Of a DNA stretch of 64,000 bases, positions 1 through 64,000 are shown piece by piece. This DNA comes from Parcubacteria group bacterium. Lineage in GTDB: Bacteria > Patescibacteriota > Minisyncoccia > Moranbacterales > UBA11712. The stretch spans positions 2,040-66,039 of the forward strand of contig JBAZXV010000003.1 in NCBI GenBank assembly GCA_041659685.1, read 5' to 3'. The translations under genes and the position numbers were made by a program. Positions within the stretch are counted from its first letter, which is position 1. The number at the start of each line of letters is the position of its first letter. The notes beneath the pieces were generated by a model. The model was not told the origin of the DNA. It did not search any database and was given only the letters and a program-made list of their open reading frames with translations.

Positions 1-449
1 TACGGCATTTTGTAAAAGCCTTTCAAACACGGCCGCGGCAGTGGCGAACGTGGCAGAGACAAAAGTAGCCAGGGTGCCCACGACAACAAAGCCCGCCGGA
101 TCGTCATCCTTGTTATGAAATATTCTTATGTAAAGCACTGCCGCAATAATTAAGACGCTAAGTATGATTGCAGAGTATTTTATTGTCCGCAAAGCTTTCA
201 CAGAGCTTAGTGAAAATACTTTATTTTGCCCGATGAATCCCAGCAGTTTAAACGCTTGATACAGCGCCACAAAAAATGGGACAGACGCTAAGTACATATA
301 TGCTATTAACGGATCCCGGTAGATGCTAAACAGGTCTAGGTTTGCGGCTCTCCCCTCGGTCAAGGGAAACCGAATCATGGCGGCAAGTGTTCCGATCCCG
401 ATAAGTGAAATTACTATCCTTAGAAATATAATTGAACCTCGTTTCATAG
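1..449 (-). CDS. multi-pass membrane protein, DUF2975-like (C-terminus lies beyond the window start)
   Basis: Reverse-strand ORF starting with ATG at 449-447. Translation MKRGSIIFLRIVISLIGIGTLAAMIRFPL... contains several hydrophobic helices. The ORF runs off the window edge. Confidence 0.5.
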
Positions 450-820
450 ATGGCTTTTTATATTATTAATAACTTCAGTTTAATCTATCGCTTATCGTTT
501 GTCAATATCTTTTTATCGTTTTACCTATACCGCGAAACTAAGCAAGTGAAAGCTACCCCAACATTCAATGTTGGGAAAATATTAAGAAAACTAACCCACC
601 CCCAGCGAGAAACCCGTCTGCACCATCGGTGGGTTTTCTTTTTTGGCTCAACACAAAAGGCAATTTTTCGCTTTTAATATGCCTCTTTCTATTTTTCAGT
701 ATTTGACAAGGGGAAAAAATTTTGCTTCAATACCATGTCCAACTGGACACCAATTCTGTTCCTACAACCCCAAACTAACCGCGCCCAAATATTCACGACC
801 CAATAAGGAGAAAGTCAGAA

Positions 821-1801
821 ATGAAAAAGGTTACATACGGCGTTGCTGGCTGTGGCGAACATGCGCTTCGGGCGCATGTTCTTCCGGGAAAAGATATTCC
901 GGAGCTCGAACTGAATGGCATTTGCGACATCAATCCGGACAACCTTGCCCGTTTTTGCGAAAATTTCGGAGGCGGCCTGACGAGTTACAGCAGCATCGAA
1001 AAACTGCTGGCCGCACCGGACCTCGACGCGGTTCTGATTGCCACGCCGGACGAGTTCCATCTCGAGCAGCTGCGTTTGGCGATCGGCGCCGGAAAGCACG
1101 TATTGATCGAAAAGCCGCTGGCCGTCAAACACGCCGACCTCGAAGACCTGGATTGTCTCCTTCGTTTGGCGGCTTCTCGCGGCCTCGTCGTCACTACCTG
1201 CCATCCGCGGCGCTTTGACCCGCCGTTTACGTGGATTAAAAACCGAATGGGGACCGCCATCGAGGAGCTCGGACCGGTCGCCTCATTCAATTTCGATTTC
1301 TCCTACCACCGGCCCGAAGCCGCGTGGAAAGCCAGCCGGAGTTTGCTGCTGGATCATCTCAACCATGAGATTGATCTGGTGCACTATATTCTCGGCATCA
1401 CATCTTTCGATGCGGAAATGGTCTCTGATTCGTTCGACCATTACCGTGTCACGGGACAGCGGGACGACGGAATCTTCCTGAATTTCCACGGCACTCGCCG
1501 TTTGGAAAGCAAGGTCTATCTCGAGTCGCTGGTCCTTCGCCACGACCGCGGCGAAATAAGGATCGATGCCCACTCCGGTTCCGCCGTAATAGCCAACCAT
1601 GAAACCGGTGAAACCCATGTCCGGGACTGTGGGATGACCGACTATTATATCCGGTCTCTCCGCATCATGCGGAATTTTGTGGAAACGATCCAAGGCGTCT
1701 CCGAGAATTACCTGACGCCTCAGGACCTGTGGGTGAACAACTGGCTGGGAACAACTCTCAAGGAATATGGACACGCCAAGTTCAGCCTGGAGCCCATGTA
1801 A
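821..1801 (+). CDS. Gfo/Idh/MocA family NAD(P)-dependent oxidoreductase
   Basis: The N-terminal Rossmann region (GVAGCGEHALRAHV..DAVLIATPDEFH..EKP) is typical of the family. A strong SD (AAGGAGA) precedes the ATG and a rho-independent hairpin follows at about 1830-1872. Confidence 0.88.
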   Translation: MKKVTYGVAGCGEHALRAHVLPGKDIPELELNGICDINPDNLARFCENFGGGLTSYSSIEKLLAAPDLDAVLIATPDEFHLEQLRLAIGAGKHVLIEKPLAVKHADLEDLDCLLRLAASRGLVVTTCHPRRFDPPFTWIKNRMGTAIEELGPVASFNFDFSYHRPEAAWKASRSLLLDHLNHEIDLVHYILGITSFDAEMVSDSFDHYRVTGQRDDGIFLNFHGTRRLESKVYLESLVLRHDRGEIRIDAHSGSAVIANHETGETHVRDCGMTDYYIRSLRIMRNFVETIQGVSENYLTPQDLWVNNWLGTTLKEYGHAKFSLEPM

Positions 1802-1829
1802 GGTTCGAATTGACTCAAAGGAGACACTC

Positions 1830-1872
1830 AGCGGCGGTGAGAAATCAGCTTTACCTCTCACCGCCGTTTTTC
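1830..1872 (+). terminator. rho-independent terminator after the oxidoreductase gene
   Basis: GC-rich inverted repeat cggcggtgag...ctcaccgccg followed by TTTTT. Confidence 0.7.
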
Positions 1873-1934
1873 TATCCTGAAAAAATTTTCTGAGAATATT
1901 TAAATTTCTTCCCAACCAAAAATTAGAATTTAAT

Positions 1935-2040
1935 AAAACGCCCTGAACGGGCGGCTTTCTGTTTTCATGCCTAGGCTTGCCCGGAAAAACAGGAGTGATA
2001 AGATTAAGAAATGAAATAGAGGCTTCTGCGGAGGCTTTTG
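1935..2040 (+). repeat. composite intergenic repeat, long form: hairpin+T-run, CTTGCCCGGAAAAACAGGAGTGATAAGA core, degenerate double palindrome
   Basis: Shares the ..TTGCCCGAAA..GGAGTGATAGGATAAA..AGAGGCTTCT..GAGGC.. consensus with copies at 3193, 4585, 5655, 6600, 7925 and 36530. Confidence 0.7.
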
Positions 2041-2058
2041 TCCCCTATCGAAAAATAT

Positions 2059-3186
2059 ATGAAAAAGGAACCAACAATTGAAAATTTGGGCTGGGATGCC
2101 TTTTTTGAAGCGGGCCGGGCGAAGCTTGGACTGGGCGCTTTTCGGGTTGCGCGGGTGATTGCCGAACATCGAGGCGCCTATAAAGTCAAAAATGCCGAGG
2201 GTGAATATTTGGCCAGAATAACCGGTAAACAAATTTTCGACGCGAAATCGCGGGAAGATTATCCGGCCGTCGGCGATTGGGTCGCCATTTCCGAAGCTGG
2301 CGGGCGGCAGGCCGTCATCCGGGCAGTTTTGCCGAGAAAGACAATAATCAAAAGAAAGTATGGCGATAAAAATAAAACTGGTGAAAAAGATGAAACTCAA
2401 ATCATCGCCACGAATATTGATGTGGCGTTTGCCGTCGAATCGGTCGACCGGGACTATAACCTGAACCGCCTGGAAAGATATTTTGCCATCGCCCGGGACG
2501 GCGGAATAAATCCTGCCGTAGTACTCAATAAAATAGATTTGATTTCCAGTGAAGAATTAAACTCAAAGCTTGTCCAAATAAAAAACAGGTTCAAAAATAT
2601 TGATGTCATTCCTGCCAGCGCTTTCAATGACGAAGGACTGGCTGATTTGAAAGGATATTTAAAAAAAGAAAAAACCTATTGCTTCCTCGGCTCGTCGGGT
2701 GTCGGAAAATCATCCCTCATCAACAAACTGCTGGGAGAAGATATCCTAAAAACCGAAAATATCGGGGAACGTTCCGGCAGGGGCAAACACGCGACAACCG
2801 GCCGGGAAATGTTTTTCTTACGGGAGGGCCCCGACGCTACGGCCGGGGCAGGCGCCATTGTGATTGATAATCCCGGAGTGCGAGAAGTGGGAATGACGGA
2901 CACAGGCGCCGGAGTCGGCGATGTATTTCAGGAAATAACCGCTCTCGGAAGAGACTGCAAATATGCCGATTGCACGCACGTCCATGAACCGGGCTGCGCG
3001 GTTCTCGGCGCAGTCAAAGCGGGCCGGCTGGATGAAAGCCAATACGCGAATTATATCAGCCTCAAAAAAGAAGCTGAGCATTTTGAAATGACCGGATTTG
3101 AGAAAAAAGAAAAAAACCGCCAGTTCGGAAAGTTTTTGAAAAAAGCGAAAAAGGAATTGAGAGACGCTGGACATAAGGATTATTGA
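2059..3186 (+). CDS. rsgA: ribosome small-subunit-dependent GTPase A (circularly permuted GTPase RsgA/YjeQ)
   Basis: Circularly permuted G motifs (NKIDL ... GSSGVGKSSLIN ... DNPG) are present. A C-terminal Zn-finger-like CxHxxEPGC motif is also present. The ATG at 2059 is preferred over the TTG at 2038. Confidence 0.88.
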   Translation: MKKEPTIENLGWDAFFEAGRAKLGLGAFRVARVIAEHRGAYKVKNAEGEYLARITGKQIFDAKSREDYPAVGDWVAISEAGGRQAVIRAVLPRKTIIKRKYGDKNKTGEKDETQIIATNIDVAFAVESVDRDYNLNRLERYFAIARDGGINPAVVLNKIDLISSEELNSKLVQIKNRFKNIDVIPASAFNDEGLADLKGYLKKEKTYCFLGSSGVGKSSLINKLLGEDILKTENIGERSGRGKHATTGREMFFLREGPDATAGAGAIVIDNPGVREVGMTDTGAGVGDVFQEITALGRDCKYADCTHVHEPGCAVLGAVKAGRLDESQYANYISLKKEAEHFEMTGFEKKEKNRQFGKFLKKAKKELRDAGHKDY

Positions 3187-3192
3187 ATCATT

Positions 3193-3250
3193 TTGCCGAA
3201 AAAAACAGGAGTAATAGAAAGAAAATAGAGGCTTCTATGGAGGCCTCTAA
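3193..3250 (+). repeat. composite intergenic repeat, long form, ending in AATAGAGGCTTCTATGGAGGCCTCTAA
   Basis: Same consensus as the other long-form copies and the same + orientation. Lies immediately 3' of rsgA. Confidence 0.75.
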
Positions 3251-3477
3251 ATATTTCCTAAGGTTAAACTTTAGAAAACGCTAGACTTGACTTTTACTGG
3301 TTAAAAGTGTATCTTTCCAAATCAAATTTAGACATTGATTTTGATCCTGTTTTCCTTCAGAACGCAAGATTTGCGTTTTGCGCGGTATACGGGATCGCTC
3401 CTGCATATCCTGCCAGTCGCCCGGCGGGGTGGTCCTCGCAGACCATCAAAAAAAGTTCTTTGCAAGAGGAGATTACC

Positions 3478-4449
3478 ATGCAAGAAGATTTTATTTCGCG
3501 GATTCAGGGCTTCACTGACCTTCCGGATCGAGGCATGGAAGCGGTTGTTCAAAGAATGGAATACCCTTTCCTGCTTCACGAAATTTTCATTCCTGGTTGT
3601 TCCGCGCAGGATGAAGCGAAGTCCATAAAGGACCAATTGCTCCCTGCTATTTACTTCTATATGGAAAACTGGCTGCCTCTGGCACTCGATAAGGGGAAGA
3701 AGATCCAAGATGTCTATCGGCATTTTTTTGACTTCCCCCTGGATTTCGAAGTGGAAAAAGTATACTTGAAAGTTGTCCAGGGCAAAGAGTATTGCGACAT
3801 CCATGTTCTTCTGAATAATTCCAGCCTCCAGGTGAAGAGGTTCGGCAATTGTCTCGGAATTAGGATAGTCTCTGAGAACTCCAAAAAGGATCCGCATGGA
3901 ACCGGCACGGCAATCTTGGAACAATTTACGAAAAATACTTCCTCGCCGGTGGCAAATTTTTGGCACAGTGCCGATTTCATTGTCCCATTGCTGAGGCGTC
4001 ACAGAGAACCTTTCTCGGTGATTATTGATCTGGATGAGACATACATCCGCCTCGTGAAATCCTGTCCATTCGTGAAATGGATTCCTTTCCCGGAATTCGC
4101 CAAAATCATTGATGCCTACAAGACGAAAAAATCCGTGTTAGCGGGAAAATGTCAGGGCATCTCGATAATGGCGGAATTTATCCATTATACTAACGATGAG
4201 ATTGTGAAGTCAGAGGTGTATCGGAGAGGAAATGTCAGGAATTTCGAGGATTTCCTGGTCACTTTTTCTCGCGGCGATGACCTCTGCCTCAAGATCACGG
4301 CCAATAGCGGCCTTCCGAAGAACAGCTTTTCGACGAATGTCGCTTTGGACCTGGATGTGAGTAATCTGCAATCCGTCCTGAAAGACGTTGCGTCGATGCT
4401 CTATTTTCAATTGTCGGCGCAGACGCTCAACGATCGCCAGAGAAAATAG
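3478..4449 (+). CDS. hypothetical protein
   Basis: Long ORF. The internal ATG at 3478 has an AGGAGA SD, whereas the upstream part of the track ORF overlaps repeat sequence. No recognisable domain. Confidence 0.6.
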   Translation: MQEDFISRIQGFTDLPDRGMEAVVQRMEYPFLLHEIFIPGCSAQDEAKSIKDQLLPAIYFYMENWLPLALDKGKKIQDVYRHFFDFPLDFEVEKVYLKVVQGKEYCDIHVLLNNSSLQVKRFGNCLGIRIVSENSKKDPHGTGTAILEQFTKNTSSPVANFWHSADFIVPLLRRHREPFSVIIDLDETYIRLVKSCPFVKWIPFPEFAKIIDAYKTKKSVLAGKCQGISIMAEFIHYTNDEIVKSEVYRRGNVRNFEDFLVTFSRGDDLCLKITANSGLPKNSFSTNVALDLDVSNLQSVLKDVASMLYFQLSAQTLNDRQRK

Positions 4450-4524
4450 CCGTCAGGCGCGAGAAATTGAGACGTTCACTCCCGCCCGATCGACGGCTTC
4501 CGAGCCACTAGCCCAAAGAAAAAA

Positions 4525-4650
4525 GACGGCGCGTTGCCTATCGTGGACGCGCCGTTTTTCAATGGAGAAATAATATTTTCACCCCTGGCTTGCCCGAAAA
4601 AAACAGGGGCGATATGATAAAGGAATGAATTAGAGGCTTCTGTGAAGACC
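4525..4650 (+). repeat. composite repeat: terminator-like hairpin (GGCGCGTTGCCTATCGTGGACGCGCC+T5), CAATGGAGAAATAATA, long-form core
   Basis: Near-identical to 6559-6685 and related to 7882-8006. Confidence 0.75.
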
Positions 4651-4654
4651 TGCA

Positions 4655-4870
4655 AAAAAATCGACGCTGAATCCTTGGCAAGGTTCAATCTTAACGAAGT
4701 ATTATTTTCCAAACTTAGCATTTTGATACGGCCGTGGGAAAATGCTAAGTTTGGAAGAAATGAAAATGAAGGAGAAATGCATCAAAGGAATGGCTGAGAT
4801 AGCCATTATTTTGTTCATCTCCCCCGACTTTTCCCGAAAAACAGAGATTTCTGCAGAGGCTTTTATTCTG
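4655..4870 (+). repeat. 220-bp repeat unit containing a long hairpin (16-bp stem CCAAACTTAGCATTTT/AAAATGCTAAGTTTGG, 14-nt loop) followed by a degenerate long-form core
   Basis: A second copy lies at 36374-36603 with about 85% identity. Small ORFs inside (4742..4936, 36395..36601) are not conserved in frame. Confidence 0.75.
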
Positions 4871-5005
4871 AATTTAAAAAACAGCGCCGAAAGCGTTGTT
4901 TGTGAATTCCCAGAAGCTGATGCGGATTTAAAATAATATTTTTACTGCGGCCTATAAGTCCTCATTTATTTTGAAGCTGCCCGGCGCGACAATCCGCACC
5001 GGGCG

Positions 5006-5491
5006 CTACAGTCCAAAAACCGCTTTTCTGCCCGCCCGGGAAAAGGCGGCAAAGGTATAGAAAAATGCATCCGCCACCATAGTCCCCGCGACTATGCCCC
5101 AGAATAGATCCCCAATGATATGCGGGAAAAATGAGAGGCAAAACGGGCGAATAACGGTAATATCCAAGAATTCCCCTGTCCCGAAGTCACAGATCACATT
5201 TCTGAAACTCCTGAAAAAAATTCCCGGATATGATCGAAGGTTGCCCCTGCTTCCCTTCCCGAGCCGATGAATATAGACGGCCAGCTCTTGAAGTGAAACG
5301 GCGGAGTAGAAAAAAATAAAATCAGCGCCATTCCCGGCTTCCGCGATAACCAGCCAGTGAGCGTTCCTCATTGTGTAGACGCCCCAGGCCGTGCCCAAAT
5401 ACGAGCACAGTTGGCCGAAAAGAAAATTCTTCGACCAGTATTTTGCCGCTTTCCTGGCCGACGAGAATACTCTCTTCATTTCCCCTCCCAT
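5006..5491 (-). CDS. hypothetical membrane protein
   Basis: 161-aa ORF with hydrophobic segments (FWGIVAGTMVADAFFYTFAAF). No competing ORF. Function unknown. Confidence 0.45.
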   Translation of the reverse strand: MGGEMKRVFSSARKAAKYWSKNFLFGQLCSYLGTAWGVYTMRNAHWLVIAEAGNGADFIFFYSAVSLQELAVYIHRLGKGSRGNLRSYPGIFFRSFRNVICDFGTGEFLDITVIRPFCLSFFPHIIGDLFWGIVAGTMVADAFFYTFAAFSRAGRKAVFGL

Positions 5492-5654
5492 GGCCTCTTA
5501 TTGAGAGGCAATCAGAATATTTTTTCTCCCGTGTTTAAAGGAACTTCTTTCTTATTCTCCGCTTCAACTGATTTGGCAGGCTACACCTAAAAATGCCTTC
5601 TGTCAATCTGGTTTACGCTCATTTGCCTCTCGCGGATGGTTTTTGTGTTTTTTC

Positions 5655-5700
5655 CACCCCGCCCTTGCCCGAAATACGAGGAGTGATAGGATGAAATAAA
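5655..5700 (+). repeat. long-form repeat core without the double palindrome (CCCTTGCCCGAAATACGAGGAGTGATAGGATGAAATAAATG)
   Basis: Matches the consensus of the long-form family. Confidence 0.65.
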
Positions 5701-5754
5701 TGATTTTAAGGTTCAACCTTAGCGAGGCGTTATTTTTAAGTAATTTATTCTTTA

Positions 5755-6536
5755 TGGGCGATCATCTCAAAAAAATTTCGAAACTGAAAAAATTAAATTT
5801 TGCGGCAAGGCAAAATTTTCATTTTGATAAAAAAAGAGCTGAGAAGTATGAAAACGCTCATGATTACAGGACGAGAACTTTTGATTGGATGGCTAAAACA
5901 ATCAGACCCTGTTTAGCCCAAGCTGAATCCGCCCTTGATGTAGGAACTGGTACCGGCGACTTGGTGAGATCAATAAAAATAAAGGGCGTTTTTACCGGCT
6001 TGGATGTCTCAAAGAATATGTTGGATGTCGCAAGAAAAAAGTGCTCTCATGGCAATTTTGTTCTTGGCAACGCCTATTCCCTGCCCTTCGATGACGAAAG
6101 TTTTGAAGTGGTGATCTACAAATATGCCCTGCATCATCTCAAAAGGCCCTTAAACTCGCTTATCGAGGCATTCAGAGTCATGAAGAATAATGGCCAAGTT
6201 ATCATTGCAGATGTGGCATCGTTTAAAAATAAATCGCATCACTCTATTTTCAAAAAGCTAAACAGCCTCAGGGAGCCGGCGAATTACGAATATCGAACCA
6301 TCGAAACAATACTCAGATTATTGGATAAAGCTGGTTTCAAAAAAGCCAGGATCGTAAAAAAGGATTTTAATTTGATTTTAGAAGATTGGCTGAATCATTT
6401 CTATGAACCTGAAAAAACAATAAACCTGGTCTTAGATTCGCCGATCTCATTCAAAGAGGTTATAAGGTTGAAATCTTTATCGAACCAAAAACATCAAATA
6501 ACACTTACATCCTTTGTCGTTACGGCAAAAAAATAA
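5755..6536 (+). CDS. class I SAM-dependent methyltransferase (Methyltransf_11-like)
   Basis: Motif I LDVGTGTGDL is present, with an acidic motif II/post-I pattern. The start is uncertain (5700, 5755 or later) because the 5' end overlaps a repeat. Confidence 0.75.
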
Positions 6537-6558
6537 ATTGCCAATAAAATTTATCGAT

Positions 6559-6685
6559 ACGGCGCGTTGCCTATCGTGGACGCGCCGTTTTTCAATGGAG
6601 AAATAATATCTCCTCTCCCCCCTTGCTCGAAAAACGAGAAGTGGTAGGATAAATGGATAAATAAAGAGAGACTTCTATAAAAAAT
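6559..6685 (+). repeat. composite repeat: terminator-like hairpin, CAATGGAGAAATAATA, long-form core, degenerate palindrome
   Basis: Near-identical to 4525-4650. Confidence 0.75.
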
Positions 6686-6695
6686 TAACAAAGTA

Positions 6696-7193
6696 ATGAA
6701 AAAAATTTTAGTCACAGGAAATGCCGGCGCCGGAAAAAGCACTTTTAGTCAAAAGCTTGGGGAAAAGTTGAAAATGGAAGTGCATGGTCTCGACAAAATT
6801 GTTTGGCGGCCGGGCTGGAAAAAAACTCCCGACAATGAAAAGAAAGAACTGATCAAAAAGATTACGGACGGAGAAGAGTGGATTATAGACGGTGTGTCTC
6901 AAGATGTTTTCAATGAAGCGGAGGTTGTCATCTTTTTAGATTTTCCAAAGAGAGTTTGTTATTGGAGAGTATTTAAGCGCAATTGGAAATATTTATTTTC
7001 TTCGCGACCGGGGCTTCCAGAAAATTGCCCCGAAATATTGATCATGAAACGGCTCGCGCTGATCATCTGGAAATTTCACAAAAATTATCGTCCGAACCTA
7101 TTGTCCGAAATGAAAAAGCATGAGCAAGCCAAAATAATAGTCCATATTAATTCAAATAAACTGCTGGAGGATTTTCTCTCGCAGGCCGGTTAA
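6696..7193 (+). CDS. P-loop NTPase, adenylate-kinase-like (topology modulation protein-like)
   Basis: N-terminal Walker A motif GNAGAGKST. Size and pattern match the small AAA/adenylate-kinase-like family. Confidence 0.75.
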   Translation: MKKILVTGNAGAGKSTFSQKLGEKLKMEVHGLDKIVWRPGWKKTPDNEKKELIKKITDGEEWIIDGVSQDVFNEAEVVIFLDFPKRVCYWRVFKRNWKYLFSSRPGLPENCPEILIMKRLALIIWKFHKNYRPNLLSEMKKHEQAKIIVHINSNKLLEDFLSQAG

Positions 7194-7397
7194 TTTTCAA
7201 TAAGATCCGAGGCATATTCCTCAAATAAATCTTCAAAAGCAAGGTTTTATGCCTTGTTTTTTGTTTTCTGGTTAAACTTGACTTAATTATAAAAATATGC
7301 TTAAATATAGTGTTATCTTCCCATTCGGGAGGCTAGCCTCTGCCATAAGCAAATATGGTATTATCCCAATACAATAATAATCCCGGAGGGTAATTCC

Positions 7398-7838
7398 ATG
7401 AACTGGAAACTGAAATTAGTCTGCAGCTGGGCATTGGTTCTTTCATTGTTTGTAACAATCATCCTGCATTGCACCATCTTTATGGTCACCGCAATGGGGC
7501 TGCAGGAAGGTAGTTATTGGGAAACACGCACCGGCGAAATTCGGGGTGAAACCGTCGACTATCGCGTCGAGCTTCGGCAGCTGATCGCCAAAAAGTGTAT
7601 CCGATACGGATATGAACTTCGGGTTATCAGCCAGGTGATCGAGCTCGTTCCCAAAGGCGGGTCCGGCGAAACTATTGTCGGACACGACTTCGAAGGCAAC
7701 GGCTCCTGGAAGCTGGCTGTCTATCATGAGGCAACTGAAGTTCCTGGGAGTAAATTTTCGGCCATCAACGGTGCCATCGAGGCCCGGAAATTGATCGGCC
7801 AAGCTGTAAAAATTCTGCCTGCCCAGCCCCTGATCTAA
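7398..7838 (+). CDS. hypothetical membrane-anchored protein
   Basis: N-terminal TM segment. A TTGACT..N17..TTAAAT promoter-like sequence lies at about 7280-7310. Confidence 0.5.
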   Translation: MNWKLKLVCSWALVLSLFVTIILHCTIFMVTAMGLQEGSYWETRTGEIRGETVDYRVELRQLIAKKCIRYGYELRVISQVIELVPKGGSGETIVGHDFEGNGSWKLAVYHEATEVPGSKFSAINGAIEARKLIGQAVKILPAQPLI

Positions 7839-7881
7839 GGGCAAGAAGTTCTGGATAAGAATTATGCACTTTCGAAAAAAG

Positions 7882-8006
7882 AACAGCGCGCTGCCTATTC
7901 GGACGCGCTGTTTTCATTTGCCGAAATTCTATTTCACTCCCGCCCTCGCCCGAAATATGAGGAGTGGTAGGATAAAAGGAATAGAGGCTTCTATAGAGGC
8001 CTCTGA
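7882..8006 (+). repeat. composite repeat: hairpin+T-run, long-form core, AATAGAGGCTTCTATAGAGGCCTCTGAA
   Basis: Same family and the same orientation. Confidence 0.75.
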
Positions 8007-8102
8007 ATTTTTACCAGGATGATTCATCTATCAACTGCCGAAATATTGCTTGATTTTCAAGGCAAAAGAGAGTAGTTTGAGAAAAACCGTCAGCACAAAC
8101 CT

Positions 8103-9065
8103 ATGGCTCAAAAATCAAGCCTTCTGGCCATTCTCAAGGCAATCATCATGGTTATCTTCCTACCGATTACTTTGATTTGGATTGTTTGGAAAAAGACCGA
8201 CTGGGAAAAAAGAAACAAATGGATCGCAACCGCCGCTGTCGTGGTTGTTTTTTTGTTCATGATCCCGTCCGATGAGAAAAAAGATCCTGTTGAGCAAAAA
8301 GCGGCTACGCAAGCAGAAAATCAAGTCCGAAGCGAGAATCAATCAACTGAAACTGTTGCGACAGAAGTGGAGCAACTTGCCGGCGATCAGAAAGAAGAAA
8401 TGCAAAAACCGGAAGGAGAAATATTCAAAGTGGCTCACGTTGTTGACGGCGACACAATCAAACTCGAGAACGGCCAAGTGGTGCGATATATTGGAATTGA
8501 TACTCCGGAAACAGTCGATCCCAGAAAACCGGTGCAATGTTTTGGAAAGGAAGCGAGCTCCAAAAACAAAGAGCTGGTCGAAGGAAAAGAGGTGAGGCTC
8601 GTGAAAGATGTTTCCGAAACTGACAAATATGACCGGCTTCTCCGGTATATTTATGTCGGTGATATTTTCGTGAATGATTATCTCGCGCGAAACGGCTTTG
8701 CCAAATCTTCGACTTATCCGCCGGATGTGAAATATCAGGAACAATTCAAAAAAGCCGAAGAAGAAGCGAGAATCAATAAGCGGGGCCTATGGGCCGAAGG
8801 CGCTTGTCAAACCGAAACCGCACCCGAGGAAAAAACTCCAGCCTCATCCCCCGCCCCGTCGACCCAGGCTCCGGCACCAGCGAGCGTGACCGCACCCGTT
8901 CAATCGACGACTCCAAGCTCAACCGGAACTTTTGCCTGCAACTGCTCGAAAACCTGTCCTCAAATGAGCTCCTGCGCCGAAGCTCAATATCAGCTCAATG
9001 TCTGCGGCTGCACGAGAAGAGACGCCGACCACGACGGCATCGCCTGCGACGCGGATTGCCAGTGA
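8103..9065 (+). CDS. membrane-anchored thermonuclease (SNase family) with C-terminal Excalibur Ca-binding domain
   Basis: SNase motifs (VVDGDTIKL, RYIGIDTPE, DRLLRYIYV) are present. The N-terminus has a TM helix. The C-terminus has a Cys-rich DxDxDGxxC Excalibur signature (DADHDGIACDADC). Confidence 0.85.
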   Translation: MAQKSSLLAILKAIIMVIFLPITLIWIVWKKTDWEKRNKWIATAAVVVVFLFMIPSDEKKDPVEQKAATQAENQVRSENQSTETVATEVEQLAGDQKEEMQKPEGEIFKVAHVVDGDTIKLENGQVVRYIGIDTPETVDPRKPVQCFGKEASSKNKELVEGKEVRLVKDVSETDKYDRLLRYIYVGDIFVNDYLARNGFAKSSTYPPDVKYQEQFKKAEEEARINKRGLWAEGACQTETAPEEKTPASSPAPSTQAPAPASVTAPVQSTTPSSTGTFACNCSKTCPQMSSCAEAQYQLNVCGCTRRDADHDGIACDADCQ

Positions 9066-9114
9066 TTGATTCCTAAGGGTCAACTTTCGGAGAGGTTAAG
9101 GTTTTGAATAAAAA

Positions 9115-9894
9115 ATGATTAAACGCTTTTTTGATAAAATAATTATCATCATTCTTATCCTTGAAATAAGTTGGTTTATTTTTATTTATTCCCATAATAG
9201 TACTCTTATTCAAGATATTTTAAAAAACATAAAAACGGATGCGTGGACTGCCATAGGGACTATATTTTTGGGCATGGTAGCATTACTTACGTTTTTCTAT
9301 GACAGATATAAAAATAGAAGAGCAAAAGTATCTATGTTAATTAACACCGTTCCGCCTGACTGTCATCAAATCGAACTTACCAATTCAAAAACTGGAGAAT
9401 TTATTTCGCAAAGTATCTATATAAGAATAAGAGTTGAACACATAGGAGGAAATTCTGCCGAAGATGCCGAAATAATGGTTTCAAATTTTTGGATTGTTAA
9501 TGATCATGGGGGGAAAATTGTAAAAAAAGCCTTTCTTCCGATGAATCTCACATGGAGTCATTTTGGCGGAAAAAAAAGGAGCGTACCCCGAGGACTATTT
9601 AGATACTGTGATTTTGGAAGATTTCAACCAAAATATACAAATAATACCCATACTATATTGCGGCTAGACACTGCAGTCCAACCCAATAGAGTGAGCGACG
9701 GTGAAATTCCCAATGTTATCGAGCCCGGAAAATATGAATTCGAGCTTATTCTTAGCGGCGTAAATTCAAATTTCATAAGAAAAAGATGGATTTTAGAGTT
9801 TAAAAAAAATTGGAGCGATGATGAAAGCGAAATGCTTAATGAACATATAATAATAAAGGAGAGAAAATGGTATAATTTTTTTGCGAATATTTAG
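9115..9894 (+). CDS. hypothetical membrane protein (2 N-terminal TM helices) in an AT-rich island
   Basis: Very AT-rich ORF. Its stop is 3 nt from the start of the next gene (operon). Confidence 0.55.
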   Translation: MIKRFFDKIIIIILILEISWFIFIYSHNSTLIQDILKNIKTDAWTAIGTIFLGMVALLTFFYDRYKNRRAKVSMLINTVPPDCHQIELTNSKTGEFISQSIYIRIRVEHIGGNSAEDAEIMVSNFWIVNDHGGKIVKKAFLPMNLTWSHFGGKKRSVPRGLFRYCDFGRFQPKYTNNTHTILRLDTAVQPNRVSDGEIPNVIEPGKYEFELILSGVNSNFIRKRWILEFKKNWSDDESEMLNEHIIIKERKWYNFFANI

Positions 9895-9897
9895 AAT

Positions 9898-10416
9898 ATG
9901 GACAAAGAAAAAATTATTCAGCCACATGCCAGAGGCGAATATGATAAACTTAATGATTGCTATGAGGGGTTAGCTCAAAAAGTGACAGACTCATTGAATG
10001 AAACAGAAATTGGGATTTATTCTGATTGTTTTTTGCTTCATGCTAGAAATTTAATTGATTTTTTGTGCAATAAAGAGAAAAAAGACTATTTCAAGTGTCC
10101 AAAATGTAAATTACATATTTCAAGAGGCTATACACCCGATGATGTGGTTGCATCTGATTTCTTCTGCGATAAAAATCCACCCTCGAAAAAAACAGATATC
10201 CTTACCGAAGCAGAATATGACAGAATTAATAAACAACTTTCTCATATAACCCGTGCACGTTTGAAAGGTCAAATTAATTTTTTTGATGAAAGAAAATTAT
10301 TTGAAAGTATCTTTAATAATATTAAGGACGAATTGAAAAATTTTGATCAAAAAATAAATCAAGAATACGATTCATTGAAAGCCCGAGACTTAAGAATAAT
10401 TGACAGAGAATCTTAA
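9898..10416 (+). CDS. hypothetical protein, possibly HEPN-like (CxxC plus R-x6-H motif)
   Basis: 172-aa ORF translationally coupled to 9115..9894. Contains CPKC and RINKQLSH (Rx6H) motifs. The HEPN assignment is an inference only. Confidence 0.5.
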   Translation: MDKEKIIQPHARGEYDKLNDCYEGLAQKVTDSLNETEIGIYSDCFLLHARNLIDFLCNKEKKDYFKCPKCKLHISRGYTPDDVVASDFFCDKNPPSKKTDILTEAEYDRINKQLSHITRARLKGQINFFDERKLFESIFNNIKDELKNFDQKINQEYDSLKARDLRIIDRES

Positions 10417-10426
10417 AAAATTAAAT

Positions 10427-10455
10427 AAAATAGAACTTCTATAGAGTCTCCCAAG
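10427..10455 (+). repeat. degenerate copy of the double-palindrome repeat (AAATAGAACTTCTATAGAGTCTC)
   Basis: Similar to the TAGAAGCTTCTATAGAGGCCTCTA family. Confidence 0.55.
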
Positions 10456-10596
10456 TTTCAATTTGAGCGAAGCACGAGTGAAAAGCAGTTTTTTTGACTA
10501 TTTAGATCTTCTGTGGTAGCCTTTTTCGCTAAAAGTAGGTTACTGCATTAAGCGTATAAATTATTAAGATAGTATCAATTGTGATATAATAAAACT

Positions 10597-11205
10597 ATGT
10601 TTGATGACAGAAAAGCGACACAATTACTGAATTATCTTGCACAAAAAGAAGGTGGCAAGATTAACTTCTTAAAGTCGATGAAACTTGTTTATCTCATTGA
10701 TAAGTTTCATTTGAGAAAATACGGCAAAACAATTACAGGCGACCTTTATTATGCAATGAGTAAGGGTCCAGTTGCTTCAAATACTAAAGATATTTGCAAG
10801 TATATACTTCGAGATGATATGGACTATGGAAAAAATGACTATTATGACAAATACATAAAAAAAGGTCGAGTAAAGTTTACTCTTCAATCTATTCAACAGC
10901 CCGACCTTGAGTATTTCTCCGAAGTAGAGATTGAATCTATAGATGCGGTATATGAACAATTCAAGGGTTTCAGCGGTTTTAAATTAGTTGACATTACTCA
11001 CGACACATTTGAATGGAAATGCAAAAGTGAATTTTTAAAAAAAGGAGCCTTGAGAGAGCAAATGAGGTTAAGTGATTTTTTAATCGATCAAAGATATTCT
11101 GAAAGAAGCCCCTTAAGAATATTCAATACAACAAAAACTGATTTAGAAAGGGTTTCAAAAACTTATGATCTAATTAGAAATACTCGGCTGTCTTGTGAAT
11201 GTTGA
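10597..11205 (+). CDS. Panacea-domain (DUF4065 / SocA-like) protein, putative PanA antitoxin
   Basis: N-terminal region LLNYLAQKEGG..KLVYLID..YG..ITGDLYYAMSKGPV matches the DUF4065 signature (KL.Y.....G......A...GPV). Confidence 0.72.
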   Translation: MFDDRKATQLLNYLAQKEGGKINFLKSMKLVYLIDKFHLRKYGKTITGDLYYAMSKGPVASNTKDICKYILRDDMDYGKNDYYDKYIKKGRVKFTLQSIQQPDLEYFSEVEIESIDAVYEQFKGFSGFKLVDITHDTFEWKCKSEFLKKGALREQMRLSDFLIDQRYSERSPLRIFNTTKTDLERVSKTYDLIRNTRLSCEC

Positions 11206-11214
11206 TTGAATACT

Positions 11215-11673
11215 ATGAAGCGCATCAAGCAGATTGAAGAAGAAATTACTAAGGGTGTTGGTGCAGTTTTCAGATTCATAAACCCAGAATATTCAACGAG
11301 CATTCACCACTTTAAAATTCTTATAGGTATTGATAAATCGAAAGCAAAAGATGTTTTGCTTTTTCTAACCTGCACCTCAAAAAGTATTGTGATGAGAAGC
11401 TATGTGTTGATAAGTAATGTATTAATTATAAATAAAGATGAATATTGCGAATTAAGTGAAGAAACCTCAATTTTATGTAATGATATTGAAACTGTAAATA
11501 TTGATGACCTAGTTGGAAAATATCTCTCAGATTGCGAATTTAAGGTTTGCGAACGAATTAGTGATGATTTGTTAATTCGCATTTACCAAGTTATAAAAGA
11601 TTCGAGAGAGGTTAGCAAAAAACATAAAAAAATTATAAGAAAAAATTTGAACCAGAAAGGGATCATTGATTGA
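11215..11673 (+). CDS. hypothetical protein, candidate cognate toxin of the upstream Panacea antitoxin
   Basis: The ORF begins 10 nt after the stop of 10597..11205. No recognisable domain. The role is inferred from gene-pair architecture. Confidence 0.5.
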   Translation: MKRIKQIEEEITKGVGAVFRFINPEYSTSIHHFKILIGIDKSKAKDVLLFLTCTSKSIVMRSYVLISNVLIINKDEYCELSEETSILCNDIETVNIDDLVGKYLSDCEFKVCERISDDLLIRIYQVIKDSREVSKKHKKIIRKNLNQKGIID

Positions 11674-11700
11674 CGTTGCACAATTAATTCGAAACTATTA

Positions 11701-11778
11701 ACGGCCCGTAAGGCCTGTTTTTCTTTTTTTATGACTCTGTTAAAATGAAATAGAAGCTTCTATAGAGGCCTCTAAAAG
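11701..11778 (+). repeat. composite repeat: GGCCCGTAAGGCC hairpin + T-run, CTCTGTTAAAATGAAA, double palindrome
   Basis: Near-identical to 17322-17390. Confidence 0.75.
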
Positions 11779-11801
11779 TTTCAAATTATAGATTTTTAAA
11801 T

Positions 11802-12410
11802 ATGAAAAATAAATTTCAGATCTGTGTTTGCGGATGGTATTATTATCCAGAGTTTTATAAAGCCCTGCTTAGAGTCAAAGATAAATTCAGCATTATTGTA
11901 ATTGGAAATAAAGAAGGAGAAGTTTTTAATTTGCCTTTTGTCTTGAGAAACAATATCGGTTTGGATTGGGGTGCTTATTCTTTTTTTCTTGATAATAAAT
12001 GGGACGGCAAATCAAATGTTTTGTTTATGCAGGACGATTCAACAGTTTCTGATGGTTTTTTTGAGGAAATGTCCAAAATTTCTTTCGACCAAGCCTTTAT
12101 ATTTCGCAACCAAAAAGAGTTTGAAGAAAATTATAGCCACGGGAGAGCTTTTTTCGCTTCCGGAAAATTTCTTAAAAACTTGAATGAAGATGGCGGGATT
12201 TTGTTTGATGAAGGCAACAATGGTTTCATCGCCAAAGGGACTTCTTGGTCAGAAAAGCCGCCCAAGGGTTGCCAAGACCATAATGCGGGAATAAGAGACT
12301 TTACTTCAAAAGTTAAACGAATCGGTGAAAATAATCCTGAACTATCGGTAAATAAACAAGTTTATTCTGAAAAAGTGCGCTTGGGAAGAAGAGGAGTAAT
12401 CAGTAGATAA
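11802..12410 (+). CDS. hypothetical protein (Cys-rich N-terminus CVCGWYYYPEFY)
   Basis: 202-aa ORF in the AT-rich island. No domain recognised. Confidence 0.5.
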   Translation: MKNKFQICVCGWYYYPEFYKALLRVKDKFSIIVIGNKEGEVFNLPFVLRNNIGLDWGAYSFFLDNKWDGKSNVLFMQDDSTVSDGFFEEMSKISFDQAFIFRNQKEFEENYSHGRAFFASGKFLKNLNEDGGILFDEGNNGFIAKGTSWSEKPPKGCQDHNAGIRDFTSKVKRIGENNPELSVNKQVYSEKVRLGRRGVISR

Positions 12411-12446
12411 TTGATTTGGATAGTGATAAAATAAAAGAAGAAATTT

Positions 12447-13463
12447 ATGGAGAAAAATAATTTTAGCCAAGGCGAGATAGTCATCTATAAAACCCCTCAA
12501 AAAGAGGTGGAATTGAAAGTGCGTTTTGAAAAAGAAAATATCTGGTTGAATCAAAATCAAATCGCCCTACTTTTTGGCACGCAGAGGCCGGCAATCACCA
12601 AACATCTAAAGAATATTTTTGAAAGCGGAGAGCTTAAGGAAAAAGTGGTTAGTTCCATTTTGGAACTAACCACCGAGCATGGGGCCATCAAAGGAAAAAC
12701 GCAAACAAACAAGGTGAAATTTTATAATTTGGACGCTGTCATTTCTGTTGGCTATAGAGTAAATTCCCAAAGAGCCACGCAGTTTCGAATATGGGCGACC
12801 AAAATTTTGAAGCAATATTTGGTCAAGGGCTATGCCATCCATGAAAAACGCCTTTTGGAGACCCAAAGCAAATTTCATGAACTGCAAGAGTCGATTTTGT
12901 TTTTGCAAAAACAGTCAAAAAAGAAATTGCTGAAAGGCCAGGAAACGGAAATTTTGAATTTGCTTTCTGATTATTCCAAGACCCTCACTTTGCTGGAAAA
13001 ATACGACAAAGAAAAACTGGGCAGCCCCAAAGGAGCAAAAACAAAATTTGTTTTGAGATATGCCGATTGCGCGGGAATCATCGCCAAGCTCAAAAAAGAG
13101 CTGATTGCCAAAAAAGAGGCCGGCGATCTGTTCGGGCAGGCAAGAGGCGGAAGTTTTGAGGGGATTATCAAAGGACTTTATCAAACATTCGGCAAAAAAG
13201 AACTTTATCCATTGATCGAGGACAAAGCTTCTCATTTGCTCTATCTCATAATCAAAGATCACCCATTCTCCGACGGCAACAAGCGCTCGGCGGCGTTTTT
13301 GTTCGTCTATTTTTTGGATAAGGCAGACTATCTTTTCAAAAAGTCCGGCGAACGGAAAATCAATGACAACGCGCTCACCGCTTTGGCGCTTCTCATTGCT
13401 GAAAGCAATCCGAAAGACAAGGATGTTTTGATAAAAATCATAACCAACTTATTGGGTGATTGA
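12447..13463 (+). CDS. RhuM-family virulence protein with C-terminal Fic/Doc domain
   Basis: N-terminal RhuM-like block (IWLNQNQIALLFG..RPAITKHLKNIF..FRIWATKILKQYLVKGY) is present. The C-terminal Fic/Doc motif HPFSDGNKRSAAF matches HxFx(D/E)GNxR. Confidence 0.8.
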   Translation: MEKNNFSQGEIVIYKTPQKEVELKVRFEKENIWLNQNQIALLFGTQRPAITKHLKNIFESGELKEKVVSSILELTTEHGAIKGKTQTNKVKFYNLDAVISVGYRVNSQRATQFRIWATKILKQYLVKGYAIHEKRLLETQSKFHELQESILFLQKQSKKKLLKGQETEILNLLSDYSKTLTLLEKYDKEKLGSPKGAKTKFVLRYADCAGIIAKLKKELIAKKEAGDLFGQARGGSFEGIIKGLYQTFGKKELYPLIEDKASHLLYLIIKDHPFSDGNKRSAAFLFVYFLDKADYLFKKSGERKINDNALTALALLIAESNPKDKDVLIKIITNLLGD

Positions 13464-13487
13464 TTTTCTTTGCAAAAAATAATCAAG

Positions 13488-13512
13488 GTAGAAGCTTCTA
13501 TAGAGGCCTCTA
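13488..13512 (+). repeat. double-palindrome repeat TAGAAGCTTCTATAGAGGCCTCTA
   Basis: Perfect copy, two adjacent 12-bp palindromes. Confidence 0.8.
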
Positions 13513-13542
13513 GGAAAATAAGATATGAGAAATAAGAAATAA

Positions 13543-13580
13543 CCCCAGTTGAATGATGCGACAGAGTCGCAATTCAACGG
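13543..13580 (+). promoter_or_regulatory. about 15-bp-arm inverted repeat (GTTGAATGATGCGAC/GTCGCAATTCAAC) abutting the RBS of the small AbrB-like gene
   Basis: Seen directly. A related IR lies upstream of the decayed copy at 20630-20663. Confidence 0.5.
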
Positions 13581-13591
13581 AGTAAAAAAAT

Positions 13592-13762
13592 ATGGCTGAG
13601 AAAAAAGGTATAATCAAGCTTAAGAAAGCGAGTGCGTATAGTTTTTCCGTGACCATCCCGAAAGAAATCATCGAGAAATATAAATGGAGGGAAAAACAAA
13701 AGCTGGTCGTCACCGACAAAGGCCGCGGGAAGATAGAGATCAGCGATTGGCGGAGGAAGTGA
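13592..13762 (+). CDS. small AbrB/MazE/SpoVT-like (looped-hinge helix) DNA-binding protein, multicopy family
   Basis: 56 aa, below the ORF-track cutoff. Motif SFSVTIPKEIIEKY...DKGRGKIEISDWRR resembles the swapped-hairpin AbrB fold. A paralog lies at 18396..18575. Confidence 0.6.
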   Translation: MAEKKGIIKLKKASAYSFSVTIPKEIIEKYKWREKQKLVVTDKGRGKIEISDWRRK

Positions 13763-13820
13763 TCTTGGATAGAAAAACACTTTATTGCAAAAACACCGAA
13801 ATATAATATAATGCTTATAT

Positions 13821-14414
13821 ATGCCAGACACAGACCCATTACAAGATCAGGAAGGATTGTTGAGCATTGAGACTCCGCTAGTGTTCGCAGATGGAACGAC
13901 TTTTTTCAAAAACCTTGCCAAGGACTACATTGTCCATGAAAGAGGTTTTTTTATTTTGGGCCCGTCTGGTGTCGGCAAAAGCCATTATTACCGCAACCAG
14001 AAAGAGGGCGAAAAGCATTGGATCGATGCAGACCGGGTATGGCGCTGGTCCAAAGCGATGCCAAAAGGAGCTTGGTGGGAAAAAGGATTGGAAGTGTCTC
14101 AAGACGTTGAGTCTAAATGCGATATTATTACTGAAGAGGCGAAAAAAAAGGGCTTTTGGCTGATCGGCTCGGCCAATAATTGGCTGGTTCCGGATGCCAT
14201 CGTAATTCCGCATTGGCGCACTCATGTCAAATTCATAAAAAAAAGAGAACTCAATTTTGACGGAGGAGCGCGGTCAACTCCCAAAGATCTGGCCCAGGTA
14301 AAGAGTCACCGAAAATTAATCTCGCTTTGGGCAAAAAAAGGAGTGCCTAAGTTCAATTCCGTTGAGGAAGCGATAATGCACTTGGAAAATATTTATCATA
14401 AAAAATATAAATAA
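13821..14414 (+). CDS. P-loop NTPase (kinase-like) of unknown function
   Basis: Walker A motif GPSGVGKSH is present. The rest of the sequence is not assignable. Confidence 0.6.
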   Translation: MPDTDPLQDQEGLLSIETPLVFADGTTFFKNLAKDYIVHERGFFILGPSGVGKSHYYRNQKEGEKHWIDADRVWRWSKAMPKGAWWEKGLEVSQDVESKCDIITEEAKKKGFWLIGSANNWLVPDAIVIPHWRTHVKFIKKRELNFDGGARSTPKDLAQVKSHRKLISLWAKKGVPKFNSVEEAIMHLENIYHKKYK

Positions 14415-14418
14415 ACTT

Positions 14419-15000
14419 ATGTCAATGCCATCATTGAAAGACAAAAATAAAACAATTTTCTATTTTGGATTTGGCTCCAATAAAGATTTAGCGATGATGC
14501 AGCATATGATTGGCAAGAAAAAGATCAAAGGAATCCGCGGAGTTTTGATCGGCTACGAAATTTGTATCCAGCGGGCAGACCAGTTCAGAACAGATATTCC
14601 GCCAACAACCCCTTATCCGGCTTCTCCAAAGGATTTAATTTTGGAAACCTGGGGACCAAAGTTCGAAATGTATGTTTCTCGTCCAAATCCGACGGGTCTC
14701 GCCTATGGCATGATTTGGGAGCTGACTCCGGAAGACTTGGAACTGGTCAGGGAATGGGAGCTGGTTGATTATGGGGCGCAAGAAGACGCCTGGGGCATTG
14801 CCCTTGATTCCAAAGGCAAAATGTATGAAGTGATTACACAAAGTTTTATGAAACCGCCAATTGATATTGACCGGGTTGTTAAGGGGAAAAAATACCCTGC
14901 ATATATTGCGTCAAAAAAAGCCATGCTCAAACGAGCTGACGAGTTGCGGGAGCAATACTTGAAGCAAAATAAATACAAGAAACCTGTTAAATTTGATTAG
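14419..15000 (+). CDS. gamma-glutamyl cyclotransferase-like (AIG2/GGCT fold) protein
   Basis: N-terminal YFGFGSN motif is characteristic of the GGCT-like family. Confidence 0.65.
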   Translation: MSMPSLKDKNKTIFYFGFGSNKDLAMMQHMIGKKKIKGIRGVLIGYEICIQRADQFRTDIPPTTPYPASPKDLILETWGPKFEMYVSRPNPTGLAYGMIWELTPEDLELVREWELVDYGAQEDAWGIALDSKGKMYEVITQSFMKPPIDIDRVVKGKKYPAYIASKKAMLKRADELREQYLKQNKYKKPVKFD

Positions 15001-15938
15001 ACGAGAGACTCTAATTTTACGGCGAAGGTTCTTGCGCCTACCGAAGTCTCGGCGGTTTTATCAGATGATCTTTTAATAACCAGTCCCCCGCCCTTTTCCA
15101 TCGGTACGAATCCTTTTGCCGGATCGATGCCTGCCAAATGGCTTTTTACCCAGGGACTCAAGTTGTCATAATGCCCGATAGCAAAAATAACGACTCTTTT
15201 TTGAGGGTTGCCCTCTTGGTGCAAATCAACAATTGTGGTGGCAATGCTGACGAAGTGATCAACCCTATCCGAAATATCGGTTGGGCCTTCAGCGCGAAGT
15301 TCCGTGCGCCTTACCTGTTCGGCGTCTTCTTCAAAAGCCTTCCAAAAATCCCTTCCGGCGCCATATCTTTTAACAAGGAAGTTATGAAATTCTTTTTCGC
15401 CCTCGGATCCTAACGGGTGCATGAGCCGGAGGTCGTTCAAGATATTGGTAGCTATCGGCCTGCCGTGCTGTGTCGTCAAGACTTCTTCTGGATCAATATC
15501 ATGCTTCGTCATTGATTTTAGTATGCCGGCTATCGCTCGGTCGCCTGTTTCCATCGCCCTTTGATGGGCACTGCGCAGACCGTTCGGCCCGGGCGTAACC
15601 AAATGTGTTTCGCCGGCAATGACCACCACATCCAAATCGCTGCGCTCCTCCGCGGGGAGAGTGTTGTAAATCTGATCCATGAACGATTCGATGCGTGCTT
15701 CAAATTCCGCGGCTTGTTCCGGATACAAAGCGCCGATTTCCCCGTCCTTGGGGTCTCGTATGTCTTTGACATTCACTATTAGGTTGATAAGAGCAGCGCC
15801 TTTTTCAAATTCCTGAGGAGGCTTCAGATCTTCCTTTTTTACTATGATTCTCTCGGCTTCCGGTATTGCCTCGGCGCTTTCTGAAACGGAAAAACCTTCA
15901 GCTCCATGTATGGGTATTTTTTTAGGTTCTTCGATCAT
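14997..15938 (-). CDS. hypothetical protein
   Basis: 313-aa ORF with no confident domain. There is a weak resemblance to the histidine-phosphatase superfamily C-terminal SHG region. Confidence 0.55.
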   Translation of the reverse strand: MIEEPKKIPIHGAEGFSVSESAEAIPEAERIIVKKEDLKPPQEFEKGAALINLIVNVKDIRDPKDGEIGALYPEQAAEFEARIESFMDQIYNTLPAEERSDLDVVVIAGETHLVTPGPNGLRSAHQRAMETGDRAIAGILKSMTKHDIDPEEVLTTQHGRPIATNILNDLRLMHPLGSEGEKEFHNFLVKRYGAGRDFWKAFEEDAEQVRRTELRAEGPTDISDRVDHFVSIATTIVDLHQEGNPQKRVVIFAIGHYDNLSPWVKSHLAGIDPAKGFVPMEKGGGLVIKRSSDKTAETSVGARTFAVKLESLV

Positions 15939-16091
15939 ATTTGATTCAGTTATGGTATAACAACTTATACGGAAAGACTGCGATTGATCGGCTCATGTCT
16001 GTTATTTTAGCACAACCGCGTCGCAATACAATTATACATAAGACTAATAATATTATAAAATACGGACAATACTGTTAAACTTCGTTAAGGC

Positions 16092-16124
16092 TCGATCTTT
16101 GCAAAGTTTAACAGTTATGAGACT
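16092..16124. promoter_or_regulatory. inverted repeat CTGTTAAACTT-N11-AAGTTTAACAG in a divergent intergenic region
   Basis: Perfect 11-bp arms. Lies between the divergently oriented 14997..15938 (-) and 16343 (+) genes. Confidence 0.4.
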
Positions 16125-16129
16125 GGTTG

Positions 16130-16205
16130 AAATGGAGGCTTCTATCGCCTGCGGCAGAGGCCGCGGCGTGGTTGAAATCTGCGATTGGAGGAAAAGATAA
16201 TTAAC
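16130..16205 (+). pseudogene. decayed remnant: repeat fragment (GAGGCTTCTAT) fused to the AbrB-like gene 3' end (..GRGRGVVEICDWRKR*)
   Basis: Direct similarity to 13700-13762 and 18520-18575. Confidence 0.55.
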
Positions 16206-16212
16206 GATTCCA

Positions 16213-16247
16213 TCTCTTGCCAGCCTCTGCGGGCTGGTTTTTTTGTA
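16213..16247 (+). terminator. rho-independent terminator (CCAGCC..GGCTGG + T7)
   Basis: Hairpin followed by a T-run. Confidence 0.6.
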
Positions 16248-16342
16248 TCCGATGCGGGAGATGATTATATGTTTCAGCCAAAGAAATAATTCCCATAGCC
16301 GGTTTGTATATATATTGTAGAAATAATACGTAAATAAAAACT

Positions 16343-16717
16343 ATGGCTAAGTACGTCGACGGGTTCGTACTTCCCGTTCCGAAGAAAAATATCGCAAGCT
16401 ATCGCAAAATGGCCCAAATAGGAGCCAGGGTTTGGAAAAAATATGGAGCGATCGAGTATATCGAGGCGGTCGGCGAAGATCTTAATCCCAAGTCGATGGG
16501 GATGAAATTCCTCACCTTTGCGAAAATAGCCAAGGCAAAGCCGGGAGAAACAGTGGTTTTTTCGTTTATTGTCTTCAAATCGCGCAAGCATCGCGATCAG
16601 GTGAATGCCAAGGTCATGAAAGCGATGATGAGCGACCCGAAAAGTAAAGACATGCAGATGCCGTTCGATATGAAACGCATGGCCTACGGCGGATTCGAGG
16701 TGATCGCCCAAAGCTAG
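16343..16717 (+). CDS. DUF1428 family protein
   Basis: MAKYVDGFVLPVPKKN...YIE.VGEDL matches the DUF1428 N-terminal signature. Confidence 0.8.
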   Translation: MAKYVDGFVLPVPKKNIASYRKMAQIGARVWKKYGAIEYIEAVGEDLNPKSMGMKFLTFAKIAKAKPGETVVFSFIVFKSRKHRDQVNAKVMKAMMSDPKSKDMQMPFDMKRMAYGGFEVIAQS

Positions 16718-16783
16718 TTGAAACATCAAAGTTGAGGTTTTGAAATTATATTTCTAATTTTTAAATGACGGATATTCAACCAT

Positions 16784-17275
16784 ATGCAAAAAATAACACC
16801 AAATTTGTGGTTCGACTCGCAAGCTGAAGAAGCTGCGAACTTCTACGTTTCCGTTTTCAATGATTCAAAGATCAAAAAAATTTCTCGCTACCCCAAAGCG
16901 TCCGAGTCCGTTTCGGGGAAAACCGCTGGCAGCGTCATGACAGTGGCATTCGAAATCGAAGGACAGGATTTTTTGGCCTTGAACGGCGGGCCCCAATTCA
17001 AATTCAGTGAAGCTGTTTCTTTCATTGTGAACTGCGAGGATCAGGAGGAAGTTGATTACTATTGGGAGAAACTCACCGAAGGAGGAGATGAAAAAGATCA
17101 AATTTGCGGGTGGCTGAAGGACAAATTCGGCCTGAGCTGGCAGATCGTGCCCAAAAGACTCGAAGAATTGATGAGCGATTCCGATCCCGAAAAAGTTGAA
17201 AGGGTCACGGCGGTCTTTCTCGAGATGAAGAAGATTGTTGTCGCGGATCTCGAAAAAGCCTTCAGAGGAAAATAG
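16784..17275 (+). CDS. VOC (glyoxalase/PhnB-like) family protein
   Basis: ITPNLWFD..AEEA.NFYVSVF....V.FE..GQ.F.ALNGGP matches the PhnB/3-demethylubiquinone-9 3-methyltransferase-like VOC family. Confidence 0.8.
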   Translation: MQKITPNLWFDSQAEEAANFYVSVFNDSKIKKISRYPKASESVSGKTAGSVMTVAFEIEGQDFLALNGGPQFKFSEAVSFIVNCEDQEEVDYYWEKLTEGGDEKDQICGWLKDKFGLSWQIVPKRLEELMSDSDPEKVERVTAVFLEMKKIVVADLEKAFRGK

Positions 17276-17321
17276 CCTTCGGACACGACTTCGATTTGAT
17301 TTTCAAGTAGGAAACAGACTG

Positions 17322-17390
17322 ATTGCCTGTTTTTCTTTTTTTGCGGCTCTGTTAAAATGAAATAGAAGCTTCTATAGAGCCCTCTATGAT
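17322..17390 (+). repeat. composite repeat: GCCTGTTTTTCTTTTTTT, CTCTGTTAAAATGAAA, double palindrome
   Basis: Near-identical to 11701-11778. Confidence 0.75.
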
Positions 17391-17484
17391 TCGACTTTAG
17401 CGAAGCGTTAAGGCTTTTTTCTTGAAAAAAAGCGGTTTTCGGGATAGGATGAAGATATAATCCAGGGTTGTTCAAACAAATTTT

Positions 17485-18333
17485 ATGGGAAAAAACAAAA
17501 AACAAATCGCCATTTTTGAAGGCAAAAAAATCCGCCGCCATTGGGACGGGAAAAAAGAAAAATGGTATTTTTCGGTCGTGGATATCGTTGCCGTGTTGAC
17601 AGACAGCGAAAATCCGCAGGTTTACTGGCGTGTGCTGAAAAAACGCCTGCTTGACGAGGGTTCAACTGAAACCGTTACAAAATGTAACGGTTTGAAAATG
17701 CGAGCTTCCGACGGAAAAATGAGAATAACCGATGTCGCAGACGTCGAAACACTGCTGCGGCTCGTTCAATCTGTACCGAGTCCAAAAGCCGAACCGATCA
17801 AACTCTGGCTCGCGCGGGTCGGCTATGAAAGAATGCAAGAAACGATTGATCCGGAAAAATCCATAAACAGGGCTAGGATGAACTGGCAAAGGCTCGGCCG
17901 GAGCCAAAAGTGGATCCAGCAGAGAATGATGGGCCAGGAAACCCGAAACAAGCTCACCGATTATTGGAAAGATCACGAAATCAGCCAACAAGAGGAATAT
18001 GCGATTCTGACGAATATTATTCACGAAGAATGGAGCGACCTGTCGGTGCAAGGGCACAAAAAACTGAAAGGGATCAAGGCTGAAAACCTGCGCGACCATA
18101 TGACGGAAGCAGAACTAATTTTCACGGCGCTGGCCGAACTTTCAACCCGCCAAATCGCCGAAACGGATCAGGCAACCGGATTCGAGGAAAACAAATCTCC
18201 GGCGAGAAGCGGCGGACGGATCGCCAAGCGCGCCCGGCTGGATCTGGAAAGAAAAACCGGAAAAAAGATTGTGACCAAAGAAAATTTCAAATTGCCAGGC
18301 GGAAAAACCAAACAAATTCGCAACAGGAAATAA
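17485..18333 (+). CDS. DNA-damage-inducible protein D-like / Bro-N domain protein
   Basis: N-terminal Bro-N-like region (IRRHWDGKKEKWYFSVVDIVAVLT). The C-terminal region aligns by eye with DinD. Confidence 0.65.
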   Translation: MGKNKKQIAIFEGKKIRRHWDGKKEKWYFSVVDIVAVLTDSENPQVYWRVLKKRLLDEGSTETVTKCNGLKMRASDGKMRITDVADVETLLRLVQSVPSPKAEPIKLWLARVGYERMQETIDPEKSINRARMNWQRLGRSQKWIQQRMMGQETRNKLTDYWKDHEISQQEEYAILTNIIHEEWSDLSVQGHKKLKGIKAENLRDHMTEAELIFTALAELSTRQIAETDQATGFEENKSPARSGGRIAKRARLDLERKTGKKIVTKENFKLPGGKTKQIRNRK

Positions 18334-18359
18334 AATAGAAGCTTCTATAGAGGCCTCTG
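18333..18359 (+). repeat. double-palindrome repeat
   Basis: AAATAGAAGCTTCTATAGAGGCCTCTGAAG. It overlaps the TAA stop of the upstream gene. Confidence 0.8.
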
Positions 18360-18395
18360 AAGAAATAAAATATAAAAAATAAAATGTAAAAAGTT

Positions 18396-18575
18396 ATGAC
18401 TGAGAAAAAAGGCGTCCACAAGCTTAAGAAATCGAGCGCGTATAGTTTCTCCGTGACCATCCCCAAAGAAATCGTCGAAAAATACGGCTGGAAAGAGAAG
18501 CAAAAGCTGGCAGTCATCGACAAAGGCCGCGGCGTCGTCGAGATCCGCGACTGGCGGAAGAGGCAATTCAAATAG
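18396..18575 (+). CDS. small AbrB/MazE/SpoVT-like protein, second copy
   Basis: 59 aa, about 70% identical to the 13592..13762 product. Confidence 0.6.
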   Translation: MTEKKGVHKLKKSSAYSFSVTIPKEIVEKYGWKEKQKLAVIDKGRGVVEIRDWRKRQFK

Positions 18576-18604
18576 CAAGGGCAAAATAAATCGTTTTTTA
18601 AATC

Positions 18605-19876
18605 ATGAAAGAGAAATTGAATAAACTCTACCGCGAGACTTTTTCTTCACTGGCAAATCGTAATTTCCGTTTGTATTTCATCGGACAAAGCATTTCAATG
18701 ACTGGCTATTTCATGCAAGGAATTGCTCTTGCCTGGCTTGTCCTCAAAATCACAAACTCGGGCACCGCTCTGGGATTCGCCGTATCTTTGCAATATGCGC
18801 CCATGCTCGTGCTGGGGCCTTGGGGTGGAATGATCGCGGATCGTTTTTCCAAGCGCGTCCTTCTTATTATAACCAAAGCGGTCTTCGGCATTCTGGCTTT
18901 TTTGCTGGGCATCCTTGTCCTCACGGGGACGATCCAAATTTGGATGATTTATCTTTTGAGTCTGGCCGTTGGAATTGTGGGTCTGATTGATAGCCCCGCC
19001 TATTATGCTTTCGTTTCCGAACTGGTCGAGGGACATGAAGTTAAGAATGCCGTCACGCTCAACGCTAGCATGATAAATTTGACCAGAGTTGCCGGACCGG
19101 CATTGGCCGGCATTCTGATCGCCACAGTCGGAATCGCTCCCTGCTTCCTTCTCAACGGCGCTTCTTATATTGTCATCATTGTTGCCCTTCTTCGCATTAA
19201 AAAGGATGAGCTTCAAAAAATTTCACCGCTCGTCAAATCAAAAGGAATGGTTTGGGAAGGTTTTCGCCATGTGATGTCAAAACCTGTCCTTGCCAGTACA
19301 GTTGTCATGATTGCGATAATCGGCACACTTACCTATGAATTTCCAGTGAGCTTGGCGCTGTTTGCCAAGACTACATTTCATGGCAGTGCTGGCGGCTACG
19401 CTGCCTTGACTGGAGCTCTCGGGCTGGGATCTGTTCTCGGGGGACTTTTTCACGCCAGACGAAAAATTAAAAGTTCAAGCACGCTGGCAATGGCCGCACT
19501 CATATTCGGTTGCTCTGTCATTTTTGCGTCTTTTATGCCAACTTTAGTTTTAGCGGCGGGTGTTATGACACTGGTCGGAGCGTGTTCCATTTGGTTTGCC
19601 ACCCTCGCCAACACGACTTTGCAGCTCAATAGCGATCCGCAGCTCCGTGGAAGGGTCATGGTGCTTTGGTCAATGTCTTATCTCGGCTCCACGGCTATCG
19701 GCGGTCCGCTGATCGGCTGGATCGGCGAACACACTGGTCCGCGGTGGAGTTTGGCCGTCGGAGGATTGGCAGCGATTGTCGCCGCGGCCTTGGGATTTAT
19801 TATTATACGCAATCAGAAACGCCTGCCTGCAGTAACCGAAGCAGAAACCACATCCAATCTCTATAAAACAAAATAG
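18605..19876 (+). CDS. MFS transporter (EntS/YbdA-like, 12 TM)
   Basis: Typical MFS N-terminal pattern and multiple TM segments. The TAG stop lies inside a double-palindrome repeat. Confidence 0.88.
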   Translation: MKEKLNKLYRETFSSLANRNFRLYFIGQSISMTGYFMQGIALAWLVLKITNSGTALGFAVSLQYAPMLVLGPWGGMIADRFSKRVLLIITKAVFGILAFLLGILVLTGTIQIWMIYLLSLAVGIVGLIDSPAYYAFVSELVEGHEVKNAVTLNASMINLTRVAGPALAGILIATVGIAPCFLLNGASYIVIIVALLRIKKDELQKISPLVKSKGMVWEGFRHVMSKPVLASTVVMIAIIGTLTYEFPVSLALFAKTTFHGSAGGYAALTGALGLGSVLGGLFHARRKIKSSSTLAMAALIFGCSVIFASFMPTLVLAAGVMTLVGACSIWFATLANTTLQLNSDPQLRGRVMVLWSMSYLGSTAIGGPLIGWIGEHTGPRWSLAVGGLAAIVAAALGFIIIRNQKRLPAVTEAETTSNLYKTK

Positions 19877-19898
19877 AAGTTTCTATGGAGGCCTCCGG
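19871..19898 (+). repeat. double-palindrome repeat (AAATAGAAGTTTCTATGGAGGCCTCC)
   Basis: Family member. It supplies the stop codon of the MFS gene. Confidence 0.75.
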
Positions 19899-19933
19899 CC
19901 GATTCCAAAAGAGAGATTACTCAAATTAAAATA

Positions 19934-20623
19934 ATGCGAGAAATATTCAAAGGGATTGTAAAGAATTTTAAAAGAACCGGCGTGCTACAAGAGGATGTCG
20001 CAATATTTTTAAGAATGCATGATTGTGAAGACACCATAAAACATGTTAATACTGTTGCTGAGGAAGCAAAAATATTGGCATCCCGTTTTTTTGAAAGCCA
20101 GGAAGACGCCTTTTCTGCGGGACTGCTTCATGATGTCAGCGTTTTGTTTCCCGAAGAGGATCGATTGAAGATTGCGAATGAACTCAAAATCGATGTTTTG
20201 CCGGAGGAAAAAATTTATCCGGCCATTCTCCACCAAAAAATTTCTCAAGTTATGGCTCGAGAAATTTTTGGAATTACGGATGAAAATGTTTTGAACGCAA
20301 TCGGTTGTCACACCACTCTCAAGGAAAATGCATCGGTTTTGGATAAAATTGTTTTTATATCCGATAAAATAAGGTGGGACCAGAAATATGATGCGCCTTT
20401 CAAGAGCGATGTTTCAAAAGCTTTGGATATTTCATTGGATGAATCCTGTTTTTGTTATTTGAATTATCTGTGGAACAGAAAAGAAAGTCTTGCGGTTGTG
20501 CATCCATGGATGGCAGCTGCCTACAGACAGCTGGGTAATGATTTAAAAAAATTCGGATTTAGTTTGATATATAATGATGATGGCAAAATAGAAGCTTCTA
20601 TGGAGGCCTCTAATAAAAATTAA
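19934..20623 (+). CDS. HD-domain protein, YqeK-like (bis(5'-nucleosyl)-tetraphosphatase family)
   Basis: H..V...A..LA.RF ... LLHDV ... YHT ... ISDKI pattern is typical of YqeK HD hydrolases. The 3' end reads through a double-palindrome repeat at 20586-20612. Confidence 0.72.
   Translation: MREIFKGIVKNFKRTGVLQEDVAIFLRMHDCEDTIKHVNTVAEEAKILASRFFESQEDAFSAGLLHDVSVLFPEEDRLKIANELKIDVLPEEKIYPAILHQKISQVMAREIFGITDENVLNAIGCHTTLKENASVLDKIVFISDKIRWDQKYDAPFKSDVSKALDISLDESCFCYLNYLWNRKESLAVVHPWMAAAYRQLGNDLKKFGFSLIYNDDGKIEASMEASNKN
20586..20612 (+). repeat. double-palindrome repeat inside the 3' end of the HD gene
   Basis: AATAGAAGCTTCTATGGAGGCCTCTAATAA. Confidence 0.75.
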
Positions 20624-20745
20624 CTCCTGTTGAATAATGCGAGCCGCGATTCAACGGGGAAAGTAAAAAATATGCCTGAGAAAAAATCCACTCATAAGCT
20701 CAAAAAATCGTTCTCGAAGAAGGCGTTTAATGGGGAGATATAGAA
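20620..20745 (+). pseudogene. truncated AbrB-like gene copy with upstream IR (MPEKKSTHKLKKSFSKKAFNGEI*)
   Basis: The 5' part matches 13543-13650 (IR + start) and is then interrupted by a stop. Confidence 0.55.
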
Positions 20746-20825
20746 TTAATTGGGTAGATTACTATATTATTGAGTAGATTTGATGGGTATTTGTGTAGAT
20801 TTTGATAATATGATACCATAGGAGC

Positions 20826-21545
20826 ATGGAAGAAAAATTACTTACAATTGGTCAAGCTGCGGAATATTTGGGGGTTTCTTTGAATACACTTCGCCGTTGG
20901 GATGAAAGCGGTAAATTGGTTGCGATCAAAAAAGAGGGCGGGACTCATCGTTATTACCGTGAAGATGATTTGGAAATATTTTCCAGTGATTTAACGAGGT
21001 TTGCTACGGAATGGATCCGAAATGGAGTTGAATTTCCAGGCACATTTTATTGCCAGACAAGTTCAATTTTTAACGCGAAATTGACGAAAATGCAAAGCGC
21101 GCTGATGCAAAAGCCAGGGTTTGAAGAGCTATATTCCTTGATTGTTTTAATTGCCGGAGAAATTGGCGATAATTCATTTGCTCACAATTTAGGGAAGTGG
21201 CCGGATACCGCGGGAATCTTTTTTGGTTATGATCTTGAAAAACGAATAATTGTTCTTGCTGACAGAGGATTGGGTATCTTGGAAACACTGCGACAAGTTC
21301 GACCGAAACTTCCAAATCATGTGGAAGCGGTAAAAGTAGCATTTACGGAATTTGTTTCCGGGCGTGCGCCGGAAAAGCGAGGCAACGGCCTTAAGCTTGT
21401 TCGCGAGGTTGTCACCGATCAGCCAATTGATTTATTTTTTATCAGCGGTGACGCCGAAGTGCGCATGAAAGGGCAAAATAAAGTATTTCGTGTTACGCGC
21501 GGCCAGCATATTGTGAGAGGATGTCTGGCTAAAATAGAATTCTAA
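20826..21545 (+). CDS. MerR-family HTH fused to a GHKL (HATPase_c, RsbW-like) ATPase/kinase domain
   Basis: N-terminal TIGQAAEYLGVSLNTLRRWDESGKL matches the MerR HTH. The C-terminal region has an N-box-like EIGDN..AHN and a G-box-like GRAPEKRGNGLKLV. Confidence 0.65.
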   Translation: MEEKLLTIGQAAEYLGVSLNTLRRWDESGKLVAIKKEGGTHRYYREDDLEIFSSDLTRFATEWIRNGVEFPGTFYCQTSSIFNAKLTKMQSALMQKPGFEELYSLIVLIAGEIGDNSFAHNLGKWPDTAGIFFGYDLEKRIIVLADRGLGILETLRQVRPKLPNHVEAVKVAFTEFVSGRAPEKRGNGLKLVREVVTDQPIDLFFISGDAEVRMKGQNKVFRVTRGQHIVRGCLAKIEF

Positions 21546-21567
21546 TACATCTTAAAAAGCAAAATAT

Positions 21568-21867
21568 ATGAAATTACAAATCGAAAAATTCGGCAAGACA
21601 TTAATTTCGCGGGAATTAGGCCGAGAGGCATTTAAGGCCTTTCAGCCAACCTTGCGCGACCTTCCTAAAAATGAAGATCTGGAGATAGATTTTTCCGGAG
21701 TATTGACATTGTCGCCATCATGGGCTGATGAATTTTTAAGCCCATTATTTGATCAACTGGATGACAAGTTAATAATCTTGCCAAGCGATAATCTTTCGGT
21801 GCGTGCGACGCTTAAAATTCTCGAAGAGGTCAATAAGCGGCCGTTCAAGATCAGGCCGCAATCCTGA
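21568..21867 (+). CDS. STAS-like (DUF4325-type) small protein, putative partner of the upstream GHKL protein
   Basis: 99 aa. The pattern is consistent with STAS/anti-sigma antagonist-like proteins. It lies 22 nt downstream of the previous gene. Confidence 0.55.
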   Translation: MKLQIEKFGKTLISRELGREAFKAFQPTLRDLPKNEDLEIDFSGVLTLSPSWADEFLSPLFDQLDDKLIILPSDNLSVRATLKILEEVNKRPFKIRPQS

Positions 21868-21929
21868 TTTAGTTTGAGTGATGTTCAAGCAGTGTAATAT
21901 TTATAAACTCATTCACCCTAAAAAGGAAG

Positions 21930-21982
21930 AGTCGAACAAAGGCCGCGGCGTGGTGGAAATCCGCGATTGGCGGAAGAAGTGA
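21930..21982 (+). pseudogene. 3' remnant of the AbrB-like gene (..KGRGVVEIRDWRKK*)
   Basis: Matches 18520-18575 with no start codon. Confidence 0.55.
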
Positions 21983-22133
21983 TCTGTGATTCAATACCCC
22001 GTCAGCATCAGTGGACTGACATTTTCTCTAAACAGGGTATTGAACCTTTAAGGAATAAGAAGATCAAAACAAATGATGATTGTGAAAAAACTATAACTAT
22101 CATAGGATTAAAGCAATATTAAGAGGATAGTAC

Positions 22134-22319
22134 ATGCGAGCAATTGAAGAATTCAAAAAGGAAATGGTTGAAGCCACGAAAAATTCAAAAGATGGCAAAA
22201 TATATCTTTTTGATGCCAAGGAAAGAGCGGCCAAAATTGAAGAGCTGAGAGCTGCGGGCAAGGAGCTTGTCGGAATCTTCATTGAGACTAAGGAGGACGA
22301 ACAATATTCAAAGTACTAG
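22134..22319 (+). CDS. small hypothetical protein
   Basis: 61-aa ORF with a lysine/glutamate-rich helical composition. Weak support. Confidence 0.35.
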   Translation: MRAIEEFKKEMVEATKNSKDGKIYLFDAKERAAKIEELRAAGKELVGIFIETKEDEQYSKY

Positions 22320-22475
22320 ATGAATTATACAGAATGGCGTCGAAATATCTTCAGAAATACATAGTGCGCGAGTTAAAAGAACTTAAGGATCACGGACACA
22401 CCTGGAAAGATTTTCGGATGGTCGATCCGTTCGGTTTTTATCTGAGATTCACAGAACTCATCGACTGGGGACAAA

Positions 22476-22503
22476 AATAGAAGCTTCCATGGAGGCCTCT
22501 AAA
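22476..22503 (+). repeat. double-palindrome repeat followed by a terminator-like hairpin
   Basis: AAAATAGAAGCTTCCATGGAGGCCTCTAAATT, then CCAGCTCGAGCCGGCTGG+T6 at 22505-22535. Confidence 0.75.
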
Positions 22504-22622
22504 TTCCAATCCCCCACCAGCTCGAGCCGGCTGGTTTTTTGATTTTCTGAAAATGCCACGCGGCTGGCTTTTTTATTGGAAAAAAATAGGTTATAATTAA
22601 ACAAAGCAAACAATTGTTTTTT

Positions 22623-25600
22623 ATGGCGTCAAGAATTGTGAAATTTTTTGGTGTTCGAAATAAGATATTCCGAATATCGGTTTTTTTGTTTGCCTTTTTT
22701 CTTTTCTATTTCATTTCACCCGGCTCGGCCTTTGCAAGCTATGCCGGAGAATATTGGAACCTGCCCTCTCCCGCCGCATCCCCCTCTTTTCCCGGCGGAT
22801 CGCCGAATTACACGAGAACTGATTCGGATATCAATTTCAACTGGGGAGAATCTTCGCCAGCGCCCGGAACGATAAACATAGACGGCTTTGTGGCCCGCTG
22901 GACGGAGACGAAAAACTTTGACGCCGGAACATACTATTTCAGCGCCACATCCGACGACGGCGTCAGGGTATATGTCGACAGCACTTTGATTTTGAATTCC
23001 TGGATAGACCAGGCGCCAAAATTCTATAGCGCTTCTTCCAATATTTCCGCCGGAAGCCATACAATTAAAGTAGAATATTACGAAAACGGCGGCGGAGCCG
23101 TTTGCCAGTTTTCCTATTATAAACGAAACCCCAGCGTCTCCACTTTTTCTCCGTCCGACAACGCCACCGGCATCAGTCCGACCGGAAATTTGGTCCTGAA
23201 TTTTGACCAGACGGTATACACCAGCGCCAGCGGCAGCAATGATTTCGTCATCAAAAAGGCTTCGGACGATTCCACTATTGAAACTATTGACGCGAAAGAC
23301 GCCAAAGTCAGCGGCCACGGAACCTCCACCATCACTATCAATCCGGCGGCCACGTTCGAGGAACAAACCGCCTACTATGTCCAAATCGGTTCCGATGCCG
23401 TCTATAACGGTTCCGGCTATTATTACGGCGGCATAAGCGACTCGGCAACCTGGAATTTCACCACAGGCGACTTCACTAACCCCGCTGTTTCAACCTATTC
23501 CCCGGCGGATGACGCCGCGGACATCGACACGACGGCTATTTTGGTATTGACGTTCACCGAGCCAGTGACTGCTAAAGCCGGCGCCGACAACGATATCGTC
23601 ATCAAGAAAATTTCCAACAATTTTTCCGTGGAAACGATTGATGCGCTTGATGCCAAGGTGACCGGTTCAGGCACAACCGCCATTGCCATTAATCCCGAAG
23701 TAATTTTAGACGAACAAACTGCCTATTATGTTCAAATCGGCGCGGACGCCTTCGACGACACGGCTGGAAATTCATACGCCGGAATCTCCAGCACAACCGC
23801 CTGGAATTTCACAACTGAAGATGTCACTGCCCCTTCGGGCGGCTTAATCACATACACCGACGGCTATAACACGACCGGATCGGTATCGCTCACGTCAAAC
23901 GACGGCGCGGAAAACGGCTCAGGCATTAATTCTTCTTCCAGAATTGTCCAGCGAAAATCGGCGACGCTCTCGGACGGAACTTGCGGAAGTTTCGGCATTT
24001 TTTCGACCATCAGCTCAACAGGTGCATACCCGAATCTCACCGACGCAACTGCGACTTCCGGAAACTGCTATAAATATCAATATTTGGTTTCCGATATGGC
24101 CGGCAATCAGGCGGCCTATACTTCGAGTAATATCGCGAAAGTGGATACGGACGGCCCGATTACCGATGCCGGATCCGACGAGACAAAAAATGCCCAATTT
24201 TCGAAAAATGGTGCCGCTTCCGACAATGTTTCCGGCATAGCCGGCTACCTTTGGGAAAAGCAATCCGGCCCCGGCATAATCACCTTCGGCACAGCAACCG
24301 ACGAAGACACGACCGTTTCGACTGATACGGACGGAACTTATGTCATCCGCTTCACCACCAATGACAATGCCGGCAATTCCGCTTACGATGAATTTACTCT
24401 GACCTGGGATGCAAGCGCGCCCGGCACTCCCGCCGTTTCCCCTCCCTCCGGAACCTATACTTCGACTCAATCCGTCGAACTGACTTCCGCCGGCAGCAGT
24501 GAAATATATTACACGACCGACGGCGACACCCCCACTGCGAGTTCCGCCCTCTATTCCTCCGCCATTACAGTTGACCATTCCATGACCATCAAAGCCCTGG
24601 CAGTGGACGCGATTGGAAATGAAAGTCCAGTTCTGACGGCCCATTATACGGTAAATTTGGATTCCGACTCCCCGTCAATCTCCAGTGTCAGAGCCGATCC
24701 CTCGGCCAGCTCGGCCGAAGTAACCTGGAAAACCAACGAGGACTCTTCATCACAGGTGGAATACGGACTCGCATCGAGCTATGGAAATACTACTTCCGAA
24801 TTCGACACATCCCCGCGCGTCACAAGCCATTCCGTGTCTCTGAGCGGCCTTCAATCCTGCGCAAAATACTATTTCCGCGTGAAGTCCGAAGACGAATCTT
24901 CAAACAATGCCGTTTCCTCCCGGTCAACTTTCTATACTTCAGGCTGTGAAGCTTCTCAAATTTCGGACGGAGAAGGCGATTTCATCGACACTTCCGGCGG
25001 ATCAGTCTCGATCGCCACCGCCCAGGGAACTGCCGCGCTGATCGCTCCCGAAAACTTCTATTCCGAAACCGCCGCCATCCAGCTTAATATGCTTGAGATG
25101 GACAATTCTCCTTCGGCTCCTTCGGGAATGAATTTTGTGAATGATAATTTCTTCGAACTGCTGGCGGTCTCCTCAAACGGGGAAAAAATCGATAATTTCG
25201 ACCACACTGTCACTTTCACTGTAAACTACGGATCCGATACGGAAAATCAATATGTCGAAAGCACTTTGGACGTTTACAAATATTTCGGCGGAACATGGAC
25301 TAAAAAAGATTGCGCTCTTGATACCGGCGCCAACACCCTCACTTGCCTGTTAAACAGCTTTTCTTCATACGCCGTGTTGGGAGATGAAAATGTTGAAGAT
25401 GCTCCGATCGAAGATGTTTCGAATGAAAATACTCCGGTTGAGGATACTCCTGTCGAGAATATTTCAACCGAAGCTGTTCCGGATAAAGATGCGCAAAAGG
25501 CCCGTGTCGACTCCTGGAAGGCAAAACAATACACCACCGATGGTTCCTGCTCAAACAAGCTGAAGCTCACAATCAAGGGCCGGCATTTTAATAAAGGAGT

Positions 25601-26018
25601 CGAGGTGAGGATAGGCGGAACAAAAGCCGATGATGTTGACCGGGAAAACAGCCGAAAAATGACAGCTAAATTTTGCCTGGATGATCTATTCGGCGTTAAA
25701 ACCGATTATGCGCGAAAAATTCACGTCATCAATCCGAACGCCGATACCGCCAAAGCCAAGAAGAAGATTCATTTGGACAGGATCGGCCCCGATTTGAGAG
25801 CGTCGATCAATAACTTTGATCCCGAATCATCGAAGGGCGTAAAAAATATCCAACAAGCCCTGGTCAATCTCGGTTTTTTGAACAGCCAATGCGTGACGGG
25901 CACTTACGGCCCTCTCACAATCGAGGCAGTCAAAAAATTTCAGCAGAAGAACGGACTGCCGACGACCGGATATTCCGGCCCACTCACAAAGGCTAAATTC
26001 ATGAAAAAATTCAAATAA
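22623..26018 (+). CDS. giant secreted cell-surface protein: signal peptide, PA14, 3x Ig-like (SbsA/Big_5), CHB_HEX_C-like, FN3, C-terminal peptidoglycan-binding domain
   Basis: PA14-like block (DGFVARWTETKNF..GTYYFSATSDDGVRVYVD). Three tandem repeats of about 83 aa. The C-terminal PG_binding_1 motif is present (GTYGPLTIEAVKKFQQKNGLPTTG). Confidence 0.88.
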   Translation: MASRIVKFFGVRNKIFRISVFLFAFFLFYFISPGSAFASYAGEYWNLPSPAASPSFPGGSPNYTRTDSDINFNWGESSPAPGTINIDGFVARWTETKNFDAGTYYFSATSDDGVRVYVDSTLILNSWIDQAPKFYSASSNISAGSHTIKVEYYENGGGAVCQFSYYKRNPSVSTFSPSDNATGISPTGNLVLNFDQTVYTSASGSNDFVIKKASDDSTIETIDAKDAKVSGHGTSTITINPAATFEEQTAYYVQIGSDAVYNGSGYYYGGISDSATWNFTTGDFTNPAVSTYSPADDAADIDTTAILVLTFTEPVTAKAGADNDIVIKKISNNFSVETIDALDAKVTGSGTTAIAINPEVILDEQTAYYVQIGADAFDDTAGNSYAGISSTTAWNFTTEDVTAPSGGLITYTDGYNTTGSVSLTSNDGAENGSGINSSSRIVQRKSATLSDGTCGSFGIFSTISSTGAYPNLTDATATSGNCYKYQYLVSDMAGNQAAYTSSNIAKVDTDGPITDAGSDETKNAQFSKNGAASDNVSGIAGYLWEKQSGPGIITFGTATDEDTTVSTDTDGTYVIRFTTNDNAGNSAYDEFTLTWDASAPGTPAVSPPSGTYTSTQSVELTSAGSSEIYYTTDGDTPTASSALYSSAITVDHSMTIKALAVDAIGNESPVLTAHYTVNLDSDSPSISSVRADPSASSAEVTWKTNEDSSSQVEYGLASSYGNTTSEFDTSPRVTSHSVSLSGLQSCAKYYFRVKSEDESSNNAVSSRSTFYTSGCEASQISDGEGDFIDTSGGSVSIATAQGTAALIAPENFYSETAAIQLNMLEMDNSPSAPSGMNFVNDNFFELLAVSSNGEKIDNFDHTVTFTVNYGSDTENQYVESTLDVYKYFGGTWTKKDCALDTGANTLTCLLNSFSSYAVLGDENVEDAPIEDVSNENTPVEDTPVENISTEAVPDKDAQKARVDSWKAKQYTTDGSCSNKLKLTIKGRHFNKGVEVRIGGTKADDVDRENSRKMTAKFCLDDLFGVKTDYARKIHVINPNADTAKAKKKIHLDRIGPDLRASINNFDPESSKGVKNIQQALVNLGFLNSQCVTGTYGPLTIEAVKKFQQKNGLPTTGYSGPLTKAKFMKKFK

Positions 26019-26283
26019 AGTTCCCCGGGCTTTCTCTCGCGGTCTTCCGCGCAGGAGAATAAAATGGCTAAAAAATTATTTCCCGAAGCTGAATAACCGC
26101 AGATCCGTTTTCATTCGGGCGATATTCAGGCGGCGAAATATATCCTCCAGAAAAAAAACCAATACCTTTTATCGAGAAACCAAAAAAAATTAGAACCCTT
26201 GTTGCATCCGAAATACAAATTGACAACTTTTTTTAAAAAAGGTATTTTTAGATTAAAGTAACTCTTAAAACAAAAACAAAACC

Positions 26284-27684
26284 ATGCAGAAGAAAATTTT
26301 TCTCATGCCGGTTCTCCTTGCTCTGGTGTTTTTTGCGTGCCAGAGACAAGCCAAGGCCGACACCTGGACGCAGAAATATCTGGTGGACGAAGCAACCTCG
26401 AAAAGCCTTTACGCCACAGACGGGGCTCAGGACTCAAGCGGAAACAAATGGTTCACGACCGGTTCTCTGACGGGAGATCCAAATAACAATAGATTATTTG
26501 AATACACCGCGGGCGGAACTTGGGTCGATCACACCGACACAGTCAACAATCTCATACCGCATCCGACCGAAAAAGCGAAAAGTATTGTGTATGGAGACAA
26601 ATCAGGCAATGTTTGGCTTTTGGGAGGGGCAAGTTTGCTGGAATACGACGGATCCAATTGGAGCCGAATTTCGGACACGGGGCTTTCTCAACAGTTATAT
26701 GGTGACAACAAAGGCGGATTCTTTTTCAATATTTTCGGCGATGCCAGCGGAAACCTTTATGCCATTGCGCAATTCACAGGCAATAAAGCAGTTATTAAAA
26801 GGGATGCGAATGGGACTTGGTCAAAAGTATTCACGGGAGGTCTCATATTCGAAGATACGAGCAGCATAGGATCTCTAAGAGGAGGCTATAACGAAATAAC
26901 CGAAGATTTTTGGTTTATTCCGTCTAATTCTTCCTCCAACAGCCTTTCCGGAGTTTACCGCTATTCCGACGGGGACTGGACGCATTACACGACCGCCGAC
27001 GGCCTCGCGGATAATTCGCCCAACTCTTTTTTGGTAGGGGCAAACGGAAACGTGTGGGTGATTTTTGACAATACCCTAATCGATACGAGCACTAAAGGAA
27101 TTTCGAAATTCGACGGCTCTTCCTGGACGACCATCAATCCGTCAAACAGCGGATTGGCCACCGGCATTGGTAAACAAATGTCAGAAGACAATGAGGGAAG
27201 AATTTGGTTTACCAGCATCAAGGGAGATTACGACGGCGGAGTTGTTTCCGTTTTCAACCCTTCTTCCGGAAGCTGGATGTATTATTCGGCCAGAAACGGC
27301 CTCGACGGTTTCAAAAGCATCGGCCGGGTCTTCTTTTTGGGAAAGGACACCTGGACGGCGGCAGGTAATGGAGTGGACGGGTTCTATATCATCGAAGACA
27401 ATACCCTTTACGCGACTCTCTATGGCCAAGTCGGCGGCGCGACAGTTGAGGAGGCCAGTCTTGGGGCTCTCAAGAAAGCCAAATCCAAAAAAGTCACCAT
27501 CTACAAAATGACTCAGAAAAAGAATAAGAAATGGAAAGCGAAAGTTTATCGCCGAACCAAAACCTCAAGCGGGTGGTACAAATCCCTTAATCTGCCTGTC
27601 GGGAGATATAAAGTGAAAGTTCAGGGAAAGTCGACGAAAACGGTTGTCCTGACCGATGGCAACCCGTATCGGCTCAATTTCTGA
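26284..27684 (+). CDS. secreted beta-propeller protein (two-component-regulator propeller-like repeats)
   Basis: Signal peptide. Repeated SGN(K/V)W(F/L) and NGNVWVIF propeller blades. Lys-rich C-terminus. Confidence 0.7.
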   Translation: MQKKIFLMPVLLALVFFACQRQAKADTWTQKYLVDEATSKSLYATDGAQDSSGNKWFTTGSLTGDPNNNRLFEYTAGGTWVDHTDTVNNLIPHPTEKAKSIVYGDKSGNVWLLGGASLLEYDGSNWSRISDTGLSQQLYGDNKGGFFFNIFGDASGNLYAIAQFTGNKAVIKRDANGTWSKVFTGGLIFEDTSSIGSLRGGYNEITEDFWFIPSNSSSNSLSGVYRYSDGDWTHYTTADGLADNSPNSFLVGANGNVWVIFDNTLIDTSTKGISKFDGSSWTTINPSNSGLATGIGKQMSEDNEGRIWFTSIKGDYDGGVVSVFNPSSGSWMYYSARNGLDGFKSIGRVFFLGKDTWTAAGNGVDGFYIIEDNTLYATLYGQVGGATVEEASLGALKKAKSKKVTIYKMTQKKNKKWKAKVYRRTKTSSGWYKSLNLPVGRYKVKVQGKSTKTVVLTDGNPYRLNF

Positions 27685-28022
27685 TAAGGAATTGCCAGCC
27701 TTTTCGGGCATTTTTCGGTTGCAAACGGAACATCCCGATTTGTGGCAATTTGCAATCCCGCCAAAATCTTTTCCAGCGCACACAGTCCTCAAAATAAAAT
27801 ATTGGATCCGGAAAAAATTTAAGCAAACATGAAGTTACTTGAAATATTTGGAAATCGAAAAAGACAAGCTGAAGGAAACGCCTGATTTCATCTCCGAAAT
27901 CAGGGCGCATATTTATGCAGGCCAAAAACGACAAGGCGCTCAATTTTTTTTGACATGCTGCTCTGCGGCACGAATTTACAGCTGGCGCAAAAAATACTAA
28001 AAATCAATCAGGGGGATGATAA

Positions 28023-28253
28023 TTGTTAAACAAAATCATGAATAATATCGGAATGATTCTCATTATTGTCGGCTGGGCGATCCAACTCACGAGCAAGGGA
28101 AAAGAGATGAAAAGAAATTTTGTGCTGATCTACGCCGTCGGAGTCCTGCTTCTTGTGATCGACGAATATAGAAATCATCTTGTCCCACTGGGAACACTTA
28201 ACCTTATTTCTTTTTCTTTGGCCATGGCGGTCTTCCTGAAAATCAGGAAATAG
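28023..28253 (+). CDS. small hypothetical membrane protein
   Basis: 76 aa with two hydrophobic helices. Weak support. Confidence 0.35.
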   Translation: MLNKIMNNIGMILIIVGWAIQLTSKGKEMKRNFVLIYAVGVLLLVIDEYRNHLVPLGTLNLISFSLAMAVFLKIRK

Positions 28254-28411
28254 AAAAATACAAATTCAATTCTTTTCGTCGCTTTTCTCATCGGCGGATT
28301 CTTCCTCGCCAATTGGGCGAAAAGGAGAAAATGATGGTTTTGGTATTTCACACAAAAAACGCCTGATCCTGTAAAGAAAAATTATGGCAAATAATCTTGA
28401 AACCGGATACC

Positions 28412-28433
28412 GCCTTTAAGCGGTTTTTTAATT
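28412..28433 (+). terminator. small terminator hairpin (CCGCCTTTAAGCGG+T6)
   Basis: Hairpin followed by a T-run. Confidence 0.5.
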
Positions 28434-28545
28434 CCCTTTCCGGGCTTGTTTTTCGGCCCGGCGGTTTATGTAAGAAATATCATCAGGAAAAAACATAAAA
28501 AGCCATATAAAAGGCTTTTTATGTTATATTTTTAAACTTGACAAT

Positions 28546-28575
28546 TACTCAAAAAAGTGCTAAAATGCCAGGTTC
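28546..28575 (+). promoter_or_regulatory. sigma70-type promoter TTGACA-N17-TAAAAT (with upstream TGc) for 28672..29664
   Basis: Perfect -35, 17-bp spacer, near-consensus -10. Confidence 0.65.
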
Positions 28576-28671
28576 TTTCAAAAATCATAGTTGGGGCTGA
28601 AAAGAGGCTGTTCACGGCCTTTATTCTGCCCTAAACTATGCAGTTAATCCCACTTTGCGCTGGAGGATGAT

Positions 28672-29664
28672 ATGTCCGAAAAACCGAAAGTTATTGTCTA
28701 TCTCCTGAACCCGCCCTTTTCCGCCCTGGTTAAAAGAGGCAAAAAATGGTTTCCGGAATGTCTCCAAGCCGGGGTCATGGAAACAGAAACATCGTGCGGC
28801 GTCGGCATCGTTATTGAGGACGGATCGAAATTCGTAATGGGTCCCACTCTTCCTCGAAACCTTATTGCCGGCTTCCGGGCCAGCCTCATGATTTCGCGCC
28901 TCAACCGGTTTGAAGGCGCAGACATGTGGAACGCTATGGACGCCGGACAGCGGAACAACTCACCATCTTCATTTGCTCAAGCGATAATCGAAAAGATCGG
29001 GCAGAAGGCCTATGAGGAAATTATGGCCACGCCCGTTCCCGAAGAAATCATTCGAGCGATGCTCGATAATCAGAACGCAGAAGATCCGCCGGATCTCTGG
29101 CCGATCACCGATGAAGTCCGGGCCGGTACGATTCAGTGGAGGCAGGAATTCACCGACTTCGGCATCCCGCATCCTGACGAAATCGACGCCAAAAAGCGGC
29201 AGCGGGAAGAAACTTTGGCAAGATTTGAACCCTTGATTGAGTCTTACGCCGAGTACCGCCTCCGTTCTCGGAATTGTAATGTAATGGATTTTGTGGACGG
29301 CGCCCTCATCTCAGCCCTGGATTTTCTCGGGAATGCGGAGCCGTATCCGGACGAGGTGATCGTAGCTCTGGCCGGATATTTGGGCGACCTGGCTTTTCAG
29401 GATAAGGGATCGATGACACTGGCCAGCACCATGAGTCAGGATGTCAAAGATCGGACCGAGAGGGAGTCTCACCTGACGTCAGCCTTGTGGCTTGTCGCGA
29501 ATTGCCTTAAGCCCATCGAAGAAAAACCCTGGTGGATCCCTAATTTCTTTTGGACTCCGATTATGACGTATCGTTACTCCCTCGATGAAGCCATGCGGCT
29601 TCTCAAAGATCTCACCGAGGAGGTCATCAGAAACAACAAGGCCCGGCAGGCGGAAGCCGCCTGA
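28672..29664 (+). CDS. hypothetical protein
   Basis: 330-aa ORF with slightly higher GC than its neighbours. It has its own promoter and terminator. No domain recognised. Confidence 0.65.
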   Translation: MSEKPKVIVYLLNPPFSALVKRGKKWFPECLQAGVMETETSCGVGIVIEDGSKFVMGPTLPRNLIAGFRASLMISRLNRFEGADMWNAMDAGQRNNSPSSFAQAIIEKIGQKAYEEIMATPVPEEIIRAMLDNQNAEDPPDLWPITDEVRAGTIQWRQEFTDFGIPHPDEIDAKKRQREETLARFEPLIESYAEYRLRSRNCNVMDFVDGALISALDFLGNAEPYPDEVIVALAGYLGDLAFQDKGSMTLASTMSQDVKDRTERESHLTSALWLVANCLKPIEEKPWWIPNFFWTPIMTYRYSLDEAMRLLKDLTEEVIRNNKARQAEAA

Positions 29665-29756
29665 ACGCCAAGGCTTCTTGCCGGGATTAACATGGCGGCA
29701 AAAAATTGCCGATCAATTTTGCGCGGTTTGGAGGAACCGGCGCAAATTGAATATTT

Positions 29757-29815
29757 GAAGACCGCAGCTCGCGTAGAGCGACTGCGGTCTTTTCATTTCG
29801 GCCCGGCGGTTTTTG
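29757..29815 (+). terminator. rho-independent terminator (AAGACCGCAG..CTGCGGTCTT + T-run)
   Basis: Long GC-rich hairpin plus T-tract. It contains the TTCGGCCCGGCGGTTT motif also found at 28452-28467. Confidence 0.7.
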
Positions 29816-30035
29816 CGCGGGGGAATTGAAAACATAAGACTTAGAATCCGTACTATATTAAGTTACAGCTTATCTAAAAATTCCATTTCTGCTGTAAACT
29901 CCGTATTTTGGCTGCAAATTTTTCAAAAATTGTCGAAATATCACCGATATCCCTCCTCGTTTTTCAAAATTTTCGCTCGAAATCCATAATTTTCGTCACG
30001 AAAGCGAATTTTGAGATAAGCTTTAGCGATAATTT

Positions 30036-30635
30036 GTGGATAATCAGCATTTGGGCATCAAAGAAAACGAAAAATCTGATGCCGAATTGGTCGAATTGGC
30101 GAAAGCCGATCCCGAATCTTTCGGCCTTCTGATGGAGCGGTATCAGATTCCGCTTTTTCATTATATCCGCCGCCTCACTCAGCTTCCGAGAGAAGATGCC
30201 GAGGATCTGCTTCAGGAAGTCTTTATCAAGATCTACCGGAAACTGAACGAATACGACGAACTCTTGAAATTTTCCAGCTGGGCCTACCGGATCGCGCATA
30301 ATCATATTGTGGATTTTTTCCGAAAAACCGGCGCGCGCCCCAAGACCAGTTCACTGGAAGAATACGAGCTGGCGAAAATGCTGAAATCAAAAACGAATAT
30401 GGCAAAGGAGCTTGGCTCCAAAGACTGTCTGGAAAAAATAAAAATTTGTCTGGAAAAAATGCCGCTTAAATATCGAGAAATTTTAGTTCTCCGTTTCCTC
30501 GAAGAAAAGGAATACGAAGAAATTATGGATATCTTGAAAAAACCCAAGGGCACGATCGCGACTCTGATAGCCCGCGGCCGGAAAATGCTTTCGGCCAATA
30601 TGAAAAAGGAAGGTATTGATTGTCTTGAAGAATAA
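30036..30635 (+). CDS. RNA polymerase sigma-70 factor, ECF subfamily
   Basis: Region 2 (LLQEVFIKIYRKL..AW.YRIAHN) and region 4 (YREILVLRFLEEKEYEEI) signatures are present. Confidence 0.85.
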   Translation: MDNQHLGIKENEKSDAELVELAKADPESFGLLMERYQIPLFHYIRRLTQLPREDAEDLLQEVFIKIYRKLNEYDELLKFSSWAYRIAHNHIVDFFRKTGARPKTSSLEEYELAKMLKSKTNMAKELGSKDCLEKIKICLEKMPLKYREILVLRFLEEKEYEEIMDILKKPKGTIATLIARGRKMLSANMKKEGIDCLEE

Positions 30636-30639
30636 AACT

Positions 30640-31422
30640 ATGAAAAACATAATCGCGGATACAATTGAGAAAATTAAAAACGAGAATATGCGTCCCGAAC
30701 CGCGCTGGAGATACCTGGCAAAAAAATATTCAGCCTGGATGTCTTTTTTTGCAATCGCGCTCTTGGGCGCCGCCATTTTTTCGGTGGCGTATTTCCTCGT
30801 ATCGCAACTGGACTGGAGCTTACACGCCGTCGCGCGCCGCTATTCATTTTTCTATTACTTATCCCTCATTCCTTATCTTTGGATAATTCCGCTTATCAGC
30901 CTGATGTTTTTTGCATTTTTTAGCCTTCGAAAAACCGAAAACGGATACAGATACAATTTTTTGAAAATTGCCGCGGTCGTTTTGGGGAGCCTTTTTCTTT
31001 TCGGCCTTTTGCTGGTATCCTCCGGCTTTGGAGGAAAGATAAACGCGGCCGTGATGCGCGATTTTCCGGGTTATGGAAAATTGGTCGCAACGAAGGAATC
31101 TCAGTGGTCCCAACCGGAAAAAGGTTTGCTGGCGGGAACAATAAATTTTGTTTCAGGAAACTCAATTGACCTTCGGGACTTTTCCGGGAAAGACTGGAAA
31201 ATCAATATCGACGAAAAAACCATCGTACGTCCGTCAGCAAGCCTTGAATCGGGAAAAATGATAAAAGCAATCGGCCAAACTGAAAGTAATCAGGTTTTCA
31301 GAGCCAACGAAATCCGTCCCTGGCAGGGCAAGGGTCAAATGAAAAAATCCGGCGGCGCGGGAAGCGGAAATGCAAAACACCCGGAATCTCCAAAGGGAAG
31401 AGGCATGCCCGGCGGCGAGTAA
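30640..31422 (+). CDS. putative anti-sigma factor (membrane protein) co-transcribed with the ECF sigma
   Basis: Overlaps or abuts the sigma gene. It has TM helices. The role is inferred from position. Confidence 0.55.
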   Translation: MKNIIADTIEKIKNENMRPEPRWRYLAKKYSAWMSFFAIALLGAAIFSVAYFLVSQLDWSLHAVARRYSFFYYLSLIPYLWIIPLISLMFFAFFSLRKTENGYRYNFLKIAAVVLGSLFLFGLLLVSSGFGGKINAAVMRDFPGYGKLVATKESQWSQPEKGLLAGTINFVSGNSIDLRDFSGKDWKINIDEKTIVRPSASLESGKMIKAIGQTESNQVFRANEIRPWQGKGQMKKSGGAGSGNAKHPESPKGRGMPGGE

Positions 31423-31498
31423 GAAAATATTTTGAAAACAATCCGGAAAGCTTTCGTTCTATATACCAGAGCCGGCTAATAATCATTAAGGAACAACA

Positions 31499-31909
31499 AT
31501 GAACAACAAATATATCGCGCTGGGCGCGGTGGCAATCGCGGGAATTGCGGGATCTCTCGCCATCTCTCAGGCCGCCTTCGCTTATCGGGGCAACCCGGAC
31601 CAAACCGGTCCCAATTATAGCCCGGAAAGGCACGCGGAAATGCAAAAAGCATTTGAAAACAAAGATTATAACTCCTGGAAGGAGCAGATGAACGGGCGAG
31701 GAAGAGTGACTGAGATCGTCAATGAGCAAAATTTTTCCCGATTCGCTGAAATGCGCAAGCTGACGCTCGAAAAAAAATATGACGAAGCCAACAAGATTCG
31801 AGCAGAGCTTGGGCTGGGCCAGGGAAACGGCCAGGGAATGAATCAGGGACGCAATCGCGCTAATTTCGTCGACAAAGATGGAAACGGCGTCTGCGACAAT
31901 CTCCGATAA
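31499..31909 (+). CDS. small secreted hypothetical protein
   Basis: Signal peptide (AIAGIAGSLAISQAAFA) and SD AAGGAAC. A terminator follows. Confidence 0.6.
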   Translation: MNNKYIALGAVAIAGIAGSLAISQAAFAYRGNPDQTGPNYSPERHAEMQKAFENKDYNSWKEQMNGRGRVTEIVNEQNFSRFAEMRKLTLEKKYDEANKIRAELGLGQGNGQGMNQGRNRANFVDKDGNGVCDNLR

Positions 31910-31920
31910 AAAAAGAAAAG

Positions 31921-31975
31921 AGGCACCGGCTTCTTTCCCCATAGACAAAGACCGCCGAATATCGGCGGTCTTTCC
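31921..31975 (+). terminator. rho-independent terminator (AGACCGCCGAATATCGGCGGTCT + T-rich)
   Basis: Perfect hairpin. Confidence 0.7.
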
Positions 31976-32027
31976 TTTCCCCTTTCGGACTTGTTTTTTT
32001 CTGTCGGTTTTTGTGCGAAGCGGTAAC

Positions 32028-32173
32028 CCCCGTAGACGTCCGACGTCTACGAAGTAGGATCCGGAAGATAATCCTTGCCCAAGCCACCCGCTCATTAGCG
32101 GTTTTTGGGCGGGACGGAAATACTTACCGAGGTAAGTATTTGAATACGTATTTTTCCCGCGATTCAAGGTTTC
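32028..32173 (+). repeat. mosaic palindromic repeat, modules A-B-C (GTAGACGTCCGACGTCTAC; CCGCTCATTAGCGG+T5; GGAAATACTTACCGAGGTAAGTATTTGAATACGTATT)
   Basis: Modules recur at 33441, 34964, 36637 and 52259. Confidence 0.75.
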
Positions 32174-32259
32174 AAATAATTCTATTTTTCGTATATCCCC
32201 TTTGAACATCATGATTTATTAAAAGAAGGGGGCGCGCCTGATGGCCGCCCCCAGCGAAA

Positions 32260-33312
32260 CTACCCTTCCCCCAAAACATCGTCCCTGACTGCATTAATAA
32301 CGCCGCGCTTGTTTAGTTCACCCAGTGCGGGCACCCAATATTTTTCATCCGGGTCATCCCGCGCTATTTTCAGCATGCATTGCTCGATGTCTTCGCCCGC
32401 CCTTTTGCAAAGAGCGGAAAAAATGAGAAATTTTTCTTCAGGGTGATCGGCAGATCGCTTGTAGGCGCCGATCAGGTGCGAGTTGGGAGCTCGGTTTGGG
32501 CCGTCGAGCAAAAGGACGATTGCTTCGCGGCAATTTTGCTCCAGCTTCTGGTTGAGAGCCAGAAATCCTTTCCATATTACAGAAAGAAGGGTATTCATGT
32601 CCCAACGTTTAATCCCATGTTTTATGAGATTTTTCAGCGCCCCGGCTGAGACGTTTCCCCCATTGCCGTTTTTCACCTCAAACTCATACGCCTCACAAAG
32701 CGTGAGTTCAAAGCGCTCCCGATCATTTCGAATCTTGAGAGCTTTGTAGGCCGCCGACCTGGTGTCCTTGTCAGGGTGACCGAGAAGAGTGATTAATTTT
32801 TTGGTCATGTGCATACCCGACCGGCCAGCGATACCGTTTACCGCGGCGAGGCGGACATCGGGATTATCATCTTTATGAGCTTTTTGAAAAATCACTTCCC
32901 CGATCCGTTGAAAGTAAAGAATAGAATTCCGGATCGCCAGAATTTCCACAAGCCGGCGCCTGATCTCCCACCGCTTGTGATCGACGACTTCCTCCATCAT
33001 CAAGTCGGTTTCCTGGAAGTGTTCCATCACTGTCAGGATTTCCGCCAGCGCTTTGCCTTCAACCAGATTGAGATCGCCGGTTTTGTTCACAAATCCCAGC
33101 AAAAGACGCAAAACTTTCCACTGGATGAGTTGGGGTTCCAAGATATCGAGACAGGCTCCCCCGACTGCCGTGTGTCCCTTGCAGTCAACAAGAACTTCAT
33201 GGACAGCTTCGGGGGGTAAAGTTTTTGCGCTTTCCAGGAACTCCTCTTTAAAAATGAAGCCGCCCACAAAAAGCCGGAAAAACAGACGCAGATTAGCCAG
33301 GTCTTCTTTCAT
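32260..33312 (-). CDS. HEAT-repeat protein
   Basis: PBS-lyase/HEAT-like repeats (DDNPDVRLAAVNGIAG; GHPDKDTRSAAYKAL). The start at 33312 has SD GGAGG. Confidence 0.65.
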   Translation of the reverse strand: MKEDLANLRLFFRLFVGGFIFKEEFLESAKTLPPEAVHEVLVDCKGHTAVGGACLDILEPQLIQWKVLRLLLGFVNKTGDLNLVEGKALAEILTVMEHFQETDLMMEEVVDHKRWEIRRRLVEILAIRNSILYFQRIGEVIFQKAHKDDNPDVRLAAVNGIAGRSGMHMTKKLITLLGHPDKDTRSAAYKALKIRNDRERFELTLCEAYEFEVKNGNGGNVSAGALKNLIKHGIKRWDMNTLLSVIWKGFLALNQKLEQNCREAIVLLLDGPNRAPNSHLIGAYKRSADHPEEKFLIFSALCKRAGEDIEQCMLKIARDDPDEKYWVPALGELNKRGVINAVRDDVLGEG

Positions 33313-33440
33313 GGGAATCCTCCGGGGCATATTTAGTTGGGAAGCTACGCGAGCAATCCCTCCATTTCTCTGGCTTTAAGTTAGGGGAAAACCTCGCTGT
33401 TTGTCAATAAATAAGGGAAAAAATCCATTTGGATAATTCA

Positions 33441-33557
33441 TGGGAAGAAAATACTTACCTCGGCAAGTATTTGAATACGTATTTATTTCCGCGGTTCAGG
33501 GTTGATTTTTTCTAAATACATTCCTGATTGTTTCCTAACATCGAATGTTAGGAAATG
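33441..33557 (+). repeat. mosaic palindromic repeat, modules C + D' (…ATACTTACCTCGGCAAGTAT…; TTTCCTAACATCGAATGTTAGGAAA)
   Basis: Direct repeat of 34964-35030 and 32110-32173. Confidence 0.75.
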
Positions 33558-33597
33558 GCAAATTTATTTACAGAAAAAATCTTAGCGCTCAAAAAAT

Positions 33598-33640
33598 TAA
33601 AGGCCAGGGAATCTTGCTTCCCTGGCCCATTAGGCGTTGC
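33598..33640 (-). terminator. rho-independent terminator for the minus-strand operon (GCCAGGGAA..TTCCCTGGC + T-run on the - strand)
   Basis: Perfect 9-bp stem. Confidence 0.65.
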
Positions 33641-33650
33641 TCCAATTGGT

Positions 33651-33887
33651 TTAAGACTGCCATTCGGCGATCTTTTCCATCGCTGCCGCGGCCTCGTCCG
33701 GGCTAACCAGGAACGAAACCTGCGAGTATCCTCTCGCGCAGCTGCCATAGTCCTTATCAACCGTCAGGCCGATACTTTCAGCGAACTGGACAAACTCAGC
33801 GCGCTTTCTCCAAGTTTCGCCGGTCAGTTTGATGTCCAGCTCAACGCAATTCGGCCCCAAAACAGTATCTTTCACTTCAACTGCCAT
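33651..33887 (-). CDS. small hypothetical protein
   Basis: 78 aa. Strong SD (AAGGAGA) 7 nt upstream. A terminator lies downstream. Confidence 0.55.
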   Translation of the reverse strand: MAVEVKDTVLGPNCVELDIKLTGETWRKRAEFVQFAESIGLTVDKDYGSCARGYSQVSFLVSPDEAAAAMEKIAEWQS

Positions 33888-33928
33888 AATAGTCTCCTTG
33901 CCAATATCGTTAAAGTCTCGACCATCGG

Positions 33929-34744
33929 TTAAACCAGCTTGAGGTTGAGCTTCTGTTCAACCTGGGCCAGTTCCGCAGTAAGCGCTTCCCGCAAATCCAC
34001 TGGGACGGCAAGAAGATTCCTGCGAACGTCCGCAACTGTCCTGCCCCAGGGCTCATCGGCTTCGATCTCATTAGCCAGCTCATTCAGGTATTCCCGGATT
34101 AGGAAGTCAGAATTATACCTGGCCAGCTGACGGATATATTCAACGACGAGCGCCGCCAATTTCGGGCACCAAAGCGGATGCCTGCCTTCAACCCTCTTTG
34201 CCAGAGGTTCTCGGGGGCTGGAGAATATTGAATCTTGGATAACCATAGTCAAACGGAATACCAATTCTGTCATTTCCTCTTCGCCCCTCCGTATCCTCCC
34301 CAGAATTAACACGTCGTCGCCAATTCGTTTGCGCCAAAGATTTCCTTTGAGCACTGATCCATCAGCCAGGCGCAAATTTTTTTCTTCTCCTCTGACTCTT
34401 GAGACCAGATAATTGAACGGCACCTCAACGACCGGGTCGTGCAAGTACTTGTGGCCGTCCAGGAGAAGGGTGAGGATTTTTTCCTTGAGAAAAACACTCC
34501 CCCAAAGTTCCGCATGCACAATCGTTATCTCTGGAAGATTAAGAAAGAAACTTCCATTCGGAATACTGATCCTGCAAACCGGATAAATCCCCTCCGGCTC
34601 CCTCGGAAAATGTTTTTTTTCTTTGGAGTGAAAGGCTGTGACATCCACACTGAACTCCATTTTATTGAACCCCGACTGCGTATTGTATTGAATCGTCGGG
34701 CCATTGACCAGTATCCAGCCATTTTCCAAATTCGTCCAAGCCAT
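33929..34744 (-). CDS. hypothetical protein
   Basis: 271 aa. SD AAGGAGG. Forms an operon with 33651..33887. Confidence 0.6.
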   Translation of the reverse strand: MAWTNLENGWILVNGPTIQYNTQSGFNKMEFSVDVTAFHSKEKKHFPREPEGIYPVCRISIPNGSFFLNLPEITIVHAELWGSVFLKEKILTLLLDGHKYLHDPVVEVPFNYLVSRVRGEEKNLRLADGSVLKGNLWRKRIGDDVLILGRIRRGEEEMTELVFRLTMVIQDSIFSSPREPLAKRVEGRHPLWCPKLAALVVEYIRQLARYNSDFLIREYLNELANEIEADEPWGRTVADVRRNLLAVPVDLREALTAELAQVEQKLNLKLV

Positions 34745-34963
34745 TGTGTTCCTCCTTTACTTTGTCCCCCTGTCTGTTCATTGAACAAAACGAGGACTTC
34801 GCAAAGCTGCCTGTGATTTTACCCTCACAAGTCGGGTTTTTCCGCCCATTGCGGAACAATGTCAAAAAACAATTGCTCTCCATTGTATATATAAAAACTC
34901 GCGTTTGTCAACGGAACGGGGAAATGCCTCTCCCCGGACTTGTTCTTTCCCGGCAATTTTTTG

Positions 34964-35030
34964 TGTGGGAAGAAAATACTTACCGAGGTAAGTATTTAAA
35001 TACGTATTTATTTCCGCGGTTCGGGAATCG
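34964..35030 (+). repeat. mosaic palindromic repeat, module C
   Basis: GGGAAGAAAATACTTACCGAGGTAAGTATTTAAATACGTATTTATTTCCGCGGTTCGGG. Confidence 0.75.
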
Positions 35031-35178
35031 CTTTTCTTAAGTTTAATTCTTGCGAAATTTTTTTTAACAATTAAGATTTACTGATTGACAAAAGCGAGTC
35101 AACGTGCTTTTTTTGTTTTATCCCGCAAGTAATAACAATGATCTTTCCCAACATAAATTAAAGGAGGAGCAAGATATT

Positions 35179-36114
35179 ATGCACGCAAGAAGATGGGTCT
35201 CAATGCCGCTTTGGCAGCTTCGCCTTTCCGCCTGGCTCTTCCAGATAGAAATTCTAAGCAAAGAAATTAGGAGGAGAGCGCTTGAGGGTGAGGAATGGCT
35301 GGAACTTTATGCCCGTATCCTAAGGTATTTTTTCTTAGTTATACTGGCGCTGATCTCACGAAAATTCAGCCTGATTTCTTCGGTCTATACCTGGTTCCGC
35401 CAGAGCGACAATATCCTCGATGGAGATGTGCGACTCCGTTTGGGGGATGACCTGGAATCTTATATGGCGAGAAAAAACAGGGTGATGAAAGATCTTTTCA
35501 ACCTTAACTTTGCAAAGGCGCAGACTGAGAGAGAAGATATTCTCATTGCCTATTTTGTCCGAGAAGCGCGGCGTTTGCCCGTCTTTTCCGAACTTTGCCG
35601 GCAAGCCCGAATATTATGGCTACTGATGCAATCAGATGCCCTTCGCAGAAAGATAAGACCGATTGTGCCCCGCTCCGAATTTAATGAATTCACTTTCGAT
35701 CAAGATGTTTGCATTCTTAGCTTTTGCGTTTTGGCTCTTGACGGAAACAAGGAGCGTTTGCAATCGATTGCCAAGGTTCTTTGCGGCTTATTCAGCAGAA
35801 CCGATTGCCTCCTTGACTGCTTTGATGATATCAGAAGAGGAATCATTCAGATTCCCCGGGAGGCATTTGAGCGGCATGGATTGGATCTTGAATCCATGCA
35901 AAAATGCCTGAATGAGAAAGACTTTTTGGCGTCGCCGGGATTTCTGGAATGGCGGCGTGAGGAAGGCCGGCGCCTTCAGAATCAATGGCAGGCGGCAATG
36001 AAAGCTGTCAGGAATAACTTCGGCAATGTTTTCTCGAGTGCGATCTTGACGAAGATCATCCAGCTTGTTATATACACGCGCTTCTATCGCTCGATCCATA
36101 ATCTGCCTGTCTGA
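35179..36114 (+). CDS. hypothetical protein
   Basis: The ATG at 35179 has a strong SD (TAAAGGAGGAG). Alpha-helical. No confident domain. Confidence 0.6.
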   Translation: MHARRWVSMPLWQLRLSAWLFQIEILSKEIRRRALEGEEWLELYARILRYFFLVILALISRKFSLISSVYTWFRQSDNILDGDVRLRLGDDLESYMARKNRVMKDLFNLNFAKAQTEREDILIAYFVREARRLPVFSELCRQARILWLLMQSDALRRKIRPIVPRSEFNEFTFDQDVCILSFCVLALDGNKERLQSIAKVLCGLFSRTDCLLDCFDDIRRGIIQIPREAFERHGLDLESMQKCLNEKDFLASPGFLEWRREEGRRLQNQWQAAMKAVRNNFGNVFSSAILTKIIQLVIYTRFYRSIHNLPV

Positions 36115-36343
36115 TCCGGCCAACCTTGCGCGTGCCTTTAACCGCTGGTTTCTTCAACCACATCAAGGAGAGCCATCCTTTAAAAGGGCCAGTCCGTGCT
36201 TCGGACTGGCCTCTTTTACTTACAATGGTATTTTCCTGGGAAAAAATAATTAGATGAATAAGTGTTTTTTTCCGGACACTGTTTTTTGCGGGAGACAAAA
36301 ACTTGCGATATGTGATGAAAGCTTGAAAATTTCGGGCGACCGT

Positions 36344-36368
36344 TTTCCTAACATTCAATGTTAGGATT
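36344..36368 (+). repeat. module D'-type palindrome (TTTTCCTAACATTCAATGTTAGGATTTT)
   Basis: Related to 33525-33552. Confidence 0.6.
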
Positions 36369-36373
36369 TTTTT

Positions 36374-36603
36374 ACAAAAATCGACGCTGAATCTTTGCTA
36401 AGGTTCAATCTTAGCAAAGTATTATTTTCCAAACTCAGCATTTTTATACGGCCGTGGGAAAATGCTAAGCTTAAAAGTATGGAGAAGAGATGCATCAAAG
36501 GAACGACTGAAGCAGAAGTTTTTTTGTTCCCCTCCCCCGACTTTGCCCGAAATATGAGGAGCGGTAGGATAAAAAATAGAAGCTTCTATGGAGGCTTCTA
36601 AGG
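36374..36603 (+). repeat. second copy of the 220-bp long-hairpin unit + long-form core + double palindrome
   Basis: About 85% identical to 4655-4870 / 4585-4650. Confidence 0.75.
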
Positions 36604-36636
36604 GTATATTGCTAAAAAGCTCGACGTTGAATAATA

Positions 36637-36700
36637 TCTGATTATTTCCCAACATCGGATGTCAGGAAACGCCAGGAGTTGTAGACGTCGGACGTCTACG
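36637..36700 (+). repeat. mosaic palindromic repeat, modules D-A (TTCCCAACATCGGATGTCAGGAA; GTAGACGTCGGACGTCTAC)
   Basis: About 95% identical to 52328-52392. Confidence 0.75.
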
Positions 36701-36795
36701 GACAAGGCAAATATTCAAACAGCGTCCGATTGGACGCTGTTTTTGTGTCTTCCCTTGAAAAGATTATGTATCCTGAAATTGAATATTGGAAAAAT

Positions 36796-38703
36796 TTATG
36801 GCCGGTAGACGCAGCGGAAACCGGTATTGGTGTTCTTGCTGGTAATAGGAGTTCCCAAGCTTAAGGCATAGATGCCAGCAATTGTACCGTACCACCATGT
36901 TCCACCGCGGTTAAAAGCAAGATTCGTCGAGTTTGTGTTTCCAACCGGATTAAATGTATAAACCATTCCCATATTTTGAGCTGAATTCCAACTGGGATTC
37001 CCAGGTCGCAAACTGGCATAGCTCATCGTCCCGTAATCATCAATAGTAGTATATTCTTTCCAGTCCTGACTATCATCCGGACCAGTGGTTGAATGGGGAT
37101 TGTCTTTTGGTTTGATCATATCAGAAACATTTTCAAAAAGGTTTCCGGAGAGGTCCCAAACCGTTTCACTATTGGAAAGCGTGAAAGTGCGCCTTTGCGC
37201 CGAGGGAGCGGAATCTCCGGTACCTTCATAGCCTTGCGAATCATCTGCGTTAGCAGCGCCAACGGACATACTGGGAACATTATCCGTATGCCCCAGATAA
37301 AGACCCCCTTCCCCCACAGTTCCCGAAGTCCAATTGTCACCGATATTTTCGATGTTCCTCGCCATAGTCATCCATTCGTTGTTGGTGATGAGATGGTACC
37401 CAGTTCCAAGTCCTGAACAAGAGGAAACGGAGGTGGTTTGGGAGATGTTAGCAATGGAATAACCCGATGCAAGTGATTTGACATAAGCAGAAGTACAGGC
37501 TTGAGCATTATTATCATATGTTTGCTTGTTTGTCGCCGGCGTCACATCCCCCGCTCCGTCGTTGTTAAAATCGCACTTAGCCTCATACTTCATGACGCAG
37601 AAGCCTCCGCCGGTTCCGTAGCGGACGTCTCCGGGAACGGGAACGTATCCATCGGGGCAACTCGTGGGCTGGACATGGGGGTCGGTCGGAACATCCAGGT
37701 ATTCATCAGTTTCACTAGCCTGGGTGTTGTAAATCTTGGCGGTTTTATCGGTTGAATTGTAATAAATTTTCCCTTCCTCGGCCGAGGGAGCAGCGGTTTG
37801 GGAATCAAGCTTCAGAGTTCCGATATTCAGTTTGGCATTGGTGAGGGTGAGGTTTCCCGAAGAATCGGTGGCGGGGATGACGCTCACTCCTCCGGTTGTT
37901 GAGGTATTGAGATCATCCAAAAGATCAGTGTTGAGGTTCGCAACTTTGGTTGCGGAAGCAACGGTGAACGGGGCGGTTCCGGTGATTTGGGCGGAGGAAA
38001 AGGTGAGAGAACTGATGTTTCCGGTGGCGGAGAGGTCCACCATGTTTGAAAGGCTTCCTCCGTTCCAATTCCAATTCCCGTTGAAGTTTCCGTCGGTGAT
38101 GGTGTTGGTTCCGAGATCAAGATTGGTGATATTTCCAGTGGTGAGGGTGATCCCGTCGGCCAATTTGTCGCTCGTTATGGTATGGCTTTGGATATCATCT
38201 CCCGTGATGGCGTTCGAAAGGTTTAGTTTGGAAGCGTCGATGTTGGCGGCAGGCGATATCTGGTCATTGGTAATATACCCTGAAAGATTCAGCTTGGAAG
38301 GGCTGATTGAAGCATTGTCGGCGATGGAAGCATCGGTAATCGTTCCGGATTTGATGTTGCTTTCCGTAATTGTTCCGCGGCTCAGACTTTCTTCTCTCAG
38401 AGAGCGATTTTGAATAGTCTTGGCGACGATAATCCCATCCGTTCCCATGGTTCCCGAAACATCGATTTGGTCATTGGAAAGAAACTGGTCAAGGGTGGCA
38501 GTTTTTCCTTTGGCGTTTTGAAGCTTGGCCCTTTCGGTATTAATGGTATAGGTTTTTGAGTTTTTGGAGGCGATAAGGGTGGTTCCGGAGATTTCAGTGA
38601 TAACGGCTTTGGTAAGTTTGGTTTTTTTGGCGGCCAGCGCCGGAGAAACCGCGGAAAGAAGGAATGCGATGGCCAGAACGGCGATGGTTTTTTTGTTTTT
38701 CAT
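36796..38703 (-). CDS. secreted protein with C-terminal formylglycine-generating-enzyme (FGE-sulfatase/SUMF1)-like domain and an N-terminal repetitive region
   Basis: Signal peptide MKNKKTIAVLAIAFLLSAVSPALA. C-terminal NEWMTMARN..GNLFENVSD..GGTWWYG..GFRCV matches the FGE-sulfatase fold. Confidence 0.72.
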   Translation of the reverse strand: MKNKKTIAVLAIAFLLSAVSPALAAKKTKLTKAVITEISGTTLIASKNSKTYTINTERAKLQNAKGKTATLDQFLSNDQIDVSGTMGTDGIIVAKTIQNRSLREESLSRGTITESNIKSGTITDASIADNASISPSKLNLSGYITNDQISPAANIDASKLNLSNAITGDDIQSHTITSDKLADGITLTTGNITNLDLGTNTITDGNFNGNWNWNGGSLSNMVDLSATGNISSLTFSSAQITGTAPFTVASATKVANLNTDLLDDLNTSTTGGVSVIPATDSSGNLTLTNAKLNIGTLKLDSQTAAPSAEEGKIYYNSTDKTAKIYNTQASETDEYLDVPTDPHVQPTSCPDGYVPVPGDVRYGTGGGFCVMKYEAKCDFNNDGAGDVTPATNKQTYDNNAQACTSAYVKSLASGYSIANISQTTSVSSCSGLGTGYHLITNNEWMTMARNIENIGDNWTSGTVGEGGLYLGHTDNVPSMSVGAANADDSQGYEGTGDSAPSAQRRTFTLSNSETVWDLSGNLFENVSDMIKPKDNPHSTTGPDDSQDWKEYTTIDDYGTMSYASLRPGNPSWNSAQNMGMVYTFNPVGNTNSTNLAFNRGGTWWYGTIAGIYALSLGTPITSKNTNTGFRCVYRP

Positions 38704-38807
38704 TTTGGTTTTCTTTAGCTGGTTAAATGCCAGCGGAAAACACAAAAGGCCTCCCGCTCGCCGACAACCCCTTTCGGAGTTGTCCACTACCCTTTCGAGT
38801 AGCGACA

Positions 38808-38858
38808 TTACTACATGATAGCGAAACGGAAAGCCGTTTCTATGTAGTAATGTTTTTA
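38808..38858. promoter_or_regulatory. inverted repeat CATTACTACATG-N25-CATGTAGTAATG upstream of the FGE-domain gene
   Basis: Perfect 12-bp arms, seen directly. Function unknown. Confidence 0.4.
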
Positions 38859-39149
38859 GGTGCCATGCTCCGACGCAACGTCGGAGTTTAGGCGTAAATT
38901 GTTGGCTTTATTATACTATTTCAAAAAAAACGCGCAAGTAGCAAACATTCTCCCCGCACTCTTCGGGATGTTCGAGTGGATATTTTTGCACGGGGCGAAA
39001 ATACTTTGCCAGCCAAATAACTCTTTTTTTCGAATCTGGAATATCCATTTCTAAAGTTGAACTCTGAAGTGACCATGGCGGACGAATGAAAGAAAACGCT
39101 CATTTTGCAGGTATAAATAAAAAGATTGTCAATATTTTTTACACGCCTG

Positions 39150-39178
39150 TTGACAAATTATTTTACAAATATTACACT
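39150..39178 (+). promoter_or_regulatory. sigma70-type promoter TTGACA-N17-TACACT for the Panacea TA operon
   Basis: Consensus -35, 17-bp spacer. Confidence 0.55.
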
Positions 39179-39197
39179 TATGAACAACATCAACCAT

Positions 39198-39974
39198 ATG
39201 CTTGGAAAATTTATCTTAAAAAAGCGCAAAAAACTTGGCCTGACGCAGGATTTTTTGGCGTCAAAACTTGGCATTTCCCGCCCAACCTACATGCAGATAG
39301 AACAAGGAGAAAGGGATTTGACTCTTTCTGAAGCAAAAAAACTTGCGGATATATTTGGCATAGATTTCTGTCATTTTTCACAGGGTGAGGATTATGCCGT
39401 CACCGTAGAGATAGAAAAAGAAAAAAAACAAACAAAGGAAAAGGTTCCGGCGATGAGAATAAATGTCCCGCAAAAAAACCTAAAGAAATTCAAGGAAGTT
39501 TTTCTGTATGTTTTGTCAAAAATTGGAAGCAAGCCGAATGTGGGAGAAAGCGTGATAAATAAACTTTTCTATTTTATTGATTTTGACTACTACGAAAAAT
39601 ATGAGGAACAATTAATCGGTGCGACCTATATAAAAAACCATTACGGACCCACTCCCTGCGAACTGATAAAAATAGTTGAGGAAATGAAAACGAGAGGAGA
39701 GGTGGAAGAAGTGAGGAGCAGGCATTTTGAGTTCCATCAAAAGAAATTTTTTCCTTTGCGCAAGCCTGATTTGAGCATACTCACCGCAAGAGAAATAGAG
39801 CACATAGACGACGTTTTAAACAGGCTTTCTGACAAAAACGCGCGGGAAATTCGCGATTATTCCCACGAGGACGTTCCTTACAAGGTCCATAAAGACGGAG
39901 AAAAAATTGACTACGAAAGCGTTTTTTATCGCGATGAAAAATATTCAGTAAGAAGTTATGACGATGAACTATAG
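39198..39974 (+). CDS. HTH-XRE + Panacea (DUF4065) fusion protein, putative PanA-type antitoxin
   Basis: HTH block LGLTQDFLASKLGISRPTYMQIEQGERDLTLSEAKKLADIFG. C-terminal Panacea block INKLFYFIDFDYYEKYEEQLIGATYIKNHYGPTP. Confidence 0.78.
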   Translation: MLGKFILKKRKKLGLTQDFLASKLGISRPTYMQIEQGERDLTLSEAKKLADIFGIDFCHFSQGEDYAVTVEIEKEKKQTKEKVPAMRINVPQKNLKKFKEVFLYVLSKIGSKPNVGESVINKLFYFIDFDYYEKYEEQLIGATYIKNHYGPTPCELIKIVEEMKTRGEVEEVRSRHFEFHQKKFFPLRKPDLSILTAREIEHIDDVLNRLSDKNAREIRDYSHEDVPYKVHKDGEKIDYESVFYRDEKYSVRSYDDEL

Positions 39975-40305
39975 CGAGCTGCCTGAATTTTCCAGGGAAT
40001 TTAAAAAATACTCCGCCAAAAAATACAGGACACTGCAAAAAGATTTAGATAATTTCAAAAAAATAACCGATTCGATCCCGACGGGAACGGGGAAACATTT
40101 TAACGTCCTGTTTTCAAACAGCGAAATAAAAATCATCAAGGCGCGGCTGTTTTGCAGGACTCTGAAAGGATCGTCTATGAGAATAATCTACTGCTTTTTT
40201 CAAAATGCGAATAAAATTGAATTTATTGAAATATATTTCAAGGGCGACAAAGAAAACGAAAATCGGGAAAGAATAAGGGATTATATCAAGAATTTTGAAA
40301 TTTAA
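39958..40305 (+). CDS. RelE/ParE-superfamily (HigB/Gp49-like) toxin candidate
   Basis: Overlaps the antitoxin gene by 17 nt. The RIIYCFFQNANKIEFIEIYFKGD pattern resembles RelE/Gp49 (RiiY.f.....i.ll.if.K). Confidence 0.6.
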   Translation: MTMNYSELPEFSREFKKYSAKKYRTLQKDLDNFKKITDSIPTGTGKHFNVLFSNSEIKIIKARLFCRTLKGSSMRIIYCFFQNANKIEFIEIYFKGDKENENRERIRDYIKNFEI

Positions 40306-40318
40306 TATCGCTGAAATA

Positions 40319-40347
40319 TTCCGACATCCGATGTTGGGGCATTTTTA
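40319..40347 (+). repeat. module D-type palindrome (TTCCGACATCCGATGTTGGGG)
   Basis: Variant of TTCCCAACATCGGATGTCGGGAA. Confidence 0.55.
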
Positions 40348-40414
40348 ATTTGAAGGATATATTATCAATTCAAATCTTTTTCCGTTATAATGGAAAAGTA
40401 ATCTTGAAGCACTG

Positions 40415-41311
40415 ATGAAACTTGACCGCGAAAAAAAAGGCGACGCGTATATTCTTCTCGGGGCGGTGATCTGGGGATTTTTTCCCATAATCACCACTCT
40501 TACTTTTGCGACCTTGTCTCCCCTCACTTCGCTTGGCTGGAGCACTCTTTTCGCCGCCGTGTTTTTCGCCGTTCTTTTGACAGCGCGAAAAAAATGGCCG
40601 GAAATCAGAAAAAAGGAAGCTTTGAAAGACATTCTCATGACGACTCTTCTCCTCAGCGTCGTCTATTATTTCTTCTATTATTTCGGCCTCAAATTCACGA
40701 GTCCCGGAAACGTGAGTCTCATCGCTCTCACTGAAATATTTTTCAGCTTCATCTTTTTCCAGCTGTGGCGAAAAGTTGATTTTCCGCCGGCGCATATCTT
40801 CGGGGCCCTTCTCATGCTTTCGGGAGCCGGCATCGTGCTTTATCCGAATTTTTCCTCTTTTCACTCAGGGGATTTTCTCATTTTAGCCGCCTGCTTCATC
40901 GCCCCGTTTGGAAATTTTTTCCAGCAAAGAGCGCGAAAAAACGCCGGCAGCGAAGCGATTCTGTTCGTCCGCAGCCTTTTCGGCGCGATTTTAATTTTTG
41001 CTTTGGCCGCGGCGCTGGGAGAAAACGTTTTTGCGCTCGACCTTTCGAAATCCTTTTTGTTTCTTCTCGTGAACGGGTTTATCATGTTCGGATTTTCCAA
41101 AATTATCTGGATTGAAGGCATCCATCGGATCAGCGTGACAAAAGCCAACGCCCTTTCCGCCATCACTCCCCTTCTCACGCTTTTGTTTGTCTGGATGATT
41201 TTTCACAATGCCCCGACCGCTTTCCAGCTTCTCGCATTTGTGCCGATGTTTTTCGGCGTTTTTCTTCTCGGCAAAGGAAAAAAAGCGGAAAAACTGGAGC
41301 TCGAAGTATAG
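40415..41311 (+). CDS. DMT-family (EamA-like) transporter
   Basis: 10-TM hydrophobic profile with two EamA-like halves. Confidence 0.82.
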   Translation: MKLDREKKGDAYILLGAVIWGFFPIITTLTFATLSPLTSLGWSTLFAAVFFAVLLTARKKWPEIRKKEALKDILMTTLLLSVVYYFFYYFGLKFTSPGNVSLIALTEIFFSFIFFQLWRKVDFPPAHIFGALLMLSGAGIVLYPNFSSFHSGDFLILAACFIAPFGNFFQQRARKNAGSEAILFVRSLFGAILIFALAAALGENVFALDLSKSFLFLLVNGFIMFGFSKIIWIEGIHRISVTKANALSAITPLLTLLFVWMIFHNAPTAFQLLAFVPMFFGVFLLGKGKKAEKLELEV

Positions 41312-41439
41312 CTTTTCACGCCGGGCTATTTTAAATAAGATGAAGGAAGGGAGTGAAATTTATTGGATATATGCTATAATCAGACCATAACTTCTTTTAG
41401 TCAGATCTTCAGTCTTTTTAACAATTAAACGAAAAAAAC

Positions 41440-42234
41440 ATGAACAAAAAAACAACCTGGCTGATAGTCGCGCTGGTGATCCTGGCCCTGGCCGCCTTTT
41501 TGGATTTTGGTATTTTTTCCAAAAACAAACTGCCGGCGGAACTCATTGTCTCCGGGCATCCGGAGTGGCCGCCGATTATGTACCAGCAGAACGATCAGAT
41601 TGTCGGCGCCGGGCCGGAAATCGTCGCGAAAATTTTTCAAGAATTGGGCATCAAAGTTGTTCCGAAATTTGAAGGTTCTTGGGAAACAGTCCAAAGCAAG
41701 GCCAAAGACGGTTCCGTCGACGTTTTAGCGGCCGCCTACAAAACGGCGGAGCGGGAAACCTACATGGACTATTCGATCCCCTATACGGTTGACCCGGTGG
41801 TTTTGGTGACTAAAAAAGGCAAGGCTTTCCCCTATGACAAATGGGACGACCTCGTCGGGAAAAATGGAGTGGTGACGACCGGCGACAGTTACGGGCAGGA
41901 TTTTGACAATTTCTTGAAAGAAAAACTGACGGCTCAAAAAGTCGGCGCCCCCGCGGAAGCTTTTGCGCTTCTCGACCAGGGGAAAGCGGACTATTTCGTC
42001 TACGCGCTTTATTCGGCCGAAAATTATTTTTTTCAGCAAAAAGCGGCTGACCGGTTTGAGATTATTCCAAAATATGTCAGCTCGGAAAATTTCTATCTCA
42101 CTGTTTCCAAAAAATCTCCTTTCGCTTCTCTCCTGCCGCAAGTTAACGCTCTTTTGGAAAAATATAAAGCGGACGGAACGATTGACCGGATAATCGAAAG
42201 CAAGAAGCAATCTTTGTGGAGCGAGAATAAATAG
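41440..42234 (+). CDS. ABC transporter substrate-binding protein, family 3 (polar amino-acid type)
   Basis: N-terminal TM/signal sequence. The SBP_bac_3-like pattern (..YDIV.A..TP.R...DFS.PY...) is present. Confidence 0.75.
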   Translation: MNKKTTWLIVALVILALAAFLDFGIFSKNKLPAELIVSGHPEWPPIMYQQNDQIVGAGPEIVAKIFQELGIKVVPKFEGSWETVQSKAKDGSVDVLAAAYKTAERETYMDYSIPYTVDPVVLVTKKGKAFPYDKWDDLVGKNGVVTTGDSYGQDFDNFLKEKLTAQKVGAPAEAFALLDQGKADYFVYALYSAENYFFQQKAADRFEIIPKYVSSENFYLTVSKKSPFASLLPQVNALLEKYKADGTIDRIIESKKQSLWSENK

Positions 42235-42655
42235 GGCCGCCGAATTTGAAGCTCCCAATCCCGCCTCCCTCACCGGCCCGCTTCGACGCGAGACGAGCAG
42301 GCGCACGAATTTTCTGCGAAGCGGAATAAACATACAAAATAATATTATGAAACTTTTTCGTTTTGTTTTTTCTCTGGTCCTGCTAGGTTGGGGAGTTTTG
42401 GCGTTTCTTGCGGGAACTGATATTTATCATGCAACGGATCCGAATCTCTCGGTGGAATGGCTTGTCTTCAGTTCGTATTTCTATTTGAGCCTTCTTTATT
42501 ATCCTCATAAACATGGCGGATTTTTTCATTCGGAAAGACGAAAAATAATCAATGAAAGCATCTTTTTTCCCTTTTGGCCGGTTTGTTGCCAATATTCCCG
42601 ATTCTCTGTAAAATGAAGTCTGTTGGAGATTTTCTAAAAATTAATTGATAAACCA

Positions 42656-43702
42656 ATGTTTATGCGTCAGACGGAACGCCGGATGGGAAAGGAAAATTTT
42701 TACCAGAAAAAGCGGTTTAAGATTTTGCTGGCGGCAATCATATTAGTTGTCGCCGTTGCGGGATTTTTTGCCATAAAGACCGGACATATATTAAACAAAA
42801 TTTCCGGTTCAAAAAACTCCTCTTTGGGGAGCTTGTTCGGAAACTCAGCGTCTCCGCAATCGGATGACGGACGGATTAATGTTCTGCTGCTCGGCATGAG
42901 AGGCACGAATATGCCTGGCGGAGGTCTCCTCGCGGATTCAATCATGGTCGCCTCGTTTGATACCAAAAACAACAAAGTCGGGCTGATTTCAGTTCCGCGC
43001 GACCTTTATGTCCAAATTCCCGGCACATCAGAACGCGGAAAAATCAATTCAGTTTATGCCCATTGGGAAGGCGGTGGTAAAGGCCAGGGCATCCAGAAAA
43101 TGGAAGAAATGATGGGGATCGTCACCGGTCTCAAGATCAATCATGCCATCGTAATCAATTTTGATGGATTCAAGAAAATGATTGACGCCGTCGGAGGAAT
43201 TGATGTCCGGATGCCCAAGGGTTTTGCAGAAACTCAGCAATTCGTGGAGGGAAACGAATGCGGAGGGTCGTTTACATTGCCGATCGGCACCAATCATCTT
43301 AACGGAGAAAAGGCCCTTTGCTACGCTCGCGCGCGGGTGCAGACCAACGATTTTGACCGCGCCAAGCGCCAGCAAGTAGTCCTGAAAGCTTTGAAAGATA
43401 AACTGATCTCTCTCGGAACACTCGCCGATTTTTCTAAAGTCAACAACCTCTTGAATATTGCCGGAGACAACGTGAAAACCGATCTCACGCCCGAGGAGAT
43501 GAAAGGTTTTTATGACCAATATGCAAGCATGAAAGACGCCGATATCAACCAGCGCGTCTTTGAAAATTCCGAGAAAGGTTTGCTCATGGTTCCGGAAGCC
43601 GGCACTGGCCTCGGCTATGTTCTCGTTCCGCGCACCGGACAAGACAACTATTCCGCCGTGCAAGATGCCTGTAAAAATATCTTCACCCCAGCGGCGGAGT
43701 AA
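42656..43702 (+). CDS. LCP family protein (LytR-CpsA-Psr)
   Basis: N-terminal TM helix. Conserved LCP core (RINVLLLGMRG..D.L.DSIMVASFD..ISVPRD). Confidence 0.85.
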   Translation: MFMRQTERRMGKENFYQKKRFKILLAAIILVVAVAGFFAIKTGHILNKISGSKNSSLGSLFGNSASPQSDDGRINVLLLGMRGTNMPGGGLLADSIMVASFDTKNNKVGLISVPRDLYVQIPGTSERGKINSVYAHWEGGGKGQGIQKMEEMMGIVTGLKINHAIVINFDGFKKMIDAVGGIDVRMPKGFAETQQFVEGNECGGSFTLPIGTNHLNGEKALCYARARVQTNDFDRAKRQQVVLKALKDKLISLGTLADFSKVNNLLNIAGDNVKTDLTPEEMKGFYDQYASMKDADINQRVFENSEKGLLMVPEAGTGLGYVLVPRTGQDNYSAVQDACKNIFTPAAE

Positions 43703-43734
43703 ATTGCTTTCATTTGCGTAGTTTTTGTAACATC

Positions 43735-43768
43735 TGAACGTCCCGACACTTCATGCTGGGACGTTTTT
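43735..43768 (+). terminator. rho-independent terminator (ACGTCCC..GGGACGT + T5)
   Basis: Hairpin followed by a T-run. Confidence 0.65.
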
Positions 43769-43770
43769 AT

Positions 43771-44160
43771 TTGACAAAAGTGATTGAGATGCTTTAATGA
43801 TATTATCATTCTCCTTAACATACGGGAGAAAAAGGAGGCAGCCATGATTACGGTCATGAATACCAAACCGGATCAGCGCGCAAGGTCGGCGCCCTAGCTT
43901 CCCTGAATGGCCGTCCGTAAACGGGCGATATTGGGGGCAGCGGCTCAGGATGGGTCTCATCGGCTAATCCTTTACCTGGCCATCATTCACCGGCCATGGT
44001 TCAGTCGCTGACATCTCCGGGCTATCATAAGGTACCACAAAAACCCGGAGGGCGTAGCTATGACTGGTAAAAACCAATTTTCCAACTTGACCTACAACAA
44101 TGCCGGGCTGGCGCTTTTAAATAGGCTGGCCCGGATCCCCTTTTTCTTTTTTTGAGAAAA
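43771..44160 (+). ncRNA. candidate structured non-coding or leader transcript containing a 17-codon ORF (MITVMNTKPDQRARSAP) with a strong SD
   Basis: About 540-bp gap with no ORFs. It has a TTGACA -35-like start and GC-rich paired segments (GCCGTCCGTAAACGGGC; CACCGGCCATGG). It ends in a hairpin + T-run at about 44100-44158. Not matched to any known RNA family by eye. Confidence 0.3.
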
Positions 44161-44241
44161 CAAAAATAACCCCGCCAAGGGGTCATTTTTTATATCCAAA
44201 GATATCCTTCCGGCAGACAGTGCAACCGGCTTGCCGAATGC

Positions 44242-44595
44242 TTAATTAATCTTCTTGAAAGTTATCTTATATGAAGGCTCGTATTCCGCGTTATTCTTGT
44301 CTTTGAGGTTGATGCTCTCCCCTTTCATGAGCGACGTCATCGCAATGTCAGTGAGCATTTGTCCCAGGCTTTCGATTTCCGACTTGGATTTTTCCAGCTC
44401 CTCATAGCGCGACCCCATCTCGGCCTGAATGGCGGATTCCTGCGCCTTTTTCTTTTCGCGGAGCTTTTTCAGCTCTTCTTTTGTGTCTTCGTAGCCTTCC
44501 GATTGCGAAAGGGCATCCCGATATTCCCGGCCGATTTCTTTGCAAGTTTTCTTATGTTCCTGGATTTTGTCGAATACTTCCTGCATTTTTTGCAT
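44242..44595 (-). CDS. hypothetical coiled-coil protein
   Basis: 117 aa, Glu/Lys-rich. A terminator hairpin (ACCCCGCCAAGGGGT) lies downstream at 44166-44195. Confidence 0.5.
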   Translation of the reverse strand: MQKMQEVFDKIQEHKKTCKEIGREYRDALSQSEGYEDTKEELKKLREKKKAQESAIQAEMGSRYEELEKSKSEIESLGQMLTDIAMTSLMKGESINLKDKNNAEYEPSYKITFKKIN

Positions 44596-44720
44596 ATTTT
44601 TTGTTCTTGAAAAAGAAAATTAATAACGTTTGTTATCTTAACACAAAGCCGGCGGATTGGAAACCTGCCCAATAATTATTTTGGTTGGACGCAAAGGCGG
44701 ATTGTGCTACCATTCCTGCA

Positions 44721-45994
44721 TGAAAAACAATCAGGAAAAATTTGATATCGCGGTCATCGGAGGCGGACCGGCCGGCATGATGGCGGCAGGGCGGGCGGCC
44801 CAAATGGGCGCCAGAGTCGCGCTTTTGGAAAAAAACACCACTCTCGGCCGCAAGCTCCTCATTACCGGAAAAGGCCGCTGTAATCTGACGCAGGCGGAAT
44901 TTGACGACAAGGTGATTATCGAAAAATTCGGGAAAAACGGAAAATTTTTATTTTCCTCGCTGGCGGCTTTCGGGCCGGAGGAAGTCATTAAATTTTTCGA
45001 AGACAGAAAATTACCCGTTAAAACCGAAAGGGGCGGACGGGTTTTTCCCGTTTCGGATAAATCACTGGATGCCTTGCGGGTGATGAAAAAATATCTGGAA
45101 AATCACAAGGTGAAGATAATGTCCGGCAGCAGAATCTACGGATTTTTCAGCGACGGGAAAAAAATTACGGGCATAAAACTAAAACCCGGAAGAAATATGC
45201 CCGGCGACAATCAGATCTCGGCTGATAAATTCATTCTCTGCACGGGCGGAAAATCCTATCCAATCACCGGTTCAACCGGCGACGGATATCAATGGGCCAA
45301 GGAATTGGGACATACGATAACTCCGCCCGCTCCGGCCCTGGTGCCGATCAAAGCCAAAGAGGCTTGGATCCGGGACGTGCAAGGCTTGAGTTTGAAAAAC
45401 GTGGAAATAAAACTGCTGCAGGACAACAAGAAACGGGATTCGAGATTCGGAGAAATGCTTTTTACGCATTTCGGCCTCAGCGGACCGATCGTGCTGGATC
45501 TCAGCAAGCGCGCCGGAGAATTGATGCGGCAGGGCGAAGTCACAATTTCCATTGACCTGAAACCCGCCCTTAGCTCAGACCGTCTTGATGCCCGGCTGCA
45601 AAGGGATTTCAAAGATAACGGAAAGAAAGACTTTATCAACTACCTTCCGGAGCTCCTGCCGCAAAAAATGATCCTTCTGATGATAAAACTCTCCGGCATC
45701 GATCCGCGAAAAAAAATAAATTCCATCACCCGGGATGAACGGAAAAAACTAGCGGGCCTCCTCAAGGATTTGCGCCTGACGGCTGACGGAACAACCGGAT
45801 ATGATCAGGCCATCGTCACGAGCGGAGGAGTGAGCACGAAAGAAGTGCATTCCAAAACCATGCAATCCCGAATCGTCAGCAACCTGTTTCTTGCCGGCGA
45901 GATTTTGGATTTGGACGGGCCATCCGGCGGATACAACCTTCAAATGTGCTGGAGCACCGGATATGCCGCCGGAACATACGCGGCGCAATTATGA
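44721..45994 (+). CDS. NAD(P)/FAD-dependent oxidoreductase, HI0933/BaiN-like flavoprotein
   Basis: DIAVIGGGPAGMMAAGRAA FAD-binding motif. Length and pattern match TIGR00275-type flavoproteins. Confidence 0.85.
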
Positions 45995-46347
45995 CTTCGC
46001 AGTCAAGCCAACTTATAATGGTTTCGGGATTCCGGACACAGCTTCTCGGCTTTTTTCTGGTTCGCGGGATGGCTTTTTACCGTCGGATTTCTGCATCTCG
46101 CTTTCTGGAAAGGCGTGCTGGCTATCGTCCTCTGGCCGTATTTTATCGGCCTCGCCATAAGCGCAATGGCCGGACGCTAGAATCCCGGAAAAATATTTTT
46201 TCTGATTTTTTATTGAGACAAAGAAGATCATGTGTTTTCGGCATGATTTTTTCATTCACGGTTCGACGCCAAAAAAGCGCCTGACCCCTTTTCAAATCCG
46301 TTAAAGTGATGTATGATTAAAACTCAGTGCTTAACAAGGGAAAACCA

Positions 46348-47799
46348 ATGGCGAATGACGATGTAGCAGTGCGTTTCAATAACGTAACATTTGAATACGG
46401 ATATAAAAAACCCATTTTGGATGAGGTTTCTTTTTCTTTGCGCCGCGGCTCGAAAATCACGCTCATGGGGCAAAACGGCGCCGGCAAAAGCACGATTTTG
46501 AATTTGATTGCCGGATCCCTGAAAGAAGAAGACGGATCCATCTATGTCGACCCACGGCTCAAAATCGCCTACGCAAAACAGGTCATTCCGAGCGATCAAA
46601 TGCCTTTGACGGTCAGGGAATTCTTCGAGCAATGCTTTTTGGAAAAAATATATAATATTGATCCGAAAATCGACAGCGTACTTGACCTTGTTAATCTCAA
46701 GGCGCCGCATGACAAAATAATCAGGGAATTTTCCGGCGGACAGCAGGCTCGCCTCCTTTTGGCTTCGGCTTTGATCCAGGATCCGGATCTTCTCATTCTT
46801 GACGAGCCGACCAACAATTTGGACGCGGCGGGAATCGCCCGGCTTACGGAATTTTTGATGAATTACGACAAAACCTGCATTGTTATTTCCCACGATGCGG
46901 ACTTCTTGAATTCTTTCACGGACGGAGTCCTCTATCTTGACGTGTTCACCCACAAAGTTGAACAATATCTCGGCGACTATTATGTCGTGGTGGCGGAAAT
47001 CGCGGACCGCATCGAAAAAGAAAAGAGAAAAAATGCGCAATACGAAAAAGAAATTATCGCCAACAAAGAAAAAGCTAATTTTTTCGCAAACAAGGGAGGA
47101 AAAATGCGTCTCGTCGCGCGAAAAATGCGCAATAAAGCGGCTGAAATGGAGGAATCGAAAGTTGATGTAAGACGGGAGGACAAAGCCATTCGAAATTTCA
47201 CCATTCCCGTTCAGGAAGAACTGCTGGGAGAAATCCTGAATATCAGTTCACTCACTGTGATGAGAGGCCAGAATCCGGAAGAGAAGAAAACGGCTGTCTC
47301 GCTCAAAAAAAACACTCATCTTCTGCTGGCCGGCCCCAACGGGATCGGAAAAAGTACTTTGCTTGAATCGCTGGCTTCAGGCAGTGCCAAGGGCGCAAAA
47401 ATTGCGGACGGCATCCGGATCGGATACTACCGGCAGGATTTTTCGACGCTTAATTTCGAAGACACCGTGCGTGATTCGCTTGCGGCGGCAGCGCGAAAAA
47501 ATGACGAAGAGATGCTTCGATCAGTCGCCTCGGGATTCCTTATCGATAAAAAAATAATCAATGAAAAGATCGGAACCCTTTCCGAAGGGCAAAAGGGGCT
47601 CGTCGCTTTTGCGCGCCTCGTTCTTGAAGAGCCGGGACTTTTGATTCTGGACGAGCCGACGAACCACATCAATTTCCGCCATCTGCCGGTTATCGCAAAA
47701 GCCCTGGATTCCTTCAAGGGCGCCATGGTTCTTGTGAGCCATGTCCCTGAATTCGTGCAGCAAATCCGGATAGACGAAGTACTGGATCTGGAAAAATAA
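46348..47799 (+). CDS. ABC-F family ATPase (tandem ABC domains, no TM domain)
   Basis: Two Walker A motifs (GQNGAGKST; GPNGIGKST), two LSGGQ-like signatures and an inter-domain linker. Confidence 0.9.
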   Translation: MANDDVAVRFNNVTFEYGYKKPILDEVSFSLRRGSKITLMGQNGAGKSTILNLIAGSLKEEDGSIYVDPRLKIAYAKQVIPSDQMPLTVREFFEQCFLEKIYNIDPKIDSVLDLVNLKAPHDKIIREFSGGQQARLLLASALIQDPDLLILDEPTNNLDAAGIARLTEFLMNYDKTCIVISHDADFLNSFTDGVLYLDVFTHKVEQYLGDYYVVVAEIADRIEKEKRKNAQYEKEIIANKEKANFFANKGGKMRLVARKMRNKAAEMEESKVDVRREDKAIRNFTIPVQEELLGEILNISSLTVMRGQNPEEKKTAVSLKKNTHLLLAGPNGIGKSTLLESLASGSAKGAKIADGIRIGYYRQDFSTLNFEDTVRDSLAAAARKNDEEMLRSVASGFLIDKKIINEKIGTLSEGQKGLVAFARLVLEEPGLLILDEPTNHINFRHLPVIAKALDSFKGAMVLVSHVPEFVQQIRIDEVLDLEK

Positions 47800-47819
47800 T
47801 TTTACGAATTACACTATTG

Positions 47820-47852
47820 AAACCGCCCCGCTAAGGAGGGGCGGTTTTTGTT
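47820..47852 (+). terminator. rho-independent terminator (CCGCCCC..GGGGCGG + T5)
   Basis: Perfect hairpin plus T-run. Confidence 0.75.
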
Positions 47853-47902
47853 CGGAACGGAGATAAGCAATTAATTACTTATCTCGTTAAGTCATCATCT
47901 TT

Positions 47903-48745
47903 TCACAGTTTAAGTTTTTTATTTCTCAGGCTGAACTTTGGAAAAAGCGTCCCGGAAAGAATGATATTTTTCGCAGAACATGCCTCCCGGCCAAAAGACA
48001 AAACGGCAGGGCTTTTTCCCGTAAACGAAGGCGGGCGATAGAAAAATTTCATCGCCCCCAATTCTGAAGAAGATTCTTTTTCTTCGCTGCCGACAATCAG
48101 GGTGCTCTTGACGGGACTGCTTAAGTTGCCCGCCGCATCGCCCGCCAAACCCGTAATTTCATACTTACCCGGAGTTAATTCCGGAAAAATGATGCCGGAC
48201 GGCAAAACCCACGTGCCATCTTCGTTGTTAACGGCGGCATAGACAGTTCCATTGATATCGACTACGATTACGGCTGTTTTATCATCAACCGTTCCTTCGA
48301 GATCCGGGCTGGAATCGTTTGTGACGGAACTGTTAACAGTCATCTTGGGCGCCGCTGTGTCGATAACCAGACCTTCCATGGCCCTTATGCTGATCCGGGC
48401 GCCTTCAAGGGGAACCGCGTTCATTGTCACATCATAGATCCCGTCCGCCAGATCGGTTTCCGCGCCTGCCGCCCAACTTCCGTCGCCGCTGTTGACTCCC
48501 CGAAAAGTTTGGTTGGCGACGTTCACGAATATGCCGGCGCTGGGTTCATCGATGGTGCCGGTAACGGTCGGCTTCGTATTGTTGGTTATCTGATAATTAA
48601 TGCTGAGTCGCGGACCGGGAATCACCGTGGGGTTAAGGAGAAGCTGATTTCCCGCTGTCTCCTGCGCTTTTGCCGGACTGACAGCTAAAATCAGCCAAAA
48701 TAGAGCCAGATTCGCCAACACCCTTCCAAATAAATTATTATCCAT
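47903..48745 (-). CDS. secreted Ig-like domain protein
   Basis: Signal peptide (LALFWLILAVSPAKA). Ig-like beta-rich repeats (TVTGTIDEPSAGIFVNV; EGTVDDKTAVIVVDING). Confidence 0.6.
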   Translation of the reverse strand: MDNNLFGRVLANLALFWLILAVSPAKAQETAGNQLLLNPTVIPGPRLSINYQITNNTKPTVTGTIDEPSAGIFVNVANQTFRGVNSGDGSWAAGAETDLADGIYDVTMNAVPLEGARISIRAMEGLVIDTAAPKMTVNSSVTNDSSPDLEGTVDDKTAVIVVDINGTVYAAVNNEDGTWVLPSGIIFPELTPGKYEITGLAGDAAGNLSSPVKSTLIVGSEEKESSSELGAMKFFYRPPSFTGKSPAVLSFGREACSAKNIILSGTLFPKFSLRNKKLKL

Positions 48746-48957
48746 CTTTTTTAAATATCAATTAATTTATCCTTCTCTGCGATGCAAGATAAGCGCACTC
48801 AACCGTCCCTATTTATGAATACTTATTTTAGTTTTTTTTATTACTGATATTTCAGAAATCGAGCGCCTGTAAAATCCGGCTTGGCAGAGATAAAAACCAA
48901 AAAGCGCTCCATTGCAAAAGACGCTTTAGCTTCGGAATGAAGATGCTCCAAACAGTT

Positions 48958-50631
48958 TTATTCGCGGCGGATTATAAGAGAGGCAAGGGCGGCAAAAAGA
49001 GAAAGCGCGGCCGAAATTGAAAACACGAGAATCGTCCCTTTTCTGAAAGGCCCGCTCAAAATACTGGGAAAAAATTCATGTCCCAACAAATCGTTTCTGG
49101 CGGAATCGGACAAACTGTTTAAAACTTGGCCTGGAACGAGCGAACCCAGAGGATTATAACCCAGAAAGGCGGCGAAAATTGCATTGGTGGGCGGCAGATG
49201 CGAAACGGCTTGAGCGGTAGGAACCGGGATGCCTTCTTTAATCAAAGATTGGTCGAGCGTGCCGGGGAGGCTGGAGGAAAGTCCGATCGTAATCAGCGCA
49301 AAAACAATAACAATGCCCATACTGTTTGAAACATTGAGAAATGTAGACCTCATTCCCGAGGCGACTCCGCGATGCTCAGGCGGAACGGAGTTCATTATCA
49401 CAGCCGTATTGGGAGAAAAGAATATCCCCATACCGGCTCCCAGGATAAAAATAATAAGAGCGAAAACAGGATAAGAAAAATTTATCGGGAGAAAAAGAAG
49501 CCCGATGAAAGCCAAAGCGGATACGAGCATGCCTCCCACCGTAAAATACCGGGAGCCGAAACGATCGGAAAAATAGCCGCCGATAGGCCCGGTGATAAAA
49601 AGTCCGGCGGTCAGGGGCAAAATAAAAATGCCGGCCCAAAGAGGAGTGTCCGCGAAATCATACCCGCGAAGCGGCAGCCAAATCCCCTGCAGCCAGATAA
49701 TGAGCATGAAAAGAAGGCCGCTTCTCGAGAGCGAGGAAAGGAAAGAAGCGACATTTGCGGCGGTAAAAACAGGAATGCGGAAAAGCTCCAGCCTGAACAT
49801 GGGAGCAATTTTTTTTCTTAATTTCTCCACAAAATAAAAAGCCGCGAGGAGAAGGAGGCCGACTGCCATAGCGCCGATGACTTTCGGATTCGTCCACCCC
49901 ATGGGCGACGACCCATACGGAATGATTCCGTATATGAATCCGACCATAAAAATCGTCAGGCCTCCCGCAAAAAGGATGTTTCCGAGGATATCCAGCTTCA
50001 CTTTTTCTTTTTTTCGCTTCACTTCCCGAAGGGAATAATAGGCCCAGACGGTTCCTCCGACGGAAAAAGGAATGCTCACCAGAAAAACGTATCTCCAATA
50101 TATCGCGGCCAGAACTCCACCAAGGACGAGTCCGATAAACTGCCCGGAGAGAAACGCCATTTGGTTTATTCCGAGCGCGAGACCCCTTTGCTTTTCCGGA
50201 AACGCATCGGTGATTATGGCCGAAGAATTGGCAAAAATGAACGCTCCTCCCACCGCCTGGACCATTCGGAAAATAATGAGCTGGATTGCCGCGCTGTTTC
50301 CCTGGCCGTGGATGAAATAGAGAAGAGTCGATCCGACCGCAAAAACAAGAAATCCGAAATTATAGAGGCGAACCCGGCCATACATATCCGAAATGCGTCC
50401 GATCGTCACCAAAAGGACGGAAGTCACCAAAAGATACCCCATTATCGTCCACAAAAGGTAATTCGATTCCTCCGGAAGAAGAGGATCAACTCCGATTCCC
50501 CGAAAAATCGCGGGAAGGGCGATGAGGACTATGCTGGCGTCGATGGCCGCCATAACGACACCCAGCGTAGTGTTGGAAAGCACAATCCATTTATAATCCA
50601 TATTTCGAATACGATTGAGTAGGCCTGGCAT
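48958..50631 (-). CDS. MFS transporter, DHA2 (14-TM drug:H+ antiporter) family
   Basis: About 14 predicted TM helices. MFS motif A region (GRISDMYGRVRLY). Confidence 0.88.
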   Translation of the reverse strand: MPGLLNRIRNMDYKWIVLSNTTLGVVMAAIDASIVLIALPAIFRGIGVDPLLPEESNYLLWTIMGYLLVTSVLLVTIGRISDMYGRVRLYNFGFLVFAVGSTLLYFIHGQGNSAAIQLIIFRMVQAVGGAFIFANSSAIITDAFPEKQRGLALGINQMAFLSGQFIGLVLGGVLAAIYWRYVFLVSIPFSVGGTVWAYYSLREVKRKKEKVKLDILGNILFAGGLTIFMVGFIYGIIPYGSSPMGWTNPKVIGAMAVGLLLLAAFYFVEKLRKKIAPMFRLELFRIPVFTAANVASFLSSLSRSGLLFMLIIWLQGIWLPLRGYDFADTPLWAGIFILPLTAGLFITGPIGGYFSDRFGSRYFTVGGMLVSALAFIGLLFLPINFSYPVFALIIFILGAGMGIFFSPNTAVIMNSVPPEHRGVASGMRSTFLNVSNSMGIVIVFALITIGLSSSLPGTLDQSLIKEGIPVPTAQAVSHLPPTNAIFAAFLGYNPLGSLVPGQVLNSLSDSARNDLLGHEFFPSILSGPFRKGTILVFSISAALSLFAALASLIIRRE

Positions 50632-50815
50632 AGTTTTCCGGACTTCTTTTTTATGGCCGTAAACATTTATATCACTTAATACTAATGCCTCCAGAGTTTA
50701 TTCCAAGCCAACCGCTTCACGCTGGAAAAATGCGCAATCTGCCGGATAAACCGAAAACCGTCCGCCATAACGGGACGGCCTTTTCATATGAAAATACTTT
50801 CTGAAGCGCGTATGA

Positions 50816-51886
50816 TTATTTCTCCCAGGAATAAGCCTTAAATGTCCAGTCAATCGCCGTGCGAATGTCCTGCCAGCGATACGGATCGTCAAGGATAACC
50901 ACGACGATGCGATGCAAGCGGGTTGGATCCGATACTCCCATAGGAAGGGAATATCCGGCCGCCGGCGTGAAACCGGTTTTTCCGCCCATGCAATTTGGAA
51001 TATCGTCGAGAAGAATATCGCTGTTAATGAGAGTGTGCGACGTCTGGCCGTCGCAAGAATATATTTCTGAATTATTCGGAAATCTGAACATTTTCCAAAC
51101 TTCGTCAAAGCGCATCGAATAAGCGGCGATGCGCGCAATGTCAGCCGCCGAGGAATAGCATTCGGATTCGCGTCCGTCCGGCTCGAGTCCGGAAGGCGTG
51201 CAAAAATGCGTATCCGTAAGTCCCATCTGTTCCGCTTTCCGGTTCATGAGACCGGCGAAGGCGTCCTGGGATCCGGCGATATGTTTTCCGAGGGCAATCG
51301 CCGCATCGTTGGCGCTGTTCATCAGCATCGCCTGAAGAAGGCTCCGCGCCGAAACCCGCTCCCCGATCTTGAGCCGGGGACTGATGCAATAGCCGCTGCG
51401 TGGACAGCCGATCTTTGTTCCTTCGATATAGACTTCCTCTTCGCCAATTTCCACCGGTTCTTCAAGATCACCTATTTTTTCCATAGCCAGAATGGCTGTC
51501 ATCATTTTCGTGAGCGATGCGATTTGCTTTTGGTCCGCTTCATGACCTCCGGCCAATATTTTCCCCGTATCGGCATCAACCACCACAAAGGCATGAGCGG
51601 TTGGAATCGCAAGATCATGAATTTCTTCATTCCGCACCGGCTGGTATTCCGGATCGTCGACGGCTTGGGCCTTAATCCGTTCGATTTTTTTCGCTTCCGC
51701 CTCAGGAATCGCTTTCTGAATTTCGTCCGGCCGCACCTCGTTGCGGAGCGATTTGTAATGCCGGCTGATCATATACGCTCCGTCAGCGATTATAATCGCT
51801 ATGAGCAGCAATAAAACAAAACCATATTTTGGTTTTTTGGGAGGCGGATCAGGTTTATATCTTTTAGGCAGGTATTTTATGTCCAT
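50816..51886 (-). CDS. D-alanyl-D-alanine carboxypeptidase (serine peptidase S11, PBP5/6-like)
   Basis: SLTKMMT (SxxK), SANDAA (SxN) and KTGFT (KTG) active-site motifs. N-terminal membrane anchor. Confidence 0.85.
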   Translation of the reverse strand: MDIKYLPKRYKPDPPPKKPKYGFVLLLLIAIIIADGAYMISRHYKSLRNEVRPDEIQKAIPEAEAKKIERIKAQAVDDPEYQPVRNEEIHDLAIPTAHAFVVVDADTGKILAGGHEADQKQIASLTKMMTAILAMEKIGDLEEPVEIGEEEVYIEGTKIGCPRSGYCISPRLKIGERVSARSLLQAMLMNSANDAAIALGKHIAGSQDAFAGLMNRKAEQMGLTDTHFCTPSGLEPDGRESECYSSAADIARIAAYSMRFDEVWKMFRFPNNSEIYSCDGQTSHTLINSDILLDDIPNCMGGKTGFTPAAGYSLPMGVSDPTRLHRIVVVILDDPYRWQDIRTAIDWTFKAYSWEK

Positions 51887-52081
51887 TACGAAGAAATTTT
51901 AGCAAATGAAAGGAGCCTCTGCAAATCAGCGGAAGATAAAACATTGACAGCCGCCGCGGCAGGATGTTTTTCCGCGGCGGAAGCTGGAAATTGGCGAAGG
52001 AGAAAAAATGGTCGAGAAGACTGGAAATAATATCCGCAGCCCCCCGTATTACCTATTAATCTAAATCTTAAAAACAGGAAT

Positions 52082-52231
52082 ATGCTGTGGACCATATTCG
52101 TAATCCTGCTGATCCTCTGGATTTTGGGAGTGGTGAGCTCCTATACTTTGGGAGGCTATATTCACATTTTGCTTGTCATAGCGATAGTGGTTCTTCTGAT
52201 CAGATTAATTGAAGGCAGAAGAGTCATTTGA
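52082..52231 (+). CDS. Lmo0937-family small membrane protein
   Basis: 49 aa: MLWTIFVILLILWILGVVSSYTLGGYIHILLVIAIVVLLIRLIEGRRVI. It is below the ORF-track cutoff and matches the conserved family pattern. Confidence 0.6.
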   Translation: MLWTIFVILLILWILGVVSSYTLGGYIHILLVIAIVVLLIRLIEGRRVI

Positions 52232-52258
52232 CGATCCAGAAGACAACCCCTGCTCAAA

Positions 52259-52392
52259 TCAACCGCTCATTGGCGGTTTTTCTTCGGGGCGGAAATACTC
52301 ACCAAGGTAAGTATTTAAATACGTATATCTGATTATTTCCCAACATCGGATGTCGGGAAACGCTAGGAGTTGTAGACGTCGGACGTCTACAA
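52259..52392 (+). repeat. mosaic palindromic repeat, modules B-C-D-A
   Basis: CCGCTCATTGGCGG+T5; GGAAATACTCACCAAGGTAAGTATTTAAATACGTAT; TTCCCAACATCGGATGTCGGGAA; GTAGACGTCGGACGTCTAC. Confidence 0.75.
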
Positions 52393-52536
52393 GAGTTGGT
52401 TTCCGGGATTACGCTCGCGGTCTTTTGCATAGGAGGACAAAATCTGCATGCAGTTGAGATCCCCCGATATTTTGGGGGTTGTTTTTTGTTCGAACACTTT
52501 GTTCGCATGGCATAAACAAAACCACCTGCTGAAATT

Positions 52537-52566
52537 GACATTCGGCAAACTATCGGATACTATTCA
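52537..52566 (+). promoter_or_regulatory. sigma70-type promoter TTGACA-N17-TACTAT upstream of 52599
   Basis: Consensus -35, 17-bp spacer. Confidence 0.5.
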
Positions 52567-52598
52567 TTATCAAAATAAAAAGATGGGAAGAGGAGAAT

Positions 52599-52937
52599 AT
52601 GGATCAAAAGCAAACAGTTCCTTTGGGTTCCCGGGAAGAGTATGCAATGGCCGAAGCCCTTCTGGCCGTCCAGGAAGTTCCCGGTGCAAACAGGCAAAAA
52701 TGCGAGCAGGCTTATGAGGCGCGGCATGAGGAAGCCCTTCTCGAATTCCCTCTCCTTGCGCATATCAACGATTATGCCGCCAGGATGGAGACGGTCTTTG
52801 ATGAAGAGATTGCGCTCATGCATTACGATCTCATTTATTTTAGACTCTACTCCGTCGCCTCCAAGGCGATCAAGGTGATCGCGGCTTATCGGCCCGAACT
52901 TGCCAAGCGGCTTGCCGAAAAGGCGGAGGAGACGTGA
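52599..52937 (+). CDS. hypothetical protein
   Basis: 112 aa. SD GGAAGAGGAG. A terminator follows at 52948-52992. Confidence 0.5.
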   Translation: MDQKQTVPLGSREEYAMAEALLAVQEVPGANRQKCEQAYEARHEEALLEFPLLAHINDYAARMETVFDEEIALMHYDLIYFRLYSVASKAIKVIAAYRPELAKRLAEKAEET

Positions 52938-52947
52938 ACGCCGACCA

Positions 52948-52992
52948 GAAAATTTTTGCGCGCCCGTCAGGCGGCCTTTCACCGAGAGGCCG
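52948..52992 (+). terminator. rho-independent terminator (GCGGCCTTTCACCGAGAGGCCGC + T-rich)
   Basis: Hairpin followed by a T-run. Confidence 0.7.
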
Positions 52993-53107
52993 CTTTATCT
53001 TTTTCAAATTTTCCAACGTCCGGTTTTGAGAAGCCGCTTGCATCAAAACGGACGCTTTTTATCCAGAATGCGCTTGCCGCTTCTATGTGGTAAAATGAAG
53101 TCAACCG

Positions 53108-53803
53108 ATGAAAAAACAAAAAATCAAAAATAAAGCCCATACTCTTATCATTTCCGATCTTCACATGGGATCGCGGGTGAGCCGCGCCAGGGAAGCCGCC
53201 GAGTTTCTTAAAAGCTTTGAATTCCAAAAATTGATTTTACTCGGAGACATTTTTGAAGATCTCAATTTTAACCGCCTTCGTGAAGAAGACTGGAAGTTTA
53301 TAGCGCTCCTCACAAGGCTTTCCAAAACCAGAAAAGTGCGCTGGGTCGAAGGAAACCACGACAGGGGACTCGCGAAAATTTTTGCCGCGCTCACCGGAGC
53401 GAAAGTATATAAAGTTTATGTTTGGCGGCACAAGAACAAGAAATACCTCGCGATCCACGGCCATCAGTTTGATAATTTCCTCGTCGACAATGCCCTCCTA
53501 AGCTTGATCGCCGTCAAATTATATAATTTTATCCAGCTCATCGATTTTAAAGATAAGAGAATGAGCCGCTACGTAAAGAGGGAAAGCAAGGGCTGGATGC
53601 GCAATTCCGAAAAAGTAGCGGCGCGCGCCGTCCTCTATGCACGCCTTCGCGGGGCTGATTATATTTTCTGCGGGCACACCCACCAAGCGATGCAGGAGAA
53701 AAGAGGCAAAATCCGATATTTCAACTCGGGTTCCTGGACGGACGTGCCTTCGACCTATATTACTGCGGATGGCAAAAAAATCGAGATTTGCAGATATCAA
53801 TAA
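53108..53803 (+). CDS. metallophosphoesterase (calcineurin-like; LpxH/YfcE-like)
   Basis: SDLHMG ... GDIFE ... GNHD ... GHTH motif series. Confidence 0.82.
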   Translation: MKKQKIKNKAHTLIISDLHMGSRVSRAREAAEFLKSFEFQKLILLGDIFEDLNFNRLREEDWKFIALLTRLSKTRKVRWVEGNHDRGLAKIFAALTGAKVYKVYVWRHKNKKYLAIHGHQFDNFLVDNALLSLIAVKLYNFIQLIDFKDKRMSRYVKRESKGWMRNSEKVAARAVLYARLRGADYIFCGHTHQAMQEKRGKIRYFNSGSWTDVPSTYITADGKKIEICRYQ

Positions 53804-53805
53804 AT

Positions 53806-53836
53806 AAAATATCCCGGCAATTGACGCCGGGATTTT
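53806..53836 (+). terminator. rho-independent terminator (CCCGGC..GCCGGG + T7)
   Basis: Hairpin followed by a T-run. Confidence 0.7.
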
Positions 53837-53977
53837 TTTGTCGGGTAAAAATTCTTAGGACAAAGAAACAAAGCCGGCGAATATTTGTAGGAATATACGA
53901 GAGAAAAATATAAGCGCGTTAATTTATAATTTACTCTGTTAAATAGCGCGCCGGAGCGCAATTTAACAGGAAAAAAT

Positions 53978-54478
53978 ATGGAAAAAAGCAACAACGGACA
54001 GAAAATTATTATCGAGCGCGTATTCAATGTTCCAAAAGAAAAAGCCTGGAAGGCCTGGACTGATCCTGAAATGATCAAAAAATGGTGGGGACCGAAAGAT
54101 TTCACAGCGCCCCATATCAGCCTCGATCTGCGCGCGGGCGGCAAGTTCCTCTATTCCATGCGGGGAAAAGCCGGACCGGATCAGCCGGTAAGAGATTTTT
54201 GGAATACCGGTAAATTTATGAAAATCGTGCCGCGGGAAAAAATCGTCTCATCCGTCAGCTTTGCGGACGAGCAAGGAAACCCCGTTCCCGCCTCGCACTA
54301 CGACATGCCCGACCAGTGGCCGATGGAAACCAAATCAACGACCATATTCGAGGAAACCGCAGATGGAAAAACAAAACTAACCGTGCGGGAGGCCGGCATT
54401 CCCGAAGAAATGGCCGAGCCCGCGCGCATGGGCTGGGAACAGTCTCTCGACAAATTTCAAAAAGTCCTTGAGCAATGA
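53978..54478 (+). CDS. SRPBCC-superfamily protein (Aha1/activator-of-Hsp90-ATPase-like)
   Basis: IERVFNVPKEKAWKAWTDPEMIKKWWGP is the typical AHSA1-domain start. Confidence 0.78.
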   Translation: MEKSNNGQKIIIERVFNVPKEKAWKAWTDPEMIKKWWGPKDFTAPHISLDLRAGGKFLYSMRGKAGPDQPVRDFWNTGKFMKIVPREKIVSSVSFADEQGNPVPASHYDMPDQWPMETKSTTIFEETADGKTKLTVREAGIPEEMAEPARMGWEQSLDKFQKVLEQ

Positions 54479-54502
54479 CCAACTATTATTTTCTTCCCAA
54501 AT

Positions 54503-55192
54503 TCAATCCTGGGAAATGCTAATCAGAGTGCAGGCTCCCTTTTTTGTGAGAGCGGGGATCACCCGGTATTTGACTCCCCCAATCTCGGTCTTCCAGGAGC
54601 TTTCCCAGTGGCCGGACAGGACATATTTCACATTCGGCGTCAGAAGTTTGCGAAATTCCTTATATTTATTCGAATATTTTTTCGACGTTCTTGAAAACGG
54701 CGGATGGTGCATGGCGATTATGACATCTTTATCGGTTTGGAGCGCCTGCTTCAAAAATTTTAACTGGGTTTTTTTCAGTCCCCCGGTCGAATCGCTGTTT
54801 CTTTCATTGGTATCGAGAACAATTATGCGGATTTTTTTCAGATCGCAGTAATAATATGTCGAACCGTTAAAAACCTTGAAACTTTTCTTGTCGTGATTGC
54901 CTTTGACCCAGATCGTCTTGACTGATGAAAATTTATCGGCGGCGTCCTTCAGCATTTTGGCGTATGTTTTTAACCCTTTATCCGTCATGTCTCCGTCAAC
55001 TATCACTGCGTCCGCCTTGTCCTCAAAATTCCGAAGCGCGTCTTCAAAATAGGATATTTTTTCTTCAGGGGAACAGGCTGTTTTGGATTGCTTCATGTTT
55101 TTTTTGCCGACGTGAAGATCGGTTACGACGCCGACGGTTGCCGCCGAGCAAAGACTTGGTATTAAAATAAGCAGAATAATGAGCTTTTTCAT
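54503..55192 (-). CDS. secreted metallophosphoesterase (calcineurin-like)
   Basis: Signal peptide. DLHVG ... DGDMTD ... GNHD ... MHHPP ... GHWE motifs. Confidence 0.78.
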   Translation of the reverse strand: MKKLIILLILIPSLCSAATVGVVTDLHVGKKNMKQSKTACSPEEKISYFEDALRNFEDKADAVIVDGDMTDKGLKTYAKMLKDAADKFSSVKTIWVKGNHDKKSFKVFNGSTYYYCDLKKIRIIVLDTNERNSDSTGGLKKTQLKFLKQALQTDKDVIIAMHHPPFSRTSKKYSNKYKEFRKLLTPNVKYVLSGHWESSWKTEIGGVKYRVIPALTKKGACTLISISQD

Positions 55193-55577
55193 GGTTGTGC
55201 CCGAATCTTTTCATAGATATGGCCTTAGCTGTCCCGGCGTTTGCATTGAATGCCGGGACGGATAAAAAATAATATCGCTTCCCCAAAGTTAAGCGGCTTA
55301 TGATTCCGCTTAGACTCCCCTTCTTTCTCTCATTATGTTTTCAGCCGGCTCTTTCATAAACATTATTACAAAAAGATTTGCAAATCCTTACAGCGCGCCA
55401 AAGGGAAAAACTGCTGAAACAATACTATTAATAACGGCGATCCGTTTCGGCTGAATTTCTAGTGAACCGCCCATCGTCATTTTTCAGCACGGGAATTCGG
55501 AAAAAATCTTCGAAAAAACACCCCGGCGTAAAAGCCGGGGTGTTTTGATGACCGAAGGAATATTTGAGTGTCAGGCG

Positions 55578-56810
55578 TTATTCGACAAAGGTGAGCGCTT
55601 TCCCCTTGTGGGTTCCGCGACCGGTTCGTCCAATGCGATGGATATAATCTTCGTAGGTAGAGGGAATGTCATAATTGATGACATGAGTCACGCCGTCTAT
55701 ATCAAGCCCGCGGGCGGCCACATCCGTGGCGACCAGAATCCGGGCATGATTGTCTTTGAATTTTTTGAGAGCGCGCTGACGCTGGCCGTGAGATTTGTTG
55801 CCATGGATGGATTCTGCCTTGAATCCTCGATTCAAAAGAGTCTTTGAAAGTTTTTCCACTCCATGCTTCGTTCGGCCGAAAACAAGCACTTTTTTGAATT
55901 CGGGACCGTTTAAGATGTTGTGAAGCATCTCGACTTTATCCAATCCGTTTATTTTTACAATATCCTGCTCGACATTTTTTGAGGTCGCCTGAGTTTTTAC
56001 GGAGATTGTTATCGGATCTCTAAGAAAATTGTTAATAAGAGCTTCTATTCTCGGAGACATTGTGGCCGCAAAGCACAGGGTATGCCTCTCCGTCGGAACA
56101 TGCGACATGATAAGACGAATGTCATTGATAAATCCCATATCAAGCATTTGATCGGCCTCATCCAGAACAACGGTTTCCACTTCGCCGAGGCGCAAACATT
56201 TTCTGTTGATAAGATCGATCGTCCTCCCGGGAGTACCGATGATAAGATTATTGAAATATCTAAGATCGCGAATTTGCATGTTGATATTGGCTCCGCCCAC
56301 ACAAACCACCGAATAGAGGCCGAGGCCTTTCGAGAACACGCGAAATTCCTGGTCGATTTGAATCGCCAGTTCGCGCGTCGGAGTCAGAATAAGCACCTGC
56401 GTGTTCTTGTCTTCCTGCATCTTGTGAATAAGCGGCAATAAAAAAGCGGCGGTTTTTCCGGTTCCGGTATTCGCCAGACCCACGACATCGCGGCCGTTCA
56501 GGATGTGCGGAATTATTTTGTCCTGGATTGGAGTCGGCTGCTCATAACCATTCTGTTCGAGAGTGCGAAGGATCGTGGAACTGATTTTAAAGTCGGAAAA
56601 TTTATGTTCCGGCACAAAACGATCCACTTTTTCCGTAATGACAGCGGCTTTGTTGATAAATGAAGAAATGTCGAGCGGCGTTAATTTGAAACCGCCTCCT
56701 CTGGGAGCCCGGCTTCTTCCGCCGAAGCGGCTGCCTCCCCCCGAATTTCTCCGGCGGCCAGGCGAAAAGCTCCGCCTCGCGGATTGATATTTTGAATTAT
56801 TGTTTCTCAT
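55578..56810 (-). CDS. DEAD-box ATP-dependent RNA helicase with RGG-rich N-terminal extension
   Basis: Q-motif (TPIQ), Walker A motif ANTGTGKT, a DEAD motif (LDEAD), SAT, and HRIGRTGRG. Confidence 0.88.
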   Translation of the reverse strand: MRNNNSKYQSARRSFSPGRRRNSGGGSRFGGRSRAPRGGGFKLTPLDISSFINKAAVITEKVDRFVPEHKFSDFKISSTILRTLEQNGYEQPTPIQDKIIPHILNGRDVVGLANTGTGKTAAFLLPLIHKMQEDKNTQVLILTPTRELAIQIDQEFRVFSKGLGLYSVVCVGGANINMQIRDLRYFNNLIIGTPGRTIDLINRKCLRLGEVETVVLDEADQMLDMGFINDIRLIMSHVPTERHTLCFAATMSPRIEALINNFLRDPITISVKTQATSKNVEQDIVKINGLDKVEMLHNILNGPEFKKVLVFGRTKHGVEKLSKTLLNRGFKAESIHGNKSHGQRQRALKKFKDNHARILVATDVAARGLDIDGVTHVINYDIPSTYEDYIHRIGRTGRGTHKGKALTFVE

Positions 56811-57115
56811 GTAATTGTTGAATAATAAATGTTCTTTAATAATATTTTGTTGCCGCGCTAAAAATAGTTATTTCCGTTCCCCTGCGGAAATGGCCTGCAA
56901 ATGGCGCAAGGCAATCTGTTAATCATATACTATTTATCTATTTTTGTAAAGGGCTAAGCGTTATTAGGCCTTATTTATGGTAAAAATTGAAGAAAAAGGA
57001 GTATCAAAAAAAACGGCGGGGCCGACCGACGCTTTTTTCTATCCATGAAACCCAAATAATTAAAATGGCATAATCGACCTTGAGTTTTGGGTTCTTTTTT
57101 TGTTGTGTTTCTGCC

Positions 57116-58831
57116 CTATCGGGATTTTTTGAACGATCCGGAGCTATTCACTTTCCAGGTATATTTTTTCTTTCCGTTGAAGCGCGTAATGAATTTTCTT
57201 TTTGTGATTTGCAAAATGATTTGCGCCGTTTTGTATTTCTTTTTGAGCATCACTCGTTTGACTATTGTCACATTGCTCCCCCAAACTCTCGCGAGTGTGA
57301 TGTAGGCTCTTTTTTTGATCAGCCCCACGGCTATAATTTCATGGTATTCATCGCCGTAAAAATTAGCATCGGCATATTGGGCCGTTAGAGGATCGACGGT
57401 AAAGAAGGGGTATTCGCCGCCGTTCACATATGTCAGCCGGCCGTTTGCAAAGATGTCTGCCGGATCATCGCTGTTTGCCGCGTATCCCTCCGGCGCAGCG
57501 GGCGAGCAAACCTCAGCCGCTATGTTTGCGTCCCCCAAGCCGTCGCTGTCGGCGTCGCGATAGTAAGTTTGCTTTTGGGAAATAGAATTATCGGATTCAT
57601 CGCAATCAGAACCCGCTGATGAGCCATCGTTATCGAAGTCGCCGTCATTTTGATCATTGCTGTTTGCGGCATAGCCGGGCGGAATGGTGAAGGAACAAAC
57701 GGAGGTTGTTTCGTCCGAGCCGAGGCCGTCGCTGTCAGCGTCGCGGTAGTAGGTTTGAAATTGGAAAATGGAACTGTTCGAGTCGTTGCAGTCGACGCTT
57801 GTCGCATAGCCGTCATTATCGAAGTCGCTGTCGTTCCGGTCGGTGTTATCAGCCACGTATCCCGCCGGCGCGGTGAGCGAACAAAAAGAGGCCGGGGCGC
57901 TCGCGCCCAGCCCGTCGCCGTCCGCGTCGGGATAATACATCCGATTCGAAGAGATGCCGGCGTCGTAATCATTACAATCTTCGTTATAATTTTTTCCGTC
58001 TTTATCGGCATCGAGGCAAGTAACCGGATATTCCGTGTATTTTACGATCTGACCGTTATCGTCGTTAGTGATATAGACATCGGCCTTGCGCGCCAGACAA
58101 TTCGCCTTCATCGCAAAGCCTTCCTGGGCGCTCCCCGGGAGGCTGTAATGATTAATCGCTTCATTTGCCCCGTTAAGCTCCACCAGGGCGTTACTCGCAT
58201 CAAAAATCGCATAGGAAATTCCGGTATCCGCGTTGTAATCGATTCCGGAAATATCCGAATAGCCCGCATCCGGCGTGATAGTTTGCGCATAATCAACATC
58301 CCCGCTAGCATTGAGATTCACGTCAAAGACATAAATTTTTCCGTCCGCCTGAAGACCGGCCAGAAAATATCCATCCCGATAAGCCAGGCCTTCGAGCCCG
58401 CTGTTATCCGGACCAGTCATCCAGGTTGTAAGAGTCCAGGATTTTCCGGAAAGTTCTCCCGTGCCGAGATCAAATTCCACGATGCTGTCCGGGTTTTCTA
58501 TGCCGATATACAAATACCGGTCGTCTTCCGCAAGAGTGATCCCCTCAAGATCCCCGGCCACCGGCCAGGAATTTAGCTCGGTCCCGTTCGAATTAAGTTC
58601 TATAAGCGTTCCGGTGTTGCGGACAACAAAAAGCGATTGCCTCCCTTCATGCCAAACTGCGCCGCTTGCATCCGAATACGTTGCGATAGTCGTTCCCGAC
58701 CCTCCCGGCCAAGAGTTGATGGCAAGGCAATGCCAGGGAGAGGCAATGAAAAAAATAATGACGCCTAAAATAGTAATTTTTATTTTTTTACCGGAGACAG
58801 GGACGCCTTTGGCAAATATTTTATCCTCCAT
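57116..58831 (-). CDS. secreted protein: SdiA-regulated-like beta-propeller region + tandem MopE-like putative metal-binding repeats (YYRDADSDGLG..C)
   Basis: Signal peptide. Three tandem repeats of about 50 aa carrying the D-x-D-x-DG-x-G...C signature. The antisense ORF 57650..58576 is discounted. Confidence 0.7.
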   Translation of the reverse strand: MEDKIFAKGVPVSGKKIKITILGVIIFFIASPWHCLAINSWPGGSGTTIATYSDASGAVWHEGRQSLFVVRNTGTLIELNSNGTELNSWPVAGDLEGITLAEDDRYLYIGIENPDSIVEFDLGTGELSGKSWTLTTWMTGPDNSGLEGLAYRDGYFLAGLQADGKIYVFDVNLNASGDVDYAQTITPDAGYSDISGIDYNADTGISYAIFDASNALVELNGANEAINHYSLPGSAQEGFAMKANCLARKADVYITNDDNGQIVKYTEYPVTCLDADKDGKNYNEDCNDYDAGISSNRMYYPDADGDGLGASAPASFCSLTAPAGYVADNTDRNDSDFDNDGYATSVDCNDSNSSIFQFQTYYRDADSDGLGSDETTSVCSFTIPPGYAANSNDQNDGDFDNDGSSAGSDCDESDNSISQKQTYYRDADSDGLGDANIAAEVCSPAAPEGYAANSDDPADIFANGRLTYVNGGEYPFFTVDPLTAQYADANFYGDEYHEIIAVGLIKKRAYITLARVWGSNVTIVKRVMLKKKYKTAQIILQITKRKFITRFNGKKKYTWKVNSSGSFKKSR

Positions 58832-59393
58832 TTTTTTATTGTACCATAAATCGGCTTGTATTCTTAAATTATCCCCGGCGTTATCAAATCAAGCGATTAT
58901 TCGCCGATTGAACATTGAATGAAAACAAAGTCAAAAAGCGGTTGTATATATATGTGCAATTCGGAGAAATTTGCCTATTAAATAATCAATTTTCATAAAG
59001 TATAAAAACGATAAATGCGTAAATTTCCGGCAATATTAGCAGTAGCGGCGTTCCTGCTTCTGGCGACAGCTCTTTTTTTGATCTTCGAAGGAAAAAACGA
59101 CTACGCCTCTCCCTTCCCCCATGAACTATAATGCAATTTCAGCGCCGCAGACCCGGAATCCGGCCTCCGCGGGCTATCGGAAATAATTTTATTCTTTTAC
59201 GATGAAGCACAAAATTCCTGTCTATACCGGACCTTTTGTTTTGGCCTCTCTCGCCATTTTCTTTTTGAAGCCGTATTTCAAGTTCTGAAATAGATTTTTG
59301 CAATGCAGAACTGTTTTCCTGAAATTATTATTAAAATAATTTCCATTTTGTGGTATAATTTATATTATAATACAGGACAATAAAAATCTTTCC

Positions 59394-62300
59394 GTGCATC
59401 AAAAAAAACAAAAAAAATTGTTTCTATGCTTGTTCGCTGTTTTAGTGTTGTTTTTTATTTTTTCTTTTGGCATTTCCCGCGCTTCGGCAGCGATGGTTTA
59501 TGTGGACTATTCCACCGGAAACGACACAACCGGCGACGGGACATCGGAAAATCCGTATAAAACTTTCCATAAAGGCTTCACAATGGCCAACGCCGACGAT
59601 ATATTGGACCTCGCCGGAACTTTTGACTGGACCAACGCCGACGAAACCGGGGACGCGGCGACGACCGGCTATACGATCAACAAAAATTTGACTATCCTGG
59701 GCCACGGGCCGGATCAAACCATCATCCAGGCGGCGAGCTCCGAAAACACCGCCGGCCGGCGGGTATTCACTGTGGCCAGAGATATATCAGTATCTTTCCA
59801 AGGCTTGGCAATCCGTTATGGCAAGCTCACCGGCTTCAATTTTGGCGGCGGAATTTTGGCCATCGGCGCAGTCACAATGACCGACTGTGAAGTATACAGC
59901 AACCGGTGCGGGGGCGGTTTTGGCGGCGGAATTTTGGGCGGAGGCGTCAATGATTCGAGTGATAGCGGTTCCTCTGTCGCCAATTTGACAATTATAGATA
60001 GCTCCTTTCATGACAACATTGCCTATTACGGAGGTGGCGGAGTCTCCTACAAATCTCCCACCTCCGGATCCGGAACACTAACCATCACCAATTCCACCAT
60101 CGCCTCAAATCAAAGAACGGCCACCACTGGAAATACCGAAGGGGCAGGAGTTAATATCTGGTATGGGAACGCCATTTTCACCAATACTACTGTTTCGAAA
60201 AATATCGCCCCGAACGGATCGGGGAACTGCGGCTACAGCATGAACGACCCGCTCGGATATATCACCATAAAAAATTCAATAGTTGCCGGAAATACCGGAT
60301 CGACCATGGAATTCGGCTACCGACAGGCCGGATACGGCAACGTGACAGACAACGGCTACAACATCATCGCTGGCAGCCAATCATACTACACTTGGACCGG
60401 CGCGACCGACTGGGTGGACACGAACCAAGACGGGTCCTTTGTCCTTTACGGCACGGCCACAACCGGGCAATCAAACTTTGACACTTCGATAAACATAAAC
60501 GACAACACGAACAACAAAACGAAAACGCTCGCCCTGCTTTCGGGAAGCATTGCCATCAACAACGGCTCTCCGGATGCCAATGGCTCCATAAGCGTCCCTT
60601 CAACAGACCAGCGCGGAGCGACCAGAAACGGATCCGTTGACATCGGAGCCTATGAATTCGACGGCGGCGGACTTCCTGTCGACGCTCCCGCAACCCAGGC
60701 TTCGGGAATCGCTTCTTCAAGTGTCTATTATAATAATATGACCGTGAGCTGGACGAACGGAAATGGATCCCGCCGGGTCGTTTTCGCAAAACAGGCTTCG
60801 AGCGGCACGGCTTCTCCGGTTGATACGACCCGCTATAGCCCCAGTTCCGTATTCGGCTCTGGCAGCCAAATCGGCTCGAGTGGCTGGTATGCCGTTTATG
60901 ATGGCCTCGGCACCAGCGTCACGGTGACGAATCTGACCGGCGCCACCAATTATATCTTTCAGGTTTTCGAATATAACGGCGTTGGAACCGGCCAGGCGGA
61001 ATATCTAACAAGCACCGGCAGTGGAAATTCTTTGGCTCAAGCGAGTTATTCCCCAACCACGCTCTACGCCAATTCTGCAAGCGGAAACGACACGACCGGC
61101 GCTGGAACGTCGGGAAATCCCTATAAAACTTTCTACAAGACCTATGCAATGAGCCAGCCCGGCGACACGATTGATCTTACCGGAACTTTCACCTGGACGG
61201 ACGCGGACGAAACGGGCGACGCCGCAACAACCGGATATACGATCAGTAAGGATTTGACAATTGGAGGACACGGACCGAATCAAACCATCATCCAGTCGGC
61301 CAGCGCCGATAATACGGCTGATCGGCGCGTTTTCACTGTGTCGCGAGCCAATACCGTCGCTTTTCAGGATTTGGCGGTCCGATACGGACGACTCACTTCC
61401 TATGGTTACGGCGCAGGAATTTTCGCGATGGGAACAATCACAATTTCAGATTGCGAGATATATAGCAACCGGAGCGCAGGAGCTTTCGGCGGAGGAGTCC
61501 AGGGAGGCGGCTGCGACAACGCCAGTGACGCCGGATCCTCCGTGTCCAACGTAACCATTGTCGACAGTTCAATTCACGACAATATGGCCTATTACGGCGG
61601 AGGAGGCATCACTTTCAAATCGCCCGTTTCCGGATCAGGCACTCTCACTGTCACTAATTCCACTATTTCCGGAAACCAGCGGACGGCCACCATCGGGAAC
61701 ACGGAAGGATCGGGTGTCAACATCTGGAATGGCAACGCTGTTTTGACAAATGTTACTATTTCCGGAAATTCCGCCCCGAACGGTTCCGGAAACTGCGGCA
61801 TCGACATAAACGACCAGCTGGGATACATCACCATGAAAAATTCGATCATTGCCGGAAACACCGGAACCACTTATGAATTCGGCTACCGGCAGGCCGGATA
61901 CGGGCACGTTATTGATAATGGCTACAATATCATCGCCGGCAACCAATATTATTACACCTGGACAGGCGCGACCGACTGGGTGGACACAAACCAAGACGGG
62001 TCTTTCGTTCTTTACGGCACGGCCACAACCGGACAGCTGAACCGGGGCAGTTTCGGCCTGAACAGCTCCCTGAATAATACGCAAACCTACGCTATGCTTG
62101 AAAACAGCATTACTATCAACAATGGCTCATCAAGCGCCAACGGCTCCGTGAGTGTGCCTTCGACGGACCAGCGCGGTTTAGTCAGAGTTGGCGCGACTGA
62201 TATCGGCGCCTATGAATACGGGGCAACCGCCAACACCACCCCGAGTCTCACCAGTGTTTCCGACTCTCCCGATCCGGTGAAAGGCGGCGGCGCAATCTCT

Positions 62301-64000
62301 ATCGCTCCTTCCGGACAGGGCGACGCGGATTCGAACGATTTGTATTTCTACTGCAACGAGTCCGGAAACCCGACAGCCGCAAGCAATAGCTGTTCCGGTG
62401 GTCCGTATTCTTACGCGAATTACGGCTCAATGGCTTGTAGCTACAATGCGGGCACAGGAGACACAACCCGAACGGTTTATTGCCGCACGTATGACGGGAC
62501 GGACTACAGCGCCGAACAAACCACGACTTATACAGTCGACTCAACCGCGCCTTCGAGCGGGTCAATCACTTATTCGAACGGATTCACCAATTCAGTTTCA
62601 GTAGCACTCACGGCCGCTGACGGCACGGACGGCGGATCCGGACTCGACACCGGATCGAGAACCGTCCAGCGGAAATCAGCCACACTTTCCGACGGAACCT
62701 GCGGCGCTTATGGAAGTTTCGCGACTATTTCGCCAACGGGAACTTATCCAAATTTCACGGACGCAACCGCGCTTTCAGGAAATTGCTACCAATACCAATA
62801 TTTGGTTTCCGACGCGACGGCTAATCAGGCAACCTACATAGAAGCAAGTACTGTGAAAGTTGATACGGCTACCCCGACAACCTCCGATAATTTCACTCAT
62901 AACAACGCGTGGCAGAACAGTGACCAAACAATTGCGCTGTCTCCCGCGGATGCCGCCTCCGGAATAATTTGGACAAAGTATTGCACCGACTCAGGCAACA
63001 CCTGTGACCCGAGCTCCGGCACCAGCTACAGCGGCGCGGCCACCATAAGCGCGGAAGGCACCACTTACTTCCGTTACGCCAGTTATGATAACGCCGGCAA
63101 TACTCAAAACACAGCTTCAAAAACAATAAAAATCGACAAAACCGCGCCTTCCGTTTCCGCCGGCTCCAACCAAACGAAAAATGCCGCCTTCACCCAAAAC
63201 GCCGCTGTTTCCGACTCCGTTTCGGGAGTAGCGAGCTACTTATGGGAAAAAGTAACTGGCCCCGGCACAATAACTTTCGGAACAGCCGCCGCCGAGAACA
63301 CAACTATTTCCGCTTCCATGGGCGGAACCTATGTCATCCGCCTCACCGCTACAGATAACGCTAACAATTCCTCTTCGGACGATTTCACGCTCGCCTGGGA
63401 CACCACTTCGCCAGTGATATCAAGCGTCTCATCAATCCCGTCTTCCACTTCCGCGACCATTACATGGACATCGAACAAAAATTCTTCTTCGCAGGTGGAA
63501 TATGGGCTGGTTTCGGCTTATGGAAACTCAACGACTGAAGCCGACATGGCAACGCGCGTTTCATCCCACTCCGTAAATTTAAGCTCTCTACAATCCTGCG
63601 CGAGATATTTCTATCGCGTGAAATCCAAAGACGCGGCCGGCAATCAGGGCTTTTCAGCCCCGTCGACTTTCAACACTTCAGGATGCGAAACGTCTTCCAT
63701 TTCAGACGGAAACAGTGATCCGGTGGAAGTTTCAGGAGGAACTGTCGCAGTAAACACCAATGCCGGCAGCGCAACCGTCATCGCGCCAAATAATTACACT
63801 TCAGAAACTGCCACGATTCAAGTTAATAAGCTCAATACGGAAAACGCTCCTTCGGCGCCGGCAGGACAAACTCTTATTGGCGACAATTTTTTCAATCTTC
63901 TCGCTGTTTCCGCAAGCGGCTCTGTTATCGCAAGTTTCGCGAATCCAGTCACTTTTTCCGTTTCCTACGGATCTGATGTGGAAAATGCCTACGACGAAAA
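59394..64000 (+). CDS. giant secreted right-handed beta-helix surface protein (partial; continues beyond the window end)
   Basis: Uninterrupted reading frame from GTG 59394 (or TTG 59418) to the window end, over 1530 aa. Hydrophobic N-terminus, two tandem beta-helix modules of about 540 aa, and a C-terminal module paralogous to 22623..26018. Confidence 0.8.
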   Translation, partial: MHQKKQKKLFLCLFAVLVLFFIFSFGISRASAAMVYVDYSTGNDTTGDGTSENPYKTFHKGFTMANADDILDLAGTFDWTNADETGDAATTGYTINKNLTILGHGPDQTIIQAASSENTAGRRVFTVARDISVSFQGLAIRYGKLTGFNFGGGILAIGAVTMTDCEVYSNRCGGGFGGGILGGGVNDSSDSGSSVANLTIIDSSFHDNIAYYGGGGVSYKSPTSGSGTLTITNSTIASNQRTATTGNTEGAGVNIWYGNAIFTNTTVSKNIAPNGSGNCGYSMNDPLGYITIKNSIVAGNTGSTMEFGYRQAGYGNVTDNGYNIIAGSQSYYTWTGATDWVDTNQDGSFVLYGTATTGQSNFDTSININDNTNNKTKTLALLSGSIAINNGSPDANGSISVPSTDQRGATRNGSVDIGAYEFDGGGLPVDAPATQASGIASSSVYYNNMTVSWTNGNGSRRVVFAKQASSGTASPVDTTRYSPSSVFGSGSQIGSSGWYAVYDGLGTSVTVTNLTGATNYIFQVFEYNGVGTGQAEYLTSTGSGNSLAQASYSPTTLYANSASGNDTTGAGTSGNPYKTFYKTYAMSQPGDTIDLTGTFTWTDADETGDAATTGYTISKDLTIGGHGPNQTIIQSASADNTADRRVFTVSRANTVAFQDLAVRYGRLTSYGYGAGIFAMGTITISDCEIYSNRSAGAFGGGVQGGGCDNASDAGSSVSNVTIVDSSIHDNMAYYGGGGITFKSPVSGSGTLTVTNSTISGNQRTATIGNTEGSGVNIWNGNAVLTNVTISGNSAPNGSGNCGIDINDQLGYITMKNSIIAGNTGTTYEFGYRQAGYGHVIDNGYNIIAGNQYYYTWTGATDWVDTNQDGSFVLYGTATTGQLNRGSFGLNSSLNNTQTYAMLENSITINNGSSSANGSVSVPSTDQRGLVRVGATDIGAYEYGATANTTPSLTSVSDSPDPVKGGGAISIAPSGQGDADSNDLYFYCNESGNPTAASNSCSGGPYSYANYGSMACSYNAGTGDTTRTVYCRTYDGTDYSAEQTTTYTVDSTAPSSGSITYSNGFTNSVSVALTAADGTDGGSGLDTGSRTVQRKSATLSDGTCGAYGSFATISPTGTYPNFTDATALSGNCYQYQYLVSDATANQATYIEASTVKVDTATPTTSDNFTHNNAWQNSDQTIALSPADAASGIIWTKYCTDSGNTCDPSSGTSYSGAATISAEGTTYFRYASYDNAGNTQNTASKTIKIDKTAPSVSAGSNQTKNAAFTQNAAVSDSVSGVASYLWEKVTGPGTITFGTAAAENTTISASMGGTYVIRLTATDNANNSSSDDFTLAWDTTSPVISSVSSIPSSTSATITWTSNKNSSSQVEYGLVSAYGNSTTEADMATRVSSHSVNLSSLQSCARYFYRVKSKDAAGNQGFSAPSTFNTSGCETSSISDGNSDPVEVSGGTVAVNTNAGSATVIAPNNYTSETATIQVNKLNTENAPSAPAGQTLIGDNFFNLLAVSASGSVIASFANPVTFSVSYGSDVENAYDE

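What the first reader, a model, noticed from the sequence alone, without database searches (positions are those of the whole stretch)
10597..11673. Panacea-domain (DUF4065) antitoxin-like gene followed by an uncharacterised 152-aa partner: candidate new PanT toxin
The first ORF has the DUF4065/Panacea signature (KLVYLID…YG…GDLYYAMSKGPV). Panacea domains are established as promiscuous antitoxin domains paired with highly diverse toxins. The tightly linked downstream ORF (11215..11673) has no recognisable domain. Given its position in an AT-rich accessory island, it is a good candidate for a new toxin family.
Basis: partly seen in the sequence, partly recalled or inferred. Interest (0 to 1): 0.7.

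Follow-up and report, generated by a model that had tools for sequence, protein, structure and literature searches.

The report
Panacea antitoxin with divergent MazF-like toxin
The two genes form a real, strictly conserved toxin-antitoxin-type pair, but the "unknown" partner is a very divergent relative of the well-known MazF/PemK RNA-cutting toxins, and Panacea antitoxins paired with MazF-like toxins have already been validated experimentally in other bacteria.

Summary
ORF A (10597-11205) is a Panacea/DUF4065 protein (PF13274, E=5e-23, GPV motif present). ORF B (11215-11673, 152 aa) lies 9 nt downstream, in a low-GC island (0.31 against 0.46). Scanned alone, ORF B hits no family.

MazF's catalytic Thr is kept (T54; Thr or Ser in all but 2 of 107 members). 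The catalytic Arg position is His in ORF B (His 60, Arg 45 across the family).

In all 24 loci examined the gene lies directly downstream of a Panacea gene (gap -16 to +17 nt), with unrelated flanks. The two proteins diverge together, and both are under purifying selection. The family comes almost entirely from uncultured bacteria, mainly CPR/Patescibacteria.

Verdict: a PanAT type II-like module with a divergent MazF-superfamily toxin, probably an RNase. PanA:MazF-like pairs are already known (clusters T5, T6 and T25; two validated). This is a new clade of a known kind, and interest is modest. Toxicity and neutralisation remain untested.

The parts
10494..10522 (+). Promoter-like element upstream of panA: -35 TTGACT (10494-10499), 17-nt spacer, TGg + TAGCCT (10514-10522)
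   Evidence: Read from the sequence. The TTGAC...TG(G/A)TAGCCTTT block is conserved in the homologous upstream regions of L003 and L001, while the rest of the intergenic region is not. The consensus scan did not call it. Function is inferred.
10582..10590 (+). Perfect extended -10 (TGaTATAAT) ending 6 nt before the panA ATG; a possible second promoter giving a leaderless or near-leaderless mRNA
   Evidence: Sequence. Identical in L003 and absent in L001. Inference only.
10597..11205 (+). panA: Panacea (DUF4065) domain protein of 202 aa with no N-terminal accessory domain. The Panacea core spans about residues 1-141 and includes the GPV motif (residues 57-59). A conserved extension of about 60 aa follows (residues 142-202).
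   Evidence: PF13274 E=5e-23. NCBI names the identical protein 'Panacea domain-containing protein'. GPV is conserved at G24/P23/V22 in 24 cognate PanAs, and the post-Panacea extension is conserved in length and motifs. dN/dS is 0.076.
11215..11673 (+). panT candidate: a divergent MazF/PemK-fold protein of 152 aa. Residues H32 and T54 sit at the catalytic Arg and Thr positions of MazF. Near-invariant family residues are G16, C88-N89, S130 and K138. It has an extra N-terminal helix (2-13) and an extra C-terminal helix (135-147).
11703..11731 (+). Weak terminator-like element after panT: a GGCC-cgtaa-GGCC hairpin followed by a T-rich run
   Evidence: Read from the sequence. The stem has only 4 bp, so the terminator scan did not call it. 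The T-run and its downstream flank recur before another copy of the intergenic motif at 17362. Tentative.

Best explanation
The locus is a two-gene, antitoxin-first PanAT module of the type II toxin-antitoxin kind. It was acquired horizontally into a variable, low-GC stretch of a Parcubacteria (CPR) genome. ORF B is a very divergent member of the MazF/PemK endoribonuclease superfamily. It most likely arrests growth by cutting RNA (mRNA, rRNA or tRNA) and so blocking translation. For this it would use a MazF-type active site in which the catalytic Thr is kept (T54) and the general acid/base Arg is replaced by His (H32). ORF A (PanA) most likely neutralises it by direct protein-protein binding. 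The contact would be made either by the Panacea core with its GPV motif or, as I think more likely, by the conserved extension of about 60 aa that follows the Panacea domain in every cognate PanA. Shown here: domain identity, fold, homology chain, residue mapping, obligate pairing, co-divergence, purifying selection and low GC. Inferred: toxicity, RNase activity, direct binding, which part of PanA neutralises, and the biological role (stabilising the island, or abortive-infection defence against phage).
Against: No experiment has been done on this pair. ORF B alone does not reach any Pfam threshold. The sequence link to MazF is transitive and each step is weak (E about 1e-3 to 1e-5); the strong evidence is structural. 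The canonical catalytic Arg is His in ORF B, and whether His supports catalysis is unknown. In Kurata et al. 2022, one of four tested MazF-type PanTs (F. xanthum) was not toxic in E. coli, and in another (C. bovis) both the PanT and its PanA were toxic. Overall only 9 of 25 tested PanAT pairs were validated. The tail of ORF A's own clade is basic and ends in CxC, unlike the acidic, aromatic-ended tails of most cognate PanAs, so the tail-neutralisation idea is least secure for this particular protein. No complex model could be computed.
Confidence: 0.7

Rival explanations
1. The components are the same, but the main role is anti-phage abortive infection rather than addiction or stabilisation. 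Panacea would act as a sensor that releases or activates the MazF-like RNase on infection. This is a rival about role and trigger, and it is compatible with the best explanation's biochemistry.
For: The NetFlax authors favour a sensor role for Panacea (PMC10440598). The pair sits among other defence or toxin-antitoxin-like genes: a RhuM+Fic/DOC protein matching PADLOC candidate PDC-S23 at E=3e-121, and a MazE-like ORF followed by a P-loop ORF. Homologous pairs lie next to RhuM again and near phage or mobile-element genes such as a Toprim primase, GP3_package and Prim-Pol.
Against: No PADLOC model matches PanA, and only a weak hit (Orf5, E=9e-4) matches ORF B. No relatives were found in the phage collection by tblastn. 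No trigger is known. Many contexts are ordinary chromosomal genes such as Amt, MFS, MscL and RNR.
Confidence: 0.3
2. ORF B has the MazF/CcdB fold but is not an RNase. It could poison DNA gyrase like CcdB, or use its family-specific conserved residues (C88, N89, S130, K138) for a different activity.
Against: All sequence-profile hits go to MazF/PemK/EndoA and none to CcdB. Both MazF catalytic columns keep chemically suitable residues across the family (H/R and T/S). The His/Arg alternation argues against a Cys-His catalytic dyad.
Confidence: 0.1
3. The pair is a conserved operon but not a toxin-antitoxin system. ORF B would be a non-toxic MazF-fold RNA- or protein-binding partner of a Panacea protein whose function is something else.
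For: About half of Panacea proteins are not in toxin-antitoxin-like loci, and 8 of 25 tested PanTs were not toxic in E. coli, including one MazF-type PanT.
Against: The pairing is obligate and tightly spaced with shuffled flanks, the pair is low in GC, its distribution is patchy, it belongs to a toxin superfamily and the catalytic positions are retained. All of these are typical of mobile toxin-antitoxin modules.
Confidence: 0.12
4. Neutralisation is of the SocAB type VI kind: PanA would act as a proteolytic adaptor that delivers the toxin to ClpXP, rather than inhibiting it by binding.
For: SocA, the founding Panacea protein, works this way (PMC8832971). ORF A has a weak hit to the SocA NCBIfam model (E=0.0014).
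Against: The SocA equivalog score is 18.4 bits against a cut-off of 190. ORF B is unrelated to SocB. Tested PanAs neutralise without ClpXP or Lon, and five pairs, including the MazF-like P. moraviensis pair, form stable complexes.
Confidence: 0.05

Closest known systems
PanAT systems with MazF/PemK-like toxins: clusters T6 (Pseudomonas moraviensis, validated), T25 (Bifidobacterium ruminantium, validated) and T5, from Kurata et al. 2022 PNAS (PMC8832971)
   Same: The PanA is a standalone Panacea protein with no N-terminal domain. The order is antitoxin first and the gap is small (-4 to +9 nt there, 9 nt here). The toxin is recognisable as EndoA/PemK/MazF only by profile or structure methods. 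The module is a mobile two-gene unit.
   Different: This family was not seen in the held part of their RefSeq-based dataset; the two Saccharibacteria entries there pair with T14, which is HigB/RelE-like. The members found here come only from metagenome assemblies, and those with a taxonomic label are mostly CPR. They are about 150 aa rather than about 110, with extra helices, and ORF B's clade has His in place of the catalytic Arg. This pair is untested.
MazEF / PemIK / Kis-Kid type II toxin-antitoxin systems (Pfam PF02452 toxins)
   Different: The antitoxin is a Panacea protein, not a MazE/AbrB, PemI or Kis protein. ORF B falls below the Pfam threshold. It has His at the Arg25 position, family-specific invariant residues C88-N89, S130 and K138, and additional N- and C-terminal helices.
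SocAB (Caulobacter crescentus) type VI toxin-antitoxin system
   Same: The antitoxin carries a Panacea domain.
   Different: SocB is a DnaN-targeting toxin unrelated to ORF B. SocA acts as a ClpXP adaptor. ORF A scores far below the SocA equivalog cut-off (18.4 against 190 bits).
CcdAB (F plasmid)
   Different: There is no sequence-profile signal to CcdB, the antitoxin is different, and the MazF-type catalytic positions are retained here.

Membership tests
PanAT (Panacea-antitoxin toxin-antitoxin systems; Kurata et al. 2022) | The antitoxin contains the Panacea/DUF4065 domain (PF13274) above threshold | tested here: met
   E=5e-23, 82.6 bits against a cut-off of 25.7; residues 28-141 cover profile positions 2-113 of 113
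PanAT (Panacea-antitoxin toxin-antitoxin systems; Kurata et al. 2022) | The conserved GPV signature motif of Panacea, reported as critical for neutralisation | tested here: met
   ORF A has SKGPVAS (G57 P58 V59). In 24 cognate PanAs the columns are G 24, P 23, V 22. The motif is described in PMC8832971.
PanAT (Panacea-antitoxin toxin-antitoxin systems; Kurata et al. 2022) | Two genes on the same strand, at most 100 nt apart | tested here: met
   The gap is 9 nt here and -16 to +17 nt in all homologous loci
PanAT (Panacea-antitoxin toxin-antitoxin systems; Kurata et al. 2022) | [quoted passage not shown] | tested here: met
   All 24 loci examined have it, spanning 18-82% identity to ORF B and several CPR lineages. 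A family member also occurs in a Melioribacteraceae MAG, but its neighbourhood was not examined.
PanAT (Panacea-antitoxin toxin-antitoxin systems; Kurata et al. 2022) | The conserved neighbourhood does not extend beyond three genes | tested here: met
   Flanking genes differ in every locus
PanAT (Panacea-antitoxin toxin-antitoxin systems; Kurata et al. 2022) | The partner is toxic and PanA relieves the toxicity; the two form a direct complex | not testable with these tools
   This needs expression and pull-down experiments.
MazF/PemK endoribonuclease toxins (PF02452) | Match to the Pfam PemK_toxin model above the gathering score | tested here: not met
   ORF B alone has no PF02452 hit even at E<=1. 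Only some family members do: 5 of 44 on re-scan (best E=4.2e-5) and 11 of 59 in precomputed calls.
MazF/PemK endoribonuclease toxins (PF02452) | MazF/Kid/CcdB SH3-like beta-barrel fold | tested here: met
MazF/PemK endoribonuclease toxins (PF02452) | Catalytic Thr (B. subtilis T48, E. coli T52) | tested here: met
   T54 aligns with it in the HMM and hhalign alignments. The family column is Thr 79, Ser 26, Gln 2 of 107. The residue's role is from PMC7354611.
MazF/PemK endoribonuclease toxins (PF02452) | Catalytic Arg (B. subtilis R25, E. coli R29) | tested here: inconclusive
   The aligned residue in ORF B is His32. The family column is His 60, Arg 45. Lys is a known natural substitute (PMC7354611), but I did not find His documented in the papers I read.
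MazF/PemK endoribonuclease toxins (PF02452) | Sequence-specific endoribonuclease activity | not testable with these tools
   Needs biochemistry
MazF/PemK endoribonuclease toxins (PF02452) | Cognate MazE/PemI/Kis-type antitoxin | tested here: not met
   The upstream gene is a Panacea protein with no MazE/AbrB domain
SocAB type VI toxin-antitoxin system | SocA equivalog antitoxin (NF047745) and a SocB toxin | tested here: not met
   18.4 bits against a cut-off of 190. ORF B has the MazF fold, not that of SocB.
CcdB gyrase poisons | Sequence-profile relationship to CcdB and its gyrase-binding C-terminal residues | tested here: inconclusive

The most novel reading that the evidence does not exclude
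The His-type, C-terminally extended clade is a functionally distinct branch of the MazF superfamily, found mainly in CPR bacteria. On this reading it would have a new RNA target or new chemistry, based on its near-invariant C88-N89, S130 and K138. It would be held in check by a previously undescribed neutralising module in the PanA C-terminal extension, with Panacea acting as a phage sensor. That would make it an abortive-infection system for bacteria that largely lack CRISPR.
Probability: 0.12. Interest if true: 0.55.

Novelty: new member of a known kind. Interest (0 to 1): 0.3.

Why it matters
If toxicity is confirmed, this adds a divergent MazF-superfamily clade, found mainly in CPR bacteria and always linked to PanA, to the catalogue of Panacea-neutralised toxins. 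That catalogue was built from RefSeq genomes and hardly sampled CPR bacteria. The natural His/Arg alternation at the MazF general acid/base position, and the 50-63 aa extension conserved in every cognate PanA, give defined handles on two open questions: how Panacea antitoxins neutralise a given toxin fold, and how plastic the MazF active site is. It would not change current understanding of toxin-antitoxin systems.

Tried and rejected
1. AF2 on the 4 close homologues gave pLDDT 41 and was unusable. It was rescued by the 43-sequence alignment.
2. The search for related loci with the broad alignment A3 failed because no stretch was conserved enough. It worked with the Arg-type sub-alignment A4.
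3. hhalign of A3 against E. coli MazF alone gave only a 10-column match around CTTQ/CTSK. The comparison became informative only with a three-sequence MazF alignment and the 107-member family.
4. The AFDB fold library was not available.
5. tblastn of ORF B and of P0069 against phages, and of P0069 against plasmids, found no match.
6. I considered whether the Saccharibacteria PanAT entries in Kurata's Dataset S1 were this family. They are not: they have an HTH-PanA and pair with T14, which is HigB/RelE-like.
7. I considered a Cys-His catalytic dyad (C88/H32). I rejected it because His32 alternates with Arg in 42% of members.
8. I considered that the double-palindrome motif flanking the pair might mark the ends of a cassette or mobile module. 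I rejected it as part of the system: it has 10 copies across the window, always ahead of genes, and it is absent from all homologous loci.
9. No inverted-repeat operator was found in the 180-nt upstream region.
10. The weak hits of ORF B to Imm8 (E=0.031), PADLOC Orf5 (E=9e-4) and GIL01 gp7 (E=0.11) were treated as noise.

Full report
**Observation**

The window has two same-strand ORFs at the stated coordinates. ORF A is 10597-11205 (202 aa) and ORF B is 11215-11673 (152 aa). They are 9 nt apart. ORF A matches Pfam PF13274 SocA_Panacea at E=5e-23, 82.6 bits against a cut-off of 25.7. An identical protein is named 'Panacea domain-containing protein [Parcubacteria group bacterium]' by NCBI. Scanned alone, ORF B has no significant hit in Pfam, NCBIfam or PHROGs. 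Its only hits are noise-level: Imm8 at E=0.031, PADLOC 'Orf5' at E=9e-4 and PDB GIL01 gp7 at E=0.11. GC is 0.30-0.31 over 10-12 kb against about 0.46 for the window.

**What ORF B is**

The word-indexed search of 5.8 billion proteins found only four close relatives at 100, 82, 82 and 67% identity. AF2 on those four gave an unusable model with pLDDT 41.

An exhaustive HMMER search of 1.84 billion cluster representatives with the four-sequence profile found 42 representatives at E<1e-3. All are 103-173 aa (most 135-160) and nearly all match over almost their full length; the best distant hits have E=5.5e-17, 3.8e-13 and 8.9e-10. A search with the broader profile raised the total to about 100 sequences. 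Of the 59 hits in that search, 11 carry a precomputed PF02452 PemK_toxin call and one is named 'PemK-like, MazF-like toxin' by JGI. On re-scanning, 5 of 44 members hit PF02452, best E=4.2e-5.

The family profile's top eight PDB sequence hits are all MazF/PemK/EndoA, at E=0.003-0.008. hhalign of the 107-member family against an alignment of verified MazFs gives a collinear 104-column alignment with P=3e-4. The verified MazFs were B. subtilis MazF (identical to 4me7_A), S. aureus MazF (identical to 4of1_A) and E. coli mazF taken from NC_000913.

ORF B is therefore a remote member of the MazF/PemK/Kid/CcdB superfamily. Compared with canonical MazF it has an extra N-terminal helix (2-13) and an extra C-terminal helix (135-147).

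**Active site**

Published work identifies Arg25 and Thr48 as the catalytic pair of Bacillus MazF. It also reports natural Lys and Ser replacements in active M. tuberculosis MazFs (PMC7354611).

In the HMM and hhalign alignments, ORF B T54 (in CTSKS; family consensus TSQ) aligns with T48 of B. subtilis MazF and T52 of E. coli MazF. ORF B H32 (in HHFKILIG; family consensus PHYFIVLN) aligns with R25 and R29. Family member P0094 has GNRFLIVLN aligned to MazF GvRPvvvlqn, which anchors this mapping.

Across 107 members the Thr column is Thr 79, Ser 26, Gln 2. The Arg column is His 60, Arg 45. The family splits into an Arg-type subgroup (43 sequences, closest to canonical PemK) and many His-type subgroups. 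ORF B's own clade of four sequences is among the His-type. Other near-invariant positions are G16 (matching MazF G6), C88-N89 on the substrate-binding strand, and S130 and K138 in the C-terminal helices.

The retention of suitable residues at both catalytic columns favours an active RNase. The His/Arg alternation argues against a Cys-His dyad.

**Is the pair real?**

Every family member whose context I could read lies directly downstream of a Panacea gene:

- The three close homologues.
- The partner of the 46%-identical PanA, P0009.
- Six distant His-type members.
- An Arg-type member from a Patescibacteria MAG.
- Thirteen loci from species-representative genomes, each with an upstream ORF matching the cognate-PanA profile at E<=1e-56.

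That makes 24 of 24, with gaps of -16 to +17 nt. The flanking genes are unrelated from locus to locus; they include RecQ, DUF559, a Toprim primase, GP3_package, an ammonium transporter, MFS, MscL, GH115, ribonucleotide reductase and rubrerythrin.

PanA and partner identities co-vary (Pearson 0.94, Spearman 0.57, n=45 locus pairs). Both genes are under purifying selection: dN/dS is 0.076 and 0.128 against L003. The pair's GC is lower than that of its flanks in 8 of 10 loci.

All 13 genome hits are CPR MAGs (Saccharibacteria, Colwellbacteria, Nomurabacteria, Paceibacterota, Moraniibacteriota) or unclassified MAGs. One family member comes from a Melioribacteraceae MAG. No relatives were found in the phage collection with ORF B or P0069, or in the plasmid collection with P0069.

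**The antitoxin**

ORF A has no N-terminal HTH, PAD1 or ZBD domain. It carries the GPV motif that Kurata et al. call the Panacea signature and report as critical for neutralisation; the columns are G24, P23, V22 in the 24 cognate PanAs.

All cognate PanAs share a post-Panacea extension of 50-63 aa with conserved motifs: H.YPEW, then M.Y.DFF, then an L..AK(E/D).F helix. In most, the last 25 residues are acidic and include FF or W near the end. This resembles MazE-type tails and the 'linear neutralisation' that the NetFlax paper describes for the Phd-C element of C. doosanense PanA (PMC10440598).

In ORF A's own clade, however, the tail is basic and ends in CxC. Which part of PanA neutralises the toxin is therefore inference.

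**Regulation**

A TTGACT-N17-TGgTAGCCT element (10494-10522) is conserved upstream in L003 and L001. The window and L003 also share a perfect extended -10 (TGaTATAAT, 10582-10590) ending 6 nt before the ATG, which suggests a leaderless transcript. No inverted-repeat operator was found, and PanA has no DNA-binding domain. Autoregulation, if it exists, is unexplained.

**Comparison with what is known**

Kurata et al. 2022 (PMC8832971) defined PanAT loci by a gap of at most 100 nt, conservation in at least two species, and no conserved operon longer than three genes. All three criteria are met here.

Their Dataset S1 lists MazF/PemK-like PanT clusters T5, T6 and T25. All are antitoxin first, with gaps of -4 to +9 nt. 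The P. moraviensis (T6) and B. ruminantium (T25) toxins are toxic, are rescued by their PanA and specifically inhibit translation. The T6 pair forms a stable complex, and neutralisation does not need ClpXP or Lon. One other MazF-type PanT was toxic but its PanA was also toxic, and a further one was not toxic in E. coli.

The only CPR entries in the held part of the dataset are two Saccharibacteria with HTH-PanAs paired to T14, which is HigB/RelE-like. The present family seems not to have been sampled.

**Verdict**

This is a well-supported PanAT module whose toxin is a divergent MazF-superfamily protein. The kind of system is known. What is new is the clade: found mainly in CPR bacteria, about 150 aa, always linked to PanA, with His or Arg at the catalytic acid/base position.

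I put 0.7 on the toxin-antitoxin reading with a MazF-type toxin. Toxicity, RNase activity and the mode of neutralisation are untested. Interest is modest (0.3).

Noticed in passing
window 3225, 7981, 11750, 13488, 17362, 18335, 19873, 20588, 22477, 36576 (all + strand); degenerate copy near 10428: A 25-nt motif made of two adjacent 12-nt palindromes, ATAGAAGCTTCTA·TAGAGGCCTCTA, occurs 10-11 times against 0.02 expected. Each copy lies in an intergenic position after one gene's end and about 25-100 nt before the next + strand gene. At 11750 and 17362 about 45 nt of upstream flank, including a T-run, is also conserved. It is not in Rfam and is absent from all related loci. It may be an operator for a dimeric regulator, a promoter-associated element or a REP-like repeat of this genome.
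   Followed up: partly
window 13592-13762 (+) and 13821-14414 (+): A 56-aa ORF matches Pfam MazE_antitoxin (AbrB/SpoVT type; 29.1 bits against a cut-off of 24.7). A 197-aa ORF with a P-loop (GPSGVGKSH) and no significant family hit begins 58 nt downstream. This may be a second toxin-antitoxin-like pair in the same variable region.
   Followed up: no
window 12447-13463 (+): A 338-aa protein combines an N-terminal RhuM domain with a C-terminal Fic/DOC domain. It matches PADLOC candidate defence family PDC-S23 at E=3e-121. A RhuM gene also follows the homologous Panacea pair on the P0002 contig.
   Followed up: partly
window 9115-9894 (+) and 9898-10416 (+): Two tightly linked ORFs of 259 aa and 172 aa lie in the same low-GC island directly upstream of the Panacea pair. 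The first has a hydrophobic N-terminus. Neither has a significant family hit, and they are not conserved next to the pair in other loci. Function unknown.
   Followed up: no
window 38763-38894 (-): Rfam match to LOOT RNA (RF03000): 70.5 bits against a gathering score of 46.4, covering the full-length model.
   Followed up: no
window 8103-9065 (+): A 320-aa protein has an N-terminal hydrophobic segment, a staphylococcal nuclease domain (E=8e-25) and a C-terminal Excalibur calcium-binding domain. It is probably a secreted or surface nuclease.
   Followed up: no
window 11140-11205 (C-terminus of ORF A); L001 and L003 equivalents: The PanA tail in this four-member clade is net basic and ends in the motif C-x-C. 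The other 20 cognate PanAs examined have mostly acidic tails, about half of them with FF or W near the end. No explanation.
   Followed up: partly
window 17485-18333 (+), 20826-21545 (+), 19934-20623 (+): A Bro-N domain protein, an HTH_17/MerR-type (excisionase-like) protein and an HD-domain protein lie downstream, interspersed with copies of the palindromic motif. Together with the toxin-antitoxin-like genes, this suggests that about 8-22 kb is a variable region rich in mobile-element genes. No integrase and no tRNA gene were found in 1-30 kb.
   Followed up: partly

Follow-up and report, generated by a model that had tools for sequence, protein, structure and literature searches.

A minimal AbrB/MazE-fold protein of Moranbacteria and the phased palindromic array before its gene: a candidate regulator and its putative operator

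How proteins of the AbrB fold read DNA sequence is a long-standing puzzle, because AbrB of B. subtilis works without a clear consensus site. To our knowledge, the control of transcription in bacteria of the candidate phyla radiation (CPR) is almost wholly unexplored. The small gene described here, widespread in one CPR group, provides a concrete and testable candidate pair of regulator and operator, and several known systems can be set beside it. MraZ (UPF0040), the autorepressor of the dcw cluster, belongs like the present family to the SpoVT/AbrB superfamily and reads DNA with a "cradle-like" beta-hairpin motif (PMC12957436). It binds 3-4 phased boxes upstream of its own gene, cooperatively and as an oligomer, with the transcription start site inside box 1 (PMC12957436), and phased units upstream of the gene are also what is found here. 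However, MraZ is a protein of ~150 aa with two fused domains that assembles into octamers to dodecamers, while the present protein is a single 56-aa domain. The boxes of MraZ, direct GTG(G/T) repeats that are conserved across bacteria, recur every 10 nt, whereas the units described below have a 12-nt period, are mostly palindromic or in mixed orientation, and turn over in sequence between lineages. MraZ also heads the dcw cluster; the context here is variable, with no dcw-cluster family among the called neighbours, and the protein is not counted as a MraZ.

The antitoxins MazE, VapB and PemI share the PF04014 domain with the present family; they are known for a dimeric N-terminal domain and for negative autoregulation through palindromic sites, and the 47-bp operator of MazE holds three dimer sites (PMC4333400). 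They differ in that their C-terminus extends into a toxin-binding tail and a toxin gene stands next to theirs, neither of which is present here. AbrB and Abh of B. subtilis have the swapped-hairpin N-domain, and AbrB is an autoregulated, global repressor acting at hundreds of chromosomal sites (PMC3025583); the two form a paralogous pair that resembles copies A and B below. AbrB has 94 aa with a C-terminal tetramerisation domain, though, and where its sites show no clear consensus, the candidate sites here are a sharply defined 22-mer. Sso7c4 and its archaeal kin (2l66, 5itj/5itm) are the nearest PDB neighbours in both sequence and fold and come close in build, with ~55 aa, a DNA-binding domain only and a basic C-terminus (PMC3159460, PMC5222340), but Sso7c4 is archaeal and is held to be a largely nonspecific DNA-bending protein, with no phased cognate arrays reported at its gene. 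The 22-mer itself is reminiscent of REP/BIME elements in being a short multicopy palindrome, mostly intergenic and oriented with the genes. It differs from them in sitting after promoter cassettes rather than at 3' ends, and in being single-copy and tied to one gene in most lineages. A literature search on AbrB in Parcubacteria or on palindromic repeats in Moranbacteria returned nothing relevant.

The window, a stretch of 64,000 nucleotides, contains two intact copies of the gene, both of them where the earlier note, made from the sequence alone, had placed them:

13592..13762, + strand: copy A, AbrB/MazE-fold gene, 56 aa, identical to the NCBI MAG protein WC831_02455
18396..18575, + strand: copy B, AbrB/MazE-fold gene, 59 aa, without the stem-loop described below

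They share 75% identity as proteins and 81.6% as DNA. Their reading as AbrB/MazE swapped-hairpin proteins, first proposed from a sequence signature, is borne out by profile and by structure. Both copies match PF04014 of Pfam (29.1 and 28.4 bits, cut-off 24.7), with the match stopping at residue 50 of 56 in a protein of the size of copy A; the AbrB domain TIGR01439 of NCBIfam reaches 19-21 bits only, under its cut-off of 28.3. The AlphaFold (AF2) model of the 56-aa protein gives an AbrB/MazE-like fold at a pLDDT of 82, with the order beta-beta-alpha-beta-beta, and all 20 of the best Foldseek matches in the PDB are MazE, AbrB-N, SpoVT, Sso7c4, C68 or VapB (TM 0.42-0.66); the E-values are no better than 0.5-6 because the protein is so small. 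Homologues of 53-64 aa fall into about 120 clusters (47 + 81), and every source-named member comes from a Moranbacteria/Patescibacteria MAG. With dN/dS at 0.03-0.23 and dS saturated, the family is under strong purifying selection; the paralogues A and B, with a dS of 0.65, are old. Copies A and B are thus real, small and independent genes, not pieces of a larger disrupted one, and the profile matches and the model make the product a stand-alone, minimal (53-59 aa) SpoVT/AbrB/MazE swapped-hairpin protein, predicted to bind DNA and specific to Moranbacteria and relatives. The antisense ORFs at 13510..13839 and 18287..18571 (- strand), which had been called artefacts, are most simply shadows, since they overlap + strand genes that have homologue support.

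Upstream of both genes lies a 22-mer, AGAAGCTTCTATAGAGGCCTCT. A search of the window allowing up to 3 mismatches found 10 copies on the + strand, where 0 are expected in shuffled sequence. In the lineage of the window the array reads AGARGCYTCT-AT-AGAGGCCTCT, and its copies are as follows:

3227..3248, + strand: array after a P1-type promoter cassette, 58 nt to the ORF 3307..4449
7983..8004, + strand: array after a P1 cassette (TCGCCC-16-TAGGAT), 98 nt to the SNase nuclease gene at 8103
11752..11773, + strand: array after a P2 cassette (terminator, then ATGACTCTGTTAAAATgaaat), 28 nt to the ORF at 11802
13490..13511, + strand: array before copy A, 10-bp palindromes AGAAGCTTCT and AGAGGCCTCT in 12-bp phase, exact consensus match, a putative operator or 5' leader hairpin
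17364..17385, + strand: array after a P2 cassette, 99 nt to the Bro-N/PDC-S13 gene at 17485
18337..18358, + strand: array before copy B, beginning 4 nt past the stop of the Bro-N/PDC-S13 gene
19875..19896, + strand: array with 3 mismatches, the TAG across its 5' edge being the MFS gene stop, 37 nt to the HD gene at 19934
20590..20611, + strand: array with 1 mismatch, within the final codons of the ORF 19934..20623 (HD domain)
22479..22500, + strand: array, the TAG across its 5' edge being the stop of the ORF 22334..22480
36578..36599, + strand: array after a P1 cassette, with ~120 nt free of long ORFs downstream and, near 36721-36745, a bidirectional terminator

Seven of the ten have no AbrB copy downstream. 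The promoter cassettes are predictions made by eye; at copies A and B the -35 and -10 boxes are assigned weakly.

The earlier note had linked the gene to the double palindrome within the window. This link is real and deeper than was seen there, as it recurs in dozens of orthologues in which the repeat changes together with the protein. Nearly all orthologues have 2-4 units with a 12-nt period just downstream of a -10-like box, the array usually lying, in most lineages, 4-9 nt past a TATAAT-like box (boxes predicted by eye). No array was found within 170 nt of the gene at L038, L051, L054-56 and L078; at L089 the gene stands 11 nt behind a methyltransferase gene whose own promoter bears the array, an operon case. 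Among the ~22 genes of the window's sequence class, 15 have the 22-mer at most 130 nt upstream, the background density being ~1 per 5-7 kb. In other lineages quite different units occupy the same position, such as ACGTATATACGT in three copies, CGTACGTACG, GTACTTAC/GTAAGTAC, TAGTATATACTA, AGTGGCCACT and GGGTACYC. Another lineage has GTACCTAC/GTAGGTAC units in direct-direct-inverted order, and the arrays of L062, L063, L070 and L085 carry extra direct-repeat units, including a direct-direct-direct-inverted order. These arrays are mostly unique within 5-10 kb, and in most lineages gene and array are single-copy. The phase of 12 nt is strict over at least nine unrelated unit sequences: autocorrelation at lag 12 is 15.3, as against ~11.5 at other lags and in control DNA, and the longest perfect inverted repeat averages 8.2 nt versus 5.5 nt in controls.

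The part of the protein that tracks the array is the N-terminal strand/hairpin, which aligns to the DNA-contact region of MazE/AbrB. Over the 15 residues preceding the PKE motif, identity is 85% within an array class and 50% between classes, while for the remainder of the protein the values are 75% and 68%. Positions 11, 15, 16 and 19 are those that vary by class; as examples, a KIGKASKWSYN protein goes with GTACCTAC and a HKLTKTSSHSYF protein with ACGTATATACGT. It is this N-terminal strand/hairpin that contacts DNA in MazE and VapB2 (PMC4333400), and MraZ contacts DNA through the corresponding element (PMC12957436). It should be pointed out that gene and array, as neighbours, are inherited together, and phylogeny alone should produce some of the correlation between protein and array. 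The ~nine natural candidate pairs of protein and site, differing mainly in a 15-residue segment, are ideal for swap experiments, the proteins having 56 residues and the DNAs 22-36 bp.

The focus of the divergence on this segment also bears on whether the protein reads sequence at all. By sequence profile, the solved structures nearest to it are 5itm/5itj/2l66, "histone-like" AbrB proteins of Sulfolobus, with which it shares the Sso7c4-like size (~55 aa) and a basic C-terminus (DWRKK), and the C-termini of Sso7c4 help to bind DNA (PMC5222340). It could accordingly be a sequence-nonspecific nucleoid-associated protein of the Sso7c4 type, with the arrays belonging to some other factor or process. 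We regard this as very unlikely, given that the match to the Sso7c4-type PDB sequences is weak (E 0.36) and that a nonspecific binder would be expected neither to concentrate class-specific divergence in its DNA-reading segment nor to preserve phased units at the promoter of its gene in almost every lineage.

The reading we favour, and consider reasonably probable, is that of an autoregulated repressor comparable to MraZ or MazE, whose operator in the window lineage rides on two promoter cassettes and has spread to many genes. Protein dimers would bind the units side by side and cooperatively over their own transcription start, causing repression; this would be negative autoregulation as in MraZ, MazE and AbrB. 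The promoters and transcription start sites at the arrays are predictions from sequence. In the window lineage the same array would follow two stereotyped promoter cassettes before many unrelated genes, and since it occurs so often (10 copies in the window, ~1 per 5 kb in related MAGs), the protein is probably a multi-target repressor. Between the two roles that had been offered for the protein, being carried by a proliferating element or regulating one, the evidence favours the second. If real, such a joint spread of operator and ready-made cassettes would illustrate regulon expansion clearly. A bolder version goes further: in at least nine lineages the reading hairpin would have co-evolved with a 12-bp-phased operator, wholly different in sequence from one lineage to the next, and the operator and cassettes of one lineage would have been copied before dozens to hundreds of genes, even in-frame into dnaE and polA. 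This would mean a regulon growing by copy-paste in a reduced CPR genome, and we see it as possible but rather doubtful. Related MAGs do have exact 22-mers within dnaE, polA-like and other ORFs, and the simple promoter-operator model fails to explain them. Spreading of the 22-mer by insertion into coding DNA was considered and rejected, as the EASIEAS stretch of DnaE aligns to orthologues without an indel, leaving no simple insertion.

The array could, on the other hand, act as RNA, that is, as a 5'-terminal (or intergenic, REP-like) hairpin of many mRNAs for stability, processing or translation that the protein need not bind; the AbrB-like gene would then just be one whose transcript always has this kind of leader. 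Every array has a foldable inverted pair giving an RNA hairpin of 8-16 bp; the 22-mer folds at -6.7 kcal/mol, and the arrays of L063 and L060 reach -43 and -19 kcal/mol (z-scores -7.9 and -4.3). In AGAGGC..GAAGCC (L048, L024, L031) and in AGAGGCATC..GATGCCTCT (L069), pairing between units is perfect again while the palindromy of the unit is lost. Across 34 distinct 22-mers, pair 7-16 appears with four pair types and one break; covariation for the whole-site dyad is weak (16 of 500 shuffles reach its score), and the separate palindromes in the same set show none (439 of 500 shuffles reach the score). Terminators follow the arrays at 22479, L001, L019 and L028, which fits transcribed elements; the array at 22479..22500 precedes a terminator at 22516-22535 and then a gene for a 1134-aa surface protein. 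A generic sigma-70 and terminator scan, which singled out no promoters at the arrays, flagged two array copies as terminator-like hairpins. Against all this, the commonest form of the array has an A.C mismatch and a G.U pair between its arms and yet keeps each 10-mer perfectly palindromic, which a hairpin does not need. The strict 12-nt phase counts against the RNA model as well, and extra direct-repeat units such as those of L062, L063, L070 and L085 suggest iterated protein sites. Nor does a hairpin explain why the DNA-reading segment changes with the array, or why the array is restricted to the AbrB-type gene in most lineages. At gathering thresholds, Rfam has no family for the array or for the stem-loop discussed next, its match in the window being a LOOT RNA elsewhere; in E-value mode, 13440-13800 gave noise only. 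On balance we judge this RNA reading to be rather unlikely.

A separate structure lies between the array and the start codon. The earlier note had described a long inverted repeat over the ribosome binding site of two gene copies, and it is indeed present at both, at 13548-13578 in the leader of copy A (GTTGAATGATGCGAC..GTCGCAATTCAAC) and in variant form at 20625-20657:

13541..13584, + strand: conserved 5'-UTR stem-loop of copy A (CCCCAGTTGAAT..ATTCAACGGAG), ending 8 nt before the ATG, R1 covariance model 58.9 bits
20622..20661, + strand: second 5'-UTR stem-loop, with the variant inverted repeat, R1 covariance model 51.8 bits

The Shine-Dalgarno-like GGAG bases of copy A sit in the 3' arm. 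Among 9 sequences, 6 of 15 pairs show compensatory changes, with a fold z-score of -3.7. The stem-loop is nearly exclusive to the AbrB-type gene; one related hairpin, at 53932-53973, precedes an AHSA1-family gene. Placed directly before the start codon and facultative, the structure would bury the GGAG/GGGG and probably modulates translation or mRNA stability.

Besides the intact copies, the window holds remnants of the gene at three places:

16129..16200, + strand: AbrB remnant, ~23 codons of the C-terminal end (16129-16197), joined to half a repeat unit (ATGGAGGCTTCTAT, 16132-16145)
20672..20743, + strand: 5' remnant, A-type, with homology from the array through codon 13 (20710), then unrelated sequence and a stop at 20743
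21931..21982, + strand: 3' remnant, A-type, the final 16 codons and the stop, with homology ~10 nt beyond the stop

These had been taken for three decayed copies. The remnants are there, but two of them are probably the halves of a single disrupted gene rather than separate copies, judging by their sequence. The piece at 20.6 kb holds the leader, the stem-loop and codons 1-13, and that at 21.9 kb the last 50 nt and 10 nt past the stop; since both are A-type and cover different portions of the gene, they may be one copy split by a 1.2-kb segment. The idea that the copies are fragments of one disrupted gene applies, then, to this pair and not to the intact genes. Between the two pieces lie the genes 20826-21545 (HTH_17/MerR) and 21568-21867 (DUF4325), a pair also found near AbrB copies on another contig. 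The remnant at 16.1 kb has a terminator downstream of it, at 16219-16238. From the end of the repeat to the ATG the distance is 80, 37 and 60 nt for copy A, copy B and the 20.6-kb remnant. The spacing of 40-100 bp from a repeat upstream, which had been given for every copy, applies to these three out of five; in the 16.1-kb remnant the gene sequence is joined to a piece of the repeat, and the 21.9-kb remnant has no array within 1.3 kb.

The homology between copies A and B is bounded precisely by the array on one side and by the stop codon on the other. Gene and array would have been duplicated as an array-to-stop-codon unit, leaving a diverged pair of paralogues and two or more copies in decay, and the setting of this duplication would be an accessory/defence-gene island. 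Such a unit may bring to mind an autonomous mobile element, or the cargo of one, with the solo 22-mers as non-autonomous copies. The sharp boundaries agree with this, as do the several decayed copies in a 9-kb island rich in accessory and defence genes (PDC-S23, PDC-S13, SocA/Panacea and the HTH+DUF4325 pair), the multicopy 22-mer with its occurrences even inside ORFs, and the product of L041, a chimera of copies A and B that points to recombination between copies. However, among the ORFs tested at 10.6-21.9 kb (Pfam, NCBIfam, PADLOC), transposase, recombinase and nuclease families were not matched, apart from a weak match of IS607 type that covers no more of 20826-21545 than its N-terminal HTH. 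In seven other gene-called contexts no such Pfam family stands beside the gene, the GIY-YIG gene of L089 being ~8.4 kb off. The repeat is found at one end only, with neither terminal inverted repeats nor target duplications; A and B are old paralogues, most lineages have a single copy of gene and array, the dnaE 22-mer is no insertion, and a scan of 2.9 million viral contigs found no relatives. We therefore think a mobile element highly improbable, and the suggestion that the gene is carried by one is not sustained. An apparent GIY-YIG-AbrB fusion in L081 is not established, as its two ORFs adjoin in different reading frames and no start codon is present in the AbrB portion.

The earlier note had offered a mobile orphan antitoxin as well, and the names in the databases seem to agree: PF04014 is called MazE_antitoxin, and many members of the family carry the JGI label "antitoxin component of YhaV-PrlF". 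A Fic/DOC-domain gene also precedes copy A. The gene would then be an orphan type II antitoxin (MazE/VapB/PemI-like) whose toxin was lost. Yet the seven gene-called contexts contain no toxin-family or otherwise conserved neighbour, and downstream of copies A and B no toxin partner was picked up by Pfam, NCBIfam or PADLOC; the AbrB-like protein itself is unmatched in PADLOC. The Fic gene, the only one nearby with a toxin-type domain, lies upstream, with the array and leader of copy A in the intergenic gap between them, and does not recur at other loci; a Fic/Doc-AbrB toxin-antitoxin pair at copy A was rejected on account of the unconserved neighbour and the wrong order of the genes. The 56 residues make up a DNA-binding domain only, with no C-terminal toxin-binding tail, and it is the long disordered C-terminus of MazE that is needed to neutralise MazF (PMC4333400). 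A solitary gene kept under strong purifying selection across many MAGs does not fit a leftover antitoxin either, and we give this explanation hardly any weight. Most likely, the gene is neither an antitoxin nor a transposon gene, and the YhaV-PrlF label misleads for genes of this family. As for the neighbour on the other side, an MFS_3 transporter gene begins at 18605, 29 nt past the stop of copy B, and with a gap this short the two may form an operon.

Two intact genes for a small AbrB/MazE-like protein lie in the window where the earlier note had placed them, and a six-frame search recovered three pieces of decayed copies:

13592..13762, + strand: intact ORF, 56 aa (copy A)
18396..18575, + strand: intact ORF, 59 aa (copy B)
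16129-16197, + strand: remnant, last ~23 codons, joined to half a repeat unit
20672-20710, + strand: remnant, first 13 codons
21931-21982, + strand: remnant, last 16 codons

Copies A and B share 75% protein identity and 81.6% DNA identity, with a dS of 0.65 and a dN/dS of 0.23. The NCBI protein WC831_02455, from a 150-kb contig of a "Parcubacteria group bacterium" MAG, is identical to copy A. Two database searches returned 47 and 81 homologue clusters of 53-64 residues (a few up to 83), and all members named by any source are Moranbacteria or Patescibacteria. Among members dN/dS is 0.03-0.23, with synonymous sites saturated. The homologue clusters and the low dN/dS thus mark the ORF as a genuine gene under constraint, and the dS between A and B shows that the paralogues are old.

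The AbrB/MazE-like signature proposed for the protein was upheld by profile and by fold. With a cut-off of 24.7 bits, Pfam PF04014 (MazE_antitoxin, SpoVT/AbrB domain) scores 29.1 and 28.4 on the two copies; the NCBIfam AbrB domain scores under its cut-off. The AlphaFold model (46 homologues, pLDDT 82) has a beta-beta-alpha-beta-beta order, and its 20 best Foldseek hits in the PDB all belong to swapped-hairpin proteins (MazE, AbrB-N, SpoVT, Sso7c4, C68/C56, VapB), with TM-scores up to 0.66 and with E-values kept weak by the very short chain. In a profile search of PDB sequences, Sulfolobus Sso7c4-type proteins rank first (E 0.36). By HMM and predicted fold the protein belongs to the SpoVT/AbrB/MazE superfamily, with putative dimerisation and DNA binding.

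Homology between A and B spans the upstream repeat array to the stop codon, which suggests that gene and putative operator were duplicated as a single unit. Local alignment ties the 20.6-kb piece to copy A over the repeat, the stem-loop and the first 13 codons, and the 21.9-kb piece to the last 50 nt of A plus about 10 nt past the stop. Since they align to complementary ends of copy A, the two are plausibly halves of one A-type copy, so that the three decayed copies of the earlier note, all present as pieces, may include one that was counted twice. The 1.2-kb segment between them holds an HTH_17/MerR-type gene (239 aa) and a DUF4325 gene (99 aa), a pair that is also found next to AbrB copies on an 8.3-kb contig unrelated to this one. 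The direct repeat GATTTAGTTTGA (12 bp, at 20555-20566 and 21866-21877) flanks the stretch that begins with the 20590 array and closes with the DUF4325 gene, and it may be a recombination scar. On other contigs, a chimeric orthologue (L041 914-1081) has an N-terminal half identical to copy A and a C-terminal half resembling copy B, which indicates recombination or gene conversion between paralogues. A decayed GIY-YIG gene sits within the AbrB-like gene at about codon 31 in L085 (647-1136), the same spot carries a 13-codon insertion in L076/L077 (1539-1736), and in L081 (4745-5159) an 85-aa GIY-YIG ORF is directly adjoined by an AbrB-like remnant that lacks a start and lies in a different frame.

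The repeat is a double palindrome, the 22-mer AGAAGCTTCTATAGAGGCCTCT, with ten occurrences in the window at up to 3 mismatches, all on the + strand (0 matches in shuffles), and an eleventh, degenerate copy near 10427. Only three lie directly ahead of an AbrB copy (13490, 18337 and 20590, with gaps to the ATG of 80, 37 and 60 nt); the claim that every copy lies 40-100 bp downstream of a repeat agrees with these three but fails for the 21.9-kb piece, which has no repeat nearby. The proposed co-occurrence of gene and repeat is borne out more widely. The 22-mer is kept in many Moranbacteria MAGs. Of about 22 distinct genes in the window's sequence class, 15 have it within the 130 nt ahead of them, against a background of ~1 per 5-7 kb in loci not picked for the 22-mer, or roughly a 2% chance per 150-nt stretch. 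The gene in L089 lacks its own array and follows, at a distance of 11 nt, a methyltransferase gene with one in its promoter. At 19874-19876 and 22478-22480, the TAG at the junction of AAAAT leader and 22-mer (AAAATAGAAGC) is the stop codon of two upstream ORFs, and at 20590-20623 an HD-domain ORF reads through the entire repeat (...GKIEASMEASNKN*).

Decisive for this link are distant metagenome orthologues, which carry arrays of 2-4 units at the same position, usually 4-9 nt downstream of a TATAAT-like hexamer, in quite different sequences: ACGTATATACGT x3, CGTACGTACG, GGTACGTACC, GTACCTAC/GTAGGTAC (direct-direct-inverted or direct-direct-direct-inverted), GTACTTAC/GTAAGTAC, TAGTATATACTA, AGTGGCCACT, GGGTACYC and AGAGGCATCT. 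These arrays are mostly unique within the available 5-10 kb. When 39 upstream regions were compared with control DNA lying another 170-510 nt upstream, the lag-12 autocorrelation (matches, best 24-nt window) was 15.3, against about 11-12.7 at other lags and 11.4 in control DNA; the longest perfect inverted repeat was 8.2 nt, against 5.5 nt.

The protein changes along with its array. Among 31 proteins in 11 array classes, the 15 residues ahead of the invariant PKE motif are 85% identical within a class and 50% between classes, whereas the next 30 residues, from PKE onwards, are 75% and 68% identical. Alignment identifies the 15-residue segment as the N-terminal strand or hairpin through which MazE and VapB2 (PMC4333400), and also MraZ (PMC12957436), make their base contacts. 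Paralogues of two classes occur together on one 102-kb contig (Ga0116182_1000077; L038, L070): P0063, with a GTACCTAC array, and P0037, with no upstream array and a degenerate AGAGGC-type array right after its stop codon (L038 4166-4200).

Alongside the observed fold, conservation, solitary context, phased 5' array and protein-array covariation, we infer that dimers would bind successive 12-bp units cooperatively, sit across the transcription start of their own gene and repress it. The array could instead act as RNA; this is the main rival and may hold together with action as DNA. All arrays are able to fold, some variants retain pairing between units while losing each unit's palindromy, and weak covariation among 34 variants favours hairpin-type pairs (reached by 16/500 shuffles) over intra-unit palindromes (439/500). 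However, the commonest form keeps each unit perfectly palindromic despite an A.C mismatch between units, the 12-nt phase is fixed over unrelated sequences, additional units are direct repeats, and the array covaries with the protein.

As a repressor on a DNA operator, the protein would work most like AbrB, MazE or MraZ. AbrB is autoregulated. MazE has a 47-bp operator with three dimer sites (PMC4333400), and MraZ binds 3-4 phased boxes, with the transcription start inside box 1 (PMC12957436). Here, in contrast, the protein is a bare 56-residue domain, the array has a 12-bp phase, the putative operator turns over in sequence between lineages and, in one lineage, it has spread on promoter cassettes. 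The defining features of MraZ itself were not found in the protein, and no earlier description of it was found in the searchable literature. Its value lies in a natural set of protein/site pairs and in the light it sheds on CPR gene regulation.

That one lineage is the window's own, in which promoter-like cassettes of two stereotyped kinds precede the array. P1 consists of TTGCCN-16 nt-TAGGAT/TAGAAT and a subsequent A-rich stretch; in P2 an upstream terminator T-run leads into ATGACTCTGTTAAAATgaaat (also given as ATGACTCTGTTAAAAT).

3190-3226: P1, ahead of the 22-mer at 3227
7945-7982: P1, ahead of the 22-mer at 7983
36535-36577: P1, ahead of the 22-mer at 36578
11715-11751: P2, ahead of the 22-mer at 11752
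17325-17363: P2, ahead of the 22-mer at 17364

Elsewhere P1 occurs in L001, L018/L089, L031 and L044 (reversed in L002 and L024), and P2 in L013, L041 and L043. Since the spacers are conserved as well, here and in other MAGs, the cassettes look like homologous copies of a promoter-operator module. The genes behind them are unrelated: an SNase nuclease, a SocA/Panacea protein, a Bro-N/PDC-S13 gene, an HD-domain protein, a 1134-aa surface protein and, through copy B, an MFS transporter. Because one array sits behind cassettes of unrelated genes, the protein would be a multi-target repressor in this lineage, and among the options raised earlier, the regulation of a proliferating element fits best. 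At 36535-36745 (+), P1 and its 22-mer lead into ~120 nt whose only ORF has 34 codons, after which comes a bidirectional terminator; the stretch is a candidate transcription unit for a small RNA or micro-ORF.

Exact 22-mers also occur, in a way that a simple promoter-operator model does not account for, within long ORFs of related Moranbacteria MAGs (L007 and L014 among them): dnaE (L003, L016), a polA-like gene (L004, L010, L027), an ATP-grasp gene and an acidic protein gene. They are always in the frame reading (I/L)EASIEAS. Simple insertion into dnaE is ruled out because the EASIEAS stretch aligns to LPTFPAT/VETVPAT of orthologues with no indel or length change; in-place conversion or selection for an intragenic site is suggested by these alignments.

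The other option, a mobile orphan antitoxin, was not borne out, and the JGI label "YhaV-PrlF antitoxin component" is equally unsupported, because neither a toxin family nor a conserved partner lies beside the gene in seven gene-called contexts, no toxin was recognised downstream of copy A or B in Pfam, NCBIfam and PADLOC scans within the window, and the protein ends six residues past the Pfam domain, with no counterpart of the C-terminal tail by which MazE binds its toxin (PMC4333400). The neighbours in the seven contexts are mutually unrelated and include peptidase S51/NUDIX, AAA_33/flavodoxin, methyltransferases, GFO_IDH and hypothetical genes. The defining features of a transposable element were not found for the gene, with scans covering ORFs between 10.6 and 21.9 kb, nor were relatives found in 2.9 million viral contigs. 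The AbrB copies sit in an accessory/defence-type island (10597-13463 and 17485-18333):

10597: SocA/Panacea-domain gene
12447: Fic+RhuM gene, PADLOC candidate PDC-S23 (E 3e-121)
17485: Bro-N gene, PDC-S13 (E 4e-123)
20826-21867: HTH(mad1-like)+DUF4325 pair

The inverted repeat noted earlier before two copies is present at 13548-13578, with a variant at 20625-20657. In copy A it forms a conserved stem-loop made up of CCCCAGTTRAAT, an inner stem that varies and ATTYAACGGGG, in which 6 of 15 pairs show compensatory changes across nine sequences. Hits of its covariance model, R1, with E below 1e-10 are confined to positions immediately ahead of AbrB-like genes, in two array classes, and a weak match precedes the L072 gene; the one clear exception is a related hairpin (GTTAAATAGCGCG..GCGCAATTTAAC) at 53932-53973 (+), 32.5 bits, directly ahead of an AHSA1/SRPBCC-family gene (53978..54478). 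The 3' arm holds GGAG/GGGG bases 9-14 nt ahead of the ATG, and copies without the stem-loop (B, L031, L035) lack a Shine-Dalgarno sequence altogether. In other lineages its place is taken by a different hairpin, ATTCTGAA-N5-TTCAGAAT. We infer that the stem-loop may be a facultative RNA-level element acting on translation or stability. A separate structured RNA, LOOT (Rfam RF03000), lies at 38763-38894 (-) with 70.5 bits against a gathering score of 46.4, overlapping the 5' end of a 670-aa ORF, 36796..38808(-), and the region just upstream.

Follow-up and report, generated by a model that had tools for sequence, protein, structure and literature searches.

A Patescibacteria-specific relative of the CapK/CapS and VapK/VapS kinase-STAS pairs with a DNA-binding domain on the putative kinase and an operator-like repeat array upstream

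Genes A and B, which lie next to each other in the 64-kb stretch of DNA analyzed here (the window), encode a pair of proteins that sequence comparison places as a stripped-down relative of CapK/CapS and VapK/VapS, so that the kind of system is already known but the architecture differs. On balance, and with modest confidence, we read the pair as a self-contained, autoregulated kinase/STAS signaling unit that is a minimal, Patescibacteria-specific member of this group. Gene regulation in the Patescibacteria (CPR) is hardly known, as these bacteria have tiny genomes with few recognizable regulators and very few of their members have been cultured. Because the A-B pair is present in many CPR lineages, is conserved above the level of its neighbors, has a definable operator and is homologous to CapKS and VapKSC, it offers a concrete entry point into this subject, and a testable one, with defined DNA sites, a candidate phospho-serine, catalytic residues and natural co-variants of operator and HTH. 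The first-pass annotation of this DNA had called the architecture uncharacterized, a claim that does not survive the experimental description in June 2026 of CapK (HTH-STAS-GHKL) with CapS and of VapK with VapS (Chambers, Rani, Min, Villa and Corbett, EMBO J; PMC13373217), to which A and B are detectably homologous. The PIN.4 group of VapC had earlier been noted as "transcriptionally coupled to DUF4325" (PMC5499597), and the literature on DUF4325, and on Patescibacteria together with STAS and anti-sigma, held no description of the A-B family of the CPR.

Gene A (positions 20826..21545 of the window, + strand) specifies an HTH-GHKL protein of 239 aa, putatively a Ser kinase that binds DNA, and is followed after an intergenic gap of 22 nt by gene B (21568..21867, +), which specifies a 99-aa STAS-like protein of the DUF4325 type. 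The A protein consists of a winged HTH (residues 5-51; 20838-20978, +), a helical linker (residues 56-95) with a near-invariant W63, and a GHKL domain at roughly residues 100-239 (21123-21542, +). Residues 5-51 match the Pfam families HTH_17 (E 8.5e-12), MerR_1 (1.8e-10) and MerR (2.3e-9), in agreement with the MerR-type HTH originally proposed, and the HTH also matches the NCBIfam excisionase-type HTH and HTH_BldC models, the latter with a score of 28.2 bits that is far under the cut-off of 77. The best PDB sequence matches for A are the BldC-DNA structures 6AMK and 6AMA, making BldC the closest solved relative of its HTH. The layout is not that of a classical MerR protein, since the HTH is followed by the GHKL domain rather than by a coiled-coil dimerization helix and an effector domain. 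The sole PADLOC match of A, to mad1 (E 2e-14), suggested identity with Mad1 of the MADS defense system; we rejected this candidate because the match covers the HTH alone (residues 1-55). A scores 13.5 bits with the NCBIfam MAD1 model, whose cut-off is 80, and no mad genes are found near A, whereas in MADS the Mad1 HTH protein belongs to an operon of eight mad genes.

Several lines of evidence point to a GHKL (Bergerat) fold in the C-terminal half of A, as had also been proposed from the window sequence. Among 50 diverse relatives of A, the residues E112, N116 and H120 of the N-box ExxxNxxxH (E112-H120; 21159-21185, +) are invariant, as are D146, G148 and G150 of the G1 box (D146-G150; 21261-21275, +) and R185, G186, G188, L189 and K190 of the G2 box (R185-K190; 21378-21395, +). 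A has kept every one of the ATP-binding motifs. The C-terminal half of the window protein itself has no Pfam match, HATPase_c and HATPase_c_2 included; weak matches to HATPase_c_2 appear in 10 of the 50 relatives (best E 8.7e-4) and to HATPase_c in four. In a Foldseek comparison of the AlphaFold2 model of A (pLDDT 93) with the PDB, the best 50 matches were all GHKL ATPase domains (Hsp90/TRAP1, GyrB, topoisomerase II), with probabilities of 0.90-1.0 (≥0.94 in 46 of the 50) and a best E of 2.6e-4, while phmmer and profile searches of PDB sequences returned HTH proteins only and nothing for the GHKL half. By hhalign, the A-family profile aligned over the GHKL domain with VapK (90% probability, E 1.6e-6), and with CapK (81%, E 1.2e-5) in an alignment of A 106-215 to CapK 208-336; the similarity to SpoIIAB was not significant (E 0.077, probability 0.7%). 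The motifs, the weak matches of relatives, the predicted model and the profile alignments together identify the C-terminal half of A as a predicted GHKL fold, nearer at the sequence level to CapK/VapK than to SpoIIAB/RsbW, and its similarity to the CapK and VapK kinases is judged to be homology.

The top structural matches of A are ATPases (Hsp90, GyrB), and SpoIIAB and RsbW are not among the best 50 PDB structures, an observation that, like the missing Pfam HATPase match of the window protein, counts against a kinase/STAS model. It accords with an alternative in which A is not a kinase but an ATP-driven, DNA-binding GHKL ATPase in the manner of MutL, MORC, GyrB or Hsp90, whose ATP-dependent dimerization would clamp or bridge DNA at the upstream repeats described below, with B regulating the ATPase cycle. 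The invariant Glu112 of the N-box corresponds to the general base of GHKL ATPases, and an array whose repeats share one face of the helix would suit the assembly of an oligomer. We nevertheless regard this alternative as improbable: in profile comparisons A comes clearly closest to the CapK/VapK kinases, its N-box takes the ExxxNxxxH form that SpoIIAB, CapK and VapK also have, and A has a Bergerat core of roughly 140 residues with no transducer (S5-fold) domain. Furthermore, the obligate pairing of A with a substrate-type STAS protein that carries an invariant Ser points to phosphotransfer.

That partner is B. The window protein falls just short of the gathering threshold for Pfam DUF4325 (PF14213; 22.7 bits against 23 bits, E 8.1e-5), but the family is matched by all 21 aligned relatives of B (best E 2.2e-10), and many B homologues carry a precomputed PF14213 assignment. 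The AlphaFold2 model of B (pLDDT 93) has as its best full-length structural matches the STAS proteins RsbS (TM 0.59-0.66) and RsfB and the STAS domains of SLC26, albeit with weak Foldseek E-values (0.1-1.5). Together with the coordinates, these results uphold the earlier identification of a 99-aa DUF4325/STAS-like ORF 22 nt after A. The B-family profile found the solved VapS structure 9Z7O (E 0.0039), and by hhalign the family aligned with VapS (72%, E 3.3e-5) and with CapS (E 4.6e-4), consistent with homology of B to these kinase substrates. In the CapS alignment Ser51 of B falls on the CapS phospho-site Ser54. Ser51 is invariant in 42 diverse B sequences, and the invariant S51-W52 (codons 21718-21723) sits at the N-terminus of helix alpha2 in the model, which makes Ser51 a candidate phospho-acceptor, with S49 as an alternative; the register of the phospho-site is ambiguous by one residue, as S48 of VapS aligns to Pro50 of B. 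B and all of its relatives consist of a STAS domain and nothing more (83-113 aa), and B ends about 10 residues past the last STAS helix, with no tail equivalent to VapS 94-116. The possibility that B is a detached cis STAS domain of the CapK/VapK kind was ruled out, for B shows no resemblance to those domains, and this dissimilarity marks it as a protein of the substrate type.

The likeness to CapK-CapS extends over much of the A-B pair. Experiments have shown CapK to be a Ser kinase that acts on CapS (PMC13373217), and in both pairs one protein has an HTH at its N-terminus and a GHKL domain at its C-terminus, with a STAS gene immediately after its own gene. CapK shares with A the ExxxNxxxH, DxGxG and RGxGLK motifs of homologous GHKL domains, CapS shares with B an invariant Ser that starts helix alpha2, and both pairs have operators in their own promoter region, autoregulation being putative for A-B. 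The differences are nonetheless substantial. CapK (368 aa) has a STAS domain between HTH and GHKL, whereas A (239 aa) has none: the model of A contains only helices between the two domains, with no STAS-like segment, and the N-box Asn lies at position 116 rather than at 218 as in CapK. In CapK and VapK the cis STAS domain forms an ssDNA-sensing groove with the GHKL domain, with Trp68 in the case of CapK (PMC13373217); since A lacks the cis STAS domain of this groove, ssDNA sensing by A cannot simply be assumed. The HTH of CapK is of a different type and its deletion has no effect, whereas the MerR/BldC-type HTH of A is the only DNA-binding domain of the pair. CapS acts as a repressor with a C-terminal winged HTH on palindromes, in contrast to the bare STAS domain of B and the direct-repeat operators of A-B. 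Finally, CapKS is found in diverse bacteria ahead of immune operons such as CBASS and Bub; the A-B pair has no conserved downstream genes, is confined to Patescibacteria and is extremely conserved in protein sequence.

VapK and VapS are the best sequence relatives of A and B. VapK has a near-identical N-box (EIxxNSFxH), and VapS is, like B, a member of Pfam DUF4325. VapK has its cis STAS domain at the N-terminus and lacks an HTH, in contrast to A with its HTH and operator array, and the C-terminal helix of VapS (residues 94-116), which blocks the VapC PIN toxin, is the tail that B lacks. VapC is moreover the third gene of VapKSC; the A-B pair has no third gene. If these relationships are read correctly, the A-B pair would widen the CapK/VapK family in two ways, as a GHKL-STAS core with neither an ssDNA-sensing cis STAS domain nor an immune effector, and as a case in which the DNA-binding role can sit on the kinase instead of on the STAS protein.

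The likeness to an anti-sigma kinase and its antagonist, noted at first sight of the sequence, holds as well. In SpoIIAB-SpoIIAA and RsbW-RsbV, as in A-B, a small GHKL protein (a Ser kinase, putatively so in A) accompanies a STAS protein made up of one domain of about 100 aa, with the acceptor Ser (a candidate in B) at the N-terminus of helix alpha2. The A-B pair could on these grounds be a classical partner switch in which A sequesters a sigma factor that is freed when unphosphorylated B binds, and it is true that the GHKL motifs of A align motif for motif with SpoIIAB and that the Ser of B occupies a position like Ser58 of SpoIIAA. We consider this reading very improbable. The motif-for-motif agreement with SpoIIAB is not accompanied by significant profile similarity (the hhalign values given above), A is fused to a DNA-binding domain, and the pair has no linked sigma-factor target or PP2C: neither a sigma factor nor a PP2C phosphatase is conserved within 5 kb on either side at the 81 loci. 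Possession of its own DNA-binding domain and of an operator also makes a sigma-factor target unnecessary for A. The lack of a conserved nearby phosphatase to reset the switch is in turn a point against the kinase/STAS model itself.

Just upstream of A lies an array of three operator-like direct repeats with the consensus TGnGTAGATT. The first (TGGGTAGATT, 20751..20760, +) is an exact match to TGNGTAGATT, the second (TGAGTAGATT, 20771..20780, +) starts 20 bp after it, and the third (TGTGTAGATT, 20792..20801, +) starts a further 21 bp on, 34 nt from the ATG of A. These are the only three exact TGNGTAGATT sites in the 64-kb window, which contains no further repeat arrays and in which single sites with one mismatch occur at chance frequency. 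At least three repeats, and sometimes four, are present at 75 of 76 related loci; the spacing between repeats is 20 bp in 72 instances and 21 bp in 78, and the last repeat lies 34-35 nt from the ATG at 63 of the 76 loci. The repeat core carries 1.49 bits of information per position, compared with 0.72 at third codon positions. In 720 kb of scanned sequence, 172 of 180 phased arrays precede an A gene, and among the metagenome arrays with room (n=106), 87 stand before A and 11 directly before B. Phased arrays are thus almost confined to the front of the A-B operon.

Between the third repeat and the start codon lies a partly palindromic TATGATAnnAT element (20809..20819, +), which recurs in the consensus of 75 upstream regions and is putatively -10-like. 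A simple promoter scan proposed a sigma-70-like TTGATG, an 18-nt spacer and GATAAT at 20780-20809, with repeat 3 inside the spacer. In their arrangement as direct repeats in 20/21-bp phase the upstream elements differ from the palindromic operator that MerR proteins use in a 19-20-bp promoter spacer, and resemble instead the direct repeats bound by BldC multimers (PMC5859096). BldC is a 68-aa protein that consists of the HTH only, whereas the HTH of A is fused to the GHKL domain, which would be needed for any cooperativity. BldC molecules oligomerize in a head-to-tail fashion on repeats spaced about 9-10 bp apart, and the spacing of 20-21 bp in the A-B array is a point against the proposed binding of the repeats by A.

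Variation among the repeats goes together with variation in the HTH. Among the 239 positions of A, HTH residues 20, 14 and 19 are the three best associates of repeat class: N20 accompanies G-class repeats in 32 of 32 cases and D20 accompanies CA-class repeats in 33 of 37. In the window protein N20 belongs to the recognition helix of the HTH (S18-W25). On a tree built from residues 60-239 of A only, repeat class switches about 11 times, with residue 20 tracking it. As the repeats and the HTH codons lie only about 100 bp apart, recombination at the 5' end could generate such co-variation without a functional link. Even so, a conserved operator-like array whose class tracks HTH residues strengthens the coupling of the kinase/STAS pair to DNA binding. 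The proposal that partner switching is tied here directly to DNA binding therefore stands in this respect; partner switching in the classical sense finds no support, no sigma factor or PP2C being conserved nearby.

These features suggest that A probably controls its own promoter. In the mechanism that we favor, several copies of A would sit on the repeats along a single side of the helix, covering the promoter spacer and -35 region, and so set the expression of their own operon, with repression the likelier direction. The GHKL domain of A would dock B, as SpoIIAB docks SpoIIAA and CapK docks CapS, and phosphorylate Ser51, and the binding or phosphorylation of B would alter the oligomeric state of A or its affinity for DNA. 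The transcriptional output would then be the DNA-bound kinase A, unlike the CapS system, in which the STAS protein is the output.

B lies downstream of A at all 79 genome loci with room, at a spacing of 7-69 nt, so that the conservation of the STAS neighbor in homologues, on which the first-pass annotation had staked its reading, is established. Among metagenome loci selected by the operator, B directly follows A in 74 of 75, the remaining one having a GIY-YIG gene inserted between them, and A was never found without B at the genome loci with room or at these operator-selected loci. Distant relatives of A, some of them HTH-less, likewise have a DUF4325 gene immediately downstream. The operator was followed by B with A deleted at 12 of 108 loci, indicating that B has or has retained a function where no A adjoins it, which is a point against the kinase/STAS model.

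Beyond the pair itself the surroundings are variable and island-like, with many restriction-modification, Fic, Bro-N and GIY-YIG genes. No neighbor family is conserved upstream or downstream of A-B (the next commonest occurs at 10 of 81 loci), the 81 loci share no PIN or other toxin gene and no third conserved gene, and no effector operon follows the pair. This bears on the possibility that A-B, in the manner of CapKS, regulates an immune or stress operon next to it, sensing DNA damage (as ssDNA) and in response de-repressing defense genes downstream. Homology to CapK and CapS would favor such a role, as would the restriction-modification genes near some A-B loci, since CapKS often adjoins restriction-modification systems (PMC13373217). 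We judge it to be very unlikely given that no flanking gene family is conserved, that the arrays stand almost solely before A or B themselves, that A has neither the cis STAS domain nor an ssDNA groove of the Trp68 type, and that B is missing the winged HTH through which CapS acts as a repressor.

At the locus in the window, a 13-codon N-terminal fragment of an AbrB/MazE-like gene (20672..20710, +) lies just upstream of the operator array, and a 15-codon C-terminal fragment of the same gene family (21935..21979, +) just downstream of B; both are context, outside the system. With AbrB-like fragments on both flanks, the A-B cassette is framed by the halves of a broken AbrB-like gene, an arrangement absent from the other 80 loci. 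Intact AbrB/MazE-like copies occur in the window at 13592-13759 and 18396-18572.

Such a setting recalls a toxin-antitoxin-like or addiction module, in which A would be a toxic kinase (compare HipA-type kinases and the logic of VapKSC), B would restrain it, and autoregulation would proceed through the HTH of A as in type II systems. The bicistronic operon with an operator and an HTH on one product fits this description, and so do the island-like context, the position of the window cassette inside a broken AbrB/MazE-like gene and a duplicated A-B copy in one genome. The asymmetry whereby B alone is retained but A without B is not observed also speaks for it, and VapS, a relative of B, is an antitoxin (PMC13373217). 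The same asymmetry is equally explained, however, by B being a functional output. Further, no PIN or other toxin gene accompanies the pair, the PADLOC match is limited to the HTH, the pair is essentially missing from 2.9 million viral contigs, and its extreme conservation across the phylum, with saturated synonymous sites and a host-adapted GC3, is atypical of toxin-antitoxin and defense genes. We therefore regard an addiction module as unlikely, though less so than the other alternatives considered; were it true, the extreme conservation of A-B would itself be unusual. The earlier suggestion of an accessory or defense module fits poorly as well: the variable, mobile-looking context agrees with it, but purifying selection, conservation far above that of the neighbors, the lack of a conserved effector and near-absence from viral contigs do not. 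A phage origin of A-B was rejected, as the viral contigs of IMG/VR yielded one relative, with degenerate family patterns only. A tblastn search for VapS-like genes on plasmids returned one irrelevant Leptotrichia fragment.

A and B are about 75-90% identical across classes of the Patescibacteria, a deeply divergent phylum in which the pair is spread over many lineages and to which it is specific, and synonymous sites are saturated (pN about 0.10, pS about 0.71), showing that purifying selection on the two genes is very strong. Recent horizontal transfer was ruled out as the source of this identity, because synonymous sites are saturated and the GC3 of A-B follows that of the host locus; ancient transfer or recombination may have occurred. 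Where neighboring proteins are shared between loci these are 42% identical while A and B are 78-80% identical, and in none of 82 comparisons was a neighbor more conserved than A. Conservation this extreme suggests that A and B make further contact with a conserved cellular partner. We accordingly entertain, more tentatively than the self-contained signaling pair, the idea that A-B is a Patescibacteria-wide, near-core switch of a new type, in which a sequence-specific transcription factor and a Ser kinase share one polypeptide whose occupancy of the phased direct-repeat operator would be set by its binding and phosphorylating a free STAS protein, and which would answer to a universal partner or signal. 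On that reading these reduced and largely uncultured bacteria would have in A-B a central regulator of their physiology.

Genes A and B lie on the forward strand where the first-pass annotation had placed them, each in a single copy in the window: A (20826-21545) specifies a 239-aa protein and B (21568-21867), 22 nt further on, one of 99 aa. Residues 5-51 of A matched the Pfam families HTH_17 (E 8.5e-12), MerR_1 (1.8e-10) and MerR (2.3e-9), NCBIfam groups this helix-turn-helix (HTH) with excisionase-type HTHs and BldC, and the top matches among PDB sequences were 6AMK and 6AMA, both BldC-DNA complexes (PMC5859096). The C-terminal half of A in the window has no Pfam match, and residues 55-239 had only 305 relatives among 1.84 billion representative proteins, in two architectures: proteins of ~240-250 aa with the HTH and proteins of ~185-205 aa without it. 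In an alignment of 50 relatives, however, the invariant residues of this half are exactly the GHKL motifs, namely the N-box (ExxxNxxxH; E112, N116, H120 and N121), G1 (D146, G148 and G150) and G2 (R185, G186, G188, L189 and K190), and weak matches to HATPase_c_2 and HATPase_c were found in 10 and 4 of the 50, respectively. When an AlphaFold2 model of A (pLDDT 93, pTM 0.81) was compared with the PDB using Foldseek, all of the top 50 matches were GHKL ATPase domains (Hsp90/TRAP1, GyrB, topoisomerase II), with probabilities of 0.90-1.0 (at least 0.94 in 46 of 50), a best E of 2.6e-4 and a TM of ~0.3, which is low because the query includes the HTH. The motifs, HATPase matches, model and structural matches therefore uphold the GHKL fold on which the first-pass annotation had made its reading depend.

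Gene B proved to be the STAS-like partner it was taken for. Although the window protein itself scored 22.7 bits against DUF4325 (cut-off 23), all 21 aligned relatives matched this family (best E 2.2e-10). Its AlphaFold2 model is a small alpha/beta domain (pLDDT 93) whose best full-length Foldseek matches, with weak E values of 0.1-1.5, were STAS proteins: RsbS (3ZXN, 2VY9 and 6JHK; TM 0.59-0.66), SLC26 STAS domains and the anti-sigma-F antagonist RsfB (8IH8). Residues including P50, S51, W52, D54, E55 and F56 are invariant among 42 diverse sequences; in the model they sit at the N-terminal end of helix alpha2, the same place as the phosphorylated serine of SpoIIAA-type STAS proteins.

With regard to novelty, the first-pass annotation had called the pair an uncharacterised architecture, a claim overtaken by the description in 2026 of the CapK/VapK kind. 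In one system, encoded upstream of immune operons, the HTH-STAS-GHKL kinase CapK is paired with the STAS-wHTH repressor CapS; single-stranded DNA (ssDNA) activates CapK to phosphorylate CapS at Ser54, so that the CapS dimer comes apart and transcription is de-repressed, and deletion of the CapK HTH is without effect (Chambers et al., EMBO J 2026; PMC13373217). VapK is a STAS-GHKL kinase, VapS a STAS antitoxin with its phospho-site at Ser48 and VapC a PIN toxin (PMC13373217); an older catalogue lists the VapC group PIN.4 as "transcriptionally coupled to DUF4325" (PMC5499597). The B-family profile matched the 2026 PDB entry 9Z7O, "Escherichia VapS" (E 0.0039). Using sequences from the source data of PMC13373217, we found that the A-family profile aligned with VapK (A 84-236 to VapK 125-285; probability 90%, E 1.6e-6) and CapK (81%, E 1.2e-5) but hardly with SpoIIAB (0.7%, E 0.077; the SpoIIAB sequence used matches the anti-sigma-F structures 1TIL and 1TID at E 2e-68 and 9.4e-64, respectively), and that the B-family profile aligned with VapS (72%, E 3.3e-5) and CapS (33%, E 4.6e-4). 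The N-boxes read GEIGDNSFAH in A, WEIYANSFEH in VapK and SELIGNVRDH in CapK, and the G2 boxes RGNGLK, RGLGLH and RGLGLK, respectively. CapS Ser54 aligned to B Ser51, whereas the VapS phospho-site was off register by one residue. As B showed no resemblance to the cis STAS domains of CapK and VapK, it is of the substrate type. These comparisons make A-B a relative of a known, very recently characterized kind. The Foldseek ranking of A would suit a GHKL ATPase that clamps DNA and is not a kinase, but the profile homology of A to kinases and its obligate partner with an invariant serine make this improbable.

Although not categorically new, the pair is no ordinary CapKS member either, since tests for three features that define CapKS came out negative: A has no cis STAS domain, its STAS partner carries no winged HTH, and no effector operon lies downstream. 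A has neither room for nor any trace of the cis STAS domain of CapK and VapK (the N-box Asn is residue 116 in A and 218 in CapK), and its MerR/BldC-type HTH does not align with that of CapK. B is a bare STAS domain, lacking both the winged HTH of CapS and the C-terminal toxin-blocking helix of VapS, and A-B has no third gene where VapKSC has VapC. We conclude that A-B is a new, pared-down and DNA-binding form of the CapK/VapK-type kinase and STAS family.

The pair is confined to Patescibacteria, to which almost all hits of our genome scan belong, and is exceptionally conserved. The best 120 of 4,370 homologue clusters of A are 84-94% identical and nearly all exactly 239 aa, from metagenome-assembled genomes (MAGs) named Jorgensen-, Sungii- and Peregrinibacteria, Paceibacterota, Minisyncoccia and similar; B had 1,330 clusters at 80-100% identity (Falkow-, Uhr-, Woese-, Azam- and Peregrinibacteria). 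A scan of species-representative genomes yielded 80 loci at 66-89% identity, and B followed A by 7-69 nt in all 79 loci with room for it, so the juxtaposition is kept. Even distant relatives, the HTH-less form included, have a DUF4325 gene directly downstream. One such HTH-less pair (locus L081, 4001-4873) lies between def (peptide deformylase) and fmt-rpsP-KH-trmD, a housekeeping rather than island-like setting; B-type partners in this subfamily form fewer clusters (134) and vary more, and some of these proteins come from MAGs labelled Magasanikbacteria. Between the window and other loci, pS was saturated (median 0.71) while median pN was 0.10, and the GC3 of the gene tracks the GC of the locus that hosts it, which rules out recent transfer as the source of the high identity and indicates long-term purifying selection. 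In the same genome pairs, median identity was 78% for A and 80% for B versus 42% for neighbouring shared families, and in none of 82 comparisons was a neighbour more conserved than A, although some of these neighbours may be paralogues.

Upstream of A we noticed a feature absent from the first-pass annotation, an array of three putative operators, TGGGTAGATT (20751), TGAGTAGATT (20771) and TGTGTAGATT (20792); these direct repeats are the only exact TGNGTAGATT matches in the 64-kb window. Of 76 loci, 75 have at least three repeats that fit TGNNTAGNTT with no more than one mismatch, 20 or 21 bp apart, with the last beginning 34-35 nt before the ATG of A in 63 of the 76, a fourth often present another 21 bp upstream, and a conserved TATGATAnnAT element after the array. 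The repeat core holds 1.49 bits per position, compared with 0.72 for the third positions of codons in gene A. Of 180 phased arrays in 720 kb (80 loci and the window), 172 directly precede A and the other eight are weak pairs; a search of metagenome contigs for the exact pattern gave 108 arrays, 106 of them with room, where A follows in 87 and B directly, with A deleted, in 11. Two repeat classes predominate, TG[A/G/T]GTAGATT (35 loci) and TGCATAG[A/T]TT (40 loci), and among the 239 positions of A class is predicted best by residue 20 (N vs D), residue 14 (Y vs I) and residue 19 (L vs I); the recognition helix contains 19 and 20, and 14 ends the helix before it. In a neighbour-joining tree built from A residues 60-239 only, class switches ~11 times and residue 20 tracks it (32/32 and 33/37); L027, a variant with Q20, has TGTATAGATT repeats. 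This co-variation points to direct reading of the repeats by the HTH of A, although operator and HTH codons are only ~100 bp apart, so recombination there, at the 5' end of the locus, could mimic it. Repeat 3 lies in the spacer of a sigma-70-like promoter predicted by a simple scan, a position that suggests repression, and the pair very probably autoregulates. BldC, the closest solved HTH, forms multimers on direct repeats spaced ~9-10 bp (PMC5859096), in contrast to the 20/21-bp phasing here, so any cooperativity would need to come through the GHKL domains.

Clustering of ORFs within ~5 kb on each side of 81 loci identified no conserved neighbour. Small GIY-YIG genes were the most frequent (10 loci), ahead of Bro-N (6), Fic (6) and ABC, NYN and restriction-modification genes (4-5 each). 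CapKS-like control of adjacent defence genes is thus very unlikely, as these loci share no target operon and operators are missing elsewhere, the eight weak pairs aside.

The locus is nonetheless a site of rearrangement whose proteins barely change, as three variants indicate. In the window, the A-B cassette and its operators sit exactly between N-terminal (20672-20710) and C-terminal (21935-21979) fragments of an AbrB/MazE-like gene, as if inserted into, or recombined within, one copy; the window also contains a further fragment (16156-16197) and intact copies (13592-13759 and 18396-18572), and such flanking was not found in 80 other loci. L076 has two copies of operators plus A (843-1740 and 5840-6737; 98.7% DNA identity, 5 kb apart), explained by a recent duplication or by strain variants assembled together. 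In L156 (3452-4764, minus strand) a GIY-YIG gene separates A from B. Free-standing genes of this kind, also present at L122, L162 and L178, look like homing-endonuclease-type elements settling beside a highly conserved target. Using tblastn we found B without intact A in 12 loci, where array and promoter run into B with A deleted (L097, L122, L131, L132, L136, L151, L154, L162, L172, L178, L180 and L190, the last retaining the final 17 codons of A); none of the loci examined had A without B. This asymmetry, together with the bicistronic autoregulated layout and island-like context, would fit a toxin-antitoxin-like module in which A is the toxic kinase, but we regard that as unlikely given the extreme conservation across the phylum and near-absence from phages (a single relative in 2.9 million IMG/VR viral contigs).

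We lean, if only somewhat, towards A being an autoregulated DNA-binding kinase that phosphorylates B and is itself the transcriptional output. This model rests on the architecture, on homology to an established kinase/substrate pair, on catalytic motifs that are intact, the invariant Ser51 of B, obligate pairing, the operator array exclusive to this operon and its co-variation with the HTH, and strong purifying selection on both genes. A would occupy its own promoter, bind B and phosphorylate it at Ser51; the state of B would in turn feed back on the oligomerisation or DNA binding of A, so that transcription would be controlled by the kinase itself. In CapK and VapK the cis STAS and GHKL domains together form the ssDNA groove (PMC13373217), and ssDNA sensing should not be assumed for A, which lacks the former. 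No phosphatase that could reset the switch was linked to the pair among the neighbours at 81 loci; reset by new synthesis through autoregulation may be possible, as proposed for CapS. Classical anti-sigma partner switching, in which kinase and STAS antagonist would control a sigma factor, shares with A-B the kinase/STAS pairing, but with neither a sigma factor nor a PP2C phosphatase linked it is barely credible. What the first-pass annotation observed thus stands, while its interpretation holds only in part.

Elsewhere in the window, a 23-nt element of two adjacent palindromes, ATAGAAGCTTCTAT-GGAGGCCTC, occurs in 10 copies (at most three mismatches; none expected by chance), all on the forward strand (3225, 7981, 11750, 13488, 17362, 18335, 19873, 20588, 22477 and 36576) and mostly at or just past the 3' ends of forward-strand genes (e.g. 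Bro-N, MFS, HD); it could be a terminator, processing site or protein-binding site separating gene cassettes. The sole Rfam match was a LOOT RNA (RF03000; 38763-38894, minus strand; 70.5 bits, gathering score 46.4). GC content drops sharply to 0.30 at 10001-12000, versus 0.40-0.53 across the rest of the window. Finally, ~750 nt downstream of the B stop codon (21867), a 1,134-aa ORF (22614-26018, forward strand) shows by eye an N-terminal hydrophobic, signal-peptide-like stretch, repeated Ig-like/SbsA-type segments and a peptidoglycan-binding-like C-terminal end.
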